Origin: Treponema sp.
GTDB taxonomy: Bacteria; Spirochaetota; Spirochaetia; Treponematales; Breznakiellaceae
Assembly (NCBI GenBank): GCA_031265435.1
Contig: JAISCR010000023.1
Coordinates: 8,799 to 72,798, forward strand
Reading direction: 5' to 3'
DNA length: 64,000 nt
This document shows, in pieces, positions 1 through 64,000 of the stretch; the first letter of the stretch is position 1, and each line of letters opens with the position of its first letter. The position numbers and the translations under genes were made by a program. The notes under the pieces were generated by a model that was not told the origin of the DNA, did not search any database, and saw only the letters and a list, made by a program, of their open reading frames with translations.

Positions 1-5
1 TAATC

Positions 6-491
6 ATGGGCACGGGGCGTATCCCGCATGAAAAGCTTGCCTCGTTTCTGTTAAAGGAAAACAGGGGGAATTTCGGATCCTCCTATATACATGAACTTGC
101 CCGTGTTTATACAGAAGAAGCCGCCGTCGAAGGGGTAAACGCCGACGCGGCTTTTGCCCAGATGTGCCTTGAAACGGGTTTTTTGGGCTTTGGGGGTCTT
201 GTGACGCCGGATATGAACAACTTCTGCGGTCTGGGTTCCATCGGGCCCGGCACACCGGGGGAAGTTTTCCCCGATGCCCGGACAGGGGTACGGGCCCATA
301 TCCAGCATTTGAAGGGTTACGCCACAACGGAGCCTCTCAAGGGTGTACAGGTAGATCCGCGCTACCGCTATGTCAAACTGGGATCGTCTCCCCGGATAGA
401 GGGTCTTGCGGGAACCTGGGCCACAGACCTCTCCTATGCGGAAAAGATCCGGAACATTCTGGAGCGGCTCTACCGCTATTCATTCTCCTGA
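6..491 (+). CDS. glucosaminidase-domain (FlgJ/autolysin-like) protein; the frame is open to the window edge, so the 5' end may be missing
   Basis: 161-aa ORF. AQMCLETGFLGFGG and NNFCGLGS resemble conserved motifs of N-acetylglucosaminidase domains. No in-frame stop upstream inside the window. Confidence 0.55.
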   Translation: MGTGRIPHEKLASFLLKENRGNFGSSYIHELARVYTEEAAVEGVNADAAFAQMCLETGFLGFGGLVTPDMNNFCGLGSIGPGTPGEVFPDARTGVRAHIQHLKGYATTEPLKGVQVDPRYRYVKLGSSPRIEGLAGTWATDLSYAEKIRNILERLYRYSFS

Positions 492-1750
492 ATTCGGTTT
501 CCGGCTATCCAGCCCCGGGAAAAACGCTGGGCTTCGATATAGGAACCGCCTTCGTCTCTGAACAGGGGATCTGAAAGGGGAATACCGTAACGGGCAAGAC
601 CTTCGAGGAGCCTGTCAAGCCGCCTTCCCCCGCTTTCTTCGGGTGGATTTGAAGGCTCAGGAAGCCCCGGCAGGGCTTCTTCTGCGATAAGGGCATCGAG
701 AAAAGGGGAAACGAGAAGCCGGGCCCGTAAACCCGCTTCGATTACCGTTCCTCCTGTCCCGGCGGCGGAATAATCCGACAGAAAGAGAAGAGCCCTGCCT
801 TCGGCAAGACTCTGCATATAGATGCCTCTTATGGAAAGACGGCCGGCTTCGTCCAGGGGGAGCTGCCAGGGAACGGCGGAAAACAGAAGAGCCGTCCCCG
901 GAGCGTCTACCTTCACCACGCCTGAGGGAGACGCAAGTTTATCGAAGATCAGGGGCCATGCGGCACGAAAGGCCTCGGACACCGGCTCCCTTTCCGGGCC
1001 CTCCGCAAAGACACCCAGCATCTCAGGCGGAGGAGGCAATTCGGCGGGATCAAAACGGATTCTTCCCGCGCGGCCGCCGTCTCCGGGGGTTTCGACTATC
1101 AAAAGACCCTTCTCAAAGCGCTGGGCCGCCTGTCCTTCGTATAAAAAATCCTCCCCAAGGGGGGCTCCGTAACCCATGGCTCCGTTGGCTCTGCCTATAC
1201 CGGCGCTTCTTCCGTAAGCATCCATGAGAATACCCCGGACGATAAAGGCCCGGGATCCCGAAAAACCCTGTACCGCCAGAATCAGGGAAGGAAGGCCCCA
1301 TGAATTGGGAATTTCCCCTGTTCCCTGCCAGTTTTGTACCCAGGCCGCGGGACTTTGAGGAGGCCAGCCGTGAACCAGGTCTCCGCCGAGAACCCCCGCC
1401 AGAGGTAAATCCCGGAAAAGACCTTCCAGATACGTTTCCCGGAAGGAACGGCTCAGTTCAGGATCCGCCGAATCTCCGGATTCCAGGTCCGGAAGGCCTA
1501 CTCCGGCGGGTATTTCAAAGGAAACAGTCCGGCCGCCTTCAAAACGGAGACCTGAAATATCCGCTCCGCTTCCCAACAGAGCATGTTCCGGTAAAACGCC
1601 ATAGGGTTCCGGCTCTTCTTCTACAGAAACAGAAACCTCTTCCTGCTCCACTTCCCCGGCGGGAGGGGGAGAGGCGGTACAGGCGGCAAAAAGGACGCTC
1701 AAAGAGAACAGAATGAAAAAATTCAGCGCGTAATGCCTCTCCGGTTTCAT
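476..1750 (-). CDS. hypothetical lipoprotein
   Basis: 424-aa ORF. The N-terminus, FFILFSLSVLFAAC, is a hydrophobic signal with a lipobox Cys. No catalytic motif recognised. The 3' end overlaps the convergent gene by 16 nt. Confidence 0.6.
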   Translation of the reverse strand: MKPERHYALNFFILFSLSVLFAACTASPPPAGEVEQEEVSVSVEEEPEPYGVLPEHALLGSGADISGLRFEGGRTVSFEIPAGVGLPDLESGDSADPELSRSFRETYLEGLFRDLPLAGVLGGDLVHGWPPQSPAAWVQNWQGTGEIPNSWGLPSLILAVQGFSGSRAFIVRGILMDAYGRSAGIGRANGAMGYGAPLGEDFLYEGQAAQRFEKGLLIVETPGDGGRAGRIRFDPAELPPPPEMLGVFAEGPEREPVSEAFRAAWPLIFDKLASPSGVVKVDAPGTALLFSAVPWQLPLDEAGRLSIRGIYMQSLAEGRALLFLSDYSAAGTGGTVIEAGLRARLLVSPFLDALIAEEALPGLPEPSNPPEESGGRRLDRLLEGLARYGIPLSDPLFRDEGGSYIEAQRFSRGWIAGNRIQENE

Positions 1751-1803
1751 GTTTTAAGTATACCATGCAACCGCTTTTCTGGTACAAGTGTCAAAATTTT
1801 ATC

Positions 1804-1831
1804 TTGACATTTTCGAGAAATTTGTTAGATT
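1804..1831 (+). promoter_or_regulatory. candidate sigma70-type promoter for the fab/acc cluster
   Basis: TTGACA (1804-1809), a 16-nt spacer, then TAGATT (1826-1831), about 43 nt upstream of the fabH ATG. Confidence 0.3.
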
Positions 1832-1837
1832 TGGAGC

Positions 1838-1863
1838 ATGACGAAATTCATAAATTTTGTCAT
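1838..1863 (+). promoter_or_regulatory. inverted repeat (candidate operator) between the putative -10 and the fabH start
   Basis: ATGACGAAAT (1838-1847), spacer TCATAA, then ATTTTGTCAT (1854-1863). The arms are complementary at 9 of 10 positions. Confidence 0.3.
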
Positions 1864-1873
1864 AAAAGAATGA

Positions 1874-2875
1874 ATGGCTATTGAAATAAAAGGTACAGGA
1901 AAGGGCATACCTTCCCGGAGGGTAAGTAATGAAGAACTTGCCCGGCAGGTGGAGACCAGCGATGAATGGATCCGTTCCCATACGGGAATCGGCGCGCGGC
2001 ATATAGCCTCCGAAGAAAACGCCGCCAGCGATTTGGCTGTGGAAGCGGCCCGGCAGGCGCTGGATATGGCGGGGCTGGAAGCGGAGAGCCTGGATCTGAT
2101 AGTAATCGGAACCGCAACCCCGGATTTTCAGGGCTGTCCTTCCACGGCATGTATCGTTCAGAACAGGCTGGGGGCAAAAAGCGCGGGCGCCATGGATCTG
2201 GCCGCAGGCTGTACGGGTTTTATCTATGGACTGGAAACCGCGGCGGCCCTCCTCTGCATCAAGAGAGAGCGCCGCCGGGTCCTGGTTATCGGGGTCGATG
2301 TTCTCAGCCGTATTACGGACTGGAATGACAGGGGAACCTGTGTGCTCTTCGGTGACGGAGCAGGGGCTGTGGTGCTTGAAAAGACCGATGCCCCCTCCGA
2401 AGGCCCCGGCAAACGGGGTTTGTTGAGAAGCATCCTGGGCGCGGACGGTTCCGGGGCCGAGTATCTGATGATCAGACGGGGAGGCAGCCGCCATCCCTGG
2501 AAGGCGGGGGAAACCATAGACAGCTCCGCTTGTCTGGAAATGAACGGCCGGGCGGTTTACAATTTTGCCGTCAAGGCCATGACGGATACGATAGAAAACC
2601 TGTTGAAGGAAGAGGGAGTGGGCATTGAAGAAGTGGCGCGGATTATACCGCATCAGGCGAACGCACGGATTGTACAGGCCGCGGGAAAACGGCTTGGAAT
2701 ACCCGAAGAAAAGTTCTTTCTTAATATTGAAGAATATGCCAATACTTCCGCGGCTTCCATTCCCATCGCGCTGGATGAGCTTAACCGTTCAGGCGGACTT
2801 TCCCGGGGGGATTTGGTGATGAGCATTGGTTTTGGGGGAGGCCTCACCTACGGAGGAAATTTGATTATATGGTAA
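1874..2875 (+). CDS. fabH: 3-oxoacyl-ACP synthase III
   Basis: 333 aa. Active-site Cys context AAGCTGFIYG, HQAN, and C-terminal GFGGGLTYG, typical of KAS III. Confidence 0.93.
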   Translation: MAIEIKGTGKGIPSRRVSNEELARQVETSDEWIRSHTGIGARHIASEENAASDLAVEAARQALDMAGLEAESLDLIVIGTATPDFQGCPSTACIVQNRLGAKSAGAMDLAAGCTGFIYGLETAAALLCIKRERRRVLVIGVDVLSRITDWNDRGTCVLFGDGAGAVVLEKTDAPSEGPGKRGLLRSILGADGSGAEYLMIRRGGSRHPWKAGETIDSSACLEMNGRAVYNFAVKAMTDTIENLLKEEGVGIEEVARIIPHQANARIVQAAGKRLGIPEEKFFLNIEEYANTSAASIPIALDELNRSGGLSRGDLVMSIGFGGGLTYGGNLIIW

Positions 2876-3813
2876 AAAAGACAGTCCTGCTCTTTCCGGG
2901 CCAGGGAGCCGGGAAACGGGGCATGGCTTTTGATTTTCTTGCGGTTTCCGCCGGGGCAAAACGGCTGTTTGAAACCGCCTCCGAAACAATGGGCAGGGAT
3001 ATGGAAGAACTGCTGCGGACCGCGGATGAGGAAAGCCTCAAACGCAGCGATATTGCCCAGCCTGCCATTACCCTGGCAAACCTTGCGGCGGCGGCATTCC
3101 TCCGTGAAAAAGGCGTGGAAGCCTGCGCTTCCGCTGGGCACAGCCTGGGAGAATATGCGGCCCTTGTTGTTTCAGGTAGCATTACCGCGGAAGATGTCTT
3201 CCGTCTGGTAAAGGCCCGGGGTGAGGCCATGCAGAAGACTGCGGAACGGATAAAGACGGAGGCAGGCGATCCGCCCGGTATGGCGGCTGTTCTGGGGCTT
3301 CCTCCCGAAGAAGTTGAGAGTCTTATTGCCGCGTGGAGCGCCGCGGGGCTGGAAGGGCTCTATGCGGCCAACATCAATTCTCCCAGGCAGCTTGTGGTCT
3401 CGGGAACTTCAAAAGCCCTGTCGGAAGCGGAAAAACGATTCAGGGAGGCGGGAGCCCGGCGTGTGGTCAGGCTTGCCGTGGCGGGGCCCTTCCATTCCCC
3501 CCTCATGAAGGAGGCCGCGGAAGAATTCCGTCCGGTACTGGAACAGGTAACCTTTAAAGATCCTGTCATCCCCTTTTATTCAAACGTAACAGGAACGAAA
3601 ATTAAAAGTGGTGAAGAAATAAAAAGGCTGGCCCTGCTTCAGATTACAAGCCCTGTCCGCTGGGTCGATGAAGAGAAGGCCATTAATGCCGCCGGAGGCT
3701 TTGCGCAGGTTCTTGAGGCAGGGCCCGGAACGGTATTGCAGGGTCTCTGGAAAGAGATAAGCGGGATTCCCTGTCTCGGGGCAGGAACCGTAGAGGAGAT
3801 AGAATTACTATGA
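2869..3813 (+). CDS. fabD: malonyl-CoA:ACP transacylase
   Basis: 314 aa. LFPGQGA and the GHSLGEYAAL active-site Ser motif. The start overlaps the fabH stop. Confidence 0.93.
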   Translation: MVKKTVLLFPGQGAGKRGMAFDFLAVSAGAKRLFETASETMGRDMEELLRTADEESLKRSDIAQPAITLANLAAAAFLREKGVEACASAGHSLGEYAALVVSGSITAEDVFRLVKARGEAMQKTAERIKTEAGDPPGMAAVLGLPPEEVESLIAAWSAAGLEGLYAANINSPRQLVVSGTSKALSEAEKRFREAGARRVVRLAVAGPFHSPLMKEAAEEFRPVLEQVTFKDPVIPFYSNVTGTKIKSGEEIKRLALLQITSPVRWVDEEKAINAAGGFAQVLEAGPGTVLQGLWKEISGIPCLGAGTVEEIELL

Positions 3814-4544
3814 GGCTGTTGAACAAAAAGGCGCTGGTTACCGGGGCTTCCCGCGGCATCGGCAGGGCAATCGGTGAGCGTTTCCTCGCGGAAGGCGCCG
3901 AGCTCTGGGGGCTGAGCGTCAGGGAGCCTGCCGATCTGGCCGGCCGTATTGTCGGGGCCGGCGGCAAACTCCACTGGATAAGCGCCGATCTGGGCGACAT
4001 CAACGCTGTCGAAGGGATCATTGAGGCTGTCCAGAAGGAAGCGGGAGGTTTTGACATCCTGGTAAACAATGCGGGCCTCACCAAAGACGGCCTTTCGTTC
4101 AGGATGAGTATTGCGGATTTCCAGAAGGTACTCGACGTGAATTTAACCTCGGCTTTTATCATCGCAAGAACCATCGGCCGGGAGATGATACGGAAGCGTT
4201 CCGGTTCCATCATCAACATGAGCAGTGTTGTAGGCATCCACGGAAACGGGGGGCAGGCCAACTATGCGGCCAGCAAGGCCGGGCTCATCGGCATAACAAA
4301 GAGTCTCGCGCGGGAAACGGCAGGCCGGGGTGTGCGGGTAAATGCTCTGGCGCCGGGATTTATCGAAAGCGATATGACTGCCGCCATGAACGAAGAGGCA
4401 AAGGGAAAAATGATGGAGATTATCCCGCTCAAGAGAAGCGGAAAACCGGAAGACATTGCCTCCGCGGCGCTTTTTCTTGCTTCCGATGATTCTTCCTATA
4501 TAACAGGACAGGTGCTTTCCGTCGACGGCGGAATGTTTATATAG
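3810..4544 (+). CDS. fabG: 3-oxoacyl-ACP reductase (SDR)
   Basis: 244 aa. TGASRGIGRAIG cofactor loop, NNAG, and YAASKAG (YxxxK). ATGA overlap with fabD. Confidence 0.9.
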   Translation: MRLLNKKALVTGASRGIGRAIGERFLAEGAELWGLSVREPADLAGRIVGAGGKLHWISADLGDINAVEGIIEAVQKEAGGFDILVNNAGLTKDGLSFRMSIADFQKVLDVNLTSAFIIARTIGREMIRKRSGSIINMSSVVGIHGNGGQANYAASKAGLIGITKSLARETAGRGVRVNALAPGFIESDMTAAMNEEAKGKMMEIIPLKRSGKPEDIASAALFLASDDSSYITGQVLSVDGGMFI

Positions 4545-4556
4545 CGGGAGGTTTTG

Positions 4557-5828
4557 ATGAATAAAAAAGTTGTTGTTACCGGCATGGGGCTGATCTCTCC
4601 TGTAGCCCATTCGGTGGATGAATTTGAAAAAGCCCTCAAAGAGGGCAGAAGCGGAGTGGGGAGAATTACTTCTTTTGATACCGCCGGTTTCGATGTTACC
4701 ATTGCCGCGGAAGTCAGGGACTTTGATCCCTCCACATGGATCGACAAAAGGGACGCGCGCAAGATGGCGCGTTTCTCCCAGTTTGCGACAGCCGCGGCAG
4801 CCCAGGCGCTGGAGCAGGCGGGATTGCTGTCACAGGCCTGTGAAGACGGAAGGCGCCGCATTACAAGCGCTCCTGAGAAGGCGGGCGTCGTTATGGGAAA
4901 CGGGATCGGCGGCTATGAGGTTGTTTCCGAATCCTTCCGCAAGCTTTTTGATCAGGGTCCCCGGCGTATGCTGCCCCTGACAGTACCCATGATGATCTCC
5001 AACGAAGCGGCCGCCAATATCAGTATCATGTACGGGCTCAAAGGCCCTTCATTTACCCAGGTGACCGCCTGTACTTCCGGAACCGATGCCCTGGGCCAGG
5101 CCCTGGATCTTATCCGCTCGGGCCGCTGCGATGTAGTGATCTCGGGCGGAACCGAAGCCTGTATAGTTCCGTTTTCAATCGGCGCCTTCCAGATGCTCAA
5201 GGCTCTCTCCACCAAACGCTGCGATGAGCCTGAAAAGGCTTCCCGGCCTTTTGACGCGGACCGGGACGGTTTTGTTATGGGTGAAGGCGCGGGCGTTCTG
5301 ATCCTCGAAAGTGAAGAACATGCAAAAAAACGGGGAGCGGCGATTCTGTCGGAATTTGCGGGATACGGCGTTACTTCCGATGCCTATCACATTACCTCTC
5401 CGGATCCTTCCGGGGAAAGCGGCGGCATGACCATTAAAAAAGCCCTTGAAGACGCAGGCCTTAAACCGGAAGACATCGGCTACTACAACGCCCACGGTAC
5501 TTCCACGCAGATCAACGATCCCGCGGAAACAAGAATGATCAAATACGCATTCGGGGATCATGCCAAAAAAATGAAAATTTCTTCAATAAAGAGCATGACG
5601 GGGCACTGCATTGCCGGTTCGGGAGGCATTGAAGCCATCGCCTGTATTCTGGCGATCGGAAAGGGTTTTTATCCTCCCACCATCAACCTTGATAATCCCG
5701 ATCCTGAATGTGATCTTGATTATGTTCCCAACAAGGTTCAGTATGGACAGATAAAAGCCGCCGCTTCCGGGTCTCTGGGTTTTGGGGGACACAACGGAGT
5801 GCTGATCTTCCGCGCCTATGACGCGTAA
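4557..5828 (+). CDS. fabF: 3-oxoacyl-ACP synthase II
   Basis: About 423 aa. VVVTGMGLISP, active Cys in ACTSGTDA, HGTSTQ, GHCIAGSGG. I chose ATG 4557 (GGGAGG 5-6 nt upstream) over the TTG at 4554 in the ORF track. Confidence 0.92.
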   Translation: MNKKVVVTGMGLISPVAHSVDEFEKALKEGRSGVGRITSFDTAGFDVTIAAEVRDFDPSTWIDKRDARKMARFSQFATAAAAQALEQAGLLSQACEDGRRRITSAPEKAGVVMGNGIGGYEVVSESFRKLFDQGPRRMLPLTVPMMISNEAAANISIMYGLKGPSFTQVTACTSGTDALGQALDLIRSGRCDVVISGGTEACIVPFSIGAFQMLKALSTKRCDEPEKASRPFDADRDGFVMGEGAGVLILESEEHAKKRGAAILSEFAGYGVTSDAYHITSPDPSGESGGMTIKKALEDAGLKPEDIGYYNAHGTSTQINDPAETRMIKYAFGDHAKKMKISSIKSMTGHCIAGSGGIEAIACILAIGKGFYPPTINLDNPDPECDLDYVPNKVQYGQIKAAASGSLGFGGHNGVLIFRAYDA

Positions 5829-5838
5829 GGGGTAAAAC

Positions 5839-6282
5839 ATGAGTGAACATGAGCAGAATCCAATCGAAGAACTATTGCCTCACCGTTCGCCTTTCCTGTT
5901 TGTAGATGATATTGTTTCCGCGGACAACAGTAAAATTGTTGCGCGGCATGTGTTTACCGAAAAGGAATTCTTCTTTGCCGGTCATTTTCCGCAATATCCG
6001 GTAGTACCCGGCGTGATTCTTGTGGAAACCATGGCACAGTCGGGGGGAGCGGGTCTCCGCAAACTCGGCATTCTTGGAGACGGGGCCCTCTTTTTCCTTG
6101 CCACGGTAGACAAGGTAAAGTTCCGCCGCCAGGTGAGGCCGGGAGATGAAGTCCGTTCGGAGATCGAAAATTTAAGGGTGTCCGCGCACATGATTAAGCA
6201 GTCGGGAAAGGCCTATGTAGGCGGTGAACTGGCCGCGGAGGCTGAATGGATGTGCCTTGTAGGAGAAAACAGTGATAATTAA
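5839..6282 (+). CDS. fabZ: 3-hydroxyacyl-ACP dehydratase (hotdog fold)
   Basis: 147 aa. LPHRSPFLFVD and GHFPQYPVVPGVILVE motifs. Confidence 0.9.
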   Translation: MSEHEQNPIEELLPHRSPFLFVDDIVSADNSKIVARHVFTEKEFFFAGHFPQYPVVPGVILVETMAQSGGAGLRKLGILGDGALFFLATVDKVKFRRQVRPGDEVRSEIENLRVSAHMIKQSGKAYVGGELAAEAEWMCLVGENSDN

Positions 6283-7525
6283 ACCCATGGTTCGCAACAA
6301 TATCTGTATCAACAGCCACCCCGCAGGATGCGCGGCATCGGTGCGGAAACAGATTGCCTATGCAACAGAGGTACTGGCCGGAGGAAAGCCGGCCGCGGAA
6401 GCCTCCGCTTCGGGGCTGCCGAAACTGGCGCTGATCCTGGGATGTTCCACGGGCTACGGACTTGCAAGCAGAATCGCCGCGGCCTTTGGGTACGGAGCCG
6501 TTACGGTTGGAGTTTCCTTTGAGAAACCCGCCACGGACAGCAAGCCCGGTACACCCGGTTACTACAACAACCTCTGTTTCGACAGGGATGCCGCCGGGGC
6601 AGGACTGGTATCAAAAACTCTGGATGGGGATGCCTTCTCCGATGAAATGAAGGATCTGGCCATTGCCGCCATAAAAGATGCGGCCGCGGAGGCGGGTATT
6701 CCCGCCCAGGCGGATCTCGTGATCTACTCCCTGGCTTCCCCGGTAAGAACAGACCCCAAAACAGGAATCATGCACAGATCGGTAATCAAGCCCATCGGAA
6801 AAAGGTATTCGGGAAAAACCATTGACATGATGACCGCGAAGATTATTGAAAACACCGCGGAACCTGCCACGGAGGAAGAAATTGCCAATACCGTCAAGGT
6901 GATGGGCGGAGAAGACTGGGAACTCTGGATTGAGGCCCTGGACAGGGTGGGGGTGCTGGCCCCCGAGGCAAGAACCCTTGCCTATACCTACATCGGTCCC
7001 TGCCTTTCCTGGGAAATCTACAAAAACGGTACCATAGGCAGGGCAAAGGAAGATCTGGAACGGGCCGGGAAGGAGATCAACAGATCCTTTGCCTCAGGCG
7101 GAAATTCAAAACGCCGGGCCTGGCTCTCGGTGAACAAGGCTCTGGTTACCAGAGCCAGCGCGGTAATTCCCATCATACCCTTCTATGTTTCTTGCCTGTT
7201 CAGGGTGATGAAAGAGAAGGGACTGCACGAAGGCTGCATCGAACAGATTGTCAGGCTTTATAAAGACAGACTCTACTCCGCCGAAGGAAAAGAAAATCCC
7301 GACAATGTTCCTGTTGACAGTGAAAACCGCATCCGTATTGACGATTGGGAGATGCGGAAGGACATACAGGAAGCCGTACTTGAGAGGATGGCAAAAACCA
7401 CTGAAGAGAACGTCCTTGAGTTAACCGACATTGAAGGTTTTAAGCACGATTTTCTGGAAGCCCACGGTTTTGATGTAGAGGGCGTTGACTATGACGCGGA
7501 CATAAACCCTGCCGGGAACGAGTAG
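6272..7525 (+). CDS. fabV: trans-2-enoyl-ACP/CoA reductase, FabV/TER type
   Basis: 417 aa with a GTG start. The N-terminus MIIKPMVRNNICINSHPAGC and GCSTGYGLASRIAAAFGYGA match the FabV/TER family as I recall it from Treponema denticola TER. Confidence 0.9.
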   Translation: MIIKPMVRNNICINSHPAGCAASVRKQIAYATEVLAGGKPAAEASASGLPKLALILGCSTGYGLASRIAAAFGYGAVTVGVSFEKPATDSKPGTPGYYNNLCFDRDAAGAGLVSKTLDGDAFSDEMKDLAIAAIKDAAAEAGIPAQADLVIYSLASPVRTDPKTGIMHRSVIKPIGKRYSGKTIDMMTAKIIENTAEPATEEEIANTVKVMGGEDWELWIEALDRVGVLAPEARTLAYTYIGPCLSWEIYKNGTIGRAKEDLERAGKEINRSFASGGNSKRRAWLSVNKALVTRASAVIPIIPFYVSCLFRVMKEKGLHEGCIEQIVRLYKDRLYSAEGKENPDNVPVDSENRIRIDDWEMRKDIQEAVLERMAKTTEENVLELTDIEGFKHDFLEAHGFDVEGVDYDADINPAGNE

Positions 7526-7539
7526 CAGAGGAACTGTAT

Positions 7540-8028
7540 ATGAATGATAAAGTTATACTTTCTTTGATGGAGAAGCTTGATAATTCTTCCATTGCCGAAC
7601 TTGTTTTTAGTGATGAAACATCCCGCCTCATACTCCGGAAGGAAGCGGCTTTTGCCAAAGGCGGCCCGGTTCTTCCCGCGGCCGGCCCTGCCGCATATAC
7701 CGCGGCCGGAACCGCCGAAGCGGCTTCTCCGGTACCGGTGCATCTTGGTCTGCCGGCGGCTCCCGAGGCAATGGAGGCCGTTCCGGGTGGAGAAATTATC
7801 ACCAGTCCCATTGTCGCCACCTTCTATGCCGCGGCCGGCCCCGACTCACCTCCCTTCGTCAAGCCGGGAACCAGGGTAAAGGCCGGCGACAGTCTCTGTA
7901 TTCTTGAGGCAATGAAGATGATGAACCACCTGGAAGCCGAATTTGACTGCGAGATACTTTCGGTAAAGGCTGCCGGTGGAGACCTGGTTGAATACGGCCA
8001 GGCTCTCTTTGAGGTAAAACGGCTCTAG
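7540..8028 (+). CDS. accB: biotin carboxyl carrier protein
   Basis: 162 aa. Ala/Pro-rich linker and biotinylation motif CILEAMKMMN. Confidence 0.9.
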   Translation: MNDKVILSLMEKLDNSSIAELVFSDETSRLILRKEAAFAKGGPVLPAAGPAAYTAAGTAEAASPVPVHLGLPAAPEAMEAVPGGEIITSPIVATFYAAAGPDSPPFVKPGTRVKAGDSLCILEAMKMMNHLEAEFDCEILSVKAAGGDLVEYGQALFEVKRL

Positions 8029-8029
8029 C

Positions 8030-9394
8030 GTGAAAAAGCCCGCTCATCTCAAGCGCCTTCTGATTGCCAACCGGGGTGAAATCGCCGTAAGGATAATACG
8101 GGCCTGCCATGAAATGGGAATAGAGGCGGTGGCGGTTTATTCAACCGCGGACAAAGACAGTCTTCATGTCAGGCTTGCCGATAAGGCGATCTGTATCGGG
8201 CCGCCCCCTTCCGCCAAAAGTTACCTTGACCGCAACAACCTTGTCATGGCGGCCATTAACAGCGAATGTGAGGCGATTCATCCCGGCGTCGGTTTTCTTT
8301 CGGAAAGCGCCTCCTTTGCGAAATTTGTCCGGGACAGGGGGCTTATCTTCATCGGCCCTGATCCTGAAGTGATAGAACTCCTGGGCGACAAGGTTATTGC
8401 CAGGGATACGGCCCGGCGTTTCGCCCTTCCCGTTACACCCGGCACCAGAGAAGCTGTCGATGATCCGCAAAAGGCCCTTGAAGCGGTAAGGGAAATCGGC
8501 TTGCCGGTGATTATCAAGGCTGCCGCCGGGGGAGGCGGCAAGGGCATGAGGATTGTCCGCAGGGAAGAAGATCTCGCGGAAAATCTTTCCATCGCGGGCC
8601 GGGAGGCGGAGGCAAATTTTGCGGACGGCAGGGTCTTTATCGAACGGTATCTGGAAAATCCCCGGCATGTAGAATTGCAGATCATCGCCGACAGCAACGG
8701 AACTGTGGCGGTTCTGGGCGAACGGGACTGTACGGTTCAAAAAAACCATCAGAAACTTATTGAAGAAAGCCCCTCCCCTGCGGTAGACAATGACATGCGG
8801 CGGCGTATGTCCGAAGGCGCTTCGGCCATGTTCCGGGAGCTTAAATACCGGGGAGCCGGCACTATTGAATTTCTCGTAGAAAAGGGCGAATTTTATTTTA
8901 TGGAAGTAAACGCGCGGGTTCAGGTGGAACATCCGGTAAGCGAGTTTGTTTCCGGCGTGGACATTATCCGCCAGCAGATACTCGCGTGCAGCGAAGGGAA
9001 AATAGACGGGGAGCTTGAAGAGTTCAACGCAAAAAACAGCGGAAAAAATTTAAAGGGACATGCCATCGAATGCAGGATCAACGCGCTCGGTCCCGGTAAA
9101 ATCAGCCGCCTTGAAATTCCCGGCGGGCCCGGAGTGCGTTTTGATTCCTTCCTGTATCAGGGCTGTACCGTTTCGCCGCACTACGATTCCATGGTGGCAA
9201 AACTTATCGTGCACAACAGAGACCGTGAAGCCGCCATTGCCCGCATGATACGGGCGCTGAATGAACTTTGTATAGAAGGGATCAAAACAAATATCAATCA
9301 ACAGAGATGGATAATGCGGAGCGACGTTTTCAAATCAGGCGATTTTGCCACATCCTGGTATGAAACCATAGCCAAGGAGGCCGAACATGAATAG
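8030..9394 (+). CDS. accC: biotin carboxylase
   Basis: 454 aa with a GTG start. LLIANRGEIAVRIIRAC, glycine loop AAGGGGKGMR, ATP-grasp layout. Confidence 0.95.
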   Translation: MKKPAHLKRLLIANRGEIAVRIIRACHEMGIEAVAVYSTADKDSLHVRLADKAICIGPPPSAKSYLDRNNLVMAAINSECEAIHPGVGFLSESASFAKFVRDRGLIFIGPDPEVIELLGDKVIARDTARRFALPVTPGTREAVDDPQKALEAVREIGLPVIIKAAAGGGGKGMRIVRREEDLAENLSIAGREAEANFADGRVFIERYLENPRHVELQIIADSNGTVAVLGERDCTVQKNHQKLIEESPSPAVDNDMRRRMSEGASAMFRELKYRGAGTIEFLVEKGEFYFMEVNARVQVEHPVSEFVSGVDIIRQQILACSEGKIDGELEEFNAKNSGKNLKGHAIECRINALGPGKISRLEIPGGPGVRFDSFLYQGCTVSPHYDSMVAKLIVHNRDREAAIARMIRALNELCIEGIKTNINQQRWIMRSDVFKSGDFATSWYETIAKEAEHE

Positions 9395-10190
9395 TGAAAA
9401 AACCGAAGTTTCACCGTCGGAGGCAAATGCCTGTCCACTCTGCGGCGCCCAACATTCCCGGAAGGATATTGACGCCGCATTAAAAACCTGTCCGTCCTGC
9501 GGTTACCATTACCGCATGGAACCCAATGAACGGCTGCTCTATCTTCCCGATCCGGGAAGTTTTGAAGAATTCTCCGCGGGCATGAGTTCCATTAATCCCA
9601 TTGATCTCGCGGGCTATGAAGAAAAACTTTCCGAAGCGGCGGTGAAGGCCCAGATGAAGGATGCCGTGATCACGGGAACCTGCAGCATTGAAGGGCGGCC
9701 CGCGATTCTGGGGCTCATGTCCTTCAAATTCATGGGCGGCTCAATGGGTTCGGTTGTGGGTGAAAAGGTCTGCAGGGCCATGCTCATGGGCATAGACAGA
9801 AAACTTCCCGTGATCATGTATACTACTTCAGGCGGCGCCAGGATGCAGGAGGGAATTTTTTCACTTTTGCAGATGGCCAAAACATCCAGCGCCGCGGCGG
9901 AACTGGACAAAGCCGGTATTCCGTTTTTCATCGTGCTCTGCGATCCCACCACCGGCGGCGTAACCGCCTCTTTTGCCATGCTGGCGGACATCACCATTGC
10001 GGAACCCGGCGCCCTTATCGGCTTTGCGGGCCCCAGGGTTATTGAAGGCACCATCCGTCAAACCCTGCCGGAAGGTTTTCAGCGGGCCGAGTTCCAGAGG
10101 GACAAGGGCTTTGTGGATCTTATCGTTACGCGGCAGGAGCAGAAAAAAATTCTTGCCCGCCTTATTGATCTGCACCGGGAGTATACATGA
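9387..10190 (+). CDS. accD: acetyl-CoA carboxylase carboxyltransferase beta subunit
   Basis: 267 aa. N-terminal zinc ribbon (CPLCG ... CPSCG) followed by a carboxyltransferase domain ([11 protein letters not shown]). Confidence 0.92.
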
Positions 10191-11107
10191 TGAATACGTT
10201 GGAATTGCAAAAAAAACTGGACGAATTGAAAAAGATGATCTCTGAAACAGACATTGATGCTGTCCGGGATCTTGAAAACATCGAAAACAAAATTCAGGCG
10301 GTCTCCCGGACTGAGGCAACCTGGCGGAGGGTGGAACTGGCCCGCCATCCCGAACGGCCCTATTCAATGGATTACATAAACAGGATATTTACCGGTTTTA
10401 TCGAACTGTACGGAGACCGGGCCTTCGGCGATGATCCTGCCATTGTCGGCGGACTTGCCTTTCTTGAAGGGCGGCCTGTTACAATCATTGCAAACCAGAA
10501 AGGAAGAACGCTCAAGGAAAATGTACACCGTAACCACGGCATGGCAAATCCCGAAGGCTACCGCAAGGCCCTGCGTCTCGCAAAGGAAGCCGAAAAATTT
10601 CACCGGCCCATCGTCACCTTTATCGATACCGCCGGCGCATATCCGGGCATAGGAGCCGAGGAACGGGGAATCGGGGAAGCCATAGCCCGCAACCTCCGCG
10701 ACCTGAGCCAGCTCAAGACTCCGATTGTCTGTATCATCATCGGGGAAGGCGGCTCGGGCGGCGCGCTGGGCCTCTGTGTGGGAGACAAGATCTATATGCT
10801 GGAAAACGCAATCTATTCGGTTATCAGCCCCGAAGGCTGCGCCTCCATACTCCTCCGGGACGCAAGCAAGGCCAAAGACGCGGCGGTCATGCTGAGGATC
10901 ACCAGCAACGATCTCCTTGAATTCAAGGTGATCAACGGCATCATCGCCGAACCTCCCGGAGGCGCCCATACCGATCCCGACGCGGCCGCCGCGAACATCA
11001 AAAAAGTCCTGATCAAAGAAATCAAAGACCTTGCAAAGCGCAACCCTCCGGTTCTTGTCCGGTACCGTAACCAGAAGATCCGCAAGGTCGGTCACTGGCT
11101 GGAGTGA
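10187..11107 (+). CDS. accA: acetyl-CoA carboxylase carboxyltransferase alpha subunit
   Basis: 306 aa. [32 protein letters not shown] overlap with accD. Confidence 0.93.
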
Positions 11108-11109
11108 TT

Positions 11110-11961
11110 CTAACGGGCATTCCGAACCAGCCTTATCCCGATGTATTCGCCTATGCTTTCATATTCCGGATAAATATCTTTTCCGTACTGAAGATAGCTT
11201 TCATCCATCCGGAAATACCATCCCCGTATTACCCTGCAAATTTCTTCTTCGTCTCTTTCCCCTGCCCATCTCCCCATGGGTACCGCATATCTCCCGCTAA
11301 ATAATTTAAGTTCTCCCTCAATTCCGTAACTGCTGTAACTTCCCGGTACAACATAAGGATTCCAGCACCATTCCGATACGTTTCCGAACATATCATATAT
11401 CCCCAGTTCATTCGGTTTTTTCTGGCCCACGGGTCTTGATCTTTCTATATCATCAATATTCTTAAAGTACCACGCAACCTCGTCCAGATTATTGGAACCG
11501 GGATACTTATAGCCCTTCGACAATTTCCCTCCCCGCGCCGCCCAGCCCCACTCGGCCGAGGTAGGCACCCTGTAACCATTTGCCCTTCTATTCCATTCAA
11601 TTTTGGTACCTTTAATTGTATATGCCGGCTGTAGATTATGATGCCCGCTCAGCCAGTTGGCAAACTGTACCGCCTGATAAAAATCAATGTTTATCATGGC
11701 GCTGTCTTCGTCCATTATCATTTCACTGGCGTTACCATCATAATACCTGTACTCATCAAAATCATATTTCTCTCCGGACAGTTCCAGATACTTCCTGTAT
11801 TCCCCTACGGTCAGCTCATAGCGGAACATATAGAAATCGTTTACGCCTTTTCCGTTTCCCTCAACATATACCTCTCCGGGACTCAGAACCGCGTAACTTT
11901 CCGGAAAAACATTGGCCGAAATCATCAAAACCAAAGCAAAAATCAGCTTTTTCATTTTCAT
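11110..11961 (-). CDS. secreted FGE-sulfatase/SUMF1-domain protein
   Basis: 283 aa. Signal peptide MKMKKLIFALVLMISANVF. GYRVPTSAEWGWAARGG, MFGNVSEWCW, RVIRGWYF and IGIRLVRN match FGE/SUMF1-fold motifs. GGAGGAG-type SD upstream. Confidence 0.85.
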   Translation of the reverse strand: MKMKKLIFALVLMISANVFPESYAVLSPGEVYVEGNGKGVNDFYMFRYELTVGEYRKYLELSGEKYDFDEYRYYDGNASEMIMDEDSAMINIDFYQAVQFANWLSGHHNLQPAYTIKGTKIEWNRRANGYRVPTSAEWGWAARGGKLSKGYKYPGSNNLDEVAWYFKNIDDIERSRPVGQKKPNELGIYDMFGNVSEWCWNPYVVPGSYSSYGIEGELKLFSGRYAVPMGRWAGERDEEEICRVIRGWYFRMDESYLQYGKDIYPEYESIGEYIGIRLVRNAR

Positions 11962-11971
11962 CTCTCCTCCG

Positions 11972-14900
11972 TTATTTTATTAGCGGACGAATTCCACTCG
12001 GAAAATATTTATCTTTCCATGTACTTCCGATACCGTCCGGCCACGGGTCATAGATCTTTTTATTCTTGTTGTCAACCAGCAGAAAATGTGTTGATCTTTT
12101 TTTCTCCGAAATATTCCATTCCCCATTTTTTTCGTACACCATGATTCCGTATTCATAATCTGAATTAAAAAATTCAGTTACGTCGGTCATGGTTGTACCA
12201 TAGTTCCACTCTTCCCCACCTTTTTTACCATAAACCGCCGTGTTCATTGCCGCAATGAATTTTTTAAGACTAAGAACACTTGCGCTATTATTCGTTTTGG
12301 TCTTATCGATGCCTCCATTTTCCATTGCGCCCCTGACTCCTTCAAGCATTCTGGATCGGGATATTGAAATAGGAGCTGTGAGCTGGTACAGAAGATAGAT
12401 TGTATAGACAAGGCATGTATTATTTTCTTTCAACCCTGTAACTGCACCTAATGTTTTTTGATTATTTTTTCCGGGCTTTGCTGGGACATCCACATATAAT
12501 TCTCTTGCTTTTTTCAACTGCTTTTCACCTTCCGCTTCCTCCGCTTCTCTTTTAATCTTTTTCTGTTCATTTTCAATTCTCTCGGCTTCCTTTTTTTCCA
12601 GTTCGCTTTTATCCAATTCCGGCTCTTTCAGCACCGGCTCTTTTAGTTCAGGCTCTTTCAATTCCGGCTCTTTCAGTTCGAGCGTTTCATGTACAGGTTC
12701 TTCTTCGGCTTCACTTCTTTCAAGCAACGCGGCAACTTTCTCTTCGATGTCAGGTTCCGGAGGCGTTTCATGTACGGATTCTTCTTCGGCTTCACTTCTT
12801 TCAAGCAATGCGTCGACTCTCTCTTCGATATCAGACTCTGGATCGAGCTCCGGTTCCAGTTCTTCTTCCGGGTATAGCGGACGATCTATGTTAATCTCTT
12901 CTTGCCTGTTGATGCCGCTAATCAGATTTACCAATGAGCGGATACCCGCGTTCAGGATCTGCGTCCCCAGCATGCTTACATCAACTCCGTCGGAGCCGAA
13001 TTTCATGAGGGGGCCGTCATCGCCAAGATGGAGTTCCAGCAAACCCATTTCGCGCAGTCCGGGGATGAGGCCCGCGTTTAAGAGGTTGAATGTAAAGTCG
13101 CCGGTATATGCATAGTCAATCAACTCGCCTGTTGAACCGGCAATGAAGTTGTTCAGGTTGCTCCCGTCTATTCCCAAAGCATTATACAGTCCCCCCGCAT
13201 AAGAATTAAGGATTCCCCCGGTAAAAGCGGAAGCCATACCGCTCAGCATGCCGGTTCCCAGGCCGCTTACGCCCTGATTGAAGACATCGTTTGAGAATGT
13301 TAATCCGGTCCCCGTATACTGTATGGCGTTCACCATACTTGCATAAGTTCCGCTCAGGGCGCTTTCCATACCACTGAGAACACCAATGCTTAAGGAGCGT
13401 CCTATACCGCCGGATGCCGACGCGCTTACCAGGCCCTTGATGCCTCCTCCTCCCGTTGCTGTTCCAAATGTTCCCCCAATACCGGGGAGTCCGTTAAAGG
13501 CGCCGCTTATTAAATTGGTTCCCAGGGAAACGGCGAATGTTTTTGAATAATCAAAGAGGGCCGTATCCGCCGCCTTGTAACCTCCGCCAACGTCCATAAC
13601 GGAAAAGATGAAATCATCGGCGGTTTCCACCGCGGCTACAGTGAAAGCCATGGCAGCAAGGCCCATGCTTGATCCGCCTGACACAGGGCTTAATGCAAGA
13701 GCGGCGGTAGTGGCGGCTACCTTGCCGACAACATCCGCGGTTTCACGTATCGTGAATGCCTTGAATACACTGTTTCTGTCATCCCAAACCGGCTTATCCC
13801 AAAAGGCGGCGTTTACCATGGCAATACCTTTCCCTTCCTTTACCCGCCACCAGGTATAGTCCGTCATAAGCCTGCCAAGTTCGCCTCTTCCCTGATCCCA
13901 GAACATGGCCTCTTTTGAACCGGTATCGGAAGTGCGGAACAGAGGTTCGTATCCGATATGCTCCCCGAATTTTCCCGGATCCTGGACACGTTTCAATTCT
14001 TCAACATCAAATACACCGTCACCTGAGATCGCGTGTATGTTTCCGTAGCTATCCGCCAGGTTTTCGTCAACCATGACCCTCGTCATCATATAGTAAAACA
14101 TCTTATCCTTCTCCGTTATAATGAAGCGGACTATCTCCTTTCCTCCTTCTCCGCTCCTGCCGAAATGTTTTTCCATCTCCCTCTTAATCTCATCTTCTAT
14201 ATTCCTGATCAGGCCCTGGATCGCCAGATAGTTTAAGCCGTTAAGGGCGCTTGCGCTTGTATCGGTCTTTAATTCAAACGGATCCACGATGTAATCCCTG
14301 TATGCCTTCACTTCCGCGTATTCGGATTCTGTTTTTGTAAGTGAAGAATAAACAACCACATCCTTGGAATATGTACCGTCGGCAAGGCTCCATAGATTGT
14401 CAATGGCAAACATCCGGTGTATGTTCTTCCTGAAGCTGTTATTGGCCTTATCTATGTTTTCCGCTAATTGTTTACTGCTTTTTTCGGCCGCTTCTTTGAC
14501 TTCCTGAAGAAGACGTTTTGCTTCAAGCTCCGCGGTTTTTTCATTTGCCTCTCTGGCAAACTGTCTTGCCGCGCTTTGAATTATTCCCGTATTCCACGAA
14601 GAAGGGCCTCCCAGCCCCTTTTGAACATGAGCGGCTATGGTTCCCGTTACGCCGTTAATTGCCGCAAAAGCCCTGCCTGTATTGGCAATGCCAGCCAGCG
14701 ACATGATTTCGTCCATTACGAAACTGATGTCCTCGCCTGAGTATACCCGTATCAACATCGGATCGCGGGTATCTATTTTCCGGGCGCCGGCTTCCGCGTC
14801 CTCTCCCAACAGGGCGAGCGCGGCTCCGGACAGGGCATTATTCGCCGCTTCTTCGGCCTGTTTCAGCCATGCTTCCTTGTCTTCAAGGCCTTCAAGATAT

Positions 14901-17900
14901 GCCTCGTTCCATTCCTCCCCGATGCGTTCATACTCGGCAAGAAATTTCCTGTTCCACTCGTTATAGGCAGTCTTCATCTTTTCCGATCCTGAGATCCAAT
15001 CCTCCCTTCCCCGTTGGATGAGCAGAGCGACATCTTCCTGCCATTGACTCAACTTTGAAACCAGATCCCTGCGCTGTTCCTGCCAAACGGCTTCACGGGC
15101 GCTCAGTTCTGCCTGATAACGTCCAGCATAAACCCTTTCCAGTATGTCCCCCATTTCACCAAGAAGAAGGCCGTATTCGTTCCTGTAATTTCTGCCGCCT
15201 GTCAGCATTGTTTCTATGTCGTTCCTGATTACTTGGTCGAGGTTTTCAAGATGGTTCTTCAGGGCCGCCGCGTTTTTACCAAAGACTTTTTCCATATCAC
15301 TTTTCAAATCCGGCAGGCTTATGGCGCCGTTCATGTAGGCTTCTAAACTTTGATGATACTTTCCTTCCGCCTCCAGGCGTTTTGCCTGATCATCGCCGTA
15401 CTTTTTTTCGAGAGCCCGTTTTGAATCTTCTTTCTCGGCCTTTATCCAGCGGTTAACTGCCTGCAGGGCTTCCAGGACGCTGGAATATGTTTCCCCCGAA
15501 TCCAGAAGCATCCTGTTCCAGATATTTAGTACGATATTTATATCAAATTCGGCTATGTTTCCGGCGAGGCTGAGGGAATAAAGAATATCCGCCGCTCTTA
15601 CAAAATCGCCGTCTTTCTTTTCACCTTTAAGGCCGGCCAGACGTTCACATGATGAAAAATAGAGCGCATAGGCGCTGTTCATATCCGTTATGGAAGAATT
15701 GAGCGACTCCATGGCCTGGTTGATCTGATTGTTGGTATAGTCCAGGGGAACCCTGAGATCGTTGACCACGTTGTTAAGCCTGTTTGCAATGGGCTGCCAA
15801 TACGCGGGACCGATTAACCAGATGCCCGTCCTGTCGTTTGCATATTTCAGATGACCCGACGCCCTTTCGTAGACTTCCCTGTATTTTAGATAAGAGGTAG
15901 CTTTCCTGAAACCTTCCAGCGCATCGGCGTCACTTCCGCCGCTTCCGTTCATGGTAAGGATAAGATAAAACATCAGGTTTTCCTGTTCCTCGGCGCTTAA
16001 GCTTTCCCAGGCGCTCCTGCTTGCTGTAATAAACTTTGTCCAATAGGCGATATATTCACCCACATACTCGGCATAGTAGGCGTTTTGATATTCGGCCATG
16101 TTATGCTGACCCAGAAATGTACCGCTTTTAATATTATCCGCATCATCATAGTACGCCTTGAGGAAAGTTATATCTGTATTTGAAGAGTCAATATAAATAG
16201 GAACATTAATCATATATCGAAAATCGCCATAGGGGAAATCCCTAACCGCATGATGTTCATTGGTCAAACAGGCAACAAGAAAATCCCTGGCCAGGGCAAA
16301 GCGTTCGTACTTATTCCGATTCAATTCCATTGACAGAAAAAAAGCCTCAAGGTTTCTCAGGCCAAGTTCAAAACCGGTTGCCTCATTCGTTTCATTGCCG
16401 ATAATTTGTCCATCGTTAAAATAGGCGGCAAGCAGGGCGCTGTTTTTATAATCCGTTCCCTGCAGGCGGAAGCCGCTTTCAAAATTAAAGACAAGTTTTC
16501 CGTCTTTTACGGTAATGATATCCTGTATTCCCCAGGCGGATTTATCGGCGGGAGAAACATAGCTGTAATCATTCTTTTCATATAGAAACAGATCTCCGCC
16601 GAAAGCTTTCAGTGTGGACATATAATCCATATAATATCCGGCATTAACGATCGTTTCGTTTGCTATTGCCTCTTCCAGCCGGTCAATCGTATTAAGGGCA
16701 GCAAGCATATTGGAAAATTCTTCCCTGTATTTTTGATACAGGTTTTCGTATTCGGCGTCATCATAGGGACGGCGTTCGGCATTGTCGTCATAAAGGGATT
16801 CAAGTGCCGCGAGAGCCGCCTCCGCCCTCATAAGATGCTCAACGGAGCGGGACAGTTCTTCGAGTTCATCCTCTACTCCAAGATAGGCCGTGGCGGCCCA
16901 GCGGTTAACGGCATCCTTTTTTTCGTAGGAAAGTCTTGAGTCTTCCATCTTCTCAAAAAGCTCCTTGGACTGGGCATACAGATTATCATAGTTCTCACCG
17001 GAAAGCAAGAATGATTGGGCGTTATTATCGTATTCTATACTGAGAGCCTCTATCTCGTTTGCATGATCTTCCATTTGCTTCATCATCTTCTTGATTTCTT
17101 CGGCAAGACTTGTGTTTTGATTTCTTATGATGTCCAGCATGGAGGCGACGATTGCAATGTCTCTCCGGTATATTTCCTCGTATGAAAAGAGTTTTTTATA
17201 CTCCCGTTTTTCATAACTGTAGTTTTCGACAAGAAGATACCGCGTCTCCTTTATGTTATTTTCATCCCAGGCCAGTTTTGTATTGTTGATATAGGCATCG
17301 GCGATTGCAATAAAATCACCGTTCAGGGCTTCGGCCGCCTCTGTATTGCAGACGGCAAATGCGGCGTTTAACAGCATGGTAATCCGGCCGATTTTTTCTT
17401 TTGCGTCGATGAGGAGTCCCTCAGGATAGGAAAAGGCCGTGACGATTCCCGGATTATCCGTCCCGGTATTTTCTTCGGTGATGTATTCCCGCCAGTGTTT
17501 TTTATTATCACTCCCGTCACGGTACACAGCCTCCCGCATTGTCTCATAGGCGCCGAGCAGCAATAAGCTGTTATTGAGGATCCTGTATTCTCTATCAAGT
17601 TCCAGGCATGCCTCGTTGAATTCATCAAAAGCCTGCTTTCCCCTGAACGAAAGTCCTTCATATATAAGTGTGATGGCATCCATTTTCCCGGTGGTTTCTT
17701 CAAGTTTGTGTGCAATATCCTCCCGTGTCCACGCGGGGCCGACCGAAGCGTTAATCATCCCGGCCGCCGCGAGATCGATGAGGGCCGACTTCCATTCTTC
17801 AATCTCCTGACCGATCCATGACGGAATCTGATTCAGGGAACGATCAAAACGGCAGAGAAATTCCGTTAACGCCTCTTCGGTTTTGAGAGGATCATCCAGA

Positions 17901-20890
17901 AAATACCGTACAAGTTTATCGGCAGAGGGAAGGTATCCCTCACCGGCTTCAATGTTCATGGATTCAAAGAGCAGTTTTAATTCCGCGGTACTTTTGTTCC
18001 ATGACATCTTCCTGCCCGCGTCGCTCATGAACGCGATTGACTGGTAGATCTCAAACAGTCCCTGCCGGTAGTAATATGAACCAATCTCGTTACGAACAAA
18101 GGCTTCCGTTCCGTAGAACAAATTCTCTCCGGCCAAAAAACGGCGGATCGTTTCATTCTCATCGGCAAGCTCGGTAATTCCCCTTTCATCGTTGTCATGT
18201 ATTGCCTGTATCAGGGTATTCAGGTCTTCCATAAGTCCGCCAATGAAAACGGTATCCGCAGGATCGCCTGAATAAAACGCCGAAAGAAATTCCGCTTCTT
18301 CGTTATCAGCCTCAATGTCAAGCAGACAGCCCAGGGCATCGTATTCAAGTTCAGCCCTGGCCTCTATCCACGAAAGGCGGCTTTGTTCGGCTTTGATGTA
18401 ACAGTCTTCCACGGAAAACGAATTCGCCAGGAGCAGTTTAAGCCCTTCGATACGGATCTCAAGGGCGGCATCGGCCTCGGTCTTTGCCAGAGCCGTAAAA
18501 CCCGCAATAAGGACATTATAGGCGGCGGCGTCTGCGGGATTCTCATCCCTGAGGCGGAAAAGATATGAAATCGTTTCGTACCGGGGATTATCTTCTTTAA
18601 TGCCCGTTGCCGCAATCGAAACGGGAACGGAAGCAGCATCAAAAACCTTGACGGCATCCGCTTCTCCCTGCAGGGTTTCAAGGCTTTTCCCTCCGTCTCC
18701 CAGGACAAGTATCTTCAAGGCGGCGCCCAGAGTTTCAAGTTCCTGCGCTCCGCTCAGTTCAATTGCCCGTTCAAGATAATTGATATACGACGCATCCGCA
18801 CCGTTCCTGTCCAGCTGCCCCGCGGTTTCAAGAAGTTTTTTGTATTCATTCTTGAGCTGTTCTTCGATAATATCCGTCCGGTTGGTCCTGTATGCGCCGA
18901 GCAATACCGAATACGCCTGGTTGAGTTCCTCAAGGCGGGCCTCGGCCACGGCAAGTTTTTTGGAAGATTCAAGAAGTTTTTTTTGCGCGTCCAAAACATC
19001 AAGGCCCGCGACGGATAATTCCGCCTGAATCTTCTCATAGGCTTCGATAGCTTCATGATAGTCCTTTTTTGCCGTTTCAAAGGCTTCTATGCCTTCGGCC
19101 TCGGTAATTCTTCCGGAACTTAGATCCTCGGCATAATTCAGCACCGCCCTGGTTATTTCCGTCCGTCTTTCCCAATACGATGCGACCGCCCTGGCCTTTA
19201 TAAGCTCGATCTGGTATTCATCAAGATTAAAATCCTCGCTGTTTACGCCTTCGTCAAGAATATCCTTCAGGGCTCCCGAACCCATGGTCAGGGCAAAATC
19301 TTCCGCCAGCGCGTTCCTGGATTCAAGGGCCCGTGCATAATATGAAGTAAAGAGTTTCCACCATTCATAAATTATCTGAAATGTTTCATACTTTGCCGCG
19401 TGCTTTTGCTTGTTGGATATTTCCTCAAATATGTCTTTGCCATCATCATCTCTCCCGATTACAACATGTGTTGTCTCTTCATAGAATTGTTCTTCGTTGT
19501 TTATCCATACAGGAAAATAACTTGAAAATATATCCGGCACGCCGCCGTATCTTTGTCCCCAGAATCTTACATTCTCCCTGGCGCCTGTCAATACCTGGGA
19601 TGAGGTAATATAGATATCCACATAGGCTTTGGCCTTTGAGGCTCCCGCGTCGATCCGTTTTTGCGCGTCCTGGGCAAATTCGACTTTAGCTTCGGCGATA
19701 GCCTTTTCAAGAGTCTGTGAAGCTTCCTTGAAAAGCAGTTCTCCGGTTTTGAGGAGTTCGTCCGTTTCTTTTTCCCATTTCAGTCTGGAGATCTCAAACT
19801 GCCTGAAGGCTTCGCTCCATTCTTCGTTGCCGGTATCGTAGCGTTCATTCGCGTCTCTTTGCCATTCGAGGCGTCGGACAAGGAAACGTTCCTCCGCTTC
19901 GGTCCACGCGTTGAGTCCCCGTTCAAACTGAACGCGGTACTGTTCAAGCCATTCCTCTCCGGCGAGTACCAGATCTCCGGTTCCCGCTTCCGCGGCGTCA
20001 ATACGGCTTTTCAGCGCGTTTATTCCTTCATCGCATATTGCCTGTGCCGCACCGATTAGTTCCGCCGTAATTTCGGTTGCGGCCTTGTCTTCACTCTTCC
20101 TGCGGAGGCTGTAGTAATCCCCTGTACGCCGGGCAAGAAACAGACGTTCCTCCCTGGAGGCAAGTTCCTCGAATTCCTTCCTCAGGCTGAATTTTTTTTC
20201 CGTAAGCGCAGCCTTGATATTTTGTTCCAGGCCGCTCCTCTTGTCTTCGCCAATGTAACACAGTACCTCGGGTATCATGTAGAGAATGGATTCCTGATAT
20301 GCCTCCTCCCCGCCGTCAAGGGCCGTCCGGACTTCATCCTTCCAAAGATAACGGTCGCTTTCAATTTCCCGTCCTGCCTCCCACGGCCTTACAGGTTCGG
20401 GATCTCCCGAGGCGGGATCAAAGATGACATTCCCGTCTTCATCGAGATGCCAGGTATAATGTATCTGGGCAGCGTCCAGACTCTGTGACAAGTGATCGAG
20501 AATACCGGCCTTTATAAAGAACCGTTCAAAGAGCCATTGGGTAAAACGTCTCTCCAGTTCATCCTCAGTCCAGTCCTTAAGGAGGTTTTTTGCTTCCGCA
20601 AAGAGAAGCGGATCATCATAAAACTCGCATGCGAGTTTTTCCCATGATTCGGAGGCAAGGCTTATGCCTCTCTCCGCGGCCTGCATCCAGGCTTCGGGAC
20701 TCGTTTCCATATCCGCCGTACTGAAATGGTAATCAAACACCGGCTGGTTAAAACCCCTGACATCAGGTTTTGTCTGGGCAAACAGACAGAGAGTCAAAGA
20801 AAACAGATACACCTTTATGAAGATGTTCCTTACGGTACGAGAAGAAAGAGTGAGCATACATGGCCCCGAATCTTGATACCCGCCCTGCAC
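11972..20890 (-). CDS. giant secreted protein (2,972 aa), function unknown
   Basis: Uninterrupted 8.9-kb ORF. Hydrophobic N-terminal signal (IFIKVYLFSLTLCLFAQ). The start is uncertain: GTG 20890 or ATG 20857. It has a long E/K/A/L-rich region, a Gly-rich hydrophobic segment, acidic repeats and a C-terminal Cys/His/Asp domain. Confidence 0.85.
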   Translation of the reverse strand: MQGGYQDSGPCMLTLSSRTVRNIFIKVYLFSLTLCLFAQTKPDVRGFNQPVFDYHFSTADMETSPEAWMQAAERGISLASESWEKLACEFYDDPLLFAEAKNLLKDWTEDELERRFTQWLFERFFIKAGILDHLSQSLDAAQIHYTWHLDEDGNVIFDPASGDPEPVRPWEAGREIESDRYLWKDEVRTALDGGEEAYQESILYMIPEVLCYIGEDKRSGLEQNIKAALTEKKFSLRKEFEELASREERLFLARRTGDYYSLRRKSEDKAATEITAELIGAAQAICDEGINALKSRIDAAEAGTGDLVLAGEEWLEQYRVQFERGLNAWTEAEERFLVRRLEWQRDANERYDTGNEEWSEAFRQFEISRLKWEKETDELLKTGELLFKEASQTLEKAIAEAKVEFAQDAQKRIDAGASKAKAYVDIYITSSQVLTGARENVRFWGQRYGGVPDIFSSYFPVWINNEEQFYEETTHVVIGRDDDGKDIFEEISNKQKHAAKYETFQIIYEWWKLFTSYYARALESRNALAEDFALTMGSGALKDILDEGVNSEDFNLDEYQIELIKARAVASYWERRTEITRAVLNYAEDLSSGRITEAEGIEAFETAKKDYHEAIEAYEKIQAELSVAGLDVLDAQKKLLESSKKLAVAEARLEELNQAYSVLLGAYRTNRTDIIEEQLKNEYKKLLETAGQLDRNGADASYINYLERAIELSGAQELETLGAALKILVLGDGGKSLETLQGEADAVKVFDAASVPVSIAATGIKEDNPRYETISYLFRLRDENPADAAAYNVLIAGFTALAKTEADAALEIRIEGLKLLLANSFSVEDCYIKAEQSRLSWIEARAELEYDALGCLLDIEADNEEAEFLSAFYSGDPADTVFIGGLMEDLNTLIQAIHDNDERGITELADENETIRRFLAGENLFYGTEAFVRNEIGSYYYRQGLFEIYQSIAFMSDAGRKMSWNKSTAELKLLFESMNIEAGEGYLPSADKLVRYFLDDPLKTEEALTEFLCRFDRSLNQIPSWIGQEIEEWKSALIDLAAAGMINASVGPAWTREDIAHKLEETTGKMDAITLIYEGLSFRGKQAFDEFNEACLELDREYRILNNSLLLLGAYETMREAVYRDGSDNKKHWREYITEENTGTDNPGIVTAFSYPEGLLIDAKEKIGRITMLLNAAFAVCNTEAAEALNGDFIAIADAYINNTKLAWDENNIKETRYLLVENYSYEKREYKKLFSYEEIYRRDIAIVASMLDIIRNQNTSLAEEIKKMMKQMEDHANEIEALSIEYDNNAQSFLLSGENYDNLYAQSKELFEKMEDSRLSYEKKDAVNRWAATAYLGVEDELEELSRSVEHLMRAEAALAALESLYDDNAERRPYDDAEYENLYQKYREEFSNMLAALNTIDRLEEAIANETIVNAGYYMDYMSTLKAFGGDLFLYEKNDYSYVSPADKSAWGIQDIITVKDGKLVFNFESGFRLQGTDYKNSALLAAYFNDGQIIGNETNEATGFELGLRNLEAFFLSMELNRNKYERFALARDFLVACLTNEHHAVRDFPYGDFRYMINVPIYIDSSNTDITFLKAYYDDADNIKSGTFLGQHNMAEYQNAYYAEYVGEYIAYWTKFITASRSAWESLSAEEQENLMFYLILTMNGSGGSDADALEGFRKATSYLKYREVYERASGHLKYANDRTGIWLIGPAYWQPIANRLNNVVNDLRVPLDYTNNQINQAMESLNSSITDMNSAYALYFSSCERLAGLKGEKKDGDFVRAADILYSLSLAGNIAEFDINIVLNIWNRMLLDSGETYSSVLEALQAVNRWIKAEKEDSKRALEKKYGDDQAKRLEAEGKYHQSLEAYMNGAISLPDLKSDMEKVFGKNAAALKNHLENLDQVIRNDIETMLTGGRNYRNEYGLLLGEMGDILERVYAGRYQAELSAREAVWQEQRRDLVSKLSQWQEDVALLIQRGREDWISGSEKMKTAYNEWNRKFLAEYERIGEEWNEAYLEGLEDKEAWLKQAEEAANNALSGAALALLGEDAEAGARKIDTRDPMLIRVYSGEDISFVMDEIMSLAGIANTGRAFAAINGVTGTIAAHVQKGLGGPSSWNTGIIQSAARQFAREANEKTAELEAKRLLQEVKEAAEKSSKQLAENIDKANNSFRKNIHRMFAIDNLWSLADGTYSKDVVVYSSLTKTESEYAEVKAYRDYIVDPFELKTDTSASALNGLNYLAIQGLIRNIEDEIKREMEKHFGRSGEGGKEIVRFIITEKDKMFYYMMTRVMVDENLADSYGNIHAISGDGVFDVEELKRVQDPGKFGEHIGYEPLFRTSDTGSKEAMFWDQGRGELGRLMTDYTWWRVKEGKGIAMVNAAFWDKPVWDDRNSVFKAFTIRETADVVGKVAATTAALALSPVSGGSSMGLAAMAFTVAAVETADDFIFSVMDVGGGYKAADTALFDYSKTFAVSLGTNLISGAFNGLPGIGGTFGTATGGGGIKGLVSASASGGIGRSLSIGVLSGMESALSGTYASMVNAIQYTGTGLTFSNDVFNQGVSGLGTGMLSGMASAFTGGILNSYAGGLYNALGIDGSNLNNFIAGSTGELIDYAYTGDFTFNLLNAGLIPGLREMGLLELHLGDDGPLMKFGSDGVDVSMLGTQILNAGIRSLVNLISGINRQEEINIDRPLYPEEELEPELDPESDIEERVDALLERSEAEEESVHETPPEPDIEEKVAALLERSEAEEEPVHETLELKEPELKEPELKEPVLKEPELDKSELEKKEAERIENEQKKIKREAEEAEGEKQLKKARELYVDVPAKPGKNNQKTLGAVTGLKENNTCLVYTIYLLYQLTAPISISRSRMLEGVRGAMENGGIDKTKTNNSASVLSLKKFIAAMNTAVYGKKGGEEWNYGTTMTDVTEFFNSDYEYGIMVYEKNGEWNISEKKRSTHFLLVDNKNKKIYDPWPDGIGSTWKDKYFPSGIRPLIK
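12616..12683 (-). repeat. in-frame 15-nt tandem repeat (about 4 units) encoding (L/V)KEPE
   Basis: Units ggctctttcaNNNNN at 12621, 12636, 12651 and 12666. The protein reads LKEPELKEPELKEPVLKEPEL. Confidence 0.85.
12684..12845 (-). repeat. in-frame 81-nt tandem duplication (2 units, 27 aa each)
   Basis: Units start at 12684 and 12765 (gtttcatgtac...). The protein reads SDIEERVDALLERSEAEEESVHETPPE / PDIEEKVAALLERSEAEEEPVHETLEL. Confidence 0.85.
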
Positions 20891-20939
20891 AAGCAGGACT
20901 TCTTACCATGACCACTTTAGTTCTTTCCATTTACAAATC

Positions 20940-23900
20940 TTACAAATCATTTTTTGCAATTCTTTTTTCAAACAAAATAAACAGCGCCGGCACCAGGGTA
21001 ATGGAACAGATAAATGAAGAGAGCACACCCCAGAAAATAACCAGCGACAGGATCTGTACCAAATTCCCCGGTTCTCCGGCGCTGAAAAACAGGGGGAATG
21101 CTCCGGCCATGGTGGTACCGGCGGTGGCTAAAAGGAGCGGCGACTTTGATCTGAGGATAAAGTACATGCCCGTGGAAGAAAGCCGCTTCCCGCGGGGCAG
21201 GGAAGCCAGGGCGTCCGCGACAAGAACCGCGGCATTCACCGCGACTCCCGACAGCGCTATAAATGATGCGGCCGCCGCTTCATTCAGCGGCTTCCCGAGG
21301 ATCAGGAGAATCAATAACGGCAATGCCAGGGAAGGAGGAATCACCGGCAGGATGACAAACGGAGCCTTGAGGGACTCGCTGGACGCGGCTATGACCATGG
21401 AACAGAAAAGCAGGGCAAGAAGAAACCACAGTATCGTCCCGGAAAGATTTTCAGCCTGTTTTATGGCATCCTGATCGAAGACAATGCTGTAAGCGGGAGG
21501 AAGTTCCATTCTATCGAAGAGAGGCATGATCGACTTCCGCAGCCGCCTCGGATCAAGCGGCCCCGTGCGGATCGTAAATGAAGCGCTGCGGCGTCTTCCC
21601 TGCCTTTCAATGGCGCTGCCTTCCCGGCTTTCTGTAACCTTCATGAGAGAATCAACCCTGACCGGGTATGCATCTTTAAGTGTCAGCGGAATGGAAAAGA
21701 CTTTTTCTTTGTCCGGAATACCGGCTCCCAGGACACGGACGTCTACCTCTCCGGAATCCTCAAGACGTTTATAGGCGACAGGACCGTGAACATTCCGGCG
21801 TATCGTGTCCGCCGCAGGATAGAACCACGCTCCGGCTTCACGGAAACGTTCCCTGTCGGGGTAAAGATCGATACGGCCGCCGCCGTCTTTGAAGTTGAGT
21901 ACCGTTTCTCTTACGAGTCCCGACGATGCCGAAAGCCCGGCGGCCTCACGGGCAAATTTTCTGCAGAGGGATGAATCGTCCCCGAAGACACTGATAGTCC
22001 AGTTCCTTTCCCCGCTTCCTGTTTCCGGAAAATAGATAAAGGCCCCGTTTATACCGATGCGTCTGATTTCCTTCTTTAAGTCTTCAGGTTTTTCCTTTTC
22101 AGGATCAAAATTGATGAGCAGGGAACCCGAACCGGAACGGGCGGAACTCTGAATATGTTTTACCGCGGAATTTTCTTTCAGCTTCACGGAAAATATTCCC
22201 ATGAGTCTGTCCGCTTCTTCCGCGCGGAAACCCCCTTCAAATTCTATATGGGCATAGATGGAACCGGGACTTTCATTTCCCCCCGGATCAGGCCGGATGA
22301 ATCCAAGGGCCAGTATGCCGCCCCCGCTGAGTATCAAGGCCGCGGCAACATAAAGCACGGGAAACCGCAGTACCAATCCTGAGGAAAAAGCCAGCGCTCT
22401 TAAACTTCTGCGTTTTATAAAACGGAGGAACGCTAAAAGTTTTTGTCGTACAGGCAGAGCCATACCCCGTCCCCGGGAATGACGGGAATCATTGTTCAGG
22501 ATTCCGCGATGAGACGCGGCAGCCTCTCCGTGCTTTCCGCCCCTGAATATGAATGGAGGCAGAATACTGAAAGAGGCAAGCAGGGCGATAAGTGTGACCG
22601 TTCCGGATCCCCAGGCAAGAGTTCTGCACTCTTCACCGATATCCATAAGGACAAGGGGTATGAGTGCGGCGATTGTAGTACATGATGATGAAATGAGCGG
22701 AGGCGCCAGGGAACCCAGTACCCTTAAACCTTCCGCCGCCGTTTCCGCTCTCCTCAGTTCCCACGCAAGTATGATGACCGCGTCAACTGCCGCCCCAAGT
22801 CCTGATGCTATGCCCGAGAGGAGAGGTCTGTCCGGAGAAAAGCCAAAGAAAACGAGGAGGCCCAAAGAAAAAACAGAGATGAGGGGCACGGAAAGAAAAA
22901 CCGCCGGAGATACTTTTCCTCCGGGCATCATAAGAAAAGTCATCAATGAAACCGCCAGGGCTCCCTCAAGGGCCGCCAGTATAAGGGATCTGAAAGCCTT
23001 CGTTTCCTCCTCTCCCCGATCGAGCAATACCTGAAAATCAAGAGGCAGATCTTTAATGGCTTCCAGTTCCCTCTTTATTTCACGGGAAAGTTTACCGAGC
23101 TTCGCCCCCGACGCGGGCATGATCATGATGCCTGCGGCCCTCTCTCCGTCGAGCCTGGAATAATTATCAGGTTCCCTTTCTCCTTCACGGATCTCCGCGA
23201 TATCTTCAAGATTGATACGGACTCCATTGATATCGAAAGACGCTTTTTTGAGGTCTTCAAGTTTACGGTAACGGCCGTCAAGAACCAGAAGGGTCTTGCG
23301 GTTTTCGCTTTCAATCCGGCCTGCGGGCAGAATGAGATCGCTGCCGGCAAGGGAAGACGCCAGATCCAGGGGTCTGATTCCCAGGGACGCGGAACGTTCG
23401 GGATCCAGGGCGACACGGATCTCCCGGTTCGCGATTCCCGAAAGCTCCACTTCCCCGGCTCCGGCAAGGGCTTCAAAGCGCGGTTTTACAAAACGTTCAA
23501 GCGTTTCGGATAGGTTTCCGTTATTCGTTCCCGCTTCCCCGCGTGAAAACACAGCCGCGGACCAGACGGGAATACGCGAGTTGCTTGACGAAAGGATCTC
23601 GGGCCGCTGTACCGATCTGGGCAAAGTTTCATACACTTCTTCTACCGCATCCCGGACAGCCTCATAACGCCCGTAAGAAGCAAAGTCAGGATCGAAGCGA
23701 AGGAAGGCCCTCACTCTTCCGTTTTCACTGGTACTGGTAATATGGAGAAGTCCCGGCAGAGGCGCCAGGGCATCCTCCAGAGGAATGGCGATGCTTCGTT
23801 CCATTTCCTCCGCGTCGACTCCGTAGTGTCTGAAGGTGAGGGTGTAGGAAGAGGCGTCGTATTCCTTCCGGTTATCCCTCATGGCAAGAAGGGCAACGGA

Positions 23901-23969
23901 AACGGAGGCGGCCATCATCAGGATACAGAAGGCGGCATGTTTTCTTTCAAGCCAGGAATTTGTTTTCAC
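20940..23969 (-). CDS. RND efflux permease (AcrB-like), paralog 2
   Basis: 1,009 aa. An N-terminal TM helix, then a large soluble loop, then TM clusters in a duplicated RND layout. The GTG start abuts the stop of the upstream RND gene. Confidence 0.88.
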   Translation of the reverse strand: MKTNSWLERKHAAFCILMMAASVSVALLAMRDNRKEYDASSYTLTFRHYGVDAEEMERSIAIPLEDALAPLPGLLHITSTSENGRVRAFLRFDPDFASYGRYEAVRDAVEEVYETLPRSVQRPEILSSSNSRIPVWSAAVFSRGEAGTNNGNLSETLERFVKPRFEALAGAGEVELSGIANREIRVALDPERSASLGIRPLDLASSLAGSDLILPAGRIESENRKTLLVLDGRYRKLEDLKKASFDINGVRINLEDIAEIREGEREPDNYSRLDGERAAGIMIMPASGAKLGKLSREIKRELEAIKDLPLDFQVLLDRGEEETKAFRSLILAALEGALAVSLMTFLMMPGGKVSPAVFLSVPLISVFSLGLLVFFGFSPDRPLLSGIASGLGAAVDAVIILAWELRRAETAAEGLRVLGSLAPPLISSSCTTIAALIPLVLMDIGEECRTLAWGSGTVTLIALLASFSILPPFIFRGGKHGEAAASHRGILNNDSRHSRGRGMALPVRQKLLAFLRFIKRRSLRALAFSSGLVLRFPVLYVAAALILSGGGILALGFIRPDPGGNESPGSIYAHIEFEGGFRAEEADRLMGIFSVKLKENSAVKHIQSSARSGSGSLLINFDPEKEKPEDLKKEIRRIGINGAFIYFPETGSGERNWTISVFGDDSSLCRKFAREAAGLSASSGLVRETVLNFKDGGGRIDLYPDRERFREAGAWFYPAADTIRRNVHGPVAYKRLEDSGEVDVRVLGAGIPDKEKVFSIPLTLKDAYPVRVDSLMKVTESREGSAIERQGRRRSASFTIRTGPLDPRRLRKSIMPLFDRMELPPAYSIVFDQDAIKQAENLSGTILWFLLALLFCSMVIAASSESLKAPFVILPVIPPSLALPLLILLILGKPLNEAAAASFIALSGVAVNAAVLVADALASLPRGKRLSSTGMYFILRSKSPLLLATAGTTMAGAFPLFFSAGEPGNLVQILSLVIFWGVLSSFICSITLVPALFILFEKRIAKNDL

Positions 23970-26900
23970 TTAAATCTTTCTCCTGACAAGAACGCTTAAT
24001 ACATGCGGCATGACAAACAGGCACAGTAAAGTGGAGGCGGTGATTCCGCCCAGCATGGCCGCGGCCATGGATCGCTGGGAAGCCCCCATGGGAAAACAGA
24101 CCATGGGCAGAAGCGCAAAGACTGTAGTTATAGTGGTGATCGATATTGCCCGGAAACGCTCAACGGCGCCGTTCCGGAAAGCTTCTTCGGCCCGCATGAT
24201 TCCGTCCAGCTTTTCCATGCCTATCTCGTAAAGGATGATGGCATTATTTACCGACAAACCAAAAAGCACCGCGAGGCCGAGGACGGCTCCCGAATCGATA
24301 GAAGCGCCGCTTAAAAAAAGAGCCGGGCCTGCTCCCGCCAGCGAAAAAGGAATGCTGAACATAAGAACAAGCGGAAGGAAGAATGATTCAAATTGCGCGC
24401 CCATCACCAGATAGAGAAGGAGGATCACCAGGACAAGTGTGATGATAAGGCTCTGCCTGTAGCGGGTAAAAACCGACTCATCGGAACGGATCAAATTCCA
24501 CGCGCCTCCGGATTTTAAGAGGTCATTCATAACATTTCCCGGAGCGTCTTTAACGCTTACATACACCACATCGGAGCGGTTGAGCCTTGAGAGAGTTTCC
24601 GGGGATTCAAGGCGCTCTATCCTGCAGAGGCTTCCCAGAAACGCGGAGTTTCCTTCCCCGAGGGCTATGGGGATATTTTGGAGAGAAGCCGCGGCGCCCA
24701 GAGGATCATCTTCCATCTTTCCTTTGAGTCTTACCGGTATGGGTCTTCCGCCGCCTTCAAGCTGTCCTGTTGTCATGCCGTCCGTGATCGAATGGAGGAG
24801 TCCCGCCAAATCCGCCGCCTGTATGCCAAGCTGCGCGGAAGCTTCGCGGTCAGGATAGATACGGAATTCCGGCCTTGAATGGGAGGGGTCAAGAATTATT
24901 TCCGTTCCTTCCCCAAGTTTTTCCCTGAGAAAGCCGGCCAGTTCCTTTGCCCTGAGCATTGTCTCTTCGGGGTTTCTTCCCCGGACTGCCATGACTCTGG
25001 ATTCGGAAAGACCCAGCAGTTTTTCTACGTTGTTCTGCGGGAAAAATACATTGATTTCCCCTTCGGAATAGTTTTCAAGAAGCCGCCTGACTTCATCCCT
25101 GGCTTCCTGACTCTTTGTTCCGGGACTGATAGAGCAGTGGAAGATCAACTCCTCTTCACGGTAGCCGCTTTCCGAAAGACGCATCAGGTCTTCGTCCTCG
25201 GCGCCCGCGTAGGCAAAGACTCCGCGGATACCGGGAAGTCCGCCGAGAAGCAGCGTCAGTTTCCTGCCTTTTTCCGGCATGGATTCAAGCATATAACCCG
25301 GCGGAAAGAGAACCGAAAGACGCAGTTCCCTTTCTTCATCAGGACTCACAAAGTGGCGGGGCCTTGAAACAAGGATAAAAATACCGGCGCCGACCAGCAG
25401 GGCGGCAAGAAGAATCATGCGTAAAAAATTTGAAGTTGCCAGACGAAGGAATTTTTCGTAGAATTCTTCAAGCCTCCTGGAAGAAGTGTCCCCGCAGGTT
25501 TTGAAACAGAGCCTGTAAAGTGAAGGGAGACAGAACTGCGCATAGATCCATCCTGCCGTGATGGAAACCACCAGAGCTATGGACAGATCCCCAAACAGCG
25601 CTCCCAGGGGGCCGGGAAGAAAAAGAATGGGCACAAAGACTACGGCGGTGGTAAGAAGGGAAGCGGCCCCCGACAGCATTACTGTTGACGCGGCTTCTCC
25701 TGTCTCCCCGGCCGAAGGGGCGGCGGCATTGGTTCCGAAACGCCGGTGGAGTACCTCAAGAACGATGACGGCCGAATCGGAAACCAGGCCTATTCCCAGG
25801 GCAAGGCCTCCAAGGCTCATGCTGTTCAGGGAAGTTCCCCGGACGGCAATGGCGCATAAACCCGCTGCGGTTGAAACCGGTATCGCAAGTGCGGCCAGAA
25901 AACTGGAACGCGGATGCCGGATAAAAAAACAAAGGGAGAAAACTACCGCGAAAACCCCAAGGGCGGCGGAGACAAGCAGATTATTCAATGCCCCCGAAAT
26001 GAGGGAAGATGAATCATACACCAGAAAAAATTCCCCGTCATCCCCGAAATTTTCTCTTGCCTCTTCCAGCAGCTTTCCGATTTCCCCGGAGAGACGTGAA
26101 GGATCCGAGCCGGGACGGCGGTATATCTTGAGAGCGGCGGCTTCTTCTCCGTTCAGGATAAAGAGGCTCTTCTTTTCCGCCTTTCTCAGGGAAACGGCGG
26201 CGGCATCGGAGAGCCTAAAAGGTCCTCCCGCGCCCGAAAGACTTAAGGAAGCCAATTCTTCCGCGGAACCGGGCTGGCCCGAAGAAACCACTACCAGTTC
26301 CCTGTCTCCTTCCCTTGCCATCCCCGCGGGCATATTCATTGTCTCCGAAGAGAGCAATTCCGCCAAAGAGGAAACGGTGATTCCCCGGACGGCAAGCTGT
26401 CTCACATCCGCCTCTACCAGTTCTTCCATTTCATCCCCGCCGAGCAGTATCACCTGTCCTATGCCTCCAAGCCGTCTCAACCGTGCCTTGAGTTCATACT
26501 CCGCAAGATTCCTGGCGAAGTTACCGTCTCCATGACGGCTTTGGACAGCGATGATGCAGAACGGTTCATTTTCGACAGTGCCGGAAGAAACCGCGGGCTT
26601 ATCCACTCCCTCAGGCAGGGAAGGCCACACCGCGTCCACCGCTTCACGGACAAGAACCGCCGCCGCGGCTCCGTCAATACCCCAGCGGAAATCAAGAATG
26701 ATAAGGGAAAAGTTATCCCGCGATACACTCCTCATGTTCTCAAGGCCTTTAACCGGGGAGAGGGCATCTTCGACAGGAATAGTGAGAAGGGATCGGATCT
26801 CCTGCGCCCCCATTCCCGGCCAGGATGTTTTCACCGTGACCCGGTTAAGCGCAAGGCCGGGAAGCTGTTCAAGGGGCAGCCCTGAGGCGAAAAAAACCGC

Positions 26901-26975
26901 GGCAACGAGAAGAGCGCAGAGCATCATAATAACTGCCACAGGCCGGCCCGCAAAGGCGCTTATCAATCCCTTCAT
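23970..26975 (-). CDS. RND efflux permease (AcrB-like), paralog 1
   Basis: 1,001 aa. RND layout. The TM4-like segment GIGLVSDSAVIVLE is comparable to AcrB GLLVDDAIVVVE. Confidence 0.9.
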   Translation of the reverse strand: MKGLISAFAGRPVAVIMMLCALLVAAVFFASGLPLEQLPGLALNRVTVKTSWPGMGAQEIRSLLTIPVEDALSPVKGLENMRSVSRDNFSLIILDFRWGIDGAAAAVLVREAVDAVWPSLPEGVDKPAVSSGTVENEPFCIIAVQSRHGDGNFARNLAEYELKARLRRLGGIGQVILLGGDEMEELVEADVRQLAVRGITVSSLAELLSSETMNMPAGMAREGDRELVVVSSGQPGSAEELASLSLSGAGGPFRLSDAAAVSLRKAEKKSLFILNGEEAAALKIYRRPGSDPSRLSGEIGKLLEEARENFGDDGEFFLVYDSSSLISGALNNLLVSAALGVFAVVFSLCFFIRHPRSSFLAALAIPVSTAAGLCAIAVRGTSLNSMSLGGLALGIGLVSDSAVIVLEVLHRRFGTNAAAPSAGETGEAASTVMLSGAASLLTTAVVFVPILFLPGPLGALFGDLSIALVVSITAGWIYAQFCLPSLYRLCFKTCGDTSSRRLEEFYEKFLRLATSNFLRMILLAALLVGAGIFILVSRPRHFVSPDEERELRLSVLFPPGYMLESMPEKGRKLTLLLGGLPGIRGVFAYAGAEDEDLMRLSESGYREEELIFHCSISPGTKSQEARDEVRRLLENYSEGEINVFFPQNNVEKLLGLSESRVMAVRGRNPEETMLRAKELAGFLREKLGEGTEIILDPSHSRPEFRIYPDREASAQLGIQAADLAGLLHSITDGMTTGQLEGGGRPIPVRLKGKMEDDPLGAAASLQNIPIALGEGNSAFLGSLCRIERLESPETLSRLNRSDVVYVSVKDAPGNVMNDLLKSGGAWNLIRSDESVFTRYRQSLIITLVLVILLLYLVMGAQFESFFLPLVLMFSIPFSLAGAGPALFLSGASIDSGAVLGLAVLFGLSVNNAIILYEIGMEKLDGIMRAEEAFRNGAVERFRAISITTITTVFALLPMVCFPMGASQRSMAAAMLGGITASTLLCLFVMPHVLSVLVRRKI

Positions 26976-26980
26976 ATTTC

Positions 26981-28495
26981 CTACTTTAAAAGGGGAAGCC
27001 GGTACTCTTCCCCGGTATTACCGTTACTGTCGAGGAATCCTGAATCAATGACAAAACTCACCACGCCTGAGGATACGAAGTTGGTAAGGATTCCGCGGAC
27101 TTCCAGCCTCCTGTAGTTTTCCCATCCTGAAACCGCTTCACTTATACTGAAGTTTTCGTTCACTACCATGCGGGGATTAAAGGAAACGGCTCCGTTTGTT
27201 GCCTCCACACGGAAACAACGGGCTATCTCCAGAGGATCTATCGCTGCTCCGCCTGAGGTTTCAAAGTAAAGTTCTATCCAGCAGTCAACATTTTCCTTGT
27301 AGGGATAATGATAAGTTTCGTTGGTAAGGGGAAGGCCCGCATAGGCATCGGAAATAGTATATTTGCGGGGCATGCAGTCCAGGGGATCTCCGGGAGCCAT
27401 GGGAAACCTGATACCCCTGAATTCAGGCGGCCGTGAAGACTCACCGTCCGCGCAAAGGGTAAAGACAAAACTGTCCGTACTTGCGTTTCCCGCGGCATCC
27501 TTAACGCCCTCCCCGAGGCGCACTATAAAACGGCTTCCCCAGAGAGGCATTTCCTTTAAGCTGAACCTCAGCTCCGTTCCCGACAGCGACTCCGCTTCAA
27601 GAACAAGGCCGGATACAGCCTCGCAGGACAGGCACTGTTTTACCGAAAGAGTATCTACCGGTTCCGAAAAGCGGAGAAGCAGAACCGATGTCTTTCCCCA
27701 GCCCGAATTCACGATCTTTCCCTCCCTGTCATCCGCCTGCAACAGTGTTTCTGTCATTCCGTCAATCCGCCATGCCCCGGTCAGGAAGGGTTTCTCCCTG
27801 TCGGTTCCGGCGGTAAAACTCACAGATCTCTCCTCGCCCATGGAAAGGCCTGTTTTTCCCTTCAGGGAAGACTGAATGCCGACCGTATAACACGTACCGG
27901 GCTTCCAATCCTCTCCCGGTATAAAGACCGCCGTATCAGGTTTTTGCGAGATCCAGATTCCCTGAAGGGCCGGACTTAAGCTGACAGAATCTGTGCATGA
28001 GGATAGGGAAATATCTTCGGAAAATTCAAGACGGATACTTCCCCTCACCTGTGTCATGGTTCCGCCGTCTTCGGGAAACACCGACACAAGCTTGGGACGT
28101 GAAACAGGCGGCCTGGTGCTGAAACTGCCCGCAAAACTCCTGTCCATGGAAAGACCGGCGCTGTCTTTGGCGTCCGCGGTTATACTAATAACATATTCGT
28201 GATTCCGCTCAAGAGGCGCCCTGGGGATAAAATATATGCGTTCCCCCTTCCAGAGGAAGTCCCCTTCAAGATTTGTACCGTCTTCACTCAGACTAAAGTA
28301 CCGTTCAACACTAAGCCTGTCAGGATCATGGGAAAGAAGAACAGAAACCTCAATGTCCTCAGGCTCTTCCATGAAGCCTTCACCCGGATTCCAGGACAGC
28401 ACTTCAAATGGAGAGAGGCGGAGAAGATCGCAGCCTGAAAAACAAAGGAAAGACAAAATGAGCGCCCAAAACGGTAAACACGTGAGTTTTGTCAT
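26981..28495 (-). CDS. Ig-like (SbsA/Big_5-type) domain lipoprotein
   Basis: 504 aa. Lipobox LCFSGC. Repeated modules of about 100 aa with the pattern V.S..P..G...V.....I...FS..., a Trp, then ..F.P...L......Y.V.I. Confidence 0.7.
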   Translation of the reverse strand: MTKLTCLPFWALILSFLCFSGCDLLRLSPFEVLSWNPGEGFMEEPEDIEVSVLLSHDPDRLSVERYFSLSEDGTNLEGDFLWKGERIYFIPRAPLERNHEYVISITADAKDSAGLSMDRSFAGSFSTRPPVSRPKLVSVFPEDGGTMTQVRGSIRLEFSEDISLSSCTDSVSLSPALQGIWISQKPDTAVFIPGEDWKPGTCYTVGIQSSLKGKTGLSMGEERSVSFTAGTDREKPFLTGAWRIDGMTETLLQADDREGKIVNSGWGKTSVLLLRFSEPVDTLSVKQCLSCEAVSGLVLEAESLSGTELRFSLKEMPLWGSRFIVRLGEGVKDAAGNASTDSFVFTLCADGESSRPPEFRGIRFPMAPGDPLDCMPRKYTISDAYAGLPLTNETYHYPYKENVDCWIELYFETSGGAAIDPLEIARCFRVEATNGAVSFNPRMVVNENFSISEAVSGWENYRRLEVRGILTNFVSSGVVSFVIDSGFLDSNGNTGEEYRLPLLK

Positions 28496-29928
28496 TCAAC
28501 TGCCTCCAGCATAATCGCCGCGTCATCCCGGAAATAGATGCCGCTTCCGTTGCCGACACCGCTCCTGCCGCCCGGTATGAGAAGCCTGTAATAGTGTTTC
28601 TCTCCTGTCATTCCCGGAATGAGGCCTTCCCATTCCATCCTCAGGGTATCGGGCGAGAGCCAGCTTACAAAACGGAGTCTGGGCGTAATGAGATCCGCGG
28701 GAAAAAAAGAACTCAAGCTGATACGCAGCGGAGCGTCCCGCCTTGCCTCTTCGCTGAAAGGATAGAGAAAGCGGATATTATAACGAAGTACCCCATCCAG
28801 GGCAGGATCAACTTCCACGGGTACCGTTTGTTCCGGAGAACCTGAAATTTCAGGACCGCCGTTTGCGGAAAACGAATAAATACGGAGATACGGAATCGCC
28901 GTCTTAAAACCAAGACTGAAATCCGCTTCCATTTCAAGGCCCGCGGTATCCCTGGCTTCCGAAGAAACGGTAAGGACATAGAAGCTTTCAGGTTCCGGAT
29001 CACGATCCGGAATATACACAAGCGATGAAGGGGAAAGCCGTTCCGTCCTGCCGCTCAGTCCCGGTTCAAACCGGATCTGTTTAAGGAAATTTTCGTCCAT
29101 GGGCTTACTGAAACTTATGGCGACGGCGAGGCCCGGTCTTAATCCGTCTTCAAGTTTTTCTCCTGTGGGAAACCAGCTTCCCCCGGAAAAGAGCAGGGGG
29201 TAACATTCCAGAACCGAAGGCCTCCTGCGATCGAGATCCGTGGTGAACTGCCCGGAAACCTTTTTGGCCAGCGGAAGTCCTTCCCGGCTTTCGGCTCCTG
29301 TTCCCACGCTCCATTGATAAACTTTCCATGCTTCAAGATTTTTTTTGTCACGGATAACAAGGATCCTGTCGTCATCCTTCCATTCAAACACCTTCCCGGA
29401 AAAAGCGCTCGCCGTAAAGTCCCTCTCCGTACTGGGCCTGTCCATGGGCACGGAAAATTTCAATTCCACCCGTCCTTCTTCCGGACTTATCCCAACGGAC
29501 GCTCCGTCCTCAGGATACGAAGCCTCTACTACCGGAGAGGGGGAACGGGACAGGGCATAAAAGGGTATGTGATTATCCAGCCTGATGTCCCGCTTATCCC
29601 TTGTATACACAGTCCCGAGAACAGAGAGAGTATAGCGTCTGCCCGGCGTCCAGGGAGAGAGCGGAATAAAAATGAGACTGTTGTTTTCCCAATGGAGATC
29701 TCCCTCAATATTTCCGCCGGTATAGTGAACCTTCAGGATACCGGAACTTTCATTTTCTTCCATTTCGGTATCAAAATATACCGATACCGGCGAGTACGGA
29801 TCCTCCAGCACTGTTTCCGCTTCCGAAGGAAAATATCCGTATCCTACCGGACGGAGATCCACAAAACCGCATGACAGCAATACTGCGGCAGGAATGATAA
29901 TGGCGGCCGTCTTATTCAAGAACCACAT
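28492..29928 (-). CDS. Ig-like (SbsA/Big_5-type) domain lipoprotein, paralog
   Basis: I chose the start at M43 of the track ORF (MWFLNKTAAIIIPAAVLLSCG, with a lipobox). The longer ORF would overlap the adaptor gene by 143 nt. Shares IEGDLHW..NSLIFIP with LEGDFLW..ERIYFIP in its neighbour. Confidence 0.7.
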   Translation of the reverse strand: MWFLNKTAAIIIPAAVLLSCGFVDLRPVGYGYFPSEAETVLEDPYSPVSVYFDTEMEENESSGILKVHYTGGNIEGDLHWENNSLIFIPLSPWTPGRRYTLSVLGTVYTRDKRDIRLDNHIPFYALSRSPSPVVEASYPEDGASVGISPEEGRVELKFSVPMDRPSTERDFTASAFSGKVFEWKDDDRILVIRDKKNLEAWKVYQWSVGTGAESREGLPLAKKVSGQFTTDLDRRRPSVLECYPLLFSGGSWFPTGEKLEDGLRPGLAVAISFSKPMDENFLKQIRFEPGLSGRTERLSPSSLVYIPDRDPEPESFYVLTVSSEARDTAGLEMEADFSLGFKTAIPYLRIYSFSANGGPEISGSPEQTVPVEVDPALDGVLRYNIRFLYPFSEEARRDAPLRISLSSFFPADLITPRLRFVSWLSPDTLRMEWEGLIPGMTGEKHYYRLLIPGGRSGVGNGSGIYFRDDAAIMLEAVE

Positions 29929-31267
29929 GGATACCTTCCCGGAAACCTGATTCAGGCCGTTCCACCGCCACTTCTCCGGCATTGAGACCTGAGCGTATCT
30001 CCCTTTCTTCACCCATCGGCATGCCGAGTTCAACCTTGCGGGTGGAAAGGACACCGCCCTTTATCACAAAGACGCTGCCCGTCTGTTCATCCTGTTTCAA
30101 AATAGAAGTTTCCTTTATAACTACCGCCTGTCTGCCCTCCCCCAGCCTGATCACCGAGCGGACAAACATGCCCGGTTTTAATTTTTCAAATGAAGAGCGG
30201 TCTTCGCCTTCGGGAGAAGGCAGCAGCACCCGTACTAAAAGACTTAATGATTGACTGTCCGCCTGTGGATAAACCAGATCCACCAAACCTTCCCTCCAGA
30301 TCCCCGAACCATCCCCTTCGACAAGAACCCGCGCGGGCATACCTTTTTCGATCCTCATTGCTTCCGATTCCCGGACAGGAAAGACGGCATAAAAGGAAGC
30401 GGTATTCATAACGGTAAGTATTTTATCTTCCCGTTTGACCCGCTCGCCTTCCTCAAGATAACGGGCCCCTACTACCGCATCGGCAGGACTGCGGATCTGA
30501 AATTCTTCAAGGGCAATTTTTGCCGATTCCAGTTCCCGCTGAGCGGCCAGAAGCCGCGCCTCCGCGGAAGCCAGTTCCGCTCGGAGTCCCAGTGTCTTTA
30601 CCTCGATAAAACCTTTCATGGGTTCATCCCCATTCCCGGAAACGATACCCGCGGCCAAAAGATCCTGTTCCCTGAGTCCGACCCTGCGGATGGAAAGCTC
30701 CTTTTCCATGAGCGCTATTTCCGACAGAAGGTTTTCCAGTTCAAAATTTCTGCTCCTTATTTCTTCTTCCGTCACGCCTCCGGCATCGAAGAGCGCCTCT
30801 TCGATTTTGAATTTACGGACATCCTCCTCATAGTTTTTCCGCGCGTGGATCAGTTCCATTTCCGCTTTTTCAATACCGAGGATCTCCGCCTCGGCCCGGA
30901 ATTCTCCTTCCAGAAGCCTGGAATACGCCAGATCCCGATCCGCCTTTACCTGCGCATAACCGTCCTCCGCCCTCCGCAGGGCCAAATCAAATTGGGGATT
31001 TTCCAGTTCGACAAGCAGATCCCCCCTGTTTACCCGGTCGCCTTCCCTGAAACGGATACGCAGTATCCTTGCGTCCTGGGGAGCGGCTACATCTATCTTG
31101 GTAAGATAGGAAAGAGAACCGAATCCAGAAACTTCATCGGGGATCTTCCGCAATCCGGCTTCGATTCCCCGAACCTGCAGCGGCGCCTCCTCCCCTGTCC
31201 TGACACCGGTTCTACAGGAAAGCAAAACCAGAACCGCACAAAATATACCGGTATGTTTGCGCATCAT
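29912..31267 (-). CDS. RND efflux periplasmic adaptor (HlyD/MFP family) lipoprotein
   Basis: 451 aa. Lipobox VLLSC. Lipoyl-like RIRFREGDRVNRGDLLVELENP, a coiled-coil hairpin and a beta-barrel C-terminus. ATGA overlap with the TolC-like gene. Confidence 0.88.
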   Translation of the reverse strand: MMRKHTGIFCAVLVLLSCRTGVRTGEEAPLQVRGIEAGLRKIPDEVSGFGSLSYLTKIDVAAPQDARILRIRFREGDRVNRGDLLVELENPQFDLALRRAEDGYAQVKADRDLAYSRLLEGEFRAEAEILGIEKAEMELIHARKNYEEDVRKFKIEEALFDAGGVTEEEIRSRNFELENLLSEIALMEKELSIRRVGLREQDLLAAGIVSGNGDEPMKGFIEVKTLGLRAELASAEARLLAAQRELESAKIALEEFQIRSPADAVVGARYLEEGERVKREDKILTVMNTASFYAVFPVRESEAMRIEKGMPARVLVEGDGSGIWREGLVDLVYPQADSQSLSLLVRVLLPSPEGEDRSSFEKLKPGMFVRSVIRLGEGRQAVVIKETSILKQDEQTGSVFVIKGGVLSTRKVELGMPMGEEREIRSGLNAGEVAVERPESGFREGIHVVLE

Positions 31268-32652
31268 GCTCCTCCTTCTTCTCGTTCAAGCCGGGATTCA
31301 AGAGACTCAATGCTCCCCGGCGGCAGATCCAGCATCTTTTCCAGTTCCTGTTCCGCCTCCAGCAGTGCCGCCGCCGCCTGGACTGCCTCGACCTTCTTCC
31401 GGGAAAGTTCAATCTCCGTTTCCATGAGTTCCGTCCTTGTTATCTGCCCCAGTTCCATCCTGAGAAACGCAAGACGGTATTTTTCCTCTGCCAACTCTAC
31501 AGTCTGTGCGGCCAGAAGCCGTTTATCCTCAAGGAGACCGTACTTTTCAAGCTGCTGGACGGCATTCTTTCCCGTTTGTTTGAGGGATCTTTCATAGTTA
31601 CTGCGTTCCTCAAAGAGAAGAGAGGCGGCCTGGGAACGCCCCAGGGCTCCGGCCGGATCTGGCAGCGGGGTAAATGAATTTTGCAGCCTTCCTGTCCTGT
31701 CGTAAGGCGGTTCCCGGCTGAAGGATGCGGAAGTAGTGTTACGCAGAAGGGGACCTGAAAAATCAAGACTGAGACCGACGGACCAGTTGTATTTGCTGAG
31801 CGGATAGCTCCGCCCGGCAAGGCCGAAATTTCCCGACAGCTTCACCGTCGGTATCCATGAACGATCCGCATACTTCAGTTCCCCTTCCCGCCTGGCAATG
31901 CTGAGCCGGGCCTCGGCCAGAGCCGGGCTCCGGTTTTCCGCCAGAGCCCTTATCTTTTCCTTTGAGAGGGTAACAGCCTTTCTTTCGGTATCCACCGTCT
32001 CGATCAATTCCGGGATCTCATCGAGGGCCAGAACTTCCGCAAATTGTTCCTCCGCTTCCTTTAGTTCTATACTGTGGGAAACGACAAGCAGGCGGGCCTC
32101 CCCCACCTTGAGATCGGCGTCGGCAAGATCCGCGGGCAGCGCCAATCCCAATTCCAGTTCCCGCGCAAGAATTCTCCGCTGTTCGGAAAGTGAATTGAGG
32201 GAAGATTCCTGAATCTCCAGAATTTGCCGGGAGCTCAAAAGGTTCCGGTAGGCCCTTACGGCCTCATAGCCTGTTTCCGATCTCAAGCTTTGCAGCTTCG
32301 CTTCGGAAAGGGAAATATCCATTCTTTCAAGCCGTCTTTCCACAGCCAGTTTTCCTCCGTCAAAAATTAACTGTTCAACAGTAAGCCCGTAATTTTTAAG
32401 AAAGCTGTCCGCGTCTATCTCCTGCAGCCTGTCATCCTCCGAAGCGGTAATACTGAGGGACGGAAAGTAGGCCCTCAATCCCAGTATCCAGGCTCCCCGG
32501 CGGATGGAAAGCCGTGTTTTCTCGTAACGGATCTCCGCCGAATTTTCCGCGGCCATGTCCGCCGCGCCGGAAAAGCTCAAGGATTCCGCATAAACGGACA
32601 CCAGACTAAAGCCAAAGAGGATTCCCGTCAGCACAGCTTCTCTCTTCTTCAC
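31264..32652 (-). CDS. TolC-family outer membrane efflux protein
   Basis: I chose GTG 32652 (VKKREAVLTGILFGFSLVSVYA signal), which gives a GTGA overlap with the upstream gene. The internally duplicated helical-repeat layout is typical of OEP/TolC. Confidence 0.85.
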   Translation of the reverse strand: MKKREAVLTGILFGFSLVSVYAESLSFSGAADMAAENSAEIRYEKTRLSIRRGAWILGLRAYFPSLSITASEDDRLQEIDADSFLKNYGLTVEQLIFDGGKLAVERRLERMDISLSEAKLQSLRSETGYEAVRAYRNLLSSRQILEIQESSLNSLSEQRRILARELELGLALPADLADADLKVGEARLLVVSHSIELKEAEEQFAEVLALDEIPELIETVDTERKAVTLSKEKIRALAENRSPALAEARLSIARREGELKYADRSWIPTVKLSGNFGLAGRSYPLSKYNWSVGLSLDFSGPLLRNTTSASFSREPPYDRTGRLQNSFTPLPDPAGALGRSQAASLLFEERSNYERSLKQTGKNAVQQLEKYGLLEDKRLLAAQTVELAEEKYRLAFLRMELGQITRTELMETEIELSRKKVEAVQAAAALLEAEQELEKMLDLPPGSIESLESRLEREEGGA

Positions 32653-33152
32653 CTGTTCTTCTCCAGAGACCTGATTCCCCGTCCGACAGCAAGCCTGATT
32701 ATTTTCCCCAGTGTCTTTGATGAAGCAAGACTCTCTTCTCCGGTACAGACCACCCGGCTTGCGGAGACGGGCATTAACGCGCCGGCAGGAGAAGCGGCAG
32801 AGATACTGCCGGGCCGGAAACACAGATCCGCCGCAATGGATCGCTTTGTCTTCCAGCCTGAGATATACTCCCTTTCCCGGAGTATCATATCCACCAGATA
32901 ATCCCCGTCCTCGTCCTCTCCGACAGGAGAGTAGCCTTTTTCCCGCAGATACATAAAAACCAGTCCCCTTGCCTCCTCCTCCAGGGATGAGGTTCCACCG
33001 GTTCTGTCAACGGTAATTTCCCGCAGTTTTACCCTTCCCTTGACATAATTACTGCCGGGCCAGGACCGGATACTGTACCGTGAGGGGAGAGAGGTTCCGC
33101 AGGAAACAAGAAACACCGTCACGGCCAAAACCAAAAAAATCTTTTTCTTCAT
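32649..33152 (-). CDS. small hypothetical lipoprotein
   Basis: 167 aa. MKKKIFLVLAVTVFLVSCG lipobox signal. ATGA overlap with the upstream gene. Confidence 0.6.
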   Translation of the reverse strand: MKKKIFLVLAVTVFLVSCGTSLPSRYSIRSWPGSNYVKGRVKLREITVDRTGGTSSLEEEARGLVFMYLREKGYSPVGEDEDGDYLVDMILREREYISGWKTKRSIAADLCFRPGSISAASPAGALMPVSASRVVCTGEESLASSKTLGKIIRLAVGRGIRSLEKNR

Positions 33153-33799
33153 TCTTTTGACGCCTCCACCGTATAGGATGCCTGCCTGATGGCCCTTTCC
33201 AGATTCGTTACGGATTTTACAATGACACTCTCCTGTGGCAGCAGAATCCTTGTCTTCCGCAGATCTTCCAGAGCCTCTTCCGCCCTGCCTGCCGTCCAGC
33301 GGAACCTGGCCCGGTCAAGATACACCAGTGCCGTTTCCCCGGAGGCTTCAACCGCCCTGTCCAGCAGAGATACTGCGGCGGCGTTGTCCCGGTTCAGGGA
33401 AGCGGCAAGACGCAGGGCTCCTGTGTTCGAGGGATCCGATTCAAGAATCTTTTCCGCAAGACGCAGAGCTTCCGCCGCCCTGCCCTCTTCCCGGTAAACT
33501 CGCACCAGATACAATGCCGCTTCTCCCATCCCGTTCCGGCCCCTCATTGCCCTGTTAAAATATTTTTCCGCGGCGGCGGTATTCCCCAAAAAATATTCCG
33601 CCTTCCCGCGGAGCAGGAGAACCGGTACGAAGTTCCCGATGCCCGAAGCCGCGTCGGCCGCCTCCCGGAAATGTCCGGCCCGGTAAGATTCCACGGCCCT
33701 TACATAGGCCAGCAATTCCGCTTCATTCATTTTCCCGGTACAGGAAAGGAGAGAAAAAAGCAGGAAGAGCGGAACCGCACATAAAAACACAGCCTTCAT
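33149..33799 (-). CDS. TPR-repeat lipoprotein
   Basis: The start at MKAVFLCAVPLFLLFSLLSC (lipobox) overlaps the upstream stop by 1 nt. Ala/Leu/Arg-rich helical repeats of about 34 aa (for example AALYLVRVYREEGRAAEALRLAEKILESDP). Confidence 0.7.
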   Translation of the reverse strand: MKAVFLCAVPLFLLFSLLSCTGKMNEAELLAYVRAVESYRAGHFREAADAASGIGNFVPVLLLRGKAEYFLGNTAAAEKYFNRAMRGRNGMGEAALYLVRVYREEGRAAEALRLAEKILESDPSNTGALRLAASLNRDNAAAVSLLDRAVEASGETALVYLDRARFRWTAGRAEEALEDLRKTRILLPQESVIVKSVTNLERAIRQASYTVEASKE

Positions 33800-34806
33800 T
33801 ACAGCCTCCCCTGATCCCTGCACAAAAACTTAAGCCGTTCGGCAAGCCTCCCCTGGGCCTTGTCCGCCTCGGAACTGAACCAGTCACGGAAGAGGGGCCT
33901 GGAAGCCGCTTCATCAAGCAGCGCCAGGGCCGCGAAAGTATAGGAGTTATCCTGCAGAGCAATTAAAGGGAAAAGATCGGCAAGCGGAAGAGGATTGCCG
34001 CCCGCCATGGCGGCCCGTATCAGCGTTTCCGTCTCGGCCCTGGTTTTCAAAGCTTCTCCGGCATCCTCGCTTAGCCCCGCCTGAACAGCCAGAAAACGGC
34101 GGCAGTCGGAGGCAAAAGGCCCATCCGGCGCCAGATTGATACAGTTTTCCGCGTAAGAAGCGGCGATAGGAACGGAAGAAGAAAAGTAATCCATACCCCG
34201 CCGCCAATACTCCGGAAAAAACCCATGACGGGAACGAAGGGAAGAATAGACCGCCCTGCGGCCCTCACTGTTCAATCCGCCTTCAATTTCACACACAAGA
34301 AGCAGCCAGCGGACAAAACCGTCGGGATCTTCCGCCGCCGCAAAAGGTTTAAGCCGTTCCGCCGCCGCGTCCCAATTCCCCCGCCGGAATTCCATGATCC
34401 CTTCGGCGGCTTTCAGAGCATCCTCCCTCCCCTCATGCCGGAATTCCGGGTTTTCCAGCACATTGCCAAGCCCTTCCGCCAGAGCGTCCTCCGCTACAAG
34501 CCCCCGTCCGTAGGCAACAGCCAACTCCCTGTACGCGGCAATAAGCGCCCCGCCGAAATCCCCGGCCGCCTCCCGAATGGAAGATTCAAGAAGCCCCATA
34601 CCGCTCAGCCAGGTTCCCGCCCGTTCCGCCTCCGCCAGCTCTTCCAGACTGACAGAGGGAGCCTCATTCAAACCCGTCATGCCGTCATCCCGTATCTCCG
34701 CCCTCTCCGGGGCGGAGAGGGCCTGCGCCTCACGTTTGCAGGAAACAAGCATTACTCCCAAAAGAACAAGCGCACAGAGCCTGAAGGAAAAAGTCTTCAT
34801 ACGCAC
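33799..34806 (-). CDS. hypothetical helical lipoprotein (first gene of the array)
   Basis: 335 aa. MRMKTFSFRLCALVLLGVMLVSC lipobox signal. No known motif recognised. Confidence 0.6.
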   Translation of the reverse strand: MRMKTFSFRLCALVLLGVMLVSCKREAQALSAPERAEIRDDGMTGLNEAPSVSLEELAEAERAGTWLSGMGLLESSIREAAGDFGGALIAAYRELAVAYGRGLVAEDALAEGLGNVLENPEFRHEGREDALKAAEGIMEFRRGNWDAAAERLKPFAAAEDPDGFVRWLLLVCEIEGGLNSEGRRAVYSSLRSRHGFFPEYWRRGMDYFSSSVPIAASYAENCINLAPDGPFASDCRRFLAVQAGLSEDAGEALKTRAETETLIRAAMAGGNPLPLADLFPLIALQDNSYTFAALALLDEAASRPLFRDWFSSEADKAQGRLAERLKFLCRDQGRL

Positions 34807-35082
34807 CTCCGTATACCCTTAATAGGGTGTTCAGATGCAAGGCGCTTCAATGAAAATGAAAAAAAGTGAGAAATTTGCGTTTTTTCTTAAAATTTGATGA
34901 TTGCCGACGCGGAAAATCCGAATTCAAAAATAACCACGGACGGACACTGACCATCGCGGACAAATTCGCGGCCATCCGGGTGAAATTCATGAAGCGGAAA
35001 AATATCCGGGACTATACGGATTTGGGCGCATCCGTACGCCTGCGGCGCACGGACCGGGCTTTCCGCTTGTATCTTTTTTGCC

Positions 35083-35103
35083 TCCGGCAAAAAAGGATAC
35101 CGC
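35083..35103. terminator. symmetric A/T-flanked hairpin (weak bidirectional terminator-like)
   Basis: TTTTTTGCC-TCC-GGCAAAAAA. Only 3 G:C pairs, so it is weak. Confidence 0.2.
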
Positions 35104-35140
35104 TTCAATCCCTTGCGCGACTGTAATCAATTAAATTTTA

Positions 35141-35326
35141 TTATTTCTTATCTATTTTGTCTTTATATATCTTCAATAAAATATCAGACTGTTCTAATAA
35201 ACATTCTTTCAATAATCCGTCCAATGTATTGTATATTTCAATCAATCGTTCAAGTTTAATATCCGGCGGCGGGGCCGTAAACATTTCACCTTCCCCGGTT
35301 TTAATCCAGTCTTTATCTATTACCAT
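35141..35326 (-). CDS. small ORF of unknown function, possibly the out-of-frame C-terminal part of a Phd/YefM-like antitoxin
   Basis: 61-aa ORF in an AT-rich islet. Its ATG lies inside the last codons of the 34-codon YefM-like ORF upstream. Confidence 0.3.
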   Translation of the reverse strand: MVIDKDWIKTGEGEMFTAPPPDIKLERLIEIYNTLDGLLKECLLEQSDILLKIYKDKIDKK

Positions 35327-35417
35327 CCTTTCGTGTAATTATTACTTCTTCTTTTAATGCAGTATTCAAAACAGTAGAAAAATTCTGGCGAGCTTCTGAA
35401 TATTTATATATTCTCAT
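35313..35417 (-). pseudogene. Phd/YefM-family antitoxin N-terminal fragment (34 codons), truncated or frameshifted
   Basis: My own translation is MRIYKYSEARQNFSTVLNTALKEEVIITRKDGNR*. This resembles the E. coli YefM N-terminus as I recall it ([35 protein letters not shown]). GGAGG lies 5 nt upstream of the ATG. Confidence 0.45.
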
Positions 35418-35576
35418 TTTGTACCTCCAAAATATCAATCTTCATATCTTTTCCGGTTCATTGAGAATAATGCAAATTAATGCACTTGCATCAACTATTA
35501 ATTCCATATTGTACAATGTATATCATAGTTTCCATTTTGTCAAGCCTTTTTAGCAGGGCATCGGCGTTTACTTTCA

Positions 35577-35713
35577 TTTGAAGAATTTTTTACCTCTAAG
35601 TCAAATAAGTCGAAGAAGTATAAAAAGCAAGAAGGGAAAAAAGAAGCGCTTCATACTCCGCTTGATGAACTTTCTCGACTTTTTCGACTTGGTGGTGAAT
35701 TTTTTCTTCAAAG
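35577..35713. repeat. dispersed inverted-repeat element, copy A (full length)
   Basis: The left arm tttgaagaattttttacctctaagtcaaataagtcgaagaag (35577-35618) is imperfectly complementary to the right arm tttctcgactttttcgacttggtggtgaattttttcttcaaag (35671-35713). Confidence 0.7.
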
Positions 35714-35829
35714 TGTGCTGCTTTGGGGGGAATTTTGATGCTGAAAAAAATAAACGCCGATGCCCTGCCCCTGTACCCCTTGACAGGGATTTTTTTCATT
35801 GTATCATAAACCGGGAACGTATTGCGAAG

Positions 35830-36720
35830 ATGAAACTTCACGAAAGAGGCGTGCTGCCCCAGTCCAATATATACTTTCACACTCCGAAAGAGCACGATCG
35901 CAAAATTTTTCTGACTCCAAGTTCAAGCGGTTATTATTTTTGCGATGAAACCTACCGGGTTACCCGGGATAACTATGACGGTTATCTGATTCATAACGGC
36001 ATCAGAAGCAGCTATGGCAGCTATTTGGCTTTATTTGTAAAAAACGGAAAAGGCTATGTTTACCAAAACGGCCGCAGGATCATTCTCTGCGAAAACGACG
36101 CTTTTCTGCTGGACTGTTATCATTCTCATGTTTATGGTACGCTGGCCGGTTCAGAACTGGAAATGGTGTGGGTACACTTTGACGGGACTATCGTTCACGA
36201 TTATTTCAGGACAACCACTAAAAACACCAATTGTTCCGTGCTTAAATCTCTCCCTTCCGCCCGTTCACAGATTATCTATAACAATTTATACGACATCTAT
36301 GAAAAATTCGATAAAAAGAAAGGAGTAAATGATATAATAAACAACAAGCACCTTGTGGCTGTCATGACCGAATTTCTGCTGGGAAATTCGCCTGTTCCGG
36401 AACAGGAAGCGCCCTGGGACGATTTACTGACCTACATATCCGAAAATATCCAAAAGCCGCTCAAGTCCGAAGATCTCGCGGAGCGGATGGCGTTGTCTCC
36501 TTTTCACTTTATCCGGCAGTTTAAAAAAGAAATAGGGTATACTCCCCATCGTTATGTGCTGATGGCCCGGATAAGCACCGCCAATCATCTGCTGAGGCGT
36601 TCCTCTCTACCCATCAAGGAAATTGCCCATGCCTGCGGTTTTTCCAGCGAGGGAAGTTTCTGCAACGCCTTCAAAAATCTGATAGGAGCGTGGCCCGCGG
36701 ATTACCGGGGCAAGATCTGA
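35830..36720 (+). CDS. AraC-family transcriptional regulator
   Basis: I chose the start at MKLHERG (ATG 35830), because the track's longer ORF runs through repeat copy A. N-terminal cupin-like sugar-binding part and a C-terminal double HTH (LSPFHFIRQFKKEIGYTPHRYV ... IAHACGFSSEGSFCNAFK). Confidence 0.85.
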   Translation: MKLHERGVLPQSNIYFHTPKEHDRKIFLTPSSSGYYFCDETYRVTRDNYDGYLIHNGIRSSYGSYLALFVKNGKGYVYQNGRRIILCENDAFLLDCYHSHVYGTLAGSELEMVWVHFDGTIVHDYFRTTTKNTNCSVLKSLPSARSQIIYNNLYDIYEKFDKKKGVNDIINNKHLVAVMTEFLLGNSPVPEQEAPWDDLLTYISENIQKPLKSEDLAERMALSPFHFIRQFKKEIGYTPHRYVLMARISTANHLLRRSSLPIKEIAHACGFSSEGSFCNAFKNLIGAWPADYRGKI

Positions 36721-36776
36721 TATTCTGCCCTTCCCAAAATGCAAGACGCCCGTATACCTCCCCCCGGAATTGGTTT

Positions 36777-36814
36777 TTGCTGTTTTGTTGTAAAAATTGC
36801 TGTTTTTGCAAAAA
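36777..36814 (+). promoter_or_regulatory. tandem direct repeat, a candidate AraC-type binding site upstream of the ABC operon
   Basis: TTGCTGTTTTGTTGTAAAAA (36777-36796) followed by TTGCTGTTTTTGCAAAAA (36797-36814). It ends about 52 nt upstream of the ATG at 36867. Confidence 0.3.
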
Positions 36815-36866
36815 TCACTTGCGCGTTTCAATTTTTGAGGGGATCATATTTCTATAGGGTCAATTC

Positions 36867-38360
36867 ATGGCGGAAGTTGTAGAATTTAGAAACATCAGCA
36901 AATTTTTCCCCGGTGTACGGGCGCTGGAAAACATAAGTTTTTCGGCGCAGAAAGGTTATGTTTATGCCCTGATGGGCGAAAACGGCGCCGGTAAGTCAAC
37001 TTTGTTAAAGATTCTTAATGGCGACTATATCCCCGACAAGGGAGAATTTTTAATTGACGGGAAAGTGAAACATTTTCAGCGTCCCAAGGACGCTATTGAG
37101 TGCGGGATAAGTACAATCTATCAGGAACGGCAGGTTATACGGCACATGACGGTTGCGGAAAATGTATTTCTCGGCGACTGGCCGCGCAGTAAAGCCAATG
37201 TAATCGACTTTGGTCTGATGAACCGGCTTACGGTCGAAATCGCGGAACGATTTAAAATCGATATTAAGCCGGATGTAAAAGTAAATACATTAAGCGTTGC
37301 ACACCAGCAGATGGTCGAAATCATGAAGGCTGTGCGCCGGAATTCCGTCATTATCGCCTTTGACGAGCCGACGGCAAGCCTTTCGGACAACGAAATCGAA
37401 ATCCTCTTTTCAATAATCAGGAAACTCCAGGAAGAAAACAGAATTATCTTTTATGTTTCTCACCGTATAAACGAGGTTAACCAAATTGCCCAGAAAGTCA
37501 TCGTTTTTAAGGACGGCAGACTGGTTGGTCAAAAAGATCAAGATAAGGCGCCGATTGATGAACTGATCCAGATGATGGTTGGCCGGACTCTGGACAAACA
37601 GCTCAGTGAATCATATAAAGACAGGTCTATAGGGCAAGTGCTTTTCTCTTGTGATAACCTGACAACCGATTTTATCCGGAATATTTCTTTTTCGGTACGC
37701 CGGGGAGAAATACTGGGGTTCGCCGGACTTGTCGGCGCCGGGCGGACCGAGATAATGCGGGCAATTTTCGGTATTGATAAAATCTATTCCGGCGTAATAA
37801 AACTTCTTGATAAGCCGATAAAAATCCGGTCGCCCAAAAAAGCCATAAAGAATGGCCTCGTTATGCTGCCGGAAGACAGGAAGGACCAGGGTGTACTGCC
37901 GAACATATCCGTTAAGGGCAACATCAGCGTCTCGATGTTGCGGGAAATTTGTTCGTTTGGGATTGTAAACCAGGAAAAAGAAGACAAGATAGCCGCCAGG
38001 AATATCGCCAAATTCGACATACGGACGCCGGACAGCGAAAAGCTGTTGTTGCAGCTATCCGGCGGAAACCAGCAAAAAACAATTCTCGCCCGTTGTCTTG
38101 AATGTAATCCAAAGGTACTCATTCTTGATGAACCGACAAAGGGAATCGATGTAGGAGCCAAAGCGGAATTTCATCGTATTATTTTTGACTGCGCTAAAGC
38201 CGGAATGGCTGTTATTGTGGTTTCATCGGAATTACCTGAACTTATATCACTTAGTGACAGAATTATTGTTATCCGCGACAGGAATATTTCAGGCGAACTT
38301 GAACGGAAAGATTTTTCGGAAGAAAAAATACTTAAATTTGCAATGCCCCGGGAGGAGTGA
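36867..38360 (+). CDS. sugar ABC transporter ATP-binding protein (double ABC domain, RbsA/MglA type)
   Basis: 497 aa. Walker A GENGAGKST and GLVGAGRTE. LSGGNQQK signature. Walker B ILDEPT. Confidence 0.92.
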   Translation: MAEVVEFRNISKFFPGVRALENISFSAQKGYVYALMGENGAGKSTLLKILNGDYIPDKGEFLIDGKVKHFQRPKDAIECGISTIYQERQVIRHMTVAENVFLGDWPRSKANVIDFGLMNRLTVEIAERFKIDIKPDVKVNTLSVAHQQMVEIMKAVRRNSVIIAFDEPTASLSDNEIEILFSIIRKLQEENRIIFYVSHRINEVNQIAQKVIVFKDGRLVGQKDQDKAPIDELIQMMVGRTLDKQLSESYKDRSIGQVLFSCDNLTTDFIRNISFSVRRGEILGFAGLVGAGRTEIMRAIFGIDKIYSGVIKLLDKPIKIRSPKKAIKNGLVMLPEDRKDQGVLPNISVKGNISVSMLREICSFGIVNQEKEDKIAARNIAKFDIRTPDSEKLLLQLSGGNQQKTILARCLECNPKVLILDEPTKGIDVGAKAEFHRIIFDCAKAGMAVIVVSSELPELISLSDRIIVIRDRNISGELERKDFSEEKILKFAMPREE

Positions 38361-38368
38361 GGATTGGT

Positions 38369-39367
38369 ATGAATACTGTTTTTGATAAATTCAAAAAAAG
38401 TGATTTTGCGGAAAAAATAACGCTTATTGTCGCTTTTATTATACTGTTAATTGCGTTTTCATTTTTGAATCCGAATTATTTCTCCGTTGTAAATCTGATG
38501 AATATCCTTGTGGCCTGTTCACTTATGGGTTTTGTAGCTATCGGAGAGACTTACCTTATCATAGCGGGACAGATTGATATGTCGGCCGGAGCCCTGGCTG
38601 CGTTTGCCGGTGTTCTTGCAGGTAATTTGCTCAAGGCGGGAGTCCCTCCGGCTGCGGTAGTGGTATTCGCATTGGCTATTGGTGCCGCCGTTGGCGTGTT
38701 TAACGCGACTCTTATCAATATCTGGAATATACAACCCTTCATTGCTACATTGGCAACCATGTCCATTATACGCGGTTTTGCTTATATTATCTGCGAAGGC
38801 AAGCCTGTCAGCATTTCAAACAGCGCTTTTATAAACATTGGAACCGGGCGCGTTTTTAATATTATTCCGCTGCCTGTAATAATTCTGGTTATTGCGTTTA
38901 TCATTTTTGGCTTTATATTGGCCCGTACCTACTTTGGGCGTAGTGTTTATGTTATCGGCGGGAGTCCTTATGCGGCCCGGCTGGCAGGCATTAATCCTAT
39001 TGCTGCCCGCTATAAACTCTATATCATATCGGGCTGTCTTGCTGCCCTGGCAGGATTGCTTCTCAGCGCACGTATGAATTCAGGCCAGCCTTCCGCTGCA
39101 AACGGAGTTGAATTTGACGCCATCACCGGAGTTGTTCTGGGCGGTACAGCGTTTACCGGAGGTGTCGGTACTATATTGGGAACGCTCATCGGCATGCTTA
39201 TTCTGCAAAGTTTCAATACCGGTCTTGTCATGCTGAATGTGCAGGTATTTTGGCAAAATGTCGCCAAGGGTGTGCTGTTGGTAGTTGCCCTGGTCTTTGA
39301 TTTTTACCGGAAGCAGCGTCAGGAAAAAAAGGTACTTACCGAGAGTTTAAACAATGAACAGACATGA
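38369..39367 (+). CDS. sugar ABC transporter permease (RbsC-type)
   Basis: A multi-TM protein of about 332 aa. I preferred ATG 38369 (GAGGA 5 nt upstream). The alternative is GTG 38357, which overlaps the upstream stop. Confidence 0.9.
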   Translation: MNTVFDKFKKSDFAEKITLIVAFIILLIAFSFLNPNYFSVVNLMNILVACSLMGFVAIGETYLIIAGQIDMSAGALAAFAGVLAGNLLKAGVPPAAVVVFALAIGAAVGVFNATLINIWNIQPFIATLATMSIIRGFAYIICEGKPVSISNSAFINIGTGRVFNIIPLPVIILVIAFIIFGFILARTYFGRSVYVIGGSPYAARLAGINPIAARYKLYIISGCLAALAGLLLSARMNSGQPSAANGVEFDAITGVVLGGTAFTGGVGTILGTLIGMLILQSFNTGLVMLNVQVFWQNVAKGVLLVVALVFDFYRKQRQEKKVLTESLNNEQT

Positions 39368-39469
39368 GGTGTTTCAAAAACACAATGATCACATTTTTTG
39401 GAGATCCGTTATTTTGGTTTACCCGGGATAAAAATCCCGTAAACAATATTCTTTACTAAGGAGAAGGAA

Positions 39470-40477
39470 ATGAAAAAGATCATTTGTACTTTACTGGTCT
39501 TGCTGTTGACGGTCGGCCTGGTTTTTGCGGGTGGCGGACGGCAGTCGGCTTCGGGAGGACAGAAGCAGTTGACAATCGCAGGTATTTACAAATCCGGCGA
39601 TCAGGCATGGTTCCTTACTGAAGGAAAAGGCGCCCAGGGCGTTGTGGAAGCGGCAGGCGGGAAATGGATGTACATGGATGCTAAAATAAATGACGCCGCA
39701 ACCTATATCCAGCTCATTGATACCTGTATCGCCCAAAAAGTAGATGGTATTGTTACCTGTCCGCCCGACCAGAACCTCAGCCCGGCGGTGGTCACAAAGC
39801 TCAAGGAAGCGGGTATTCCCGTGATTGCTGTTGACGATGCGCTCCAGGACGAAAGCGGTAAACTACTGGCCCCCTGGGTAGGTATTGACGCTTACAACAT
39901 TGGTCTGCAATCAGGGAAAACCGGCGTAGAGTTTATGCAGAAAAACAATCTGGCCAACGATACTGCTTTCGGCGTTCTTCTTTTGACGGTGGACACCGTT
40001 TCAAGCTGTGTTCCCAGAACCGAGGCCCAGCTAAAATCCGTAAAGGACGCTTTCCCTGGTTTTCCTGACGCCAGGATTTGGCGCTCCGACAGCGACGGCA
40101 CCACTGAAAGGGCCAATGTAGGGGCGACTGCCGTTATTACCGGGCACCCTGAAATAAAGAAATGGCTGGTTTTTGCCATCAATGACGAAACCGCGCAGGG
40201 CGGCGCCAGGGCTCTTGAAGCCGCGGGATTGACTTACGAAACAGGCTCTCTGGCAATTGGTTTTGGCGGCTACCTTGCCCCGGATGAATTCGCAAAACCC
40301 AGTTCGCCCTTCAAGGCCGCGGTCTACTTTTCGGCCACGGATGTGGGCAAAATGTCTGCCCAGGCGTTGCTTGATTTCATAAAAAGCGGGAAACCCATTC
40401 CCGAACGCCAGGCCGTTTCCGCGCGGACAATTGTCCCGGGAGATGATCTGAGAGCCATCATGCCGGAATATTTTTAG
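39470..40477 (+). CDS. periplasmic sugar-binding protein (RbsB/LacI-fold type)
   Basis: 335 aa. Signal peptide MKKIICTLLVLLLTVGLVFAGGG. AAGGAGAAGG SD. Alternating beta-alpha pattern of type I periplasmic binding proteins. Confidence 0.85.
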   Translation: MKKIICTLLVLLLTVGLVFAGGGRQSASGGQKQLTIAGIYKSGDQAWFLTEGKGAQGVVEAAGGKWMYMDAKINDAATYIQLIDTCIAQKVDGIVTCPPDQNLSPAVVTKLKEAGIPVIAVDDALQDESGKLLAPWVGIDAYNIGLQSGKTGVEFMQKNNLANDTAFGVLLLTVDTVSSCVPRTEAQLKSVKDAFPGFPDARIWRSDSDGTTERANVGATAVITGHPEIKKWLVFAINDETAQGGARALEAAGLTYETGSLAIGFGGYLAPDEFAKPSSPFKAAVYFSATDVGKMSAQALLDFIKSGKPIPERQAVSARTIVPGDDLRAIMPEYF

Positions 40478-40494
40478 GTAAAGAGTTACAAAAG

Positions 40495-40530
40495 ATCGGG
40501 AACCCGTTCAAATATGGAGGGCTTCCCGAT
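40495..40530 (+). terminator. hairpin downstream of the binding-protein gene (weak terminator or attenuator candidate)
   Basis: ATCGGGAACCC ... GGGCTTCCCGAT stem with one bulge and a 13-nt loop. No clear T-tract follows. Confidence 0.25.
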
Positions 40531-40624
40531 TCTGTGCAGGAGAAAATTGTGTCCCTGGATGTGTTTTTCATAAGCTGTCAAACTTCTGAGAATCGCACTA
40601 ACTTCCTGGATGGATTAGTATCTT

Positions 40625-41908
40625 ATGGCGAGTGTACAGACTTTATCTAAACCCGTCGATAACGACATGATTATACCGGTATCCGAACGGGAATATTTGC
40701 GTACCCTGGCAAAGAAGCAGCAAGAATACGCGCATCTGCCTGTAATGGCCGAACGGGAACATTTATGGGTTTTGCATAACGGCCTTCGCGGTAAACGGCC
40801 GATGGTAGTAATGGAAGAAGATACCTTTCTCAACGAAATTTTGCCGTTAAGCCGTTGTGAAAGTCCACTGGGGAAAAAAATTGAACAGACATTATGCCAT
40901 ATTATCGCTTCCTATGAAACCTTTGACGATGACAAGGTAGTACCGGGCTGCTTTCCGGTTTATTTGGACATTGGCGTTAATTTTCTGGGATTAACCATAC
41001 AGAAAACCCTTGCCGCTGAAGGTGTCGGCTTTCATATTGAACCGGCGTTTAAGACATTGGAGGAAGGGCTTCCCCTTCTGCGGCATTCAGAGTTTATGTA
41101 TGATAAAGCGGCGACTGAACTGATGGAAAAAGCGGCCTGTGATATTTTGGGTGATATACTGCCTGTAGTACGCAAAAACAGCTTCCATTGGTGGGATACC
41201 ATGCATACCTGGCAGGTGGTACACCTTATGGGTATGGAAAATATGTACATCGCCATGGCCCTTCAACCGGATAACTTTCACCGCCTGATGCGTATAGTTA
41301 CCGATGAATTGATGCTTTGTCTGCACTGGCAAGAGGAAAACGGGCTGCTCTTGCTAAATAACGGCAACGATTATTTGGGCGCCGGCAGTTTCTGTTTTAC
41401 CGATGAATTACCGGGAACGGGTTTCAACGGCCAAGTACGCGTTCGGGATACATGGGGACATTTGAACAGCCAGGAGAGTGTCGGCATATCCCCTGAAATG
41501 TTTGCGGAATTCATCTATCCCTATTGCGCGGAAATCGCTGCGGAATATGGGCTGGTCTATTACGGATGCTGCGAACCGGTGCATAAAACCTGGGACATCT
41601 GTTTAAGCAAACTGCCAAATTTACGCAAAGTATCAATATCAGCGTGGTGTGACGAAGAAATTATGAGCGAACGCCTTCAGGACGGAAAGATTATCTACTC
41701 CCGAAAGCCATCGCCTCAATTTATCGGGGTAAAAGCCGCGTTTGATGAAGAAGCATTTACCGCTTATATTAAGAAGACAGCATCACTGCTTCGCGGTGGC
41801 TGCAAGGCCGAGTTCATATTCCGGGATATATACAAATTAAACGGAAACGTGGAAAAGCTCCGCCGCGCGGTGGATATCACCCGGAGGATTGCGGAAGATG
41901 TTTACTAA
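40625..41908 (+). CDS. hypothetical enzyme, possibly a URO-D-like TIM-barrel fold
   Basis: 427-aa ORF with host-like GC. It shares a C-terminal pattern with the next gene (IS.E.F.E...P ... LP.L). The fold assignment is a guess. Confidence 0.55.
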   Translation: MASVQTLSKPVDNDMIIPVSEREYLRTLAKKQQEYAHLPVMAEREHLWVLHNGLRGKRPMVVMEEDTFLNEILPLSRCESPLGKKIEQTLCHIIASYETFDDDKVVPGCFPVYLDIGVNFLGLTIQKTLAAEGVGFHIEPAFKTLEEGLPLLRHSEFMYDKAATELMEKAACDILGDILPVVRKNSFHWWDTMHTWQVVHLMGMENMYIAMALQPDNFHRLMRIVTDELMLCLHWQEENGLLLLNNGNDYLGAGSFCFTDELPGTGFNGQVRVRDTWGHLNSQESVGISPEMFAEFIYPYCAEIAAEYGLVYYGCCEPVHKTWDICLSKLPNLRKVSISAWCDEEIMSERLQDGKIIYSRKPSPQFIGVKAAFDEEAFTAYIKKTASLLRGGCKAEFIFRDIYKLNGNVEKLRRAVDITRRIAEDVY

Positions 41909-41947
41909 AATGCAGCTATATTTTGGAAACAGCAAGAGTTTGCCGTT

Positions 41948-43054
41948 ATGAATGAATGTCTGAAACAAGCCGGTGCGGGGACAATCAAAATAGAATTCAA
42001 GCCCGATCTGGAAAAATGCCTTGAGCGTGTTTACGCGTGGTTCGAGGGTGAACTGATCGACCGCCCGCCGGTGCGTTTTTCCCGGCACAACGCCGAGTAC
42101 GAAACCGCCGACAATTCAGACCGCGCATGGGCTTCCCTCAAAGACCGCTGGTTTGACGCGGAGTACCAGGTGGAAAAATTTATCCGCGAGGCGGAGGGAA
42201 AGAGATTCCTCGCGGAAACATTTCCGGTGTACTGGCCGGGCCTGGGCCCCAATGTATTTGGTGCGTGTTACGGCTGTCCCTATGTTTTCGGGGAGGTAAC
42301 GGCCTGGATGGAACCTATGCTGGAAGAACTCCCCGCCGCCGCGGATCTTCCGGTTTTCGACTGGAACTGCGAATACTTCAAAAAGCTGGACGAGATGACC
42401 GGCCTGGCCCTGGACAAGGCCCCGGGTCGCTTCCTCGTTGGTTACACCGACATACACCCCGGCATGGACTGGTGTGCGGCCCTGCGCGGAACAGAGGCCC
42501 TGCTGATGGATCTTTACGATGACCCGGAATCACTGCGTGTTTTTTGCGGCGCGTCCCTGGAAGATTTTTTAAAGTTCTTTGACTATTTTGATGCCAGGCT
42601 CAAAGAACGGCGTCAGCTTTCGGTTACCTGGATGAACATCCCCTCTTTCGGGAAGCTGCATATTCCCAGCTGTGATTTTGCCAGCATGATCTCCTGCGAA
42701 CAGTTTGAAGAATACGCCATGCCATGCCTGGAGCAGGAATGCCTGCACATGGATCACAATATCTTCCACCTGGACGGAAAGGGAGTGGCCCGGCACCTGG
42801 ACCGGATACTCACCCTGCCGAAACTCAACGCGATTCAGTGGGTGCAGGGCGTGGGGGAAGACCAGCCGATAATGCAGTGGGTACCGCTTGTCAGGAAAAT
42901 CCAGAATGCCGGGAAAGGGGTAGTAGTTGATGTCGCGATCGGGGAACTGGAGTCCTTTATCGCGGAAGTTCCGCCCAGAGGGATCTACCTGTGCATATCG
43001 GCCGGAAGCCCGGAAGAGGAAGAAGCCGTATTAAAGCGCATCGAAAGGTGGTAA
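41948..43054 (+). CDS. hypothetical enzyme, distant paralog of the preceding gene
   Basis: 368-aa ORF. Contains IFHLDGKGVARHLDRILTLPKLNAIQW. The fold assignment is a guess. Confidence 0.55.
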   Translation: MNECLKQAGAGTIKIEFKPDLEKCLERVYAWFEGELIDRPPVRFSRHNAEYETADNSDRAWASLKDRWFDAEYQVEKFIREAEGKRFLAETFPVYWPGLGPNVFGACYGCPYVFGEVTAWMEPMLEELPAAADLPVFDWNCEYFKKLDEMTGLALDKAPGRFLVGYTDIHPGMDWCAALRGTEALLMDLYDDPESLRVFCGASLEDFLKFFDYFDARLKERRQLSVTWMNIPSFGKLHIPSCDFASMISCEQFEEYAMPCLEQECLHMDHNIFHLDGKGVARHLDRILTLPKLNAIQWVQGVGEDQPIMQWVPLVRKIQNAGKGVVVDVAIGELESFIAEVPPRGIYLCISAGSPEEEEAVLKRIERW

Positions 43055-43132
43055 ATTTCACCGGTTGGACTTTGTGGTTAAAAAATCTTCACAAGGCCGA
43101 CAGACACCCCCGCATCAACTCTAAATATAAGT

Positions 43133-43162
43133 GTTGCAATTTGCAACAAGTTGTGCTATTCT
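43133..43162 (+). promoter_or_regulatory. perfect palindrome overlapping a putative promoter of the ParD-like gene
   Basis: GTTGCAA-T-TTGCAAC (43133-43147). TTGCAA (43134-43139), a 17-nt spacer, then TATTCT (43157-43162). GGAG SD at 43173-43176. Confidence 0.35.
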
Positions 43163-43182
43163 TTGATGAATAGGAGACTGAA

Positions 43183-43407
43183 ATGACTACTGCCGTAAGA
43201 TTGCCGGTTGAAATGATAGAAGATGCCCGTAAAAATGGTGAATTACATTGCCGTTCTACCCCTAAACAAATCGAATACTGGTACAGATTGGGCAAAATTG
43301 CCGAAGAAAATCCGGATATTTCCATGGATTTCATTAAAAATTCAATAGAAGGGCTTGATGCGATAAAAAATGGAGATACTGAACCTTTCAAGTTCAGGAA
43401 TCCCTGA
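43183..43407 (+). CDS. ParD-like type II antitoxin (orphan)
   Basis: 74 aa. KQIEYWYRLGKIAEENPDISMDFIK resembles the ParD_like family motif (QIEHWA.IGK.AEENPDL) as I recall it. Confidence 0.6.
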   Translation: MTTAVRLPVEMIEDARKNGELHCRSTPKQIEYWYRLGKIAEENPDISMDFIKNSIEGLDAIKNGDTEPFKFRNP

Positions 43408-43546
43408 TGAAAATAAACCAGTAGTGAATATAAGGTAAAATTATCAGGCAGGCAGTAAAATGGACGATTTGCGGCAAAGAAGTCTGGATTTAACTGCGCA
43501 ATGTGGCGAGAATTGATCCGGAAAAAGAAATTATGAGGGTACAAAT

Positions 43547-44806
43547 ATGTTAAAGAGATTGACCATTAAAAATTTCAAAGCCATTCAGGATATGACGATA
43601 GAGTTTACCCCGTTGACCGTGCTGATCGGAGGTAACGGCTGCGGGAAAAGTACGGTTTTACAGGCATTGGATTTTTTACGTTCTGCAGCAATACGCGATA
43701 TACCAGTGTATTTGGAAATGCATAAATGGACTATCGCGGAGTTAAAATCAAAATTAAATGATGGACAAAATAAACCTATTGAATTTATTTCGTCGTTTGT
43801 ATTTTCAGAAAACGTAGTAGACTGGTATTTTATTGTGGATTTCACGGAAGACAAGTGGTCGGTTCGGGAACTGTTTTGTGTGAACGGAAAGGGAGTAATA
43901 TCTTATCGAACTATGCCGAATATATTTGATGGCATGGCTATTCCTGAAATTCCCCAGCCATTTGTAAACATTACGCTTTCATCATCCACGTTAAAGGTAA
44001 TAGATGATTACCTTGAACAAATGGATTTTGGAAAAAATGAAATTTACGAATTACAGAAATATTTAAAACAGTCGTCGTTCCTGGACGTGCTTTCGCCGGA
44101 AACGATTCGCGGTTTCAGCGCAAATCAGCGCATTACAAGAATAGGGTATAAGGGAGAGAATTTAAAATCTTTTATTCATAGTTTAGATGATACAAGTAAA
44201 AATGAACTAAATAAAATTATCTCGGAAATTATAGGATTTCAGATCACAGTAATGACATTTAGTACCGGCGAAGGTATAACAATGGAATTGGAAATTCATC
44301 ATGAAAAAGAAACCATCAAAATTGATTCCCTGCATATTAGTGATGGTTTGCTTCGAATTATTGTATTTGCTGCAATTAAGATGGAAAGGCTTATTCTTCG
44401 ATATGGAAAATCTGACGGCGGCATTCAAATAAAAGCTGATGGCAAATATTCCTATAAAGGCTGGACTGAATGTGAATGCGGTTTTATTCTTATTGATGAA
44501 ATAGAGAACGGGGTAAATCCGTATATTACTGAAAAAATTATTACCCTTCTACGTGATATAACCAATACTCAGGGCCGTCAAATTATCTTTACAACCCATA
44601 GTCCCGTTATTTTAAATGATATTAATCCTGATTATATTAATTTGCTTTGGAAAGACAAGTCTGGTTCGGTCTATTGCCGGAAACTTTTTTCCATTTCCGA
44701 ATTATACGATTCTCTTGATTTTTTGAGTCCCGGTGACGCCTGGATGAATATCCGGGAGGAAGATCTTTTGGCAAAAGCAAGTTCTGAACCGGAGGACAAA
44801 GAATGA
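43547..44806 (+). CDS. ABC-type / AAA_21-AAA_15-like ATPase (OLD/SMC-like N-terminus)
   Basis: 419 aa. MLKRLTIKNFKAI, Walker A GGNGCGKST (residues 28-36), HISDGLLR signature-like motif (263-270), Walker B FILIDEIE (313-320), TTHSP (349-353). GAGGG SD. Confidence 0.85.
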   Translation: MLKRLTIKNFKAIQDMTIEFTPLTVLIGGNGCGKSTVLQALDFLRSAAIRDIPVYLEMHKWTIAELKSKLNDGQNKPIEFISSFVFSENVVDWYFIVDFTEDKWSVRELFCVNGKGVISYRTMPNIFDGMAIPEIPQPFVNITLSSSTLKVIDDYLEQMDFGKNEIYELQKYLKQSSFLDVLSPETIRGFSANQRITRIGYKGENLKSFIHSLDDTSKNELNKIISEIIGFQITVMTFSTGEGITMELEIHHEKETIKIDSLHISDGLLRIIVFAAIKMERLILRYGKSDGGIQIKADGKYSYKGWTECECGFILIDEIENGVNPYITEKIITLLRDITNTQGRQIIFTTHSPVILNDINPDYINLLWKDKSGSVYCRKLFSISELYDSLDFLSPGDAWMNIREEDLLAKASSEPEDKE

Positions 44807-45489
44807 TCGCTGTTTTGCTTTGCTGCGAAGGACCTGACGATCAAGGTAGAAAAAAATATATTGACGGTGAATATATACAGTCTGACGGCGTTATGCAGAT
44901 TTTGATAAAAAAAACCTCGGGCCGCAATGATTTAAATTTTGTAGTCAAGCAAAGGCAGGACTTAAAAGCAATTTCCATACGAAAGAAGTATTTGAATAAA
45001 CAACAAATGACTTCCCTCCGTTTGGCGCGGCTGGCTCAAAAAGAAAAATGTACTCATATAGCCTACCACCGGGACGAAGATAATAAGGGACTTGGTGAAA
45101 TGTACGATCAGGTTAAAGGATATTTTAAGGATGCAGAAGCCAATAAGACTTCTTGCCTTGCCATCGTTCCTCAGCACATGACGGAAAGCTGGCTTTTAAG
45201 TGATAAAAATGCTTTTAAGCAAGTATTTGGGGAAATACCTGCAAAACCGGCGGCTTTGCCGCCAAAGCCGGAAGAAACATGGGGCAATAAAGGAACAGAC
45301 AAGCACCCCAAAAGGTATCTTGAACGGGTTTTGGCGCAGTATCATCACACAACGGTTTCTTCTGAAATTTACGCGGAAATTGCAGAGAACTCTGATATTG
45401 ACGTACTGCGAGAGCGCTGCCGCGAAAGCTTTGACAAAAAATTCTACACCGATATGCAGTCTTTCATTACCACGGAGACCGCTCCATGA
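44803..45489 (+). CDS. DUF4276 / Toprim-like protein (putative nuclease partner)
   Basis: 228 aa. ATGA overlap with the ATPase gene. CCEGPDD (E9), HRDEDN (D91-x-D93) and MTESWLL (E128) form a Glu...DxD...Glu pattern. Confidence 0.65.
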   Translation: MIAVLLCCEGPDDQGRKKYIDGEYIQSDGVMQILIKKTSGRNDLNFVVKQRQDLKAISIRKKYLNKQQMTSLRLARLAQKEKCTHIAYHRDEDNKGLGEMYDQVKGYFKDAEANKTSCLAIVPQHMTESWLLSDKNAFKQVFGEIPAKPAALPPKPEETWGNKGTDKHPKRYLERVLAQYHHTTVSSEIYAEIAENSDIDVLRERCRESFDKKFYTDMQSFITTETAP

Positions 45490-45613
45490 AAAAGAACGGC
45501 TCTTTCAAGTCCATTGTCCCAAAACCTGTAACCGTTTACAATAAGAGCCTGTCCGTAAAGTAACCGGCTTTATAGACAGATATAGATACAAACCTTGACA
45601 CAAGGAGAACGCC

Positions 45614-46495
45614 ATGCAGGTTTTGAAAACCCCGCGTCCCGGGGAAGACCGGGGAGTATACAGCATTCTGGAAACAATGGATGTGGATTCGGGAAAACGT
45701 ACTGTGCTGAGGGAATTCGACGATACTGTCGAAGCTCCCAACTGGACACAGGACGGGCAGTATCTCATCTTCAACCGGAACGGAAGAATCTACCGCTACG
45801 AGCTTGCAGGCGGAACCATCACGGAGATCTACACCGGCGTCTGTACCGCGTGTAACAACGATCATGTCCTCTCCCCGGATGGTTCTTCGATTGCGATGAG
45901 TCACAACACCGTCGAAGACGGTCAGAGCCGGATCTACAAGACCCTCCTTTCAGGCGGAGAACCTGTGCTTGTCACTCCCATCGCTCCGAGCTACCTTCAC
46001 GGCTGGAGTCCCGACGGCAGGACTTTTGCGTACTGTGCGGAACGGAACGGGCAGTTTGACATTTACACGATTCCCGTGTGGGGCGGCCGGGAAAAACAGC
46101 TTACCGATACCAAAGGTCTCGACGACGGGCCGGAATACTCCCCCGACGGCAGACACATCTGGTTCAATTCAACCCGCTCATCCCTCATGCAGCTCTGGCG
46201 AATGGAAGCCGACGGTTCCAACCCAACCCGGATGACCTTTGACGAAAGCAACAACTGGTTTGCCCATGTATCGCCGGACGGTCGGCGGGTCGCCTTCATC
46301 TCCTACAAAAAAGGTGATGTTGAACCGGACAATCATCCGCCCAACAGGAACGTGCAGCTTCGTCTCATGAACGCCAATGGCGGAGATTTCCGGGTAATAG
46401 CTGAACTTTTCGGGGGCCAGGGTACAATCAATGTCAATTCATGGGCGCCGGACAGCAGGCAGATCGCCTTCGTGTCCTACAGGCTGAAAAAATAG
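45614..46495 (+). CDS. TolB-like beta-propeller protein (PD40/WD40-like repeats), no signal peptide
   Basis: 293 aa. Repeated SPDG motifs ([45 protein letters not shown]). AAGGAG SD. Confidence 0.8.
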
Positions 46496-46533
46496 GAAGC
46501 CGATTTCTCACCCGGCCTGCTGAACCGAAAGCC

Positions 46534-47250
46534 TTACTTTTGTCCGTAGCTGGCGTTGGGGCCGTGTTTGCGCTCCCAGTGCTTGCGGATGATGTGTTCG
46601 GGCAGGGTCTCCGCGTCCGGCTTCAGGGTCAGTGTCAAAAGGGCCATCCTGCAGACTTCTTCCAGAACCGCGGCATGGTAAATCGCCTGCATGGCGTTTT
46701 TTCCCCAGGTAAAGGGGCCGTGGCCTGCCACCAGTACCATTGCCATGTGCGCAGGATCGATGTTTTTCCTGCGAAAGGTTTCTACAATCAGATTCCCTGT
46801 CTCAAGTTCATAATTGTTTTTCACCGCTTCTTCACTCATCACGGGAGTGCAGGGTATCTCCTCCGCTCCATGATCCGCGTGGGTCGTGCCGAAAACCGGT
46901 ACGGAAAGCCGGGCCTGGGCCCAGGCTGCCGCGTGGGTGGAGTGGGTGTGTACAATTCCTCCCAGGCCCTCAAAATCCCGGAAGAGAACCCGGTGGGTTT
47001 CCGTATCGGAAGAGGGGTTGAGCTTCCCCTCCACTACCCGGCCTTCAAGATCAACTACCACGAGATCCTCAGATTTCAGATCTCCGTAGGCAATGCCGGA
47101 CGGCTTGATCGCGAAAACGGCTTTACCGCGATCAAAGGCCGAAGCGTTACCCCAGGTGTATATGGCAAGCTTCTGCCTGGGGATCTCCATGTTGGCCTCC
47201 CAGGCTTCTTCCCGCAGTGACTTGTAATTATCCAACTGAGTTCTCCGCAA
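46534..47250 (-). CDS. araD: L-ribulose-5-phosphate 4-epimerase
   Basis: 238 aa. TWGNASAFDR, IVHTHSTHAAAW (class II aldolase metal ligands). The TTG start is uncertain and overlaps the araB 3' end by 23 nt. Confidence 0.88.
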   Translation of the reverse strand: MRRTQLDNYKSLREEAWEANMEIPRQKLAIYTWGNASAFDRGKAVFAIKPSGIAYGDLKSEDLVVVDLEGRVVEGKLNPSSDTETHRVLFRDFEGLGGIVHTHSTHAAAWAQARLSVPVFGTTHADHGAEEIPCTPVMSEEAVKNNYELETGNLIVETFRRKNIDPAHMAMVLVAGHGPFTWGKNAMQAIYHAAVLEEVCRMALLTLTLKPDAETLPEHIIRKHWERKHGPNASYGQK

Positions 47251-48907
47251 AGGCGCCCAAGGCCCGGTACTGTTTGTAAATGCCGTCGTACACTTTTACC
47301 ATTTCCTTATTTGGCTCGTAGACCTTTTCGATGGGGGAACAAAGCGCCGCCTGTGCGGAAGGAATGTCGGGGTAGAGGCCCGCGGCGGTGGCGGCAAACA
47401 TCGCCGCTCCCAGGGCCACAGCCTGATCCCCCGCGGGAACATTGATGGGCATGTTAAGCACATCGGCCAGAATCTGCATGATAAAAGGCGATTTCCGCGC
47501 CACACCGCCCACACCGATGATCCCCTCGATGGGCACTCCCTGTTCCCTGAAACATTCCACAATGGCTCTGGCGCCGAAGGCGGTCGCCTCGGCAAAGGCC
47601 CGGTAGACACGGGGAGCATCGGAACCCAGGGTAAGGCCGCAGATCGCCGCGGTAAGGTGTTGATTGGCGCCGGGTGTGCGTCTGCCGTTAAGCCAGTCCA
47701 GGGCGACAAGGCCGGTCTTACGGGGGTCGATCTTTGCGGCCTCCTCCTCAAGCCGGGGAATGATCTTCTTTGACAGTGCTGCTTTTATCTTTTCTTTTAC
47801 GGCCCCGTCGAGTCCTTCAACTTCATCGAGCAGAGTTTCCGCGGGCCATGAAACAAGCTTCTTGAACCATGCATACACGTCCCCGAAGGAGCTCTGGCCC
47901 GCTTCGTACCCCAGAAGCCCCGGCAGCACCGAACCGTCAACCTGACCGCAGATACCTGCTACAAGCTGTTCCGGCCCCGAAGGTTTCGGCCCCACGGTTA
48001 CATCGCAGGTGGAAGTTCCCATAACCCGGATAAGCCAGCCCGGCTTTACACCGCCGCCCACCGCGCCCATGTGGGCATCGTAGGCCCCCACCGCCACGGG
48101 AATGCCGCCGGGAATGCCGAGCCTTTCGGCCCATTCGGCGCAGAGAAAACCGGCGGCCTTGTCGCTTGTCCAGGTTTCCATTCCCAGGCTTTGGCGGATC
48201 TTCACCAGCCGGGGATCGAGCCGGGAGAGAAAGCCCTCAGCCGGATAGCCGCCGTAACTTTCATGCCACATGGCCTTGTGGCCCATGGCGCAGCGGCTCC
48301 GCTTGATTGCGCACAATCCCTTGCCGCCGGAGAGGAGCAGGGTCATCCAGTCGCAGTGTTCCACAAAGGTAGCGGCGGCTTCCGCCACTTTTTCATCAAC
48401 GCTTAATATATGAAGAATCTTGGCCCAGAACCATTCGGCGGAATACGTACCCCCCTCGTACTGGGTAAAATCAATGCCGCCCCAGGTTTTGGCGGCCTTG
48501 TTGATCCTGTCGGCTTCGGCAAGGGCGGTATGATCTTTCCAAAGCACAAACATTGCGTTAGGATTTTCGGCGAATTCCTGCCTCATCGCCAGGGGAAGAC
48601 CATCGTTATCCGCGGCGCAGGGGGTGGAACCGGTGGTATCAATGGCAATGCCCTTTACCCTGGCGGCGACCTCTTTCCCCGCCTGGGCGACAGCCTCCCT
48701 CACCGTCCCTTCGAGCACGTCGATATAGTCCTGAGGATGCTGCCTGAACTGGTTTGCCGCCGGATCGCAGTAAAGCCCCCTGGCCCAGCGGGGGTAATCC
48801 ATCACCGAACCGCCGGCCTGCTCTCCTGTTGCCGCATCGATCAATACTGCCCGGGCCGAATCGGAACCATAGTCCAATCCCAGTACATAGGCCTCACCCT
48901 TTATCAT
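47228..48907 (-). CDS. araB: ribulokinase (FGGY family)
   Basis: 559 aa. VLGLDYGSDSARAV N-terminal motif. Length and layout are typical of AraB. Confidence 0.88.
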   Translation of the reverse strand: MIKGEAYVLGLDYGSDSARAVLIDAATGEQAGGSVMDYPRWARGLYCDPAANQFRQHPQDYIDVLEGTVREAVAQAGKEVAARVKGIAIDTTGSTPCAADNDGLPLAMRQEFAENPNAMFVLWKDHTALAEADRINKAAKTWGGIDFTQYEGGTYSAEWFWAKILHILSVDEKVAEAAATFVEHCDWMTLLLSGGKGLCAIKRSRCAMGHKAMWHESYGGYPAEGFLSRLDPRLVKIRQSLGMETWTSDKAAGFLCAEWAERLGIPGGIPVAVGAYDAHMGAVGGGVKPGWLIRVMGTSTCDVTVGPKPSGPEQLVAGICGQVDGSVLPGLLGYEAGQSSFGDVYAWFKKLVSWPAETLLDEVEGLDGAVKEKIKAALSKKIIPRLEEEAAKIDPRKTGLVALDWLNGRRTPGANQHLTAAICGLTLGSDAPRVYRAFAEATAFGARAIVECFREQGVPIEGIIGVGGVARKSPFIMQILADVLNMPINVPAGDQAVALGAAMFAATAAGLYPDIPSAQAALCSPIEKVYEPNKEMVKVYDGIYKQYRALGAFAENSVG

Positions 48908-48925
48908 GATAATCCTCCGCGTACT

Positions 48926-50476
<1,551 letters not shown>

Positions 50477-50746
50477 TCAAGTCGCAAACCATTTGTCTCC
50501 TTCCGGGTGGGGACAGTACGAAACACGGGGCAGGGCCCGGAACTGGACAAAGCATCCGCAGTGGGCGCACAGGATCCCTTCCCTCAGGCAGGCGCATGAG
50601 GAGCAGACCGCAAGCCTCCGCTCATATACATGTTCTTCCACCCGCAGTCCCTCCGCGACAGGAGCCTCACGCGCCAGACGCAGGGCCTCCTCGGCGGAAG
50701 GCAGCGCCGCCCCGCGTCCGCAATGCGGACAGCCTTCCCTATCCAA
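50477..50746 (-). CDS. small Cys-rich protein, DUF6171-like
   Basis: 89 aa with a non-ATG (TTG) start. CPHC ... VCSSCAC ... [13 protein letters not shown] ... YCPH ... KW. The pattern matches what I recall of DUF6171. Confidence 0.5.
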
Positions 50747-52238
50747 GTTCCACAGTCACCACCGACTTTGCGGGCAGCATTACCGTTACGCCGCCCTTTA
50801 CACACCGGGCCCCCGCAAAGGAAGAACATCTTACCGTATCCGCCCTCTCGAACGTATTGTGATCCTGCATGTGTGCGGAACCCACAATCTGCCCGCTTAC
50901 CGATTTGAAGTCAATGCCGCGGATTTCGATTTTTACTTCCTTTTCCAGTTTCGGATCGATGTTGGTCAGAGACACATGGATCTTCTCGTCATCATCGACA
51001 GACGCGCAGGCGGTGACCGCGGGAATGGAACCGAAGCCCAACTGGATATTCTCCGATTCCACATGGACGGGGAGCTTTACCGCGTCCTGATGCACCTTGT
51101 ACATATCAAACACATGCCATGTGGGAGTCAGCAGCATCTTTGCGCCTTCGGTAAGGATGACCGACTGCAGTACATTGATCGTCTGGGCGATGTTGGCCAT
51201 CTGCACCCTTTCCGCATGGTTATTGAAGATATTGAAGTGAATCCCCGCCACCAGCGCGTCACGGAGACTCGACTGCTGGTAGAGGAAACCGGGATTGGTT
51301 CCCGGCTCCACATCGAACCAGGTTCCCCACTCATCCACCACGAGTCCCACCTTCCGCTTCGGATCGCAGGTATCCATTATATCACTGTGCCTTTGTATCA
51401 GTTCTTCCATAACATAGGCCTTGCGCATGGTGATAAGCCATTCGGCCTCGCCGAATTCGGTTGAGGAACCCTTGTGGGCCCATTCACCGGGCACGGTATA
51501 GTAATGGAGCGAAAGTCCGTCCAAAAGATTACCGCGTTCGCCGCAGGTTTTTTCCATTACCACCTTTGTCCAGTTATAATTACTGTCATTGGGGCCGCAG
51601 GCGATCTTGTAAACGGGCTTGCCGTAATCGCGGACATACACCGCATAGCGGCGGTAATTGTCCGCATAGAATTCCGGCGTCATGTTGCCGCCGCAGCCCC
51701 AGCTTTCGTTGCCTATGCCCCAGAATTTTACATTCCAGGGTTCGGCCCTGCCGTTCCTTGTGCGAAGGTCCGCCATGGGGCTTACTCCGTCAAAGTTGCA
51801 GTACTCCACCCACTGAGAGAGTTCCTGCACGGTGCCGGAACCAATATTCCCGCAAATATACGGCTCGCAGGGTTCACCCGGAGATGACAGCATCTCACAG
51901 AGATCCAGAAATTCATGAGTACCAAAACTGTTGTCTTCGGTAACCCCGCCCCAATGGGTGTTGATCATCCTGGGCCTCTCCTGCCGGGGGCCGATGCCGT
52001 CTTTCCAGTGGTACTCGTCGGCAAAACAGCCGCCCGGCCAGCGGAGGTTGGGAATCCTGATTTTTTTCAGGGCCTCCACAACATCCTTGCGTATACCCCG
52101 CACATTGGGAACCGGTGAATCTTCCCCCACCCAGTAACCGCCGTAGATACAACGGCCCAGATGCTCGGAAAAATGCCCGTAGATATGACGGTTAATTTTT
52201 ACACTGCCGGCGGCGGCATTGACAGCGATTCTGTTCAT
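50739..52238 (-). CDS. alpha-L-arabinofuranosidase, GH51 (paralog 2)
   Basis: The start at MNRIAVN (52238) abuts the upstream stop. [46 protein letters not shown]. Confidence 0.92.
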
Positions 52239-53236
52239 GAAGCTCCTCCATAAAGATAACATTTAACTGTTCTGCCTTCTGCCTCTACATCGGGAGGGTC
52301 TGCCCCGCGGCATTTATCCATGACCCTGGGACAGCGGGCCGCGAATTTACATCCTACTCTGGAGTACTCCTTGACCTCCTGGGTTGAAAGCCCTATTCGT
52401 TTGGCCCAGGCCGCCTTATCAAGGGGATCGGGGGCAGGCACCGATTCCTTGAGGAGCTGAGTATAGGGATGCAGGGGATTCCCCAGCACCGCTTCCACAG
52501 GCCCCATCTCTACCACATAACCCCGCAGCATTACTGCGATACGGTCGCTGATGTAGTAAGCGGTAGCGAGATCATGGGTGATATAGATAACGCTCATCCC
52601 TTCCTCTTCCTTAAGTTTTTTGAAAAGGTTGACAATAGCCATACGGAGGCTTGCGTCCACCATGGATACAGGCTCATCGGCAAGGATAAGGCTGGGACCG
52701 GAAATAAGGGAACGGGCTACGGAAACCCGCTGTATCTGTCCCCCGGAAAGCTCATGCGGATAGCGGCGGGAAAGTTCCTCCAGGGACAGCCCCACAAGGT
52801 GCAGGGCCCGGTCAACCACAGGCTGCGCAGACTTTCTGTCGGCCGCCGCGGCGAAGTTAACCGCCGTATCGATAAGGTATTCCTCTACCCTCCGCAGGGG
52901 ATTAAACGTATCAAAGGGGTTCTGGAAAACCGGCTGCACCTTCTTCATGAAGGCTTTGAATTCGTCACTTTTTTTAATGGCGGCGACATTTTGACCTTCA
53001 AAAAGGACTTCCCCGCCGGATGGTTCCAGATCACGCAATAAAAGCCGGGCAAGAGTAGTTTTGCCGCTCCCCGATTCCCCAGCAATCGTAAAGATTTCAG
53101 GTTTATTTTTATCCAGCGTAAAACTTACATCATTTACCGCCATCAGCCTTGTGCCGTTAATAAGGCCCCCGGTGTGAAAATACCGGCTTGCATGGTTTAC
53201 CTTAAGCAGTTCCGTTGTTGTCGTAGTATCGCTCAT
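52235..53236 (-). CDS. Opp/Dpp-type ABC transporter ATP-binding protein (OppF-like)
   Basis: Start at MSDTTTT (53236). Walker [19 protein letters not shown]-terminal oligopeptide-type extension with Cys residues. Confidence 0.9.
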
Positions 53237-54225
53237 CAGGCTCCCCCCTGTAAAAGATGACATGCCGCACGATGCCCGGCTCCCAAATCCCGCATGGGCG
53301 GAACTTCGGTCTTGCAGGATTCCCTCGCCACGGGACAGCGGGGATGGAACCGGCAGCCTTCCGGTGGATTTGCCAGATTTGGCGGCGTTCCCTCAAGACT
53401 CGACTTCCCCGATTTGTCCCCGATTACGGGAAGCGAACTAATCAGATGCCGGGTATAGGGATGTTCAGGTTTTTGAAAGATGATCTCCGCCTGAGCTTCT
53501 TCGACAAGACGGCCCGCGTACATGATTCCCACCCTGTCGGCCACATTGGCATGCACCGCCATGTCGTGGGTTACAAGAAGAACGGTGTTTTTCGATTCAG
53601 CCTGTATCTCCCTGAGAAGCTGCAGCACCCCCCGCTGTACCACGACATCAAGGGCCGTGGTCGGTTCATCGGCAATGATCAGACTCGGCTGGAAGACCGT
53701 CGCCAGGGCAATTGCCACCCGCTGCTTCATGCCGCCGGAAAGTTCATGGGGATAGGAGTTAAGCACATCCGGAGGAAGCCCCAGCTTCTTCACATGTTCC
53801 TGTATCCGTTCCAGAAATTCAGTACGGTTTTTAATTCCCTCATGGGTACCGATAATGTCTTCAAAGGTTTTAATCACCTTCCGCACCGGGTTGAGTACGC
53901 TCATGGAACCCTGCATGACGTAGGAAATTTCCTTCCAGCGGACATTCTTCTGCAGTTCTTCGCCGCTTACCGATGCCATATCAACGCTGCCATATTTAAA
54001 CCGGTAGTTTACGCTTCCCTCATAAACTTTAAGCGGAGGTTTGATAGTCCCCGACAGAACCTTTATCAGAGTGGTTTTTCCGCAGCTTGATTCCCCGGCA
54101 ACACCGTATATTTCGTTGGGTTCCAGAGTCATGGACACATCGTCAATGGCGCGAACCATTCGGGAGATGCCGTACATCTCGGTTCGGTAATAGGCCTTTA
54201 GATTTTTTACCTGTAAAAACGGCAT
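53236..54225 (-). CDS. Opp/Dpp-type ABC transporter ATP-binding protein (OppD-like)
   Basis: Start at MPFLQVKNL (54225). Walker [28 protein letters not shown]. Confidence 0.9.
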
Positions 54226-54227
54226 GA

Positions 54228-55085
54228 TTAAGCCCCCATCCGGCGCAGCCGGGTTCGCGGATCGATATACTCGTTGACGCTGGAGAAGAGAAGATAGAGC
54301 CCCAGGAACAGTATTATTGATACGGCAATAGGAGCGGCCAGCCACCACCACACCCCGGCGATCATAGCCTGGTGAGAGTTTGCCCAGTATATGGTTGACC
54401 CGATGGTAGGAGTAGTGATACTGCTGAGCCCCAGCACACCGAGAGTTACCTCCATGCCTATTGACCAGATCATATTGTTGATCGTGGTGGCAAAAACCAC
54501 GGGAAGCACAAAGGGCAGATGTTCCGTCATGGTTATCCTGAAGGCCCCGGTTCCCGAATAAACAGCCGTCCTTGTGAATGAACGCTCCTTGAGACTCAAG
54601 ACCTGGGCCCGGATAAGCCGGGCATCCCAGGGCCAGCCGAAGATCCCGAGGAAGACCGCAAGAATGGTAATGTTCATGTTTTCCCGCAAGAGGAAACTGA
54701 GCAGTATCAGTATGGGCAGCACCGGCATGACAACAAAACTGTCGTTTATGGACATGAGGAACTTGTCGATAAAACCACCCTGGTATCCTGCGGTAAGGCC
54801 CACTACCACCGCAATGGCTCTGGACACAAGAGCCGTCACAATACCCAGGTAGAGGGAATTGCGCACCGCAAAGGCCATCCAGTAGAGAACGTCCTGTCCG
54901 CGGGTATTGGTTCCGAAGGGGTGCTTCAGGGAGGGACGGAGATCCATACCAACCTGGAAGGTCTTGCCCATGTCCCAGGGGGAAAACCAGGAAAGGATCA
55001 TGAGGAACAGTATCAGTACCAGGAAAATAAAGGCGGCCCGGAAACGGCCGTCAAAACGCAGGAGATCCCGCAATACTTTCAACAT
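54228..55085 (-). CDS. Opp/Dpp-type ABC transporter permease (OppC-like)
   Basis: 285-aa multi-TM protein, adjacent to the OppB-like gene. Confidence 0.88.
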
Positions 55086-55163
55086 GGCTTACTCCTATAA
55101 AAAGCGGCGGTATCGCCGCTGCCGTTAAATCGGACATTAACACGAAGTGTTAATGATTACTCC

Positions 55164-56174
55164 TTACTGATACCGCACACGCGGATCAAAGAGGGGATAT
55201 ATCAGATCGAGAATAAGGGAAGCGGTCGCAATGCCGATTATCGAGAAGATCGCAATCCCCAGAATAAGCGTATAATCGGTGCTGAGAATCGCCTGATAAG
55301 CCAGAAGTCCGATTCCGGGGTAGGTAAAGATCACTTCCAGGATCAGGGCGCCGTTGAAGATCATTCCGATGTTCAGGGCAAGACCCGTTACCTGGGGCAG
55401 GAGCGCATTGCGCATCACATAGCCAAAGAGGATCTTCCGCTCTTTAATCCCTGCGGTTTCCGCGTAAACCACATAGTCTTCACTGATTATGTTGGAGGTA
55501 AGGGACTTCATTCCGATGAACCAGCTCCCGATGCCGCCGACAACAAGGCTCAACGCGGGAAGGATGGAATGGTACAGCACGGTTAGGGCAAATTTTAAAG
55601 TATAGGAAGGCAGCATCCCCATGGGGTAGGCGCCCCGAATGGGAAAGATGGGCCAGATATAGGCAAAGAGAATCACCAGGAGCAGGGCCATGATGTAATA
55701 GGGAATGGGCCGTACCGCCTGGCTTAATACGTCAAGACTTCCAAGGAATTTGTTTTTAGGATAGTAACTGGCAAGGCCGCCCAAAAGGTTTCCCGCAATC
55801 CAGGAAATAATCGTAGCGGTCAACAGGAGCCCCAGAGTATAAGGCATTGACCGGGCAATAAGATCCATCACCGGGGTGGGAAAGGAAGACAGGGAACGCC
55901 CCAGGTCTCCCCGGAACAGGCGGTGCCAAAATTCCAGATATTGCTCCCAGGTCGAACCTCCGAGGCCGTAAAGCGCGGTAAGGGATACCCGGAAATCATC
56001 AAGCATTTCCTGCGTATACTGCATACCGCTGGTCATGGTCCGGTTAATCTGAGCCTGAACCGGGTCTGTAGGTGAAAGCCGGGGGATAATAAACGTTACG
56101 CTAACCCCCACGAAGACAACCATAATGTACTGACCGATACGAGGCAGCACATAACCCAATAAAAATTTTCGCAT
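55164..56174 (-). CDS. Opp/Dpp-type ABC transporter permease (OppB-like)
   Basis: 336 aa. N-terminal [21 protein letters not shown] is typical of OppB/DppB. Confidence 0.88.
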
Positions 56175-56275
56175 CCGGTTTTCCTTTTTGTTTATACCAG
56201 GATAAAGAAAACTGTCCGGAAAGTTTTACGCAACCTTCCGGACAGCCGCCGTAATGTTAAAAACCCAAAACCGTC

Positions 56276-58201
56276 TTACTTTCCGGTGGGTTTAAGCTTC
56301 AGGTACATATACCGGGTATTCCCCCAGTTGGGTACCGGATCGGTGTAAGGATCATTCACATCAGGATAGCCGGTCCAGAACTGTTCATCCATAACGGTAA
56401 ACACATTATAGGAGCATACGGCGATCTCGAACATATCTTCCACCGCAACCTTGACAAATTCCCTGCCAAGTTCCACCACCCTGGGATCGTCCATGTCCAG
56501 TTTCTGGCTCTCCTCAATGATCTGGTCAACTCTGGGGTTCTTCCAGCGGGAATTGTTACGTCCCGAATTCTCCCCCGAAGGCCGGTACTGGTTGGAATGG
56601 AAGGCGTCCATAAAGTAAGAGAGGTCGGGGTGACCGCCCCAAGTTTCAACGTTCCAGAAGAATACACCGTCGTAGTCCCCGGTTCCGGCCAGAGTGCCAA
56701 AGTCGGAGCGTACATCAAGAGTCACGTCGATGCCAAATTCCTTCCAGCATTCCACGATCATCGCCGCGGCCCGGTTCTGGCTGGGTTCAATGTCGGTCTG
56801 ACCCATAAACGTAAGTTTGAAGGGCTTGCCGTCGTTGAATTCCCAGATACCCCGGCTGTTCTTGCGAAGTCCTGCCTTTTTCATCAACTTTTCGGCCGCC
56901 ACTAAATCGTATTTCCACCAGCCCGCGCCGATAAATCTCTTGATATCCGCCTGATTGGTGGGAACCATGTCACCCAGGGATTTCCGGGCTTCGTCGGCAA
57001 TAGCAAAGGCCGCGTTGGGATTATAAGGTTGATACCTCGTGCCGTCTCCCATGTCCAGGGTATAGTCCCGCAGCCACTGCTCAAGAGGCTCAAAATAATG
57101 CTGGGGATACATACCGGTAGGCGGTACGGGAAGTGCGGAAATGGTCATGGCGCCCCGGTAGGAGGCAATGGCCAGCCTGGTAATATCGGTAGCAAGCGCC
57201 AGAGCCCAGCGGACATCTTTATTGTTAAGTCCGGGTTTCTCATGATTGAGGATGCAGGAAACCAGCGTGGGATCCGGATGGCCCCAGGGGAAGTTGGGGA
57301 ACCAGGTCTTGGAAGTAGGATTGGTACGCTTCAGCGTGATGACACCCTCAACCGCCATGTCGTGAATTACGTCAAGCTGGTGGCTCTGTTGGGACATGAC
57401 CTTAACATCACTGGTGCCGGCGTTGATATACATGGCGTATTGGGGAGCCTGCGCCAAGCTGCCCATCCTGCCCAGGGTAGTACGCTGCCAGTCTGAACGT
57501 TTTTCCCAGAGATACCAGTTACCCTGGGGATCAAAAGACTTGAGCGTATAGGGTCCCAGGGAAAGAGGAGGATCAAAAAAGAAGGTTGAAATATCCGCCT
57601 GCTTCTCAAAGATATGCTTGGGCATGATATAGCAGGCGCCCCAACGGATAAGGAAATTGGAATGGAAGCGGGAATTGGGCTGGGTAAGGATTACCTTAAG
57701 CTCATAGTTGCTAACCTTCTGAACCTGCTTTACATAGGTATTAAAAACACCGGTATAGTGCATACCCGGGGTTTTCATCTGGGATTCAATAGTGAAAATG
57801 ACATCATCGGCGGTAAATTCTACACCATCACTCCAATAGATACCCGACCGGAGTTTGATGGTCATTTCAGTAAAATCCCTGTTGTAAATAGGTTTTTCCG
57901 ATGCCAGGGCATTTTCCCATACTCCGTTCACACCGGCATCAGGATCGATAAACCACAGAGCATCCAGCCCTAACTGCTGTAAACCCGTTGAGGGGGTCGC
58001 CCAGGAAATCCAGCGGTTGAAGTTGTTCGCCGGATTGGCGCGTCCCGTGGGATTTTCCATGATGACGGTCTGGTTACGGGGTACATTGGCGCCTTCGATC
58101 ATCTGAGTGCCGGAAGCTCCTCCCCTCTGAGCCCCGCCGCCGGCAAACAACGTGCCGCAGACAGCCAGGACTAAAATCGCAACAAGCAATTTTTTCATCA
58201 T
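56276..58201 (-). CDS. ABC transporter substrate-binding protein, family 5 (Opp/Dpp type); predicted oligosaccharide binder
   Basis: 641 aa. Signal MMKKLLVAILVLAVCGTLFAGGG. Size and position match an OppA-like component. Confidence 0.85.
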   Translation of the reverse strand: MMKKLLVAILVLAVCGTLFAGGGAQRGGASGTQMIEGANVPRNQTVIMENPTGRANPANNFNRWISWATPSTGLQQLGLDALWFIDPDAGVNGVWENALASEKPIYNRDFTEMTIKLRSGIYWSDGVEFTADDVIFTIESQMKTPGMHYTGVFNTYVKQVQKVSNYELKVILTQPNSRFHSNFLIRWGACYIMPKHIFEKQADISTFFFDPPLSLGPYTLKSFDPQGNWYLWEKRSDWQRTTLGRMGSLAQAPQYAMYINAGTSDVKVMSQQSHQLDVIHDMAVEGVITLKRTNPTSKTWFPNFPWGHPDPTLVSCILNHEKPGLNNKDVRWALALATDITRLAIASYRGAMTISALPVPPTGMYPQHYFEPLEQWLRDYTLDMGDGTRYQPYNPNAAFAIADEARKSLGDMVPTNQADIKRFIGAGWWKYDLVAAEKLMKKAGLRKNSRGIWEFNDGKPFKLTFMGQTDIEPSQNRAAAMIVECWKEFGIDVTLDVRSDFGTLAGTGDYDGVFFWNVETWGGHPDLSYFMDAFHSNQYRPSGENSGRNNSRWKNPRVDQIIEESQKLDMDDPRVVELGREFVKVAVEDMFEIAVCSYNVFTVMDEQFWTGYPDVNDPYTDPVPNWGNTRYMYLKLKPTGK

Positions 58202-58411
58202 ACTATTCCTCCTGAAAAGAATTTATAGTCATACATGACCATTAACAGCAGTATAAAAGTAGTTTTTTAATTTTGTCAACAAAAATATTATATATCACCT
58301 TTTTTGATTTATAAATCAGCTTCTTTTTTGAAGAAACACAATTCAGTATCGGAACAGTTTCCGCAATCTGTCAAGAAAAAACTCAGGGTAAGGTACAAAG
58401 CCTCGTTTTCT

Positions 58412-58470
58412 CTTCCTTTTTCGACTTATTCGACTTGGAGGTAAATTTTTTCTTCAAACCATGCTGCTAC
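58412..58470. repeat. dispersed inverted-repeat element, copy B (right-arm half)
   Basis: ttcctttttcgacttattcgacttggaggtaaattttttcttcaaaccatgctgct closely matches the right arm of copy A plus its flank (…cgacttggtggtgaattttttcttcaaagtgtgctgct). Confidence 0.65.
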
Positions 58471-58479
58471 CTTCAGGAC

Positions 58480-59925
58480 TTATTCCAAAAGTCCCCAGAC
58501 ACAGTACCCGTCTTCGCTCATGACACTGAAAGCGCGGAAACCTGTTTCCGCATAATCCCCGCGGCCTTCCGCGGCCTTTGGCTGACTAAAGACGAGGCCG
58601 TCATAGGGCTTGCCGTCCAGGATCAGTTCCATACGAAACCCGTCATAGATCCGGTATGTTCCCGAAAGAGAACCTGTAAGCGTACCGGCTTCCAGATGGA
58701 AGGGCAGCGCCTCCGGGCTTGCGGCGTTGGTGTCATCGCCGTGCGGGATAAGTTTATAGTCCCCGCGGGGCGGATCTTCAGGTTCAAACCGTTCCCCTCC
58801 ATAGCGCAGCGGCGAAATAACCGGCCAGCCGAAACGGTTAAGGGCAAAACGCCTGACATTCATGGTGAACCAGTAATCGGGCAGGGCGTAACTTCGCACA
58901 TGGTGGAGGATGAAACGATCTTCCCCGTCCACAAGCACACTGTTGTGGCCCGGCGCCTTATAGCCCCCGGTCTCCGCCGTCCCTGAATCGGGATCAAAAT
59001 TATAGCCGCCCATAAGTTTTACCCCTACCCTTCCCGCCCTTGCCAGCGCAGCATTGTTCATGTCACGGCCCTGCGCGTCCAGGTAGGGGCCGTCGATGCG
59101 CCGGGAACGGGCAAGCCTTATATTGTAATCCTTCGACAGGGAACCGTATGAGACAAAGAGATAGTAATAATCCGTTTCGGGAAAATACACAATTGCCGCG
59201 CCTTCCACGGCGGCGTGATTCCCTCCGGCGATTTTGACCGGCTCCGCGGCGTCCCTGAAAAAGCCGGTTTTCCCGTCAAGTTCCGCAAGCCAGATACCGC
59301 CGAAGAAGGAACCGTAGGCCAGGTAGAGCCCGCCCTCTTTGGAGCGGACAAGGGCAGGATCGATGGCGTTGGGGCCCGGGCCCGCGCTGCTTTTTACGAC
59401 TATTCCTTTATACGTGTAGGGGCCTTCTATATTTTTTGATTCGGCAAGGGCAATGCAGGATTTCTGCGAACCGAACGTGGAGGCCGAAAAGTACAACCTG
59501 TACCGTCCGCCGCTTTTTATAATATCGGGCGCCCAGAGTCCGTCATGGTTTGGGAGCCAAAGCCCCGCGTAAGCAATCGGTTCGGCACAGTCGTTTTTGA
59601 AGTCCCTGAACGCGGCGCCCCTGTACTCCCAGGTAACAAGATCTTTTGAACGGCGTATCTGCACACCCAGGGGATGACGGTTACCGTTGGAGGCATCGGT
59701 GGAGAACACGTAGTAATAACCGCCGTCCTTGATAACGGAAGGATCGTGAACATTGAGTTCCCCCCAGAGGGAACTGTCCGCGGCGATTGCATCATCCCCT
59801 AGGGGCCTGAAGCCCGAATAGGGAAGGACAGCCGCCTTTTCCGTACAGCCGGTCAGGAGAACCGGCAAGGCAGCCAGGGCGGCGGCGATGATCCTTCTTA
59901 TAAACCCCGCCTGCGAATCAGTCAT
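58480..59925 (-). CDS. GH43 arabinanase/arabinofuranosidase lipoprotein
   Basis: I chose the start at MTDSQAGFIRRIIAAALAALPVLLTGC (lipobox, ATG 59925). NVHDPSVIKDGGYYYVFST, LWAPDI, VEGAAIVYF are five-bladed-propeller GH43 motifs. Confidence 0.85.
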   Translation of the reverse strand: MTDSQAGFIRRIIAAALAALPVLLTGCTEKAAVLPYSGFRPLGDDAIAADSSLWGELNVHDPSVIKDGGYYYVFSTDASNGNRHPLGVQIRRSKDLVTWEYRGAAFRDFKNDCAEPIAYAGLWLPNHDGLWAPDIIKSGGRYRLYFSASTFGSQKSCIALAESKNIEGPYTYKGIVVKSSAGPGPNAIDPALVRSKEGGLYLAYGSFFGGIWLAELDGKTGFFRDAAEPVKIAGGNHAAVEGAAIVYFPETDYYYLFVSYGSLSKDYNIRLARSRRIDGPYLDAQGRDMNNAALARAGRVGVKLMGGYNFDPDSGTAETGGYKAPGHNSVLVDGEDRFILHHVRSYALPDYWFTMNVRRFALNRFGWPVISPLRYGGERFEPEDPPRGDYKLIPHGDDTNAASPEALPFHLEAGTLTGSLSGTYRIYDGFRMELILDGKPYDGLVFSQPKAAEGRGDYAETGFRAFSVMSEDGYCVWGLLE

Positions 59926-61534
59926 ACCGCTTAAGCCGTATGCAGTTCCACGAGAGCTTCTTTGCCGTTGTAGACATTCTGCCGTTTTCGAGTGTGCTTC
60001 CGGCGGCCGCCCTTGGCTTGAGAACTTCCTGATTTTCAAAACTATTGCGGGCATCAAGATCGTTTGTATACATTTCCGTATGTTCAAGAAGTTTATAGCC
60101 TTCAAAGCCGCGCAGATCCAATTCAACGGGAATGTCATCCTGTTGATCCTTGTTGATATAAAATATCGCGGCCTCCCCCGTTTCATCATTGACTGTGGCG
60201 GCGCCTTCAATAAGCTGAACATTCCCGCAGGCCGGATTCTCGTGCCAATAATCGGTTTTTGTCTGTTCCACGTCATGGACAGAGCCGTCAATAATGGGCA
60301 TGACCGAATACCCCTGACCAAATTTGTTAAGCTGCTCGTAGGCGTAGTAAGCCGCCGTCTTCCAGGCATGATCTTTATCAATCCGCAAAACATGCTGGAG
60401 AAATCCCGTAAGGCAGCCGATTTTTACCCGGTCCGCGTGGCGAAGCAGGGTCATGGTGATTGCGTTGAGAGCAAGGGCTTCCAGCATCTGGCTGTTTTTC
60501 CGGGGGCCGGCGGTTTGCCCGTCATAGGCGCAGTCATCAAAACGCCTGAAAGGCCCGGCAAGATGTTCCGCGCTGAATTCCATGATGTTACTCCGCCTGC
60601 CGTTGTACCAGTAAATGGGATCGGCCGGTTTGGCCTGGTGGGCGCCGTATTCATCAAAGGATATCATCATGGTTTTGGGACTTTTGATTTTGGTTTTCAT
60701 AAAATCGCAGCCGGCTATGGTTGTCTTTATAAAATCCTCAAAAGATTGGGATACGTTAAGCAAGGCATCAATGTTTCCTTCAGGAGCGCTGTAATAGTGA
60801 TGAATCGAAACATAATCGACGCTTTCATAGCATTGTTCAAGGACATCTATATCCCATTGGGGATATGTCGCCGTATGGGGAGAACATGATCCGCACACCA
60901 CTGTTTCGCAGGACGGATTAATCCATTTTATTATTTTGGCTGTTTCGTGCGCCCTGACCCCGTAGCCCTTGGGATCTTTTTCCCAGGAAGCTATCTGCCA
61001 GGGGCCGTCCATCTCGTTGCCAAGACACCATGTCCTGACAGGATACGGATCGGGATGACCGTTTTTCTTTCTGAGTTCCGACCAGTAGGTTCCGCCCGGG
61101 TGCAGGGAATAATCGACGCAATGAAAGGCGCTGGCAAGATCGGCGCTGCCCAGGTTTAAAGTATAAATGGGATCGACACCGGCCCGCTTTGACCATTCCA
61201 GGTACTCGTCATGACCGATAGCATTGGTCTCCACCTGCCGCCAGGCCAAATCCAACTGAGTCCGCCTTTCGGAACGGGGCCCGATGGAATTTTCCCATTC
61301 CCAGCCCGAAGTCCAGTTGCCTCCGGGAAGCCTGACCTGGGAAAGGCCAAATTCTTTTATCAGCTTTAGCACATCTTTTCTAAAACCCATGTCATCGGCT
61401 TCAGGGTGCTTCGGGTTCCAAACCGCGCCATATACCCAATGACGTATCGGTTCCAGAAACGCGCCATAGAGCCGTTTGTCTACTTTTCCGATCCTATAAT
61501 CGGGGTGAACGGTTATTTTCGCGCTTTTTGCCAT
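59918..61534 (-). CDS. alpha-L-arabinofuranosidase, GH51 (paralog 3)
   Basis: 538 aa. [47 protein letters not shown]. Confidence 0.9.
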   Translation of the reverse strand: MAKSAKITVHPDYRIGKVDKRLYGAFLEPIRHWVYGAVWNPKHPEADDMGFRKDVLKLIKEFGLSQVRLPGGNWTSGWEWENSIGPRSERRTQLDLAWRQVETNAIGHDEYLEWSKRAGVDPIYTLNLGSADLASAFHCVDYSLHPGGTYWSELRKKNGHPDPYPVRTWCLGNEMDGPWQIASWEKDPKGYGVRAHETAKIIKWINPSCETVVCGSCSPHTATYPQWDIDVLEQCYESVDYVSIHHYYSAPEGNIDALLNVSQSFEDFIKTTIAGCDFMKTKIKSPKTMMISFDEYGAHQAKPADPIYWYNGRRSNIMEFSAEHLAGPFRRFDDCAYDGQTAGPRKNSQMLEALALNAITMTLLRHADRVKIGCLTGFLQHVLRIDKDHAWKTAAYYAYEQLNKFGQGYSVMPIIDGSVHDVEQTKTDYWHENPACGNVQLIEGAATVNDETGEAAIFYINKDQQDDIPVELDLRGFEGYKLLEHTEMYTNDLDARNSFENQEVLKPRAAAGSTLENGRMSTTAKKLSWNCIRLKRYD

Positions 61535-61585
61535 AAAATCCTCCCGGTATCTTGATTAGTCTAAAAATATGGATAAGAATAATTA

Positions 61586-61663
61586 ACCGCTAAGTCGAAT
61601 AAGTCAAAGAAGTAGAAGAAGGAAAGCTAAAAACGCTTCTTTTTTCTTAACTTTTCGACTTTT
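61586..61663. repeat. dispersed inverted-repeat element, copy C (left arm plus truncated right arm)
   Basis: ccgctaagtcgaataagtcaaagaagtagaagaaggaaag...acgcttc matches the left arm and centre of copy A. It is followed by aacttttcgactttttt. Confidence 0.65.
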
Positions 61664-62494
61664 TTACTCCTTCACGCTGGAAAACATGACCGACGCTATG
61701 ATCCACTTTTGGAAAATTCCGTAAATGATCAGTACCGGAGCCAGCAGCACCAGGGAGCCTGCCATCATCCGGGGTATGTGAGTGTTCACGGTATACTGGG
61801 CGTTGAATTTCGCTATCAGCACGGTTACCGGCTCCCAGACCTGGTTTCTGATAAAGATCGTGGGGCCCAGATAGTCGTTCCACGCGCCGATGAACCAGAG
61901 CACCCCGTGGGCCGCCAGGGCAGGTCCCACCAGGTGCAGGATGATGCGGCTATATATTTGGAAATAATTACAACCGTCTATCTTTGCCGCCTCGATCACC
62001 GAATCGGGGACGCTGGACATATACTGTTTGATAAAGAATATCATCAGCACGTTTCCCGTCAGCTTGGGCAGGATCAGGGGCCAGGGGCTGGTGAGGAGCC
62101 GCAGGGTATTGAACAGCACAAACTGGGGGATCATGATCGTGGGAAAGGGGATCATGATCATCGAGAGAAGGATGAGAAACACGGCGTTCCTGCCCTTAAA
62201 GCGGATCTTTGCCAGGGCAAAGGCCGCCGCCACGGATACCAGTGATCCTACTACCACCGGGGGCCCGGCGTAGAGGATGGTGTTGAGGAAGCCCCGGAGC
62301 AGGGGTATCTCCTTCCATATTTGGGTATAGCTGGAAAAATCCCAGGTTTGGGGTAAAAGCCCCCCCAGATAGATGTGCATCTTCGGCTTCATTGAGGTGA
62401 AGATCATCCAGATGAAGGGGTAGAGCATGACGACCGAACAAAAAGCCAAAAATAAAAAAATGAGGATGTCAGCGGCCAGCTTGAGTTTTTTCAT
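61664..62494 (-). CDS. carbohydrate ABC transporter permease (MalG/CUT1 type)
   Basis: 276 aa, 6 TM. EAA loop VIEAAKIDGCNYFQIY. Confidence 0.9.
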   Translation of the reverse strand: MKKLKLAADILIFLFLAFCSVVMLYPFIWMIFTSMKPKMHIYLGGLLPQTWDFSSYTQIWKEIPLLRGFLNTILYAGPPVVVGSLVSVAAAFALAKIRFKGRNAVFLILLSMIMIPFPTIMIPQFVLFNTLRLLTSPWPLILPKLTGNVLMIFFIKQYMSSVPDSVIEAAKIDGCNYFQIYSRIILHLVGPALAAHGVLWFIGAWNDYLGPTIFIRNQVWEPVTVLIAKFNAQYTVNTHIPRMMAGSLVLLAPVLIIYGIFQKWIIASVMFSSVKE

Positions 62495-63395
62495 TCCGGT
62501 TCCCCCAGCCGTTTACGGTAATCTGAATCACCGTCAGAATAAATACGATGATTCCCAGCACAATCGCTACGGCGGAACCATAGCCTGCCCGGGAATTGCG
62601 GAAGGTGTGATCGTAGAGGTGGATCACCGTACTAAAGGTGCTGTTCCCCGGCCCGTTGCCGGTAAACATGAGCCGGGGTTCCACATATATCTGAGCCCCG
62701 CCGATCACCCCGGTAACCAGCATGTAAAAAGTTACCGGCATAAGAAGGGGAAGGGTGATGTGGAAGAAGGTGTAGATAACCCCGGCCCCGTCGATGCGGG
62801 CGGCCTCGTAGTAGGTGGGGGATATGCCCTGCATCCCGGCGATATACAGGATGATGGTTCCCCCCAGACCCTTCCAGACCGCCAGGATGATGATCACCCA
62901 CTTGGTATAATGGGGATCCATGAGCCAGCGGGGAGGATTCTTCACCCCTATCATGGAAAGAAAACCGTTCACCGCCCCGCCGTCGGTCATAAAGAGATAC
63001 TGGAAGATAAAACTTACCGCCACCGTGCTGGTGATCACCGGAACGTAGTAGATTACCCGGAACAGGTTTTCCCAGACCGTGCCCCGGTTCATCAGGGAGG
63101 CGAAGAACAGGGCCAGGATAATGCCGATGGGGATGCCGATCATGTAGAAAAAGGTGTTGGAAAGGCTCTTCCAGAACAGCTTGTTGTTAAACATATCAAT
63201 GTAATTTTTAAGGCCCGCGAATTTCGCGCTGAAGATCGGCTGGCCCAGGGGCCAGGAGGTCAGGCTGGCGTACACGGACATGGCAAAGGGGATGATCACG
63301 AATACCGCCATGCCGATGAGGGGTATGGCGACAAAGGCGTAACCCCAAAGATTTTCCGTAAACCCAAGACTCCCGGGACGGCCGTTTTTACTCAT
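62469..63395 (-). CDS. carbohydrate ABC transporter permease (MalF/CUT1 type)
   Basis: The start at MSKNGRPGS (63395) abuts the upstream stop. EAA loop YYEAARIDGAGVIYTFF. Confidence 0.9.
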   Translation of the reverse strand: MSKNGRPGSLGFTENLWGYAFVAIPLIGMAVFVIIPFAMSVYASLTSWPLGQPIFSAKFAGLKNYIDMFNNKLFWKSLSNTFFYMIGIPIGIILALFFASLMNRGTVWENLFRVIYYVPVITSTVAVSFIFQYLFMTDGGAVNGFLSMIGVKNPPRWLMDPHYTKWVIIILAVWKGLGGTIILYIAGMQGISPTYYEAARIDGAGVIYTFFHITLPLLMPVTFYMLVTGVIGGAQIYVEPRLMFTGNGPGNSTFSTVIHLYDHTFRNSRAGYGSAVAIVLGIIVFILTVIQITVNGWGNRNEKTQAGR

Positions 63396-64000
63396 TGATT
63401 CGGGTTTAACGCCGCCTCGTCGGCAATGGCCTGATCCAGCAGTTCCTGGGCGTTTGCCTGGATACTCCGGCAATAGGCCGCAACGCTCATGGGCGGAAAA
63501 CCGTTATCGATTTTTTCGTAGTAAGCCCAGACACTTCCGAGGCCCGCGACAAAGCCGTCCCCGTGCCACATGCCGTTGAAGGTATAGGTGGTGGGAACCC
63601 GTTTTCCGTTCTGGCCGGAAAGCATGTTCACAAAGACCTTACGGGATTCGGGAACATAGCTGTCGTCGCTCAGGAACTCCCCTTCGGCCATAGCCTTGAT
63701 ATTGGGGAGCTGCCCTCCCCGCTTAGCCAGGAAACGCTGGACTTCCTCGTCGGCGCTGAGGGTATAGGCCAGTTTGGCGGCCAGATCCTTGTGGGAGGAC
63801 TGGCTGGATACCGCGTAGCCCACGGAGTCTACCCGGCCGAACCACTTGTCCTGCCGTTCCGCGATAGACAGATTCTTGTAGGAATCGCTGATGGGCCAGG
63901 CGGCCACGTCAAAGTCGAACCAGGACTTGCCGGGGTTTACCGCCTCGTCATCCTCTATGGCCTGAAAGGCCCCTACATCCCAGGTACCGCAGGGGAAGTA
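63392..64000 (-). CDS. extracellular solute-binding protein (family 1, CUT1), C-terminal part; the gene continues beyond the window
   Basis: The frame is open from 64000 down to the stop at 63392 by my own translation (YFPCGTWDVGAFQAIEDDEAVNPGKSWFDFDVAAWPI...). Its position upstream of the two CUT1 permeases fits. Confidence 0.8.
   Translation of the reverse strand, partial: YFPCGTWDVGAFQAIEDDEAVNPGKSWFDFDVAAWPISDSYKNLSIAERQDKWFGRVDSVGYAVSSQSSHKDLAAKLAYTLSADEEVQRFLAKRGGQLPNIKAMAEGEFLSDDSYVPESRKVFVNMLSGQNGKRVPTTYTFNGMWHGDGFVAGLGSVWAYYEKIDNGFPPMSVAAYCRSIQANAQELLDQAIADEAALNPNQ

What the first reader, a model, noticed from the sequence alone, without database searches (positions are those of the whole stretch)
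11972..20890. 2,972-aa secreted giant protein with a modular toxin- or adhesin-like architecture at the end of the RND array
**Seen in the sequence**
This is a single uninterrupted 8.9-kb ORF on the minus strand with these parts:
- an N-terminal hydrophobic signal;
- about 2,300 residues rich in E/K/A/L/Y/W with no obvious enzymatic motif, predicted to be mostly helical;
- a Gly/Ser/Ala-rich hydrophobic segment of about 260 residues;
- an acidic repeat linker;
- a C-terminal domain of about 175 residues containing one Cys and one His.

Spot GC counts are lower than in the neighbours. The lines at 12121 and 16201 have 18 and 23 G+C of 60, against 33 of 60 at 10681 in accA.

**Inference**
- The N-terminal delivery or scaffold region followed by a C-terminal effector is reminiscent of polymorphic toxins and giant surface proteins.
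- It may belong to the very long spirochaete-specific protein family I recall as TIGR04388. I cannot verify that here.
Basis: partly seen in the sequence, partly recalled or inferred. Interest (0 to 1): 0.7.

Follow-up and report, generated by a model that had tools for sequence, protein, structure and literature searches.

The report
Giant swappable-tip toxin-like Treponema protein
This 2,972-residue exported protein belongs to an undescribed family in termite-gut Treponema: a conserved 2,640-residue body carries an interchangeable cell-wall-cutting tip, usually followed by a matching exported gene, which is the layout of bacterial competition toxins, and the gene ends a conserved pump-like envelope operon.

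Summary
The start is more likely the ATG at 20857, giving 2,961 aa. No Pfam, NCBIfam (TIGR04388 included), PHROG, PADLOC or PDB-sequence match exists for the body.

More than 165 homologues of 2.8-3.9 kaa exist. All named ones are Treponema or Spirochaetia, mostly from termite guts. Homology covers residues 1 to about 2640, then breaks sharply. After the break there are at least 10 unrelated C-terminal types:
- M23 metallopeptidases
- M15 metallopeptidases
- four Cys-His families
- two unknown types

Bodies 82-84% identical carry different tips, and the same tip sits on bodies 30% identical.

The tip in this window is very rare (6 clusters among 1.84 billion representatives). It has invariant Cys2826, His2935 and Asp2948 and models as a papain-like alpha+beta fold. 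It is hypervariable between close relatives and has GC 0.39 against about 0.53 nearby. It always co-occurs with the downstream FGE-like exported protein, a domain already shown to act as a T6SS immunity protein.

The gene closes a conserved operon: lipoproteins, TolC-like, adaptor, two Big_5, two divergent RND.

Best reading: a new family of polymorphic peptidoglycan-hydrolase toxins. Export through the RND-type system is only inferred.

The parts
11972..20890 (-). Giant ORF: 2,972 codons from the GTG, with a likely true start at the ATG at 20855-20857 (2,961 aa). Stop codon at 11972-11974.
   Evidence: Homologues.
20777..20857 (-). Sec-type signal peptide, residues 12-38 (MLTLSSRTVRNIFIKVYLFSLTLCLFA|Q). 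The predicted cleavage follows the family-conserved F-A-Q motif.
   Evidence: The only hydrophobic window with KD >= 1.5. Consensus 'FAQ' in the alignments of 20 and 63 sequences. Heuristic only; SignalP was not available.
13751..20776 (-). Conserved body, residues 39-2380. It has no known domain, many invariant W/Y/G/R positions, and is mostly helical where modelled.
12971..13750 (-). Gly/Ser/Ala/Thr-rich amphipathic segment, residues 2381-2640. It is conserved in the whole family and ends at the homology break. Proposed membrane-interacting or translocation segment (inferred).
   Evidence: Composition. Conservation and the break at about 2640-2665. A weak tape-measure PHROG hit over the equivalent region of P0005 only.
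12524..12970 (-). Acidic repeat linker, residues 2641-2789 (E 29%). It contains tandem repeats at 12617-12679 (15 bp x 4.2, LKEPE) and 12682-12868 (81 bp x about 2). In this clade it replaces the roughly 200-aa 'HE' domain found in most family members.
11975..12523 (-). C-terminal effector-like domain, residues 2790-2972. It is a rare Cys-His-Asp alpha+beta domain, hypervariable at residues 2776-2900, with GC 0.388.
12413..12415 (-). Codon of Cys2826, invariant, at the N-terminus of a predicted helix. Putative nucleophile.
12086..12088 (-). Codon of His2935, invariant, on a predicted beta-strand. Putative general base.
12047..12049 (-). Codon of Asp2948, invariant, in the motif D-P/S-W-P-x-G-I. 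Putative third triad member.
11110..11961 (-). Downstream gene: a 283-aa exported FGE-sulfatase-fold protein starting 11 bases after the giant gene's stop codon. Candidate cognate immunity or inhibitor protein.
   Evidence: Pfam PF03781, E = 1.8e-27. Found downstream only where the tip is of this type, including locus L003 whose body is about 31-45% identical. FGE-like proteins are published T6SS immunity proteins.
20940..23969 (-). RND permease paralogue 2, adjacent to the giant gene with a 49-nt gap to the GTG. Very divergent: 194 bits against an NCBIfam cut-off of 1250.
23970..26975 (-). RND permease paralogue 1: 381 bits against a cut-off of 1250.
26981..30054 (-). Two Big_5 (Ig-like) lipoproteins, at 26981-28495 and 28492-30054. 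For the second, the lipoprotein signal begins near 29928.
29912..32823 (-). RND-type periplasmic adaptor (29912-31267) and TolC-like outer-membrane factor (31264-32823).
32649..34806 (-). Three upstream lipoprotein genes (167 aa; 224 aa with TPR; 335 aa). These positions hold genes of matching size, and a TPR hit at the same position, at the head of the operon in L073 and L074; the 167-aa gene has no counterpart called in L074. Direct sequence homology was not tested.

Best explanation
The ORF encodes a member of a previously undescribed family of polymorphic, peptidoglycan-targeting toxins of termite-gut Treponema.

**Shown.**
- A Sec signal peptide leads a roughly 2,600-residue body that is conserved across the family.
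- The body ends in a conserved Gly/Ser-rich segment.
- A C-terminal enzymatic tip has been exchanged repeatedly among at least 10 unrelated types: M23, M15, several Cys-His hydrolase types, and two unknown.
- The tip is often followed by a small exported protein or lipoprotein gene that travels with the tip type.
- In this window the tip is a rare Cys2826-His2935-Asp2948 domain. Its partner is an exported FGE-fold protein.
- This clade has replaced the family's usual 'HE' pre-tip domain with an acidic repeat linker.

**Inferred.**
- The body is a delivery or presentation scaffold.
- The Gly/Ser-rich segment helps the tip cross a membrane.
- The tip cleaves peptide bonds of a competitor's cell wall.
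- The FGE-like protein blocks the tip in the producer's own periplasm.
- The conserved upstream operon (lipoproteins, TolC-like channel, adaptor, two Big_5 lipoproteins, two divergent RND permeases) takes the Sec-exported protein from the periplasm to the cell surface or beyond.
For: **Family and break.** More than 165 homologues are alignable over residues 1 to about 2640, and coverage falls from about 115 of 120 sequences to 3 of 120 after about 2650.

**Tip types.** There are 6-13 BLAST-unrelated clusters depending on the sequence set. Motif analysis gives M23 HxxxD...HxH in types 1, 5 and 8 (42 proteins), M15_4 in 2 proteins, invariant Cys/His(/Asn or Asp) in types 2, 3, 4 and 6 (60 proteins), and 5 proteins unknown. 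Pfam confirms M23 and M15_4.

**Swapping.** Bodies 82-84% identical over the last 740 residues carry different tip types. The same type occurs on bodies 30% identical.

**Close relatives.** Against relatives 83-85% identical overall, identity is 75-98% per 100-residue window along the body. It drops to 24-48% at residues 2776-2900 and recovers to 64-76% at the end.

**Composition.** Tip GC 0.388 (GC3 0.368) against 0.46-0.53 in the body and 0.52-0.55 in neighbouring genes.

**Downstream gene travels with the tip.** Among locus pairs with bodies under 60% identical, 7 pairs share both tip and downstream protein, 0 share only the downstream protein, 34 share only the tip, and 665 share neither. 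Fisher p = 1.3e-9, though the pairs are not independent and represent about 3 cassette lineages.
- The FGE-like gene is found only next to this tip type: the window plus L001, L003 and L006.
- 29 of 44 loci have a signal-bearing ORF starting within -90 to +200 bases of the stop, 18 of them with a lipobox.

**Precedent.** FGE-domain proteins are experimentally shown T6SS immunity proteins: Tsi3, bioRxiv 10.1101/2021.05.21.445229.

**Tip chemistry.** C37, H146 and D159 of the domain are invariant in 8 sequences. The AF2 model (pLDDT 80, pTM 0.79) puts Cys at a helix N-terminus and His on a strand. The top Foldseek ranks are all papain-like or NlpC/P60 proteins.

**Operon linkage.** The adaptor, Big_5, Big_5, RND, RND block lies directly upstream in about 40 of roughly 50 loci that have enough upstream flank. 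The giant gene was directly downstream in both look-ups seeded from RND2 homologues; in L074 it is called as two ORFs. Gaps range from -4 to 95 bases.
Against: - No experiment supports toxicity, immunity or secretion.
- About a third of loci have no obvious exported gene downstream. For example, ETF genes follow directly in L002, L023 and L032.
- Tips of the M23 type are followed by unrelated exported proteins.
- The recognisable tip repertoire is confined to cell-wall-hydrolase-like enzymes. There are no nucleases or deaminases, which would also fit a housekeeping wall-cutting role.
- The FGE-like protein is 87% identical between the window and L001, whereas the tips are only 48-49% identical. 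The supposed partners are therefore not co-diverging in that pair.
- No orphan tip or immunity cassettes lie downstream in the window.
- The fold assignment of the tip is not statistically significant: best Foldseek E = 0.12 with TM <= 0.38.
- The body is usually single-copy and embedded in a conserved operon, which is more typical of core envelope machinery.
- RND pumps are not known to move proteins.
Confidence: 0.52

Rival explanations
1. **Envelope-machine subunit with a built-in wall cutter.** The giant protein stays in the producer's periplasm as a scaffold or spacer of the lipoprotein, TolC-like, adaptor, Big_5 and RND complex. Its C-terminal hydrolase opens the producer's own peptidoglycan locally so the machine can assemble, as FlgJ and VirB1 do for flagella and type IV secretion. 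The downstream exported protein is a dedicated regulator or inhibitor.
For: - The operon is conserved across the family, with short or overlapping gene junctions.
- All recognisable tips are peptidoglycan-hydrolase classes.
- The body is strongly conserved, with many invariant residues.
- A third of loci have no immunity-like gene.
- Machine-associated lytic enzymes are known to undergo non-orthologous replacement (my own knowledge).
Against: - It does not explain tip exchange between bodies 82-84% identical.
- It does not explain the hypervariable stretch within the tip among close relatives or the low-GC cassette.
- It does not explain why a tip-specific exported partner, of a fold already used as an immunity protein, should travel with the tip.
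- About 8-10 loci carry the giant gene without the RND block upstream.
- Tripartite RND pumps assemble without dedicated lytic enzymes in model bacteria (my own knowledge).
Confidence: 0.27
2. **Giant surface or periplasmic structural protein or adhesin.** The C-terminal domain merely anchors the protein to peptidoglycan or is catalytically dead.
For: - The protein is large and mostly helical, with a signal peptide and acidic repeats.
Against: - No adhesin repeats or domains were found.
- Catalytic-type residues are invariant in each tip family: HxxxD...HxH, and Cys/His/Asp or Asn. This argues for active enzymes.
- Tip swapping and linked partner genes are not expected for an anchor.
Confidence: 0.08
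3. **Relic of a mobile element.** A phage tape-measure-like or conjugation-associated lytic protein that became fixed in the chromosome.
For: - Tape-measure proteins combine long helices, Gly-rich hydrophobic segments and M23 or lysozyme domains (my own knowledge).
- One homologue (P0005) has a weak PHROG tape-measure hit, E = 1.5e-4.
Against: - The window protein has no PHROG hit.
- No phage, conjugation or integrase genes lie in the flanks of the window or of the loci whose gene lists were inspected (about 15 loci).
- The N-terminal Sec signal and the conserved chromosomal operon do not fit.
- There is no structural match among viral models.
Confidence: 0.03

Closest known systems
Polymorphic toxin systems (CdiA, Rhs, MafB, TANFOR and others; Zhang et al. 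2012, PMC3482391)
   Same: - A large exported protein with a conserved N-terminal part.
- A sharp junction followed by unrelated, exchangeable C-terminal enzymatic domains.
- A small downstream gene linked to the tip type.
- Papain-like C/H/D peptidase domains and NlpC/P60 are listed toxin classes.
- A low-GC cassette.
   Different: - None of the known trafficking domains is present: no TPS/FHA, RHS/YD, PAAR, LXG/WXG, MuF or TANFOR (Pfam).
- The recognisable tip repertoire is confined to cell-wall-hydrolase-like enzymes.
- No orphan cassettes.
- Many loci lack an immunity candidate.
- The gene sits at the end of an RND-type operon, which is not a known toxin export context.
T6SS peptidoglycan-hydrolase effectors with periplasmic immunity proteins (Tae/Tai type), and the Tse3-Tsi3 pair of Acinetobacter baumannii with its FGE-like immunity protein (bioRxiv 10.1101/2021.05.21.445229)
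   Same: - Cys-His amidase or peptidase and metallopeptidase effectors act in the periplasm.
- Immunity proteins are exported or lipoproteins encoded next to the effector.
- An FGE-fold protein serves as a non-enzymatic immunity scaffold.
   Different: - No T6SS genes are in the window.
- The effector is fused to a 2,600-residue Sec-exported body rather than loaded on Hcp, VgrG or PAAR.
- The tip shows no detectable sequence similarity to any PDB chain or Pfam family. Specific Tae/Tse families were not compared directly.
Type 1-secreted giant proteins (RTX and MARTX toxins, LapA-like adhesins) with adaptor and TolC
   Same: - A very large protein is encoded next to a membrane-fusion adaptor and a TolC-like channel.
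- A Gly-rich region lies close to the effector part (as in MARTX; my own knowledge).
   Different: - The inner-membrane component is a pair of RND permeases, not an ABC transporter.
- The protein has an N-terminal Sec signal.
- No RTX repeats were found. A C-terminal secretion signal was not assessed.
Giant proteins with cell-wall-degrading domains in predatory Omnitrophota (bioRxiv 10.1101/2023.11.21.568195)
   Same: Very long bacterial proteins proposed, per that preprint's title, to take part in cell-wall degradation.
   Different: Different phylum and no detected sequence relationship. Those proteins are much longer, and no polymorphic tip or immunity organisation is known to me for them.
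NlpC/P60, CHAP and other papain-like cysteine peptidases (for the C-terminal domain only)
   Same: - A Cys at a helix N-terminus, a His on a beta-strand, and a third acidic residue 13 positions later.
- The top structural ranks are phytochelatin synthase, staphopain, MepS/Spr and SpvD.
   Different: - No significant sequence or structure match: best E = 0.12, TM <= 0.38.
- The Cys-to-His spacing of 109 residues includes a hypervariable helical insert.

Membership tests
   The NCBIfam release 20 scan of the full protein at E<=1 returned only TIGR02096 (E = 0.015, 15.6 bits against a cut-off of 97.1). There was no TIGR04388 hit. I did not verify that TIGR04388 is included in the release scanned.
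Polymorphic toxin systems | A conserved N-terminal region shared by proteins whose C-terminal domains are unrelated, with a sharp junction | tested here: met
   Coverage is about 115-120 of 120 sequences up to about residue 2600 and 3 of 120 after about 2700. There are at least 10 tip clusters.
Polymorphic toxin systems | Evidence of tip exchange by recombination (tip type discordant with body relatedness) | tested here: met
   Bodies 82-84% identical carry different tip types, and the same type occurs on bodies 30% identical. Identity collapses at residues 2776-2900 against relatives 83-85% identical overall. Tip GC3 is 0.368.
Polymorphic toxin systems | A cognate immunity gene immediately downstream that co-varies with the toxin domain | tested here: inconclusive
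   The downstream protein is homologous only when tips are homologous (7/0/34/665). The FGE-like gene occurs only with this tip type. 29 of 44 loci have an exported ORF at the stop. However, 15 of 44 have none, M23 tips have heterogeneous partners, and immunity function is untested.
Polymorphic toxin systems | The C-terminal domain is toxic to bacteria and is neutralised by the partner | not testable with these tools
   This needs expression and competition experiments.
CdiA/CdiB contact-dependent inhibition (T5SS) | TPS secretion domain and FHA repeats in the toxin; CdiB (POTRA plus ShlB-type barrel) encoded nearby | tested here: not met
   No such Pfam domains are in the protein or in the ten neighbouring genes scanned.
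Rhs/YD-repeat toxins | RHS/YD repeats forming a shell, and a PAAR or VgrG association | tested here: not met
   No RHS, YD or PAAR hit.
Type 1 secretion substrates (RTX, MARTX, LapA-like) | An ABC transporter partner, RTX nonapeptide repeats or a C-terminal signal, and no N-terminal signal peptide | tested here: not met
   The operon has RND permeases instead of an ABC transporter. There is no RTX hit. An N-terminal signal peptide is present.
Phage tape-measure proteins | A match to tape-measure families and a location in a tail gene module | tested here: not met
   The window protein has no PHROG hit at E<=0.1 apart from a chance 22-residue match. Only P0005 has a weak hit, E = 1.5e-4. No phage genes are in the flanks.
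Papain-like / NlpC-P60 cysteine peptidases (C-terminal domain) | A catalytic Cys at the N-terminus of a helix, a His on a following beta-strand, and a third polar residue on the next strand | tested here: met
   C37, H146 and D159 are invariant in 8 sequences. The AF2 model (pLDDT 80) has helix 37-49 and strand 145-151, with D159 just after strand 156-158.
Papain-like / NlpC-P60 cysteine peptidases (C-terminal domain) | Significant sequence-profile or structural similarity to a member | tested here: inconclusive
   Pfam, PDB-sequence and PDB-profile searches found nothing. The top Foldseek ranks are papain-like proteins, but E >= 0.12 and TM <= 0.38.
FGE-like T6SS immunity proteins (Tsi3 family), for the downstream gene | An FGE-sulfatase domain protein, exported, encoded next to its effector | tested here: met
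   PF03781, E = 1.8e-27. It has an N-terminal signal sequence, with a lipobox in the L003 homologue. The gene starts 11 bases after the giant gene's stop codon.
FGE-like T6SS immunity proteins (Tsi3 family), for the downstream gene | Binds and neutralises the cognate effector; associated with a T6SS | not tested
   No T6SS genes are in the window. Direct homology to Tsi3 was not compared, and binding needs experiments.
Tripartite RND efflux pumps (upstream operon) | RND permease, periplasmic adaptor and outer-membrane factor scoring above the family cut-offs | tested here: inconclusive
   The adaptor passes TIGR01730 (149.6 against 94.9). Both permeases hit ACR_tran in Pfam but fall far below every NCBIfam RND cut-off (381 and 194 bits against 1250). 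The OMF is below the TolC cut-off (92.6 against 225).

The most novel reading that the evidence does not exclude
The conserved operon is a dedicated and so far undescribed protein export or presentation pathway. Its parts are three lipoproteins, a TolC-like channel, an adaptor, two Big_5 lipoproteins and two highly divergent RND permeases. On this reading, a Sec-exported polymorphic wall-hydrolase toxin of about 330 kDa is picked up in the periplasm and pushed through or onto the outer membrane by a proton-motive-force-driven RND pair. That would be a new secretion route for interbacterial weapons in spirochaetes.
Probability: 0.18. Interest if true: 0.9.

Novelty: new variant of a known kind. 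Interest (0 to 1): 0.68.

Why it matters
Termite hindguts hold dozens of coexisting Treponema lineages, and how they compete is essentially unknown. No interbacterial toxin delivery system has, to my knowledge, been characterised in spirochaetes.

- **A candidate weapon.** This family has more than 165 members, a 2,640-residue body with no known domain, and a full set of exchangeable wall-cutting tips with linked partner genes. The hypothesis is directly testable.
- **New enzyme families.** The family defines at least four uncharacterised Cys-His hydrolase families and a new 'HE' domain.
- **FGE fold as immunity scaffold.** It extends the use of the FGE fold as a probable immunity scaffold outside T6SS.
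- **Annotation.** Database names such as 'M23 family metallopeptidase' or 'hypothetical protein' hide the common architecture.
- **Unusual operon linkage.** The tight link to an atypical RND-type operon raises the possibility that RND-type machines handle protein cargo.

Tried and rejected
- **Family scans of the whole protein.** NCBIfam and Pfam gave no real hit, and TIGR04388 was absent. PHROGs and PADLOC gave nothing for the window protein.
- **PDB sequence and profile searches.** Nothing for the body alignment, the tip or the HE domain.
- **AF2 of residues 1901-2972 with 27 sequences.** Mean pLDDT was 49. The model was unusable, and its Foldseek run was meaningless, as expected.
- **Foldseek of the good tip model.** No significant match against PDB or BFVD.
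- **Exact look-ups.** The window protein and P0121 are not on record, so the source contig could not be retrieved.
- **Word-indexed search with the tip.** It found only 2 proteins. The exhaustive search was needed.
- **Literature.** Searches for Treponema or termite plus polymorphic toxin, and for Treponema plus RND plus Big_5, found nothing on this family.
- **Readings considered and rejected.** CdiA, Rhs, RTX, tape-measure and conjugation-lysin readings all failed for lack of defining domains or context.
- **HE domain as a releasing zincin peptidase.** Left open. H and E are invariant, but most members have HExxR rather than HExxH, and there is no database match. The domain is absent from the window protein.


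Full report
**1. Observation**

The window holds one uninterrupted ORF at 11972..20890 on the minus strand, 2,972 codons from a GTG.
- P0003, a homologue 83% identical, aligns from query residue 12. The family N-terminal consensus (M-x6-K ... FAQ) fits a start at the ATG at 20855-20857, giving 2,961 aa.
- The only strongly hydrophobic 19-residue window is residues 20-38. Arg residues precede it and the conserved F-A|Q follows it, which is a Sec-type signal by heuristic.
  - body, residues 46-2380: E 11.3, A 11.0, L 9.8, Y 5.1, W 1.9%
  - Gly/Ser/Ala/Thr-rich segment, residues 2381-2640: G 18.5%
  - acidic linker, residues 2641-2790: E 29%
  - C-terminal domain with one Cys (2826) and one His (2935)
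- The linker contains 15-bp and 81-bp tandem repeats at 12617-12868.
- GC is 0.480 for the gene against 0.515-0.547 for its neighbours. The C-terminal domain is the real outlier at 0.388 (GC3 0.368), and the downstream gene is at 0.447.
- The ORF is intact in three related MAGs and full length in more than 100 homologues.

**2. No known family**

- The whole protein has no credible hit in NCBIfam (TIGR04388 not matched), Pfam, PHROGs or PADLOC.
- A 20-sequence profile finds nothing among PDB sequences.

**3. A large, taxonomically narrow family with a sharp break**

- A search of 5.8 billion clusters returned 165 proteins at E <= 0.001, with the top 120 at 2.3-3.9 kaa. All named ones are Treponema or Spirochaetia.
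- A scan of one genome per GTDB species found 104 relatives. Nearly all of the 67 loci kept are termite-gut Treponema or Spirochaetaceae MAGs, plus the isolate Treponema sp. TIM-1.
- BLAST coverage of the query is essentially complete from residue 50 to about 2600 and collapses to 3 of 120 sequences after about 2700.
- The body is genuinely conserved, with dozens of invariant W, Y, G, R, D and E positions in 20 sequences sharing about 30-36% identity.

**4. The C-terminus is polymorphic**

- Most members carry a conserved domain of about 200 aa after the break. It has an invariant His-Glu dyad (HEAYRDG; HExxH in two divergent types) and matches nothing in Pfam or PDB.
- The window's clade lacks this domain and has the acidic repeat linker instead.
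- The terminal 200-260 residues fall into at least 10 BLAST-unrelated types. From Pfam and conserved motifs:

| Type(s) | Proteins | Assignment |
|---|---|---|
| 1, 5, 8 | 42 | M23, HxxxD...HxH |
| 9 | 2 | M15_4 |
| 2, 3, 4, 6 | 60 | invariant Cys and His, plus Asn or Asp |
| 7, 10 | 5 | unknown |

- Tip type is discordant with body relatedness. Bodies 82-84% identical carry different types, and the same type occurs on bodies 30% identical.

**5. The tip in this window (type 6)**

- Rarity. An exhaustive HMMER pass over 1.84 billion representatives found six clusters. All are members or fragments of this giant family.
- Conservation. Eight sequences share invariant Q, K, N-x-T-C, H and D-[PS]-W-P-x-G-I, corresponding to Cys2826, His2935 and Asp2948.
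- Model. AF2 with this alignment gives pLDDT 80 and pTM 0.79. The Cys starts a helix and the His lies on a beta-strand.
- Fold. Foldseek finds no significant match (best E = 0.12). The top ranks are phytochelatin synthase, staphopain, MepS/Spr and SpvD, all papain-like. The fold call is therefore consistent but unproven.
- Variability. Against relatives 83-85% identical overall, identity falls to 24-48% at residues 2776-2900 and returns to 64-76% at the end.

**6. A partner gene travels with the tip**

- The gene starting 11 bases after the giant gene's stop codon (11110-11961) encodes an exported FGE-sulfatase-fold protein (PF03781, E = 1.8e-27).
- Its homologues occur downstream only where the tip is of this type. 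This includes L003, whose body is only about 31% identical overall (44-45% over residues 100-700) yet whose partner fragment is 55% identical.
- Across loci whose bodies are under 60% identical, downstream proteins are homologous only when the tips are: 7 pairs against 0, with 34 tip-only and 665 neither. Fisher p = 1.3e-9, from about three independent cassette lineages.
- In 29 of 44 loci an ORF with a signal peptide starts within -90 to +200 bases of the stop, 18 of them with a lipobox.
- FGE-domain proteins have been shown experimentally to be T6SS immunity proteins (Tsi3; bioRxiv 10.1101/2021.05.21.445229).
- Counter-evidence:
  - 15 of 44 loci have no such gene.
  - M23 tips have heterogeneous partners.
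  - The FGE-like protein is 87% identical between the window and L001, while the tips are 48-49% identical.

**7. Conserved operon**

- In the window the giant gene follows these genes, all on the minus strand with short gaps or overlaps:
  - three lipoproteins, one with TPR repeats
  - a TolC-like factor
  - an RND adaptor
  - two Big_5 lipoproteins
  - two RND permeases
- The adaptor, Big_5, Big_5, RND, RND block lies directly upstream in about 40 of roughly 50 loci with enough flank.
- Two look-ups seeded from RND2 homologues both found the whole operon with the giant gene downstream; in L074 the giant gene is called as two ORFs.
- About 8-10 loci lack the block.
- Both permeases are very divergent: 381 and 194 bits against an NCBIfam cut-off of 1250.

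**8. Interpretation**

- Pointing to a polymorphic toxin whose payload acts on peptidoglycan:
  - the sharp junction
  - exchangeable tips
  - within-clade hypervariability
  - a low-GC cassette
  - tip-linked exported partners
- This is the layout catalogued by Zhang et al. 2012 (PMC3482391), but with a new body and none of the known trafficking domains.
- The main rival is a machine-associated wall cutter for the RND-type complex. It explains the operon and the restriction to wall hydrolases, but not the swapping, the hypervariability or the linked partners.
- Export of the protein by the RND-type system is an inference from gene linkage only.
- I put the toxin reading at about 0.5, the machine-subunit reading at about 0.27, and the remainder on structural or mobile-element readings.

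**9. Novelty**

I found no description of the family in the literature searched. It is best filed as a new variant of polymorphic toxin systems. The body, the HE domain, the four Cys-His tip families (by representative scans) and the RND linkage are all undescribed.

Noticed in passing
window 20940-26975 (-): The two tandem RND permeases score far below every curated NCBIfam RND cut-off (381 and 194 bits against 1250), although both hit Pfam ACR_tran. The one next to the giant gene is the more divergent. Their homologues show the same taxonomic spread and a similar depth of divergence as the giant family.
   Followed up: partly
window 26981-34806 (-): Six of the eight non-permease genes upstream have lipoprotein-type signals (LVSC, LLSC, FSGC and similar): three small lipoproteins (one with TPR), the adaptor and two Big_5 proteins. 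Genes of matching size, and a TPR hit at the same position, occupy these positions in L073 and L074 (the 167-aa gene has no counterpart called in L074). None has an NCBIfam name.
   Followed up: partly
homologue tails (e.g. P0049, P0015, P0019), alignment A5: Most family members carry an extra domain of about 200 aa between the Gly-rich segment and the tip. It has an invariant His-Glu dyad (HEAYRDG; HExxH in two divergent types) and a conserved YDSSxDYW motif, with no Pfam or PDB match. It may be a processing or release peptidase. It is missing in the window's clade, where an acidic repeat linker takes its place.
   Followed up: partly
window 12617-12868; P0121: The JGI copy of this protein (P0121, 229 aa, 100% identical) begins exactly inside the LKEPE tandem repeat. 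This suggests that assemblies break at this repeat, so repeat copy number in the window may be uncertain.
   Followed up: no
loci L059 and L074: In two loci the giant reading frame is split. In L059 the break is at or just after the Gly-rich segment, so the tip is a separate ORF of 564 aa. In L074 the ORFs are 2,219 aa and 538 aa (560 aa from the upstream-most candidate start), and the break is earlier, at or before the Gly-rich segment. This could be a frameshift, a sequencing error or a real two-gene arrangement.
   Followed up: no
loci L011, L027, L031, L052, L053, L060, L068; L030 and L048: Some loci carry the giant gene without the RND block upstream. L011 instead has a TetR-like gene and an 896-aa MMPL/RND-like gene. 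At least one MAG (Emb289P3bin117) has two full copies, each with its own RND block.
   Followed up: partly
window 4554-11107 (+); loci L001, L011, L031, L068: A fatty-acid synthesis cluster (accA, accD, accC, accB and fab genes) converges on the unit. The accA ORF ends 2 bases before the end of the FGE-like ORF. The same cluster lies downstream of the giant gene in several distant loci, including ones without the RND block, so part of the synteny is simply lineage-wide.
   Followed up: partly
P0005 residues 2094-3032: There is a weak PHROG hit to tail length tape-measure protein (phrog_167, E = 1.5e-4) over the Gly-rich segment and tail of one homologue. The window protein has none. The hit is probably compositional.
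   Followed up: partly
window 11110-11961 (-): The best NCBIfam hit of the FGE-like protein is the T9SS ring lipoprotein PorK/GldK (58.6 bits against a cut-off of 350). It shares the fold and nothing more.
   Followed up: no
window 35578-40477 (+): Diverging from the operon, by sequence appearance only, are an AraC-type regulator gene and a sugar ABC transporter (ATPase, permease, binding protein). They are unrelated to the finding and were not scanned against any library.
   Followed up: no

Follow-up and report, generated by a model that had tools for sequence, protein, structure and literature searches.

Two overlapping genes of a Treponema genome were described in an earlier note as an ABC-type ATPase with a Toprim-like partner. 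The locus raises the question of what kind of module the two genes form, where it came from and whether it still serves in defence. The window, i.e. the whole stretch of DNA that was analysed, comprises 64 kb of this genome, and the pair examined consists of gene 1 and gene 2.

Gene organisation and genomic setting

The main features of the locus are the following:

43183-43407, + strand: ParD-like / ribbon-helix-helix gene, 74 aa (Pfam ParD_like 2.8e-12), outside the module
43535-43539, + strand: Shine-Dalgarno-like GAGGG, 7 nt 5' of the gene 1 ATG, read from the sequence
43547-44806, + strand: gene 1, 419 aa, ABC-type (SMC/Rad50/OLD/PtuA-like) ATPase of the PDC-M25A / HEC-01A family
44791-44806, + strand: translational coupling signal, Shine-Dalgarno-like GGAGGA (44791-44796) within the end of gene 1, then ATGA (44803-44806)
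44803-45489, + strand: gene 2, 228 aa, DUF4276 protein of the HEC-01B / PDC-M25B family, putative metal-dependent Toprim-like nuclease

The two genes are co-directional and share the 4-nt ATGA stop/start overlap at 44803-44806 that had been noticed before. The overlap was found again in most homologous pairs. The pairing itself is obligate, the ATPase gene being located directly upstream of the DUF4276 gene in 55 of 55 testable loci.

The GC content was 0.34-0.41 across approx. 43000-45250 compared to 0.50-0.61 in the flanks. The left flank contains the genes of a sugar ABC transporter with its periplasmic binding protein, and the right flank those of a PD40 protein, a class II aldolase, an FGGY kinase and an alpha-L-arabinofuranosidase. 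GC profile and flank annotation thus confirmed the earlier description of a low-GC islet between sugar-metabolism genes, with a ParD-like gene adjoining. A scan for promoters and terminators at the locus did not exceed the shuffled expectation, and no recognisable promoter was found. The borders of the island showed no tRNA, no Rfam match and no convincing flanking repeats. The sole candidate, an imperfect direct repeat of 12 nt at 43385 and 45502, may well be due to chance. An empty site, namely a genome without the insert, was not found, and the exact look-up of two flanking window proteins returned no record. A small ORF after gene 2 (from 45486, 25 aa) was considered as a further gene and rejected, as it was not conserved in L001 (52 aa), the nearest relative of the locus, or in L010.

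The ABC-type ATPase

The product of gene 1 starts with the N-terminus MLKRLTIKNFKAI and carries the ABC motifs in order:

43628-43654, + strand: Walker A / P-loop GGNGCGKST, G28-T36, with K34
44333-44356, + strand: signature-like HISDGLLR, starting at H263, 229 aa past K34
44495-44500, + strand: Walker B ..LIDEIE, D317/E318
44591-44605, + strand: H-loop TTHSP, residues 349-353

All of these motifs, which the earlier note had read from the sequence together with the N-terminus, are present and invariant among homologues. In an alignment of 33 sequences with 41-82% identity, the invariant positions were G28, N30, G33, K34, T36, H263, G267, D317, E318, E320, N324 and T349-P353. Both Pfam families that had been proposed for a check of gene 1 were matched, AAA_21 with 1.8e-25 and AAA_15 with 2.4e-23. 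The AlphaFold model (pLDDT 78) was compared with the PDB by Foldseek and matched PtuA, the SMC head, Rad50 and OLD (6p74) at E-values of 1e-11 to 1e-9. With its ordered motifs and ABC head fold, the protein belongs to the AAA_15/AAA_21 group of ABC-type ATPases (OLD/PtuA/AriA-like). A protein 100% identical to it is annotated as 'MAG: Treponema sp.'.

The DUF4276 protein and the Toprim fold

The residues of gene 2 that had been singled out before were recovered at E9 (44827-44829), D91 (45073-45075), D93 (45079-45081) and E128 (45184-45186). E9, D91 and E128 were invariant and D93 was at least 90% conserved, both in 28 close homologues and in 94 diverse relatives with 22-97% identity. W130, E157 and P169 were likewise invariant among the 94. 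Judged from these alignments, the conservation of the motifs is far beyond chance. The assignment to DUF4276 stood as well: PF14103 was matched above its gathering threshold (34.4 bits, cutoff 30.2, E 3.3e-8) with an aligned part of residues 114-211 only, and 28 of the 28 members of the close-homologue set A1 matched this family.

The proposal of a Toprim-like protein held for motif order and strand placement, while the fold and profile searches gave no significant Toprim match. In the model (pLDDT 91.9), E9 follows strand 1 (E2-8), D91xD93 follows strand 3 (E85-89) and E128 follows strand 4 (E117-121). A Glu past strand 1 and a DxD past strand 3 of a four-stranded alpha/beta core correspond to the residue placement of Toprim. 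In a relaxed hhalign comparison, the E9, DxD and E128 motifs fell on VEGET, DGD and IEv.Lm of the OLD-type Toprim. DUF4276 profiles aligned to a GajA-like Toprim sequence or alignment gave P=0.078-0.12 (probability <1% at P=0.078), which is not significant; the OLD-Toprim alignment used was shallow with 12 sequences. When PDB and BFVD were searched with the model by Foldseek, no match reached E<=1e-3 and no Toprim was among the top 50, the best matches being generic flavodoxin- or Rossmann-like folds. PDB sequence searches with the 28- and 94-sequence DUF4276 profiles returned only chance-level matches, among them SgcJ and a protein of de novo design, and neither protein of the pair matched PF20469 (OLD-like Toprim) in Pfam. 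DUF4276 has been placed in the Toprim superfamily with Mad4 named as a DUF4276 homologue (PMC12065111), and the metal site of OLD recurs in HEC-01B, the PADLOC family described below (Payne et al., bioRxiv 10.1101/2024.01.29.577857). Motif order, secondary structure and this literature together make it probable that gene 2 codes for a Toprim-like protein.

Assignment to HEC-01 and PDC-M25 and comparison with other systems

PADLOC was used at the level of single-model scores. The best match of gene 1 was PDC-M25A with 5.7e-67 and 224 bits (residues 1-413 aligned to positions 1-371 of the 380-position profile), and HEC-01A was matched with 1.4e-29 and 101 bits. Gene 2 gave a modest match to HEC-01B (8.2e-13, 46.6 bits) and a weak one to PDC-M25B (2.6e-5, 22.3 bits). 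Among the 94 DUF4276 relatives, 86 matched HEC-01B and 83 matched PDC-M25B. The window therefore holds the adjacent HEC-01A and HEC-01B genes that define HEC-01, as well as the adjacent PDC-M25A and PDC-M25B genes that define PDC-M25, the latter with a weakly matching B subunit. [quoted passage not shown] As the HEC-01 scores of 101 and 46.6 bits are only moderate, the pair is assigned to a divergent subfamily. This subfamily was seen mostly in metagenomes, which we believe from the names of samples and MAGs to be of termite-gut origin.

HEC-01 stands for Hma-embedded candidate 01 in PADLOC, which counts non-embedded homologues too (Payne et al., bioRxiv 10.1101/2024.01.29.577857). PDC-M25 is a PADLOC phage defence candidate that was found via guilt-by-embedding in BREX, DISARM and type I RM. 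The HEC-01/PDC-M25 pair type was among the 12 commonest system types in a cold-seep defensome survey (10.1101/2024.09.26.614923). The earlier note had taken the pair for uncharacterised, but this pair type is already catalogued under both names, and HEC-01 has been phage-tested twice. The two published tests conflict. One representative gave no protection (Payne et al., bioRxiv 10.1101/2024.01.29.577857), whereas E. coli B with another was protected from one or more of the phages T7, T5 and T4 (10.1101/2024.09.26.614923).

The wider class into which the pair had been placed, an OLD/PARIS-like ABC ATPase with a Toprim-type partner, was right. MADS3-4 has been counted among the ABC ATPase + TOPRIM systems (PMC11464382). 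MAD3/MAD4 is the same pair of AAA_15/21 ATPase and DUF4276 protein within a methylation-based system; however, the NCBIfam equivalogs MAD3 (NF047739) and MAD4 (NF047734) gave only 68.1 against a cut-off of 420 and 24.5 against 160, respectively, and the window pair has no neighbouring mad genes. On these scores, the window genes are not MAD3/MAD4 orthologues.

[quoted passage not shown] A shared logic is plausible by analogy, in which the sensor ATPase would hold and then release the nuclease. The partner is a DUF4276 protein, though, with no match of gene 2 to AriB/DUF4435 in PADLOC and Pfam, and AriA was outside the top 50 structural matches of gene 1. OLD and GajA share the AAA_15/21-type ATPase head, with OLD 6p74 as a structural match, and the E...DxD...E order of gene 2 is collinear with the OLD-type Toprim. 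In these proteins, ATPase and Toprim are fused, whereas the window has two genes, no PF20469 domain and no adjacent UvrD-type gene, and similarity at the profile-profile level falls short of significance. Gabija also requires GajB. AbiLi of AbiL matched gene 1 at 3.7e-28, but gene 2 had no AbiLii match in PADLOC. Among solved structures, PtuA of Septu and retrons came nearest to the gene 1 model (E 1e-11, TM ~0.4-0.47); its partner is the HNH nuclease PtuB, and none was found at the window pair.

Probable descent from the Hma system

Two remnants were found at the edges of the pair:

43468-43542, + strand: relic of the hmaA 3' end (helicase, SNF2/NOV_C type), degraded, directly 5' of gene 1, detected by nhmmer
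45484-45496, + strand: possible relic of the hmaB start (methylase), CCATGAAAAAGAA, its ATG overlapping the gene 2 stop

Among the homologous loci examined, 11-12 lie within an Hma system (HmaA 1460 bits, HmaB 1132 bits, HmaC), and homologues with 33-65% identity occupy the slot between hmaA and hmaB. The 64-kb window contains no Hma gene, no methylase and no helicase; the pair is not embedded within HmaA/HmaB/HmaC, and relics alone are left. An nhmmer profile of the last 150 nt 5' of the ATPase start, built from six Hma-embedded loci, matched 43468-43542 (+) with E=0.0015 and, in L001, the corresponding stretch with E=0.0014. The relic is out of frame via three 5-nt gaps and retains coding for ..RSLDL.. 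and ..EKEI.. of the helicase C-terminus. Homology between the window and L001 starts at ~43422. A tgAGGGta motif upstream of the ATPase gene is kept in embedded and stand-alone loci, and the hmaA stop codon overlaps GAGGG in the embedded ones.

At the other end, the gene 2 stop of Hma-embedded loci overlaps ccATGAaaaagaaactcatcgaagta (MKKKLIEVALPLEAIN, DUF1156). The window has 13 nt in common with the embedded loci before the sequences diverge. These bases, and with them the small ORF at 45486, can be reread as a possible relic of the hmaB start, which is weak evidence when taken alone. Longer degenerate hmaB relics are kept in L013 (nhmmer E=3.4e-4) and L042, and L066 has tandem cassettes with an hmaA 3' fragment 5' of each, as well as a junction ORF that joins an hmaB start to an hmaA end. 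With the hmaA 3' relic upstream and the first bases of hmaB downstream, the window copy appears to descend from an Hma-embedded cassette that occupied the hmaA-hmaB slot. By these remnants, it is an orphan of Hma, a larger methylation-based defence system of which the earlier note had made no mention.

Modular composition of the ATPase

Two parts of the ATPase gene differed in their relationships:

43700-44599, + strand: central ATPase module (~aa 52-351) with insert domain, HISDGLLR and Walker B; candidate sensor
44591-44803, + strand: H-loop and 71-aa C-terminal tail of the ATPase (residues 349-419); the tail is co-inherited with the DUF4276 gene

Compared to L066, the DNA of the window was 84-93% identical over 43700-44599 and then dropped to 46-65% after 44600. 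The reverse was observed for L065 with 39-67% over 43700-44599, but 86-93% over 44600-45300. Discordant identities of ATPase body and tail were also found for the proteins P0058 (93%/41%), P0064 (50%/94%) and P0071 (46%/94%). Tail identity tracked the identity of the partner protein (Spearman 0.73, p=0.0014, n=16), which was not the case for the ATPase body (Spearman 0.38, p=0.15). A first correlation of tail and partner within the metagenome loci had shown nothing because close relatives were lacking from that set; the signal became clear in more closely related protein pairs and on two contigs. On the latter, the predictions for the partners were checked and gave 89% identity for L065 and 40% for L066. 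As far as these alignments go, the ATPase is chimeric: a central part of ~300 residues assorts independently of the C-terminal tail and the DUF4276 gene. The co-inheritance suggests that the tail docks the DUF4276 partner.

A more far-reaching interpretation can be offered tentatively, and we consider it doubtful in its entirety. The hmaA-hmaB slot may be an exchange site, in which ATPase/DUF4276 cassettes recombine in, out and in tandem via the conserved hmaA 3' and hmaB 5' ends. The central sensor (~aa 52-351) would be shuffled apart from the unit of tail and DUF4276 effector, with the tail as nuclease docking element, and escaped cassettes such as the window copy would act as autonomous PARIS-like sensors.

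Distribution of the pair

Homologous pairs occur patchily in MAGs of Spirochaetota, Chitinispirillales and Bacillota. A pattern scan of 185,579 species genomes gave only 5 loci, and 1019 DUF4276-like clusters were counted. Related pairs stand alone in at least 20 loci, several of them in other defence neighbourhoods, and homologous loci adjoin Dam and N6_N4 methylases, SIR2_2, Cas10, a CARF protein or a reverse transcriptase. The check for defence islands suggested in the earlier note thus turned out in its favour, the homologous pairs being accessory, patchy and often found in defence loci with varying neighbours. No relative of gene 2 was detected in mobile elements by the IMG/VR pattern scan or by tblastn against PLSDB plasmids and INPHARED phages, and gene 2 had no match in PHROGs.

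Discussion

The pair is probably a stand-alone HEC-01 / PDC-M25 module of Hma-slot origin, in which an ABC-type ATPase is coupled to a DUF4276 protein that is likely a Toprim-like metal-dependent nuclease. Both the defence function of the window copy and the nuclease activity of gene 2 are what we infer from its relatives and motifs.

A dependence on Hma has to be weighed against this. The pair could be an accessory or guard that works only with an Hma or MADS-like system elsewhere, e.g. as back-up effector when a phage inhibits Hma. PrrC for type I restriction and PARIS for Ocr are models of such guards. In its ancestral position, the pair lies between hmaA and hmaB and overlaps both genes at the start and stop codons; this and the location of MAD3/MAD4 inside MADS would fit the idea, but the pair occurs far from any Hma gene in 20 loci. 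A stand-alone HEC-01 was negative in E. coli (Payne et al., bioRxiv 10.1101/2024.01.29.577857), which could mean that the module depends on Hma or on a specific trigger, whereas a HEC-01 cluster without Hma protected E. coli B (10.1101/2024.09.26.614923). Altogether, an Hma-dependent role is unlikely.

The pair might also be the debris of a deleted Hma system that has not yet acquired disabling mutations and lies idle in the genome. With degraded hmaA and hmaB relics at its flanks and no Hma gene in the window, the copy could be decaying; the failure to find a recognisable promoter and the inactivity of HEC-01 alone (Payne et al., bioRxiv 10.1101/2024.01.29.577857) point in the same direction. 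Both ORFs are of full length, however, and all invariant residues are intact. The pair in L001 is 96-98% identical, and the 26 substitutions in all comprise 14 non-synonymous and 12 synonymous changes, a synonymous excess over neutrality with p=0.003. The cassette is 98-99.6% conserved, above the flanks with 95-97.6%. Judged from these substitutions, the pair is under purifying selection. The at least 20 related stand-alone pairs, several within other defence neighbourhoods, and the active stand-alone HEC-01 of the cold-seep study (10.1101/2024.09.26.614923) argue against debris, too, which makes an idle leftover improbable.

The ParD-like gene, which precedes the pair by 140 nt in the same orientation and shares its low-GC islet, could form a three-gene toxin-antitoxin-like addiction module with the pair by neutralising or repressing it. 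This is largely refuted by the comparative data and very improbable. The orphan antitoxin of the earlier note is present, but its linkage to the pair did not hold: tblastn found a ParD-like homologue in 0 of 66 related loci, and L001 has an IS-type HTH gene in its place, homology with the window beginning only past the ParD-like stop codon. The ParD-like protein matches the phage protein family PHROG 16013 over its full length (1.1e-20). It is no type II ParD/ParE system either, with no ParE-type or other toxin gene adjoining and no co-inheritance with the pair. A housekeeping pair for DNA repair or chromosome maintenance of the RecF/RecN/SbcCD type is hardly credible: the N-terminal 45 residues of gene 1 match SMC_N, RecF, RecN and Rad50 models, but only in the P-loop region and far under the family cut-offs, and the low GC, the 5 loci in 185,579 species genomes, the varying neighbours and the many loci embedded in defence systems speak against it.

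The cassette now stands alone in a low-GC islet of the Treponema chromosome, and its relics point to the hmaA-hmaB slot as its source. For the stand-alone defence module, a mechanism can be proposed after the examples of OLD, Gabija and PARIS. The ATPase would dimerise or oligomerise through the ABC heads, and the variable central insert may sense a cue from a phage or mobile element. ATP binding or hydrolysis would then release or activate the DUF4276 partner held via the C-terminal tail, and the partner would cut nucleic acid with E9, D91/D93 and E128 as metal ligands.

New in this analysis are the Hma relics around the window copy, the position of the ParD-like gene outside the module and the chimeric ATPase. 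In genome annotation, the two genes should be given as a candidate defence pair, from which the ParD-like gene should stay out. HEC-01/PDC-M25 is a common defence candidate, and the descent of stand-alone copies from Hma-embedded ones frames the question whether the pair needs Hma. The swappable central module of the ATPase is a natural candidate for the part that recognises the trigger, and the tail that is co-inherited with the nuclease gene offers a concrete target for interaction mapping.

Gene pair and protein families

The pair consists of two co-directional genes sharing a 4-nt stop/start overlap, as the earlier note had described.

43547..44806, + strand: gene 1, ORF of 419 aa, ABC-type ATPase
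44803..45489, + strand: gene 2, ORF of 228 aa, DUF4276 protein, same direction as gene 1
44803-44806, + strand: ATGA overlap of genes 1 and 2, read from the sequence

Shine-Dalgarno-like motifs were located 7 nt before the start of gene 1 (GAGGG) and 6 nt before that of gene 2 (GGAGGA). All motifs named previously were found again and proved to be conserved. In 33 ATPase homologues (41-82% identical), Walker A residues G28, N30, G33, K34 and T36, H263 and G267 of the signature-like HISDGLLR, Walker B D317/E318 and the H-loop T349-P353 were invariant. For gene 2, E9, D91 and E128 were invariant and D93 was at least 90% conserved, both in 28 close homologues and in 94 relatives down to 22% identity; W130, E157 and P169 were likewise invariant among the 94. 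A protein identical to gene 1 is on record, annotated as from a Treponema sp. MAG.

The Pfam searches proposed in the earlier note placed the pair in the class it had named: gene 1 matched AAA_21 (1.8e-25) and AAA_15 (2.4e-23), and gene 2 matched DUF4276 with 34.4 bits against a threshold of 30.2, which all 28 homologues tested (28/28) also passed. The AlphaFold model of gene 1 (pLDDT 78) matched the ABC heads of PtuA, SMC, Rad50 and the Thermus OLD nuclease (E 1e-11 to 1e-9); AriA was absent from its top 50 structural matches. Sequence matches of gene 1 to solved structures were confined to its conserved ends.

In PADLOC-DB, gene 1 matched PDC-M25A over its full length (5.7e-67) and PDC-M07A and HEC-01A at about 1e-30, followed by AbiLi, AriA, NsnB, mad3, GajA, PtuA and Old in that order. 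Gene 2 matched HEC-01B (8.2e-13) and PDC-M25B (2.6e-5). These candidate families overlap, HEC-01B being matched by 86 and PDC-M25B by 83 of the 94 relatives. The pair is related to MAD3/MAD4 of the defence system MADS but not orthologous, as the NCBIfam equivalog scores were far under cut-off (MAD3 68 vs 420, MAD4 24.5 vs 160).

Toprim-like features of gene 2

DUF4276 has been placed in the Toprim superfamily with Glu and DxD residues, Mad4 being a named homologue (PMC12065111). In the model of gene 2 (pLDDT 91.9), E9 lies right after strand 1, H89-x-D91-x-D93 after strand 3 and E128 after strand 4, and the C-terminal half is helical. This predicted order of secondary structure and motifs is the Toprim arrangement. 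Foldseek against PDB and BFVD returned no match at E<=1e-3, the best ones being generic three-layer alpha/beta folds, and profile searches of PDB sequences with the gene 2 family gave no relevant match. Alignment of this family with OLD-type Toprim domains by hhalign was not significant (P about 0.08-0.12); the single collinear alignment placed E9 on VEGET, DxD on DGD and E128 on IEv.Lm. Motif geometry and the literature thus support the earlier assignment of gene 2 as a putative Toprim-like nuclease, and the fold and profile searches gave no significant match.

Distribution and genomic context of homologous pairs

The gene 2 family is moderately large: of 1.84 billion representatives searched, 1019 clusters matched at E<=1e-3 and 282 at E<=1e-10. 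Close relatives derive chiefly from metagenomes and MAGs, including Treponema, Chitinispirillales and several Bacillota lineages; judged from sample and MAG names, the sources are believed to be termite-gut. No relatives were found in IMG/VR, PLSDB and INPHARED.

Sixty distinct loci were compared. The ATPase gene was directly upstream of DUF4276 on the same strand in 55/55 testable loci, with a 4-nt overlap in most homologous pairs. The pair was embedded in the methylation-based defence system Hma, between the helicase gene hmaA and the methylase gene hmaB, in 11 of the 60 loci (12 with locus L022); 20 loci with 300 nt or more of sequence on each side were not embedded, and 29 were assigned to neither class. 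L010, a genuine Hma locus (HmaA 1460 bits, HmaB 1132 bits, HmaC), has the pair between hmaA and hmaB. A complete Gabija system was also observed there between hmaB and hmaC (9041-12615; GajA 1.3e-146, GajB 5.3e-208), so that one Hma system holds two embedded systems. Neighbours of stand-alone pairs were Dam and N6_N4 methylases together with an SF1 helicase, Cas10, a SIR2_2 or CARF protein, a reverse transcriptase, a transposase with T4SS genes, or ordinary genes. These neighbourhoods fit an accessory, defence-associated module rather than a core gene.

Probable Hma origin of the window copy

Embedded loci have 10-15 nt between the end of hmaA and the ATPase start, and an overlap of the DUF4276 stop with the start codon of hmaB (ccATGAaaaagaaactcatcgaagta, MKKKLIEVALPLEAIN). 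A profile of the final 150 nt before the ATPase start, built from six embedded loci, gave a match in the window at 43468-43542 (E=0.0015), with the position and orientation expected, and one at the same spot in the near-identical L001, the nearest relative (E=0.0014). The frame of this hmaA relic is broken by three 5-nt gaps. Downstream of gene 2, the window retains CCATGAAAAAGAA and then diverges from the hmaB start, a trace that is weak by itself; longer decayed hmaB starts were kept in L013 (E=3.4e-4) and L042. No Hma gene was found anywhere in the 64-kb window. Judged by these sequence remnants, the window copy appears to be an orphan of an Hma system.

In locus L066, hmaA and hmaB enclose a tandem of two different ATPase/DUF4276 pairs. 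Between these pairs lies a 187-aa ORF (7476-8039) with an HmaB-like start (MTKKLIEA) followed by the last ~125 residues of HmaA from the same locus, which looks like a junction from tandem cassette insertion or exchange via conserved hmaA-3' and hmaB-5' arms.

Surroundings of the pair

GC content was 0.34-0.41 across about 43000-45250 compared to 0.50-0.61 on either side. Genes for a sugar ABC transporter and its binding protein and for arabinose-type catabolism (aldolase II, FGGY kinase, arabinofuranosidases) flank this low-GC islet, which lies between sugar-metabolism operons as described in the earlier note.

40625-41908 and 41948-43054, + strand: two ORFs (427 and 368 aa), located after the sugar-binding protein gene and before the islet
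43183..43407: ParD-like gene, 74 aa (ParD_like 2.8e-12)
20940-26975: two AcrB-like genes of an RND efflux cluster, with Big_5 proteins, an HlyD-like gene and an OEP gene up to 32823

The 427- and 368-aa ORFs lacked Pfam matches at E<=0.001 and probably encode uncharacterised sugar-operon enzymes. A 2972-aa ORF at 11972-20890 (- strand), without a Pfam match at E<=1e-5, adjoins the RND efflux cluster.

The link to an orphan ParD-like antitoxin drawn previously was not borne out. Homology between the window and L001 starts at about 43422, 3' of the ParD-like stop codon, and L001, with a pair 96-98% identical to that of the window and a shared right flank, has an IS-type HTH gene in the ParD-like position. 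No ParD-like homologue occurred in any related locus examined, and no toxin partner is present. The protein matches phage family PHROG 16013 along its full length (1.1e-20). The ParD-like gene thus appears to be a bystander of the pair, and is probably a leftover from a different mobile element at this variable site. An imperfect 12-nt direct repeat lies on both sides of the cassette (43385-43396 CTTTCAAGTTCA; 45502-45513 CTTTCAAGTCCA), its left copy falling within the ParD-like gene; it could be a chance occurrence.

Mosaic structure of the ATPase

The ATPase body and its tail (last 71 residues) have discordant relatives. Homologues P0058 (93% identity in the body, 41% in the tail) and P0059 of L066 (88%, 51%) are close in the body, while P0064 of L065 (50%, 94%) and P0071 (46%, 94%) are close in the tail. 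Partner identities were predicted before the contigs were fetched: the DUF4276 protein expected to be close for P0064 was 89% identical, and that expected to be distant for P0059 was 40% identical. Over 16 pairs, tail identity tracked partner identity (rho 0.73, p=0.0014), whereas body identity did not correlate with it (rho 0.38, p=0.15).

At DNA level, breakpoints were found in gene 1 near 43700 (aa ~52) and 44600 (H-loop). The central ~900 nt (43700-44599) are 84-93% identical to L066 and only 39-67% to L065, while the 3' tail with DUF4276 (44600-45489) is 86-93% identical to L065 and only 46-65% to L066. Insert, signature and Walker B all fall within the central ~300 residues. These patterns indicate that the ATPase gene is a recombinant mosaic with two exchangeable units, one apparently being the central ~300 residues and the other combining the tail and DUF4276 with the P-loop end. 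Co-inheritance of the tail with DUF4276 could be a result of physical linkage alone; the tail may also be a docking element for the DUF4276 protein.

Selection on the window copy

Both window ORFs are full length with every invariant residue intact. Compared to L001, likewise from a Treponema genome, 14 non-synonymous and 12 synonymous differences were counted, against a neutral expectation of about 4:1 (p=0.003; gene 1 alone p=0.086, gene 2 alone p=0.014). Although these counts are small, the data favour maintained genes. DNA identity to L001 was 98-99.6% in the cassette (43422-45500) and 95-97.6% in the flanks (45500-51500). Synonymous divergence was 0.02-0.05 in the cassette and 0.10 in flanking core genes, and was lower in the cassette than in the adjoining PD40 gene (Fisher p=0.0007). 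This suggests constraint, or an exchange more recent than that of the surroundings.

Proposed mechanism and relation to published systems

By analogy with OLD, Gabija and PARIS, the ABC ATPase would act as sensor and switch and the DUF4276 protein as a putative divalent-metal nuclease relying on E9, D91/D93 and E128. Triggers would most likely be recognised by the variable central module, and the tail would be the likeliest connection to the effector. Given its ancestral location within Hma, the pair might also serve as a guard of this system against inhibitors from phages, as PrrC does in type I RM and PARIS does by sensing Ocr.

[quoted passage not shown] The PDC families, among them PDC-M25, were identified through their embedding in BREX, DISARM and type I RM and are untested candidates (bioRxiv 10.1101/2024.01.29.577857). 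A cold-seep survey reported protection of E. coli B by one HEC-01 representative, effective against at least one of the phages T7, T5 and T4 (10.1101/2024.09.26.614923). MADS3-4 and AbiL are listed as ABC ATPase and TOPRIM systems alongside PARIS, OLD and Gabija (PMC11464382). Therefore, this kind of system is known and catalogued; the module, earlier described as experimentally uncharacterised, is catalogued as HEC-01/PDC-M25 and has been tested twice with conflicting outcomes. The present analysis does not add a new category but a probable Hma ancestry with relic arms and an apparently modular ATPase, which make experiments sharper.
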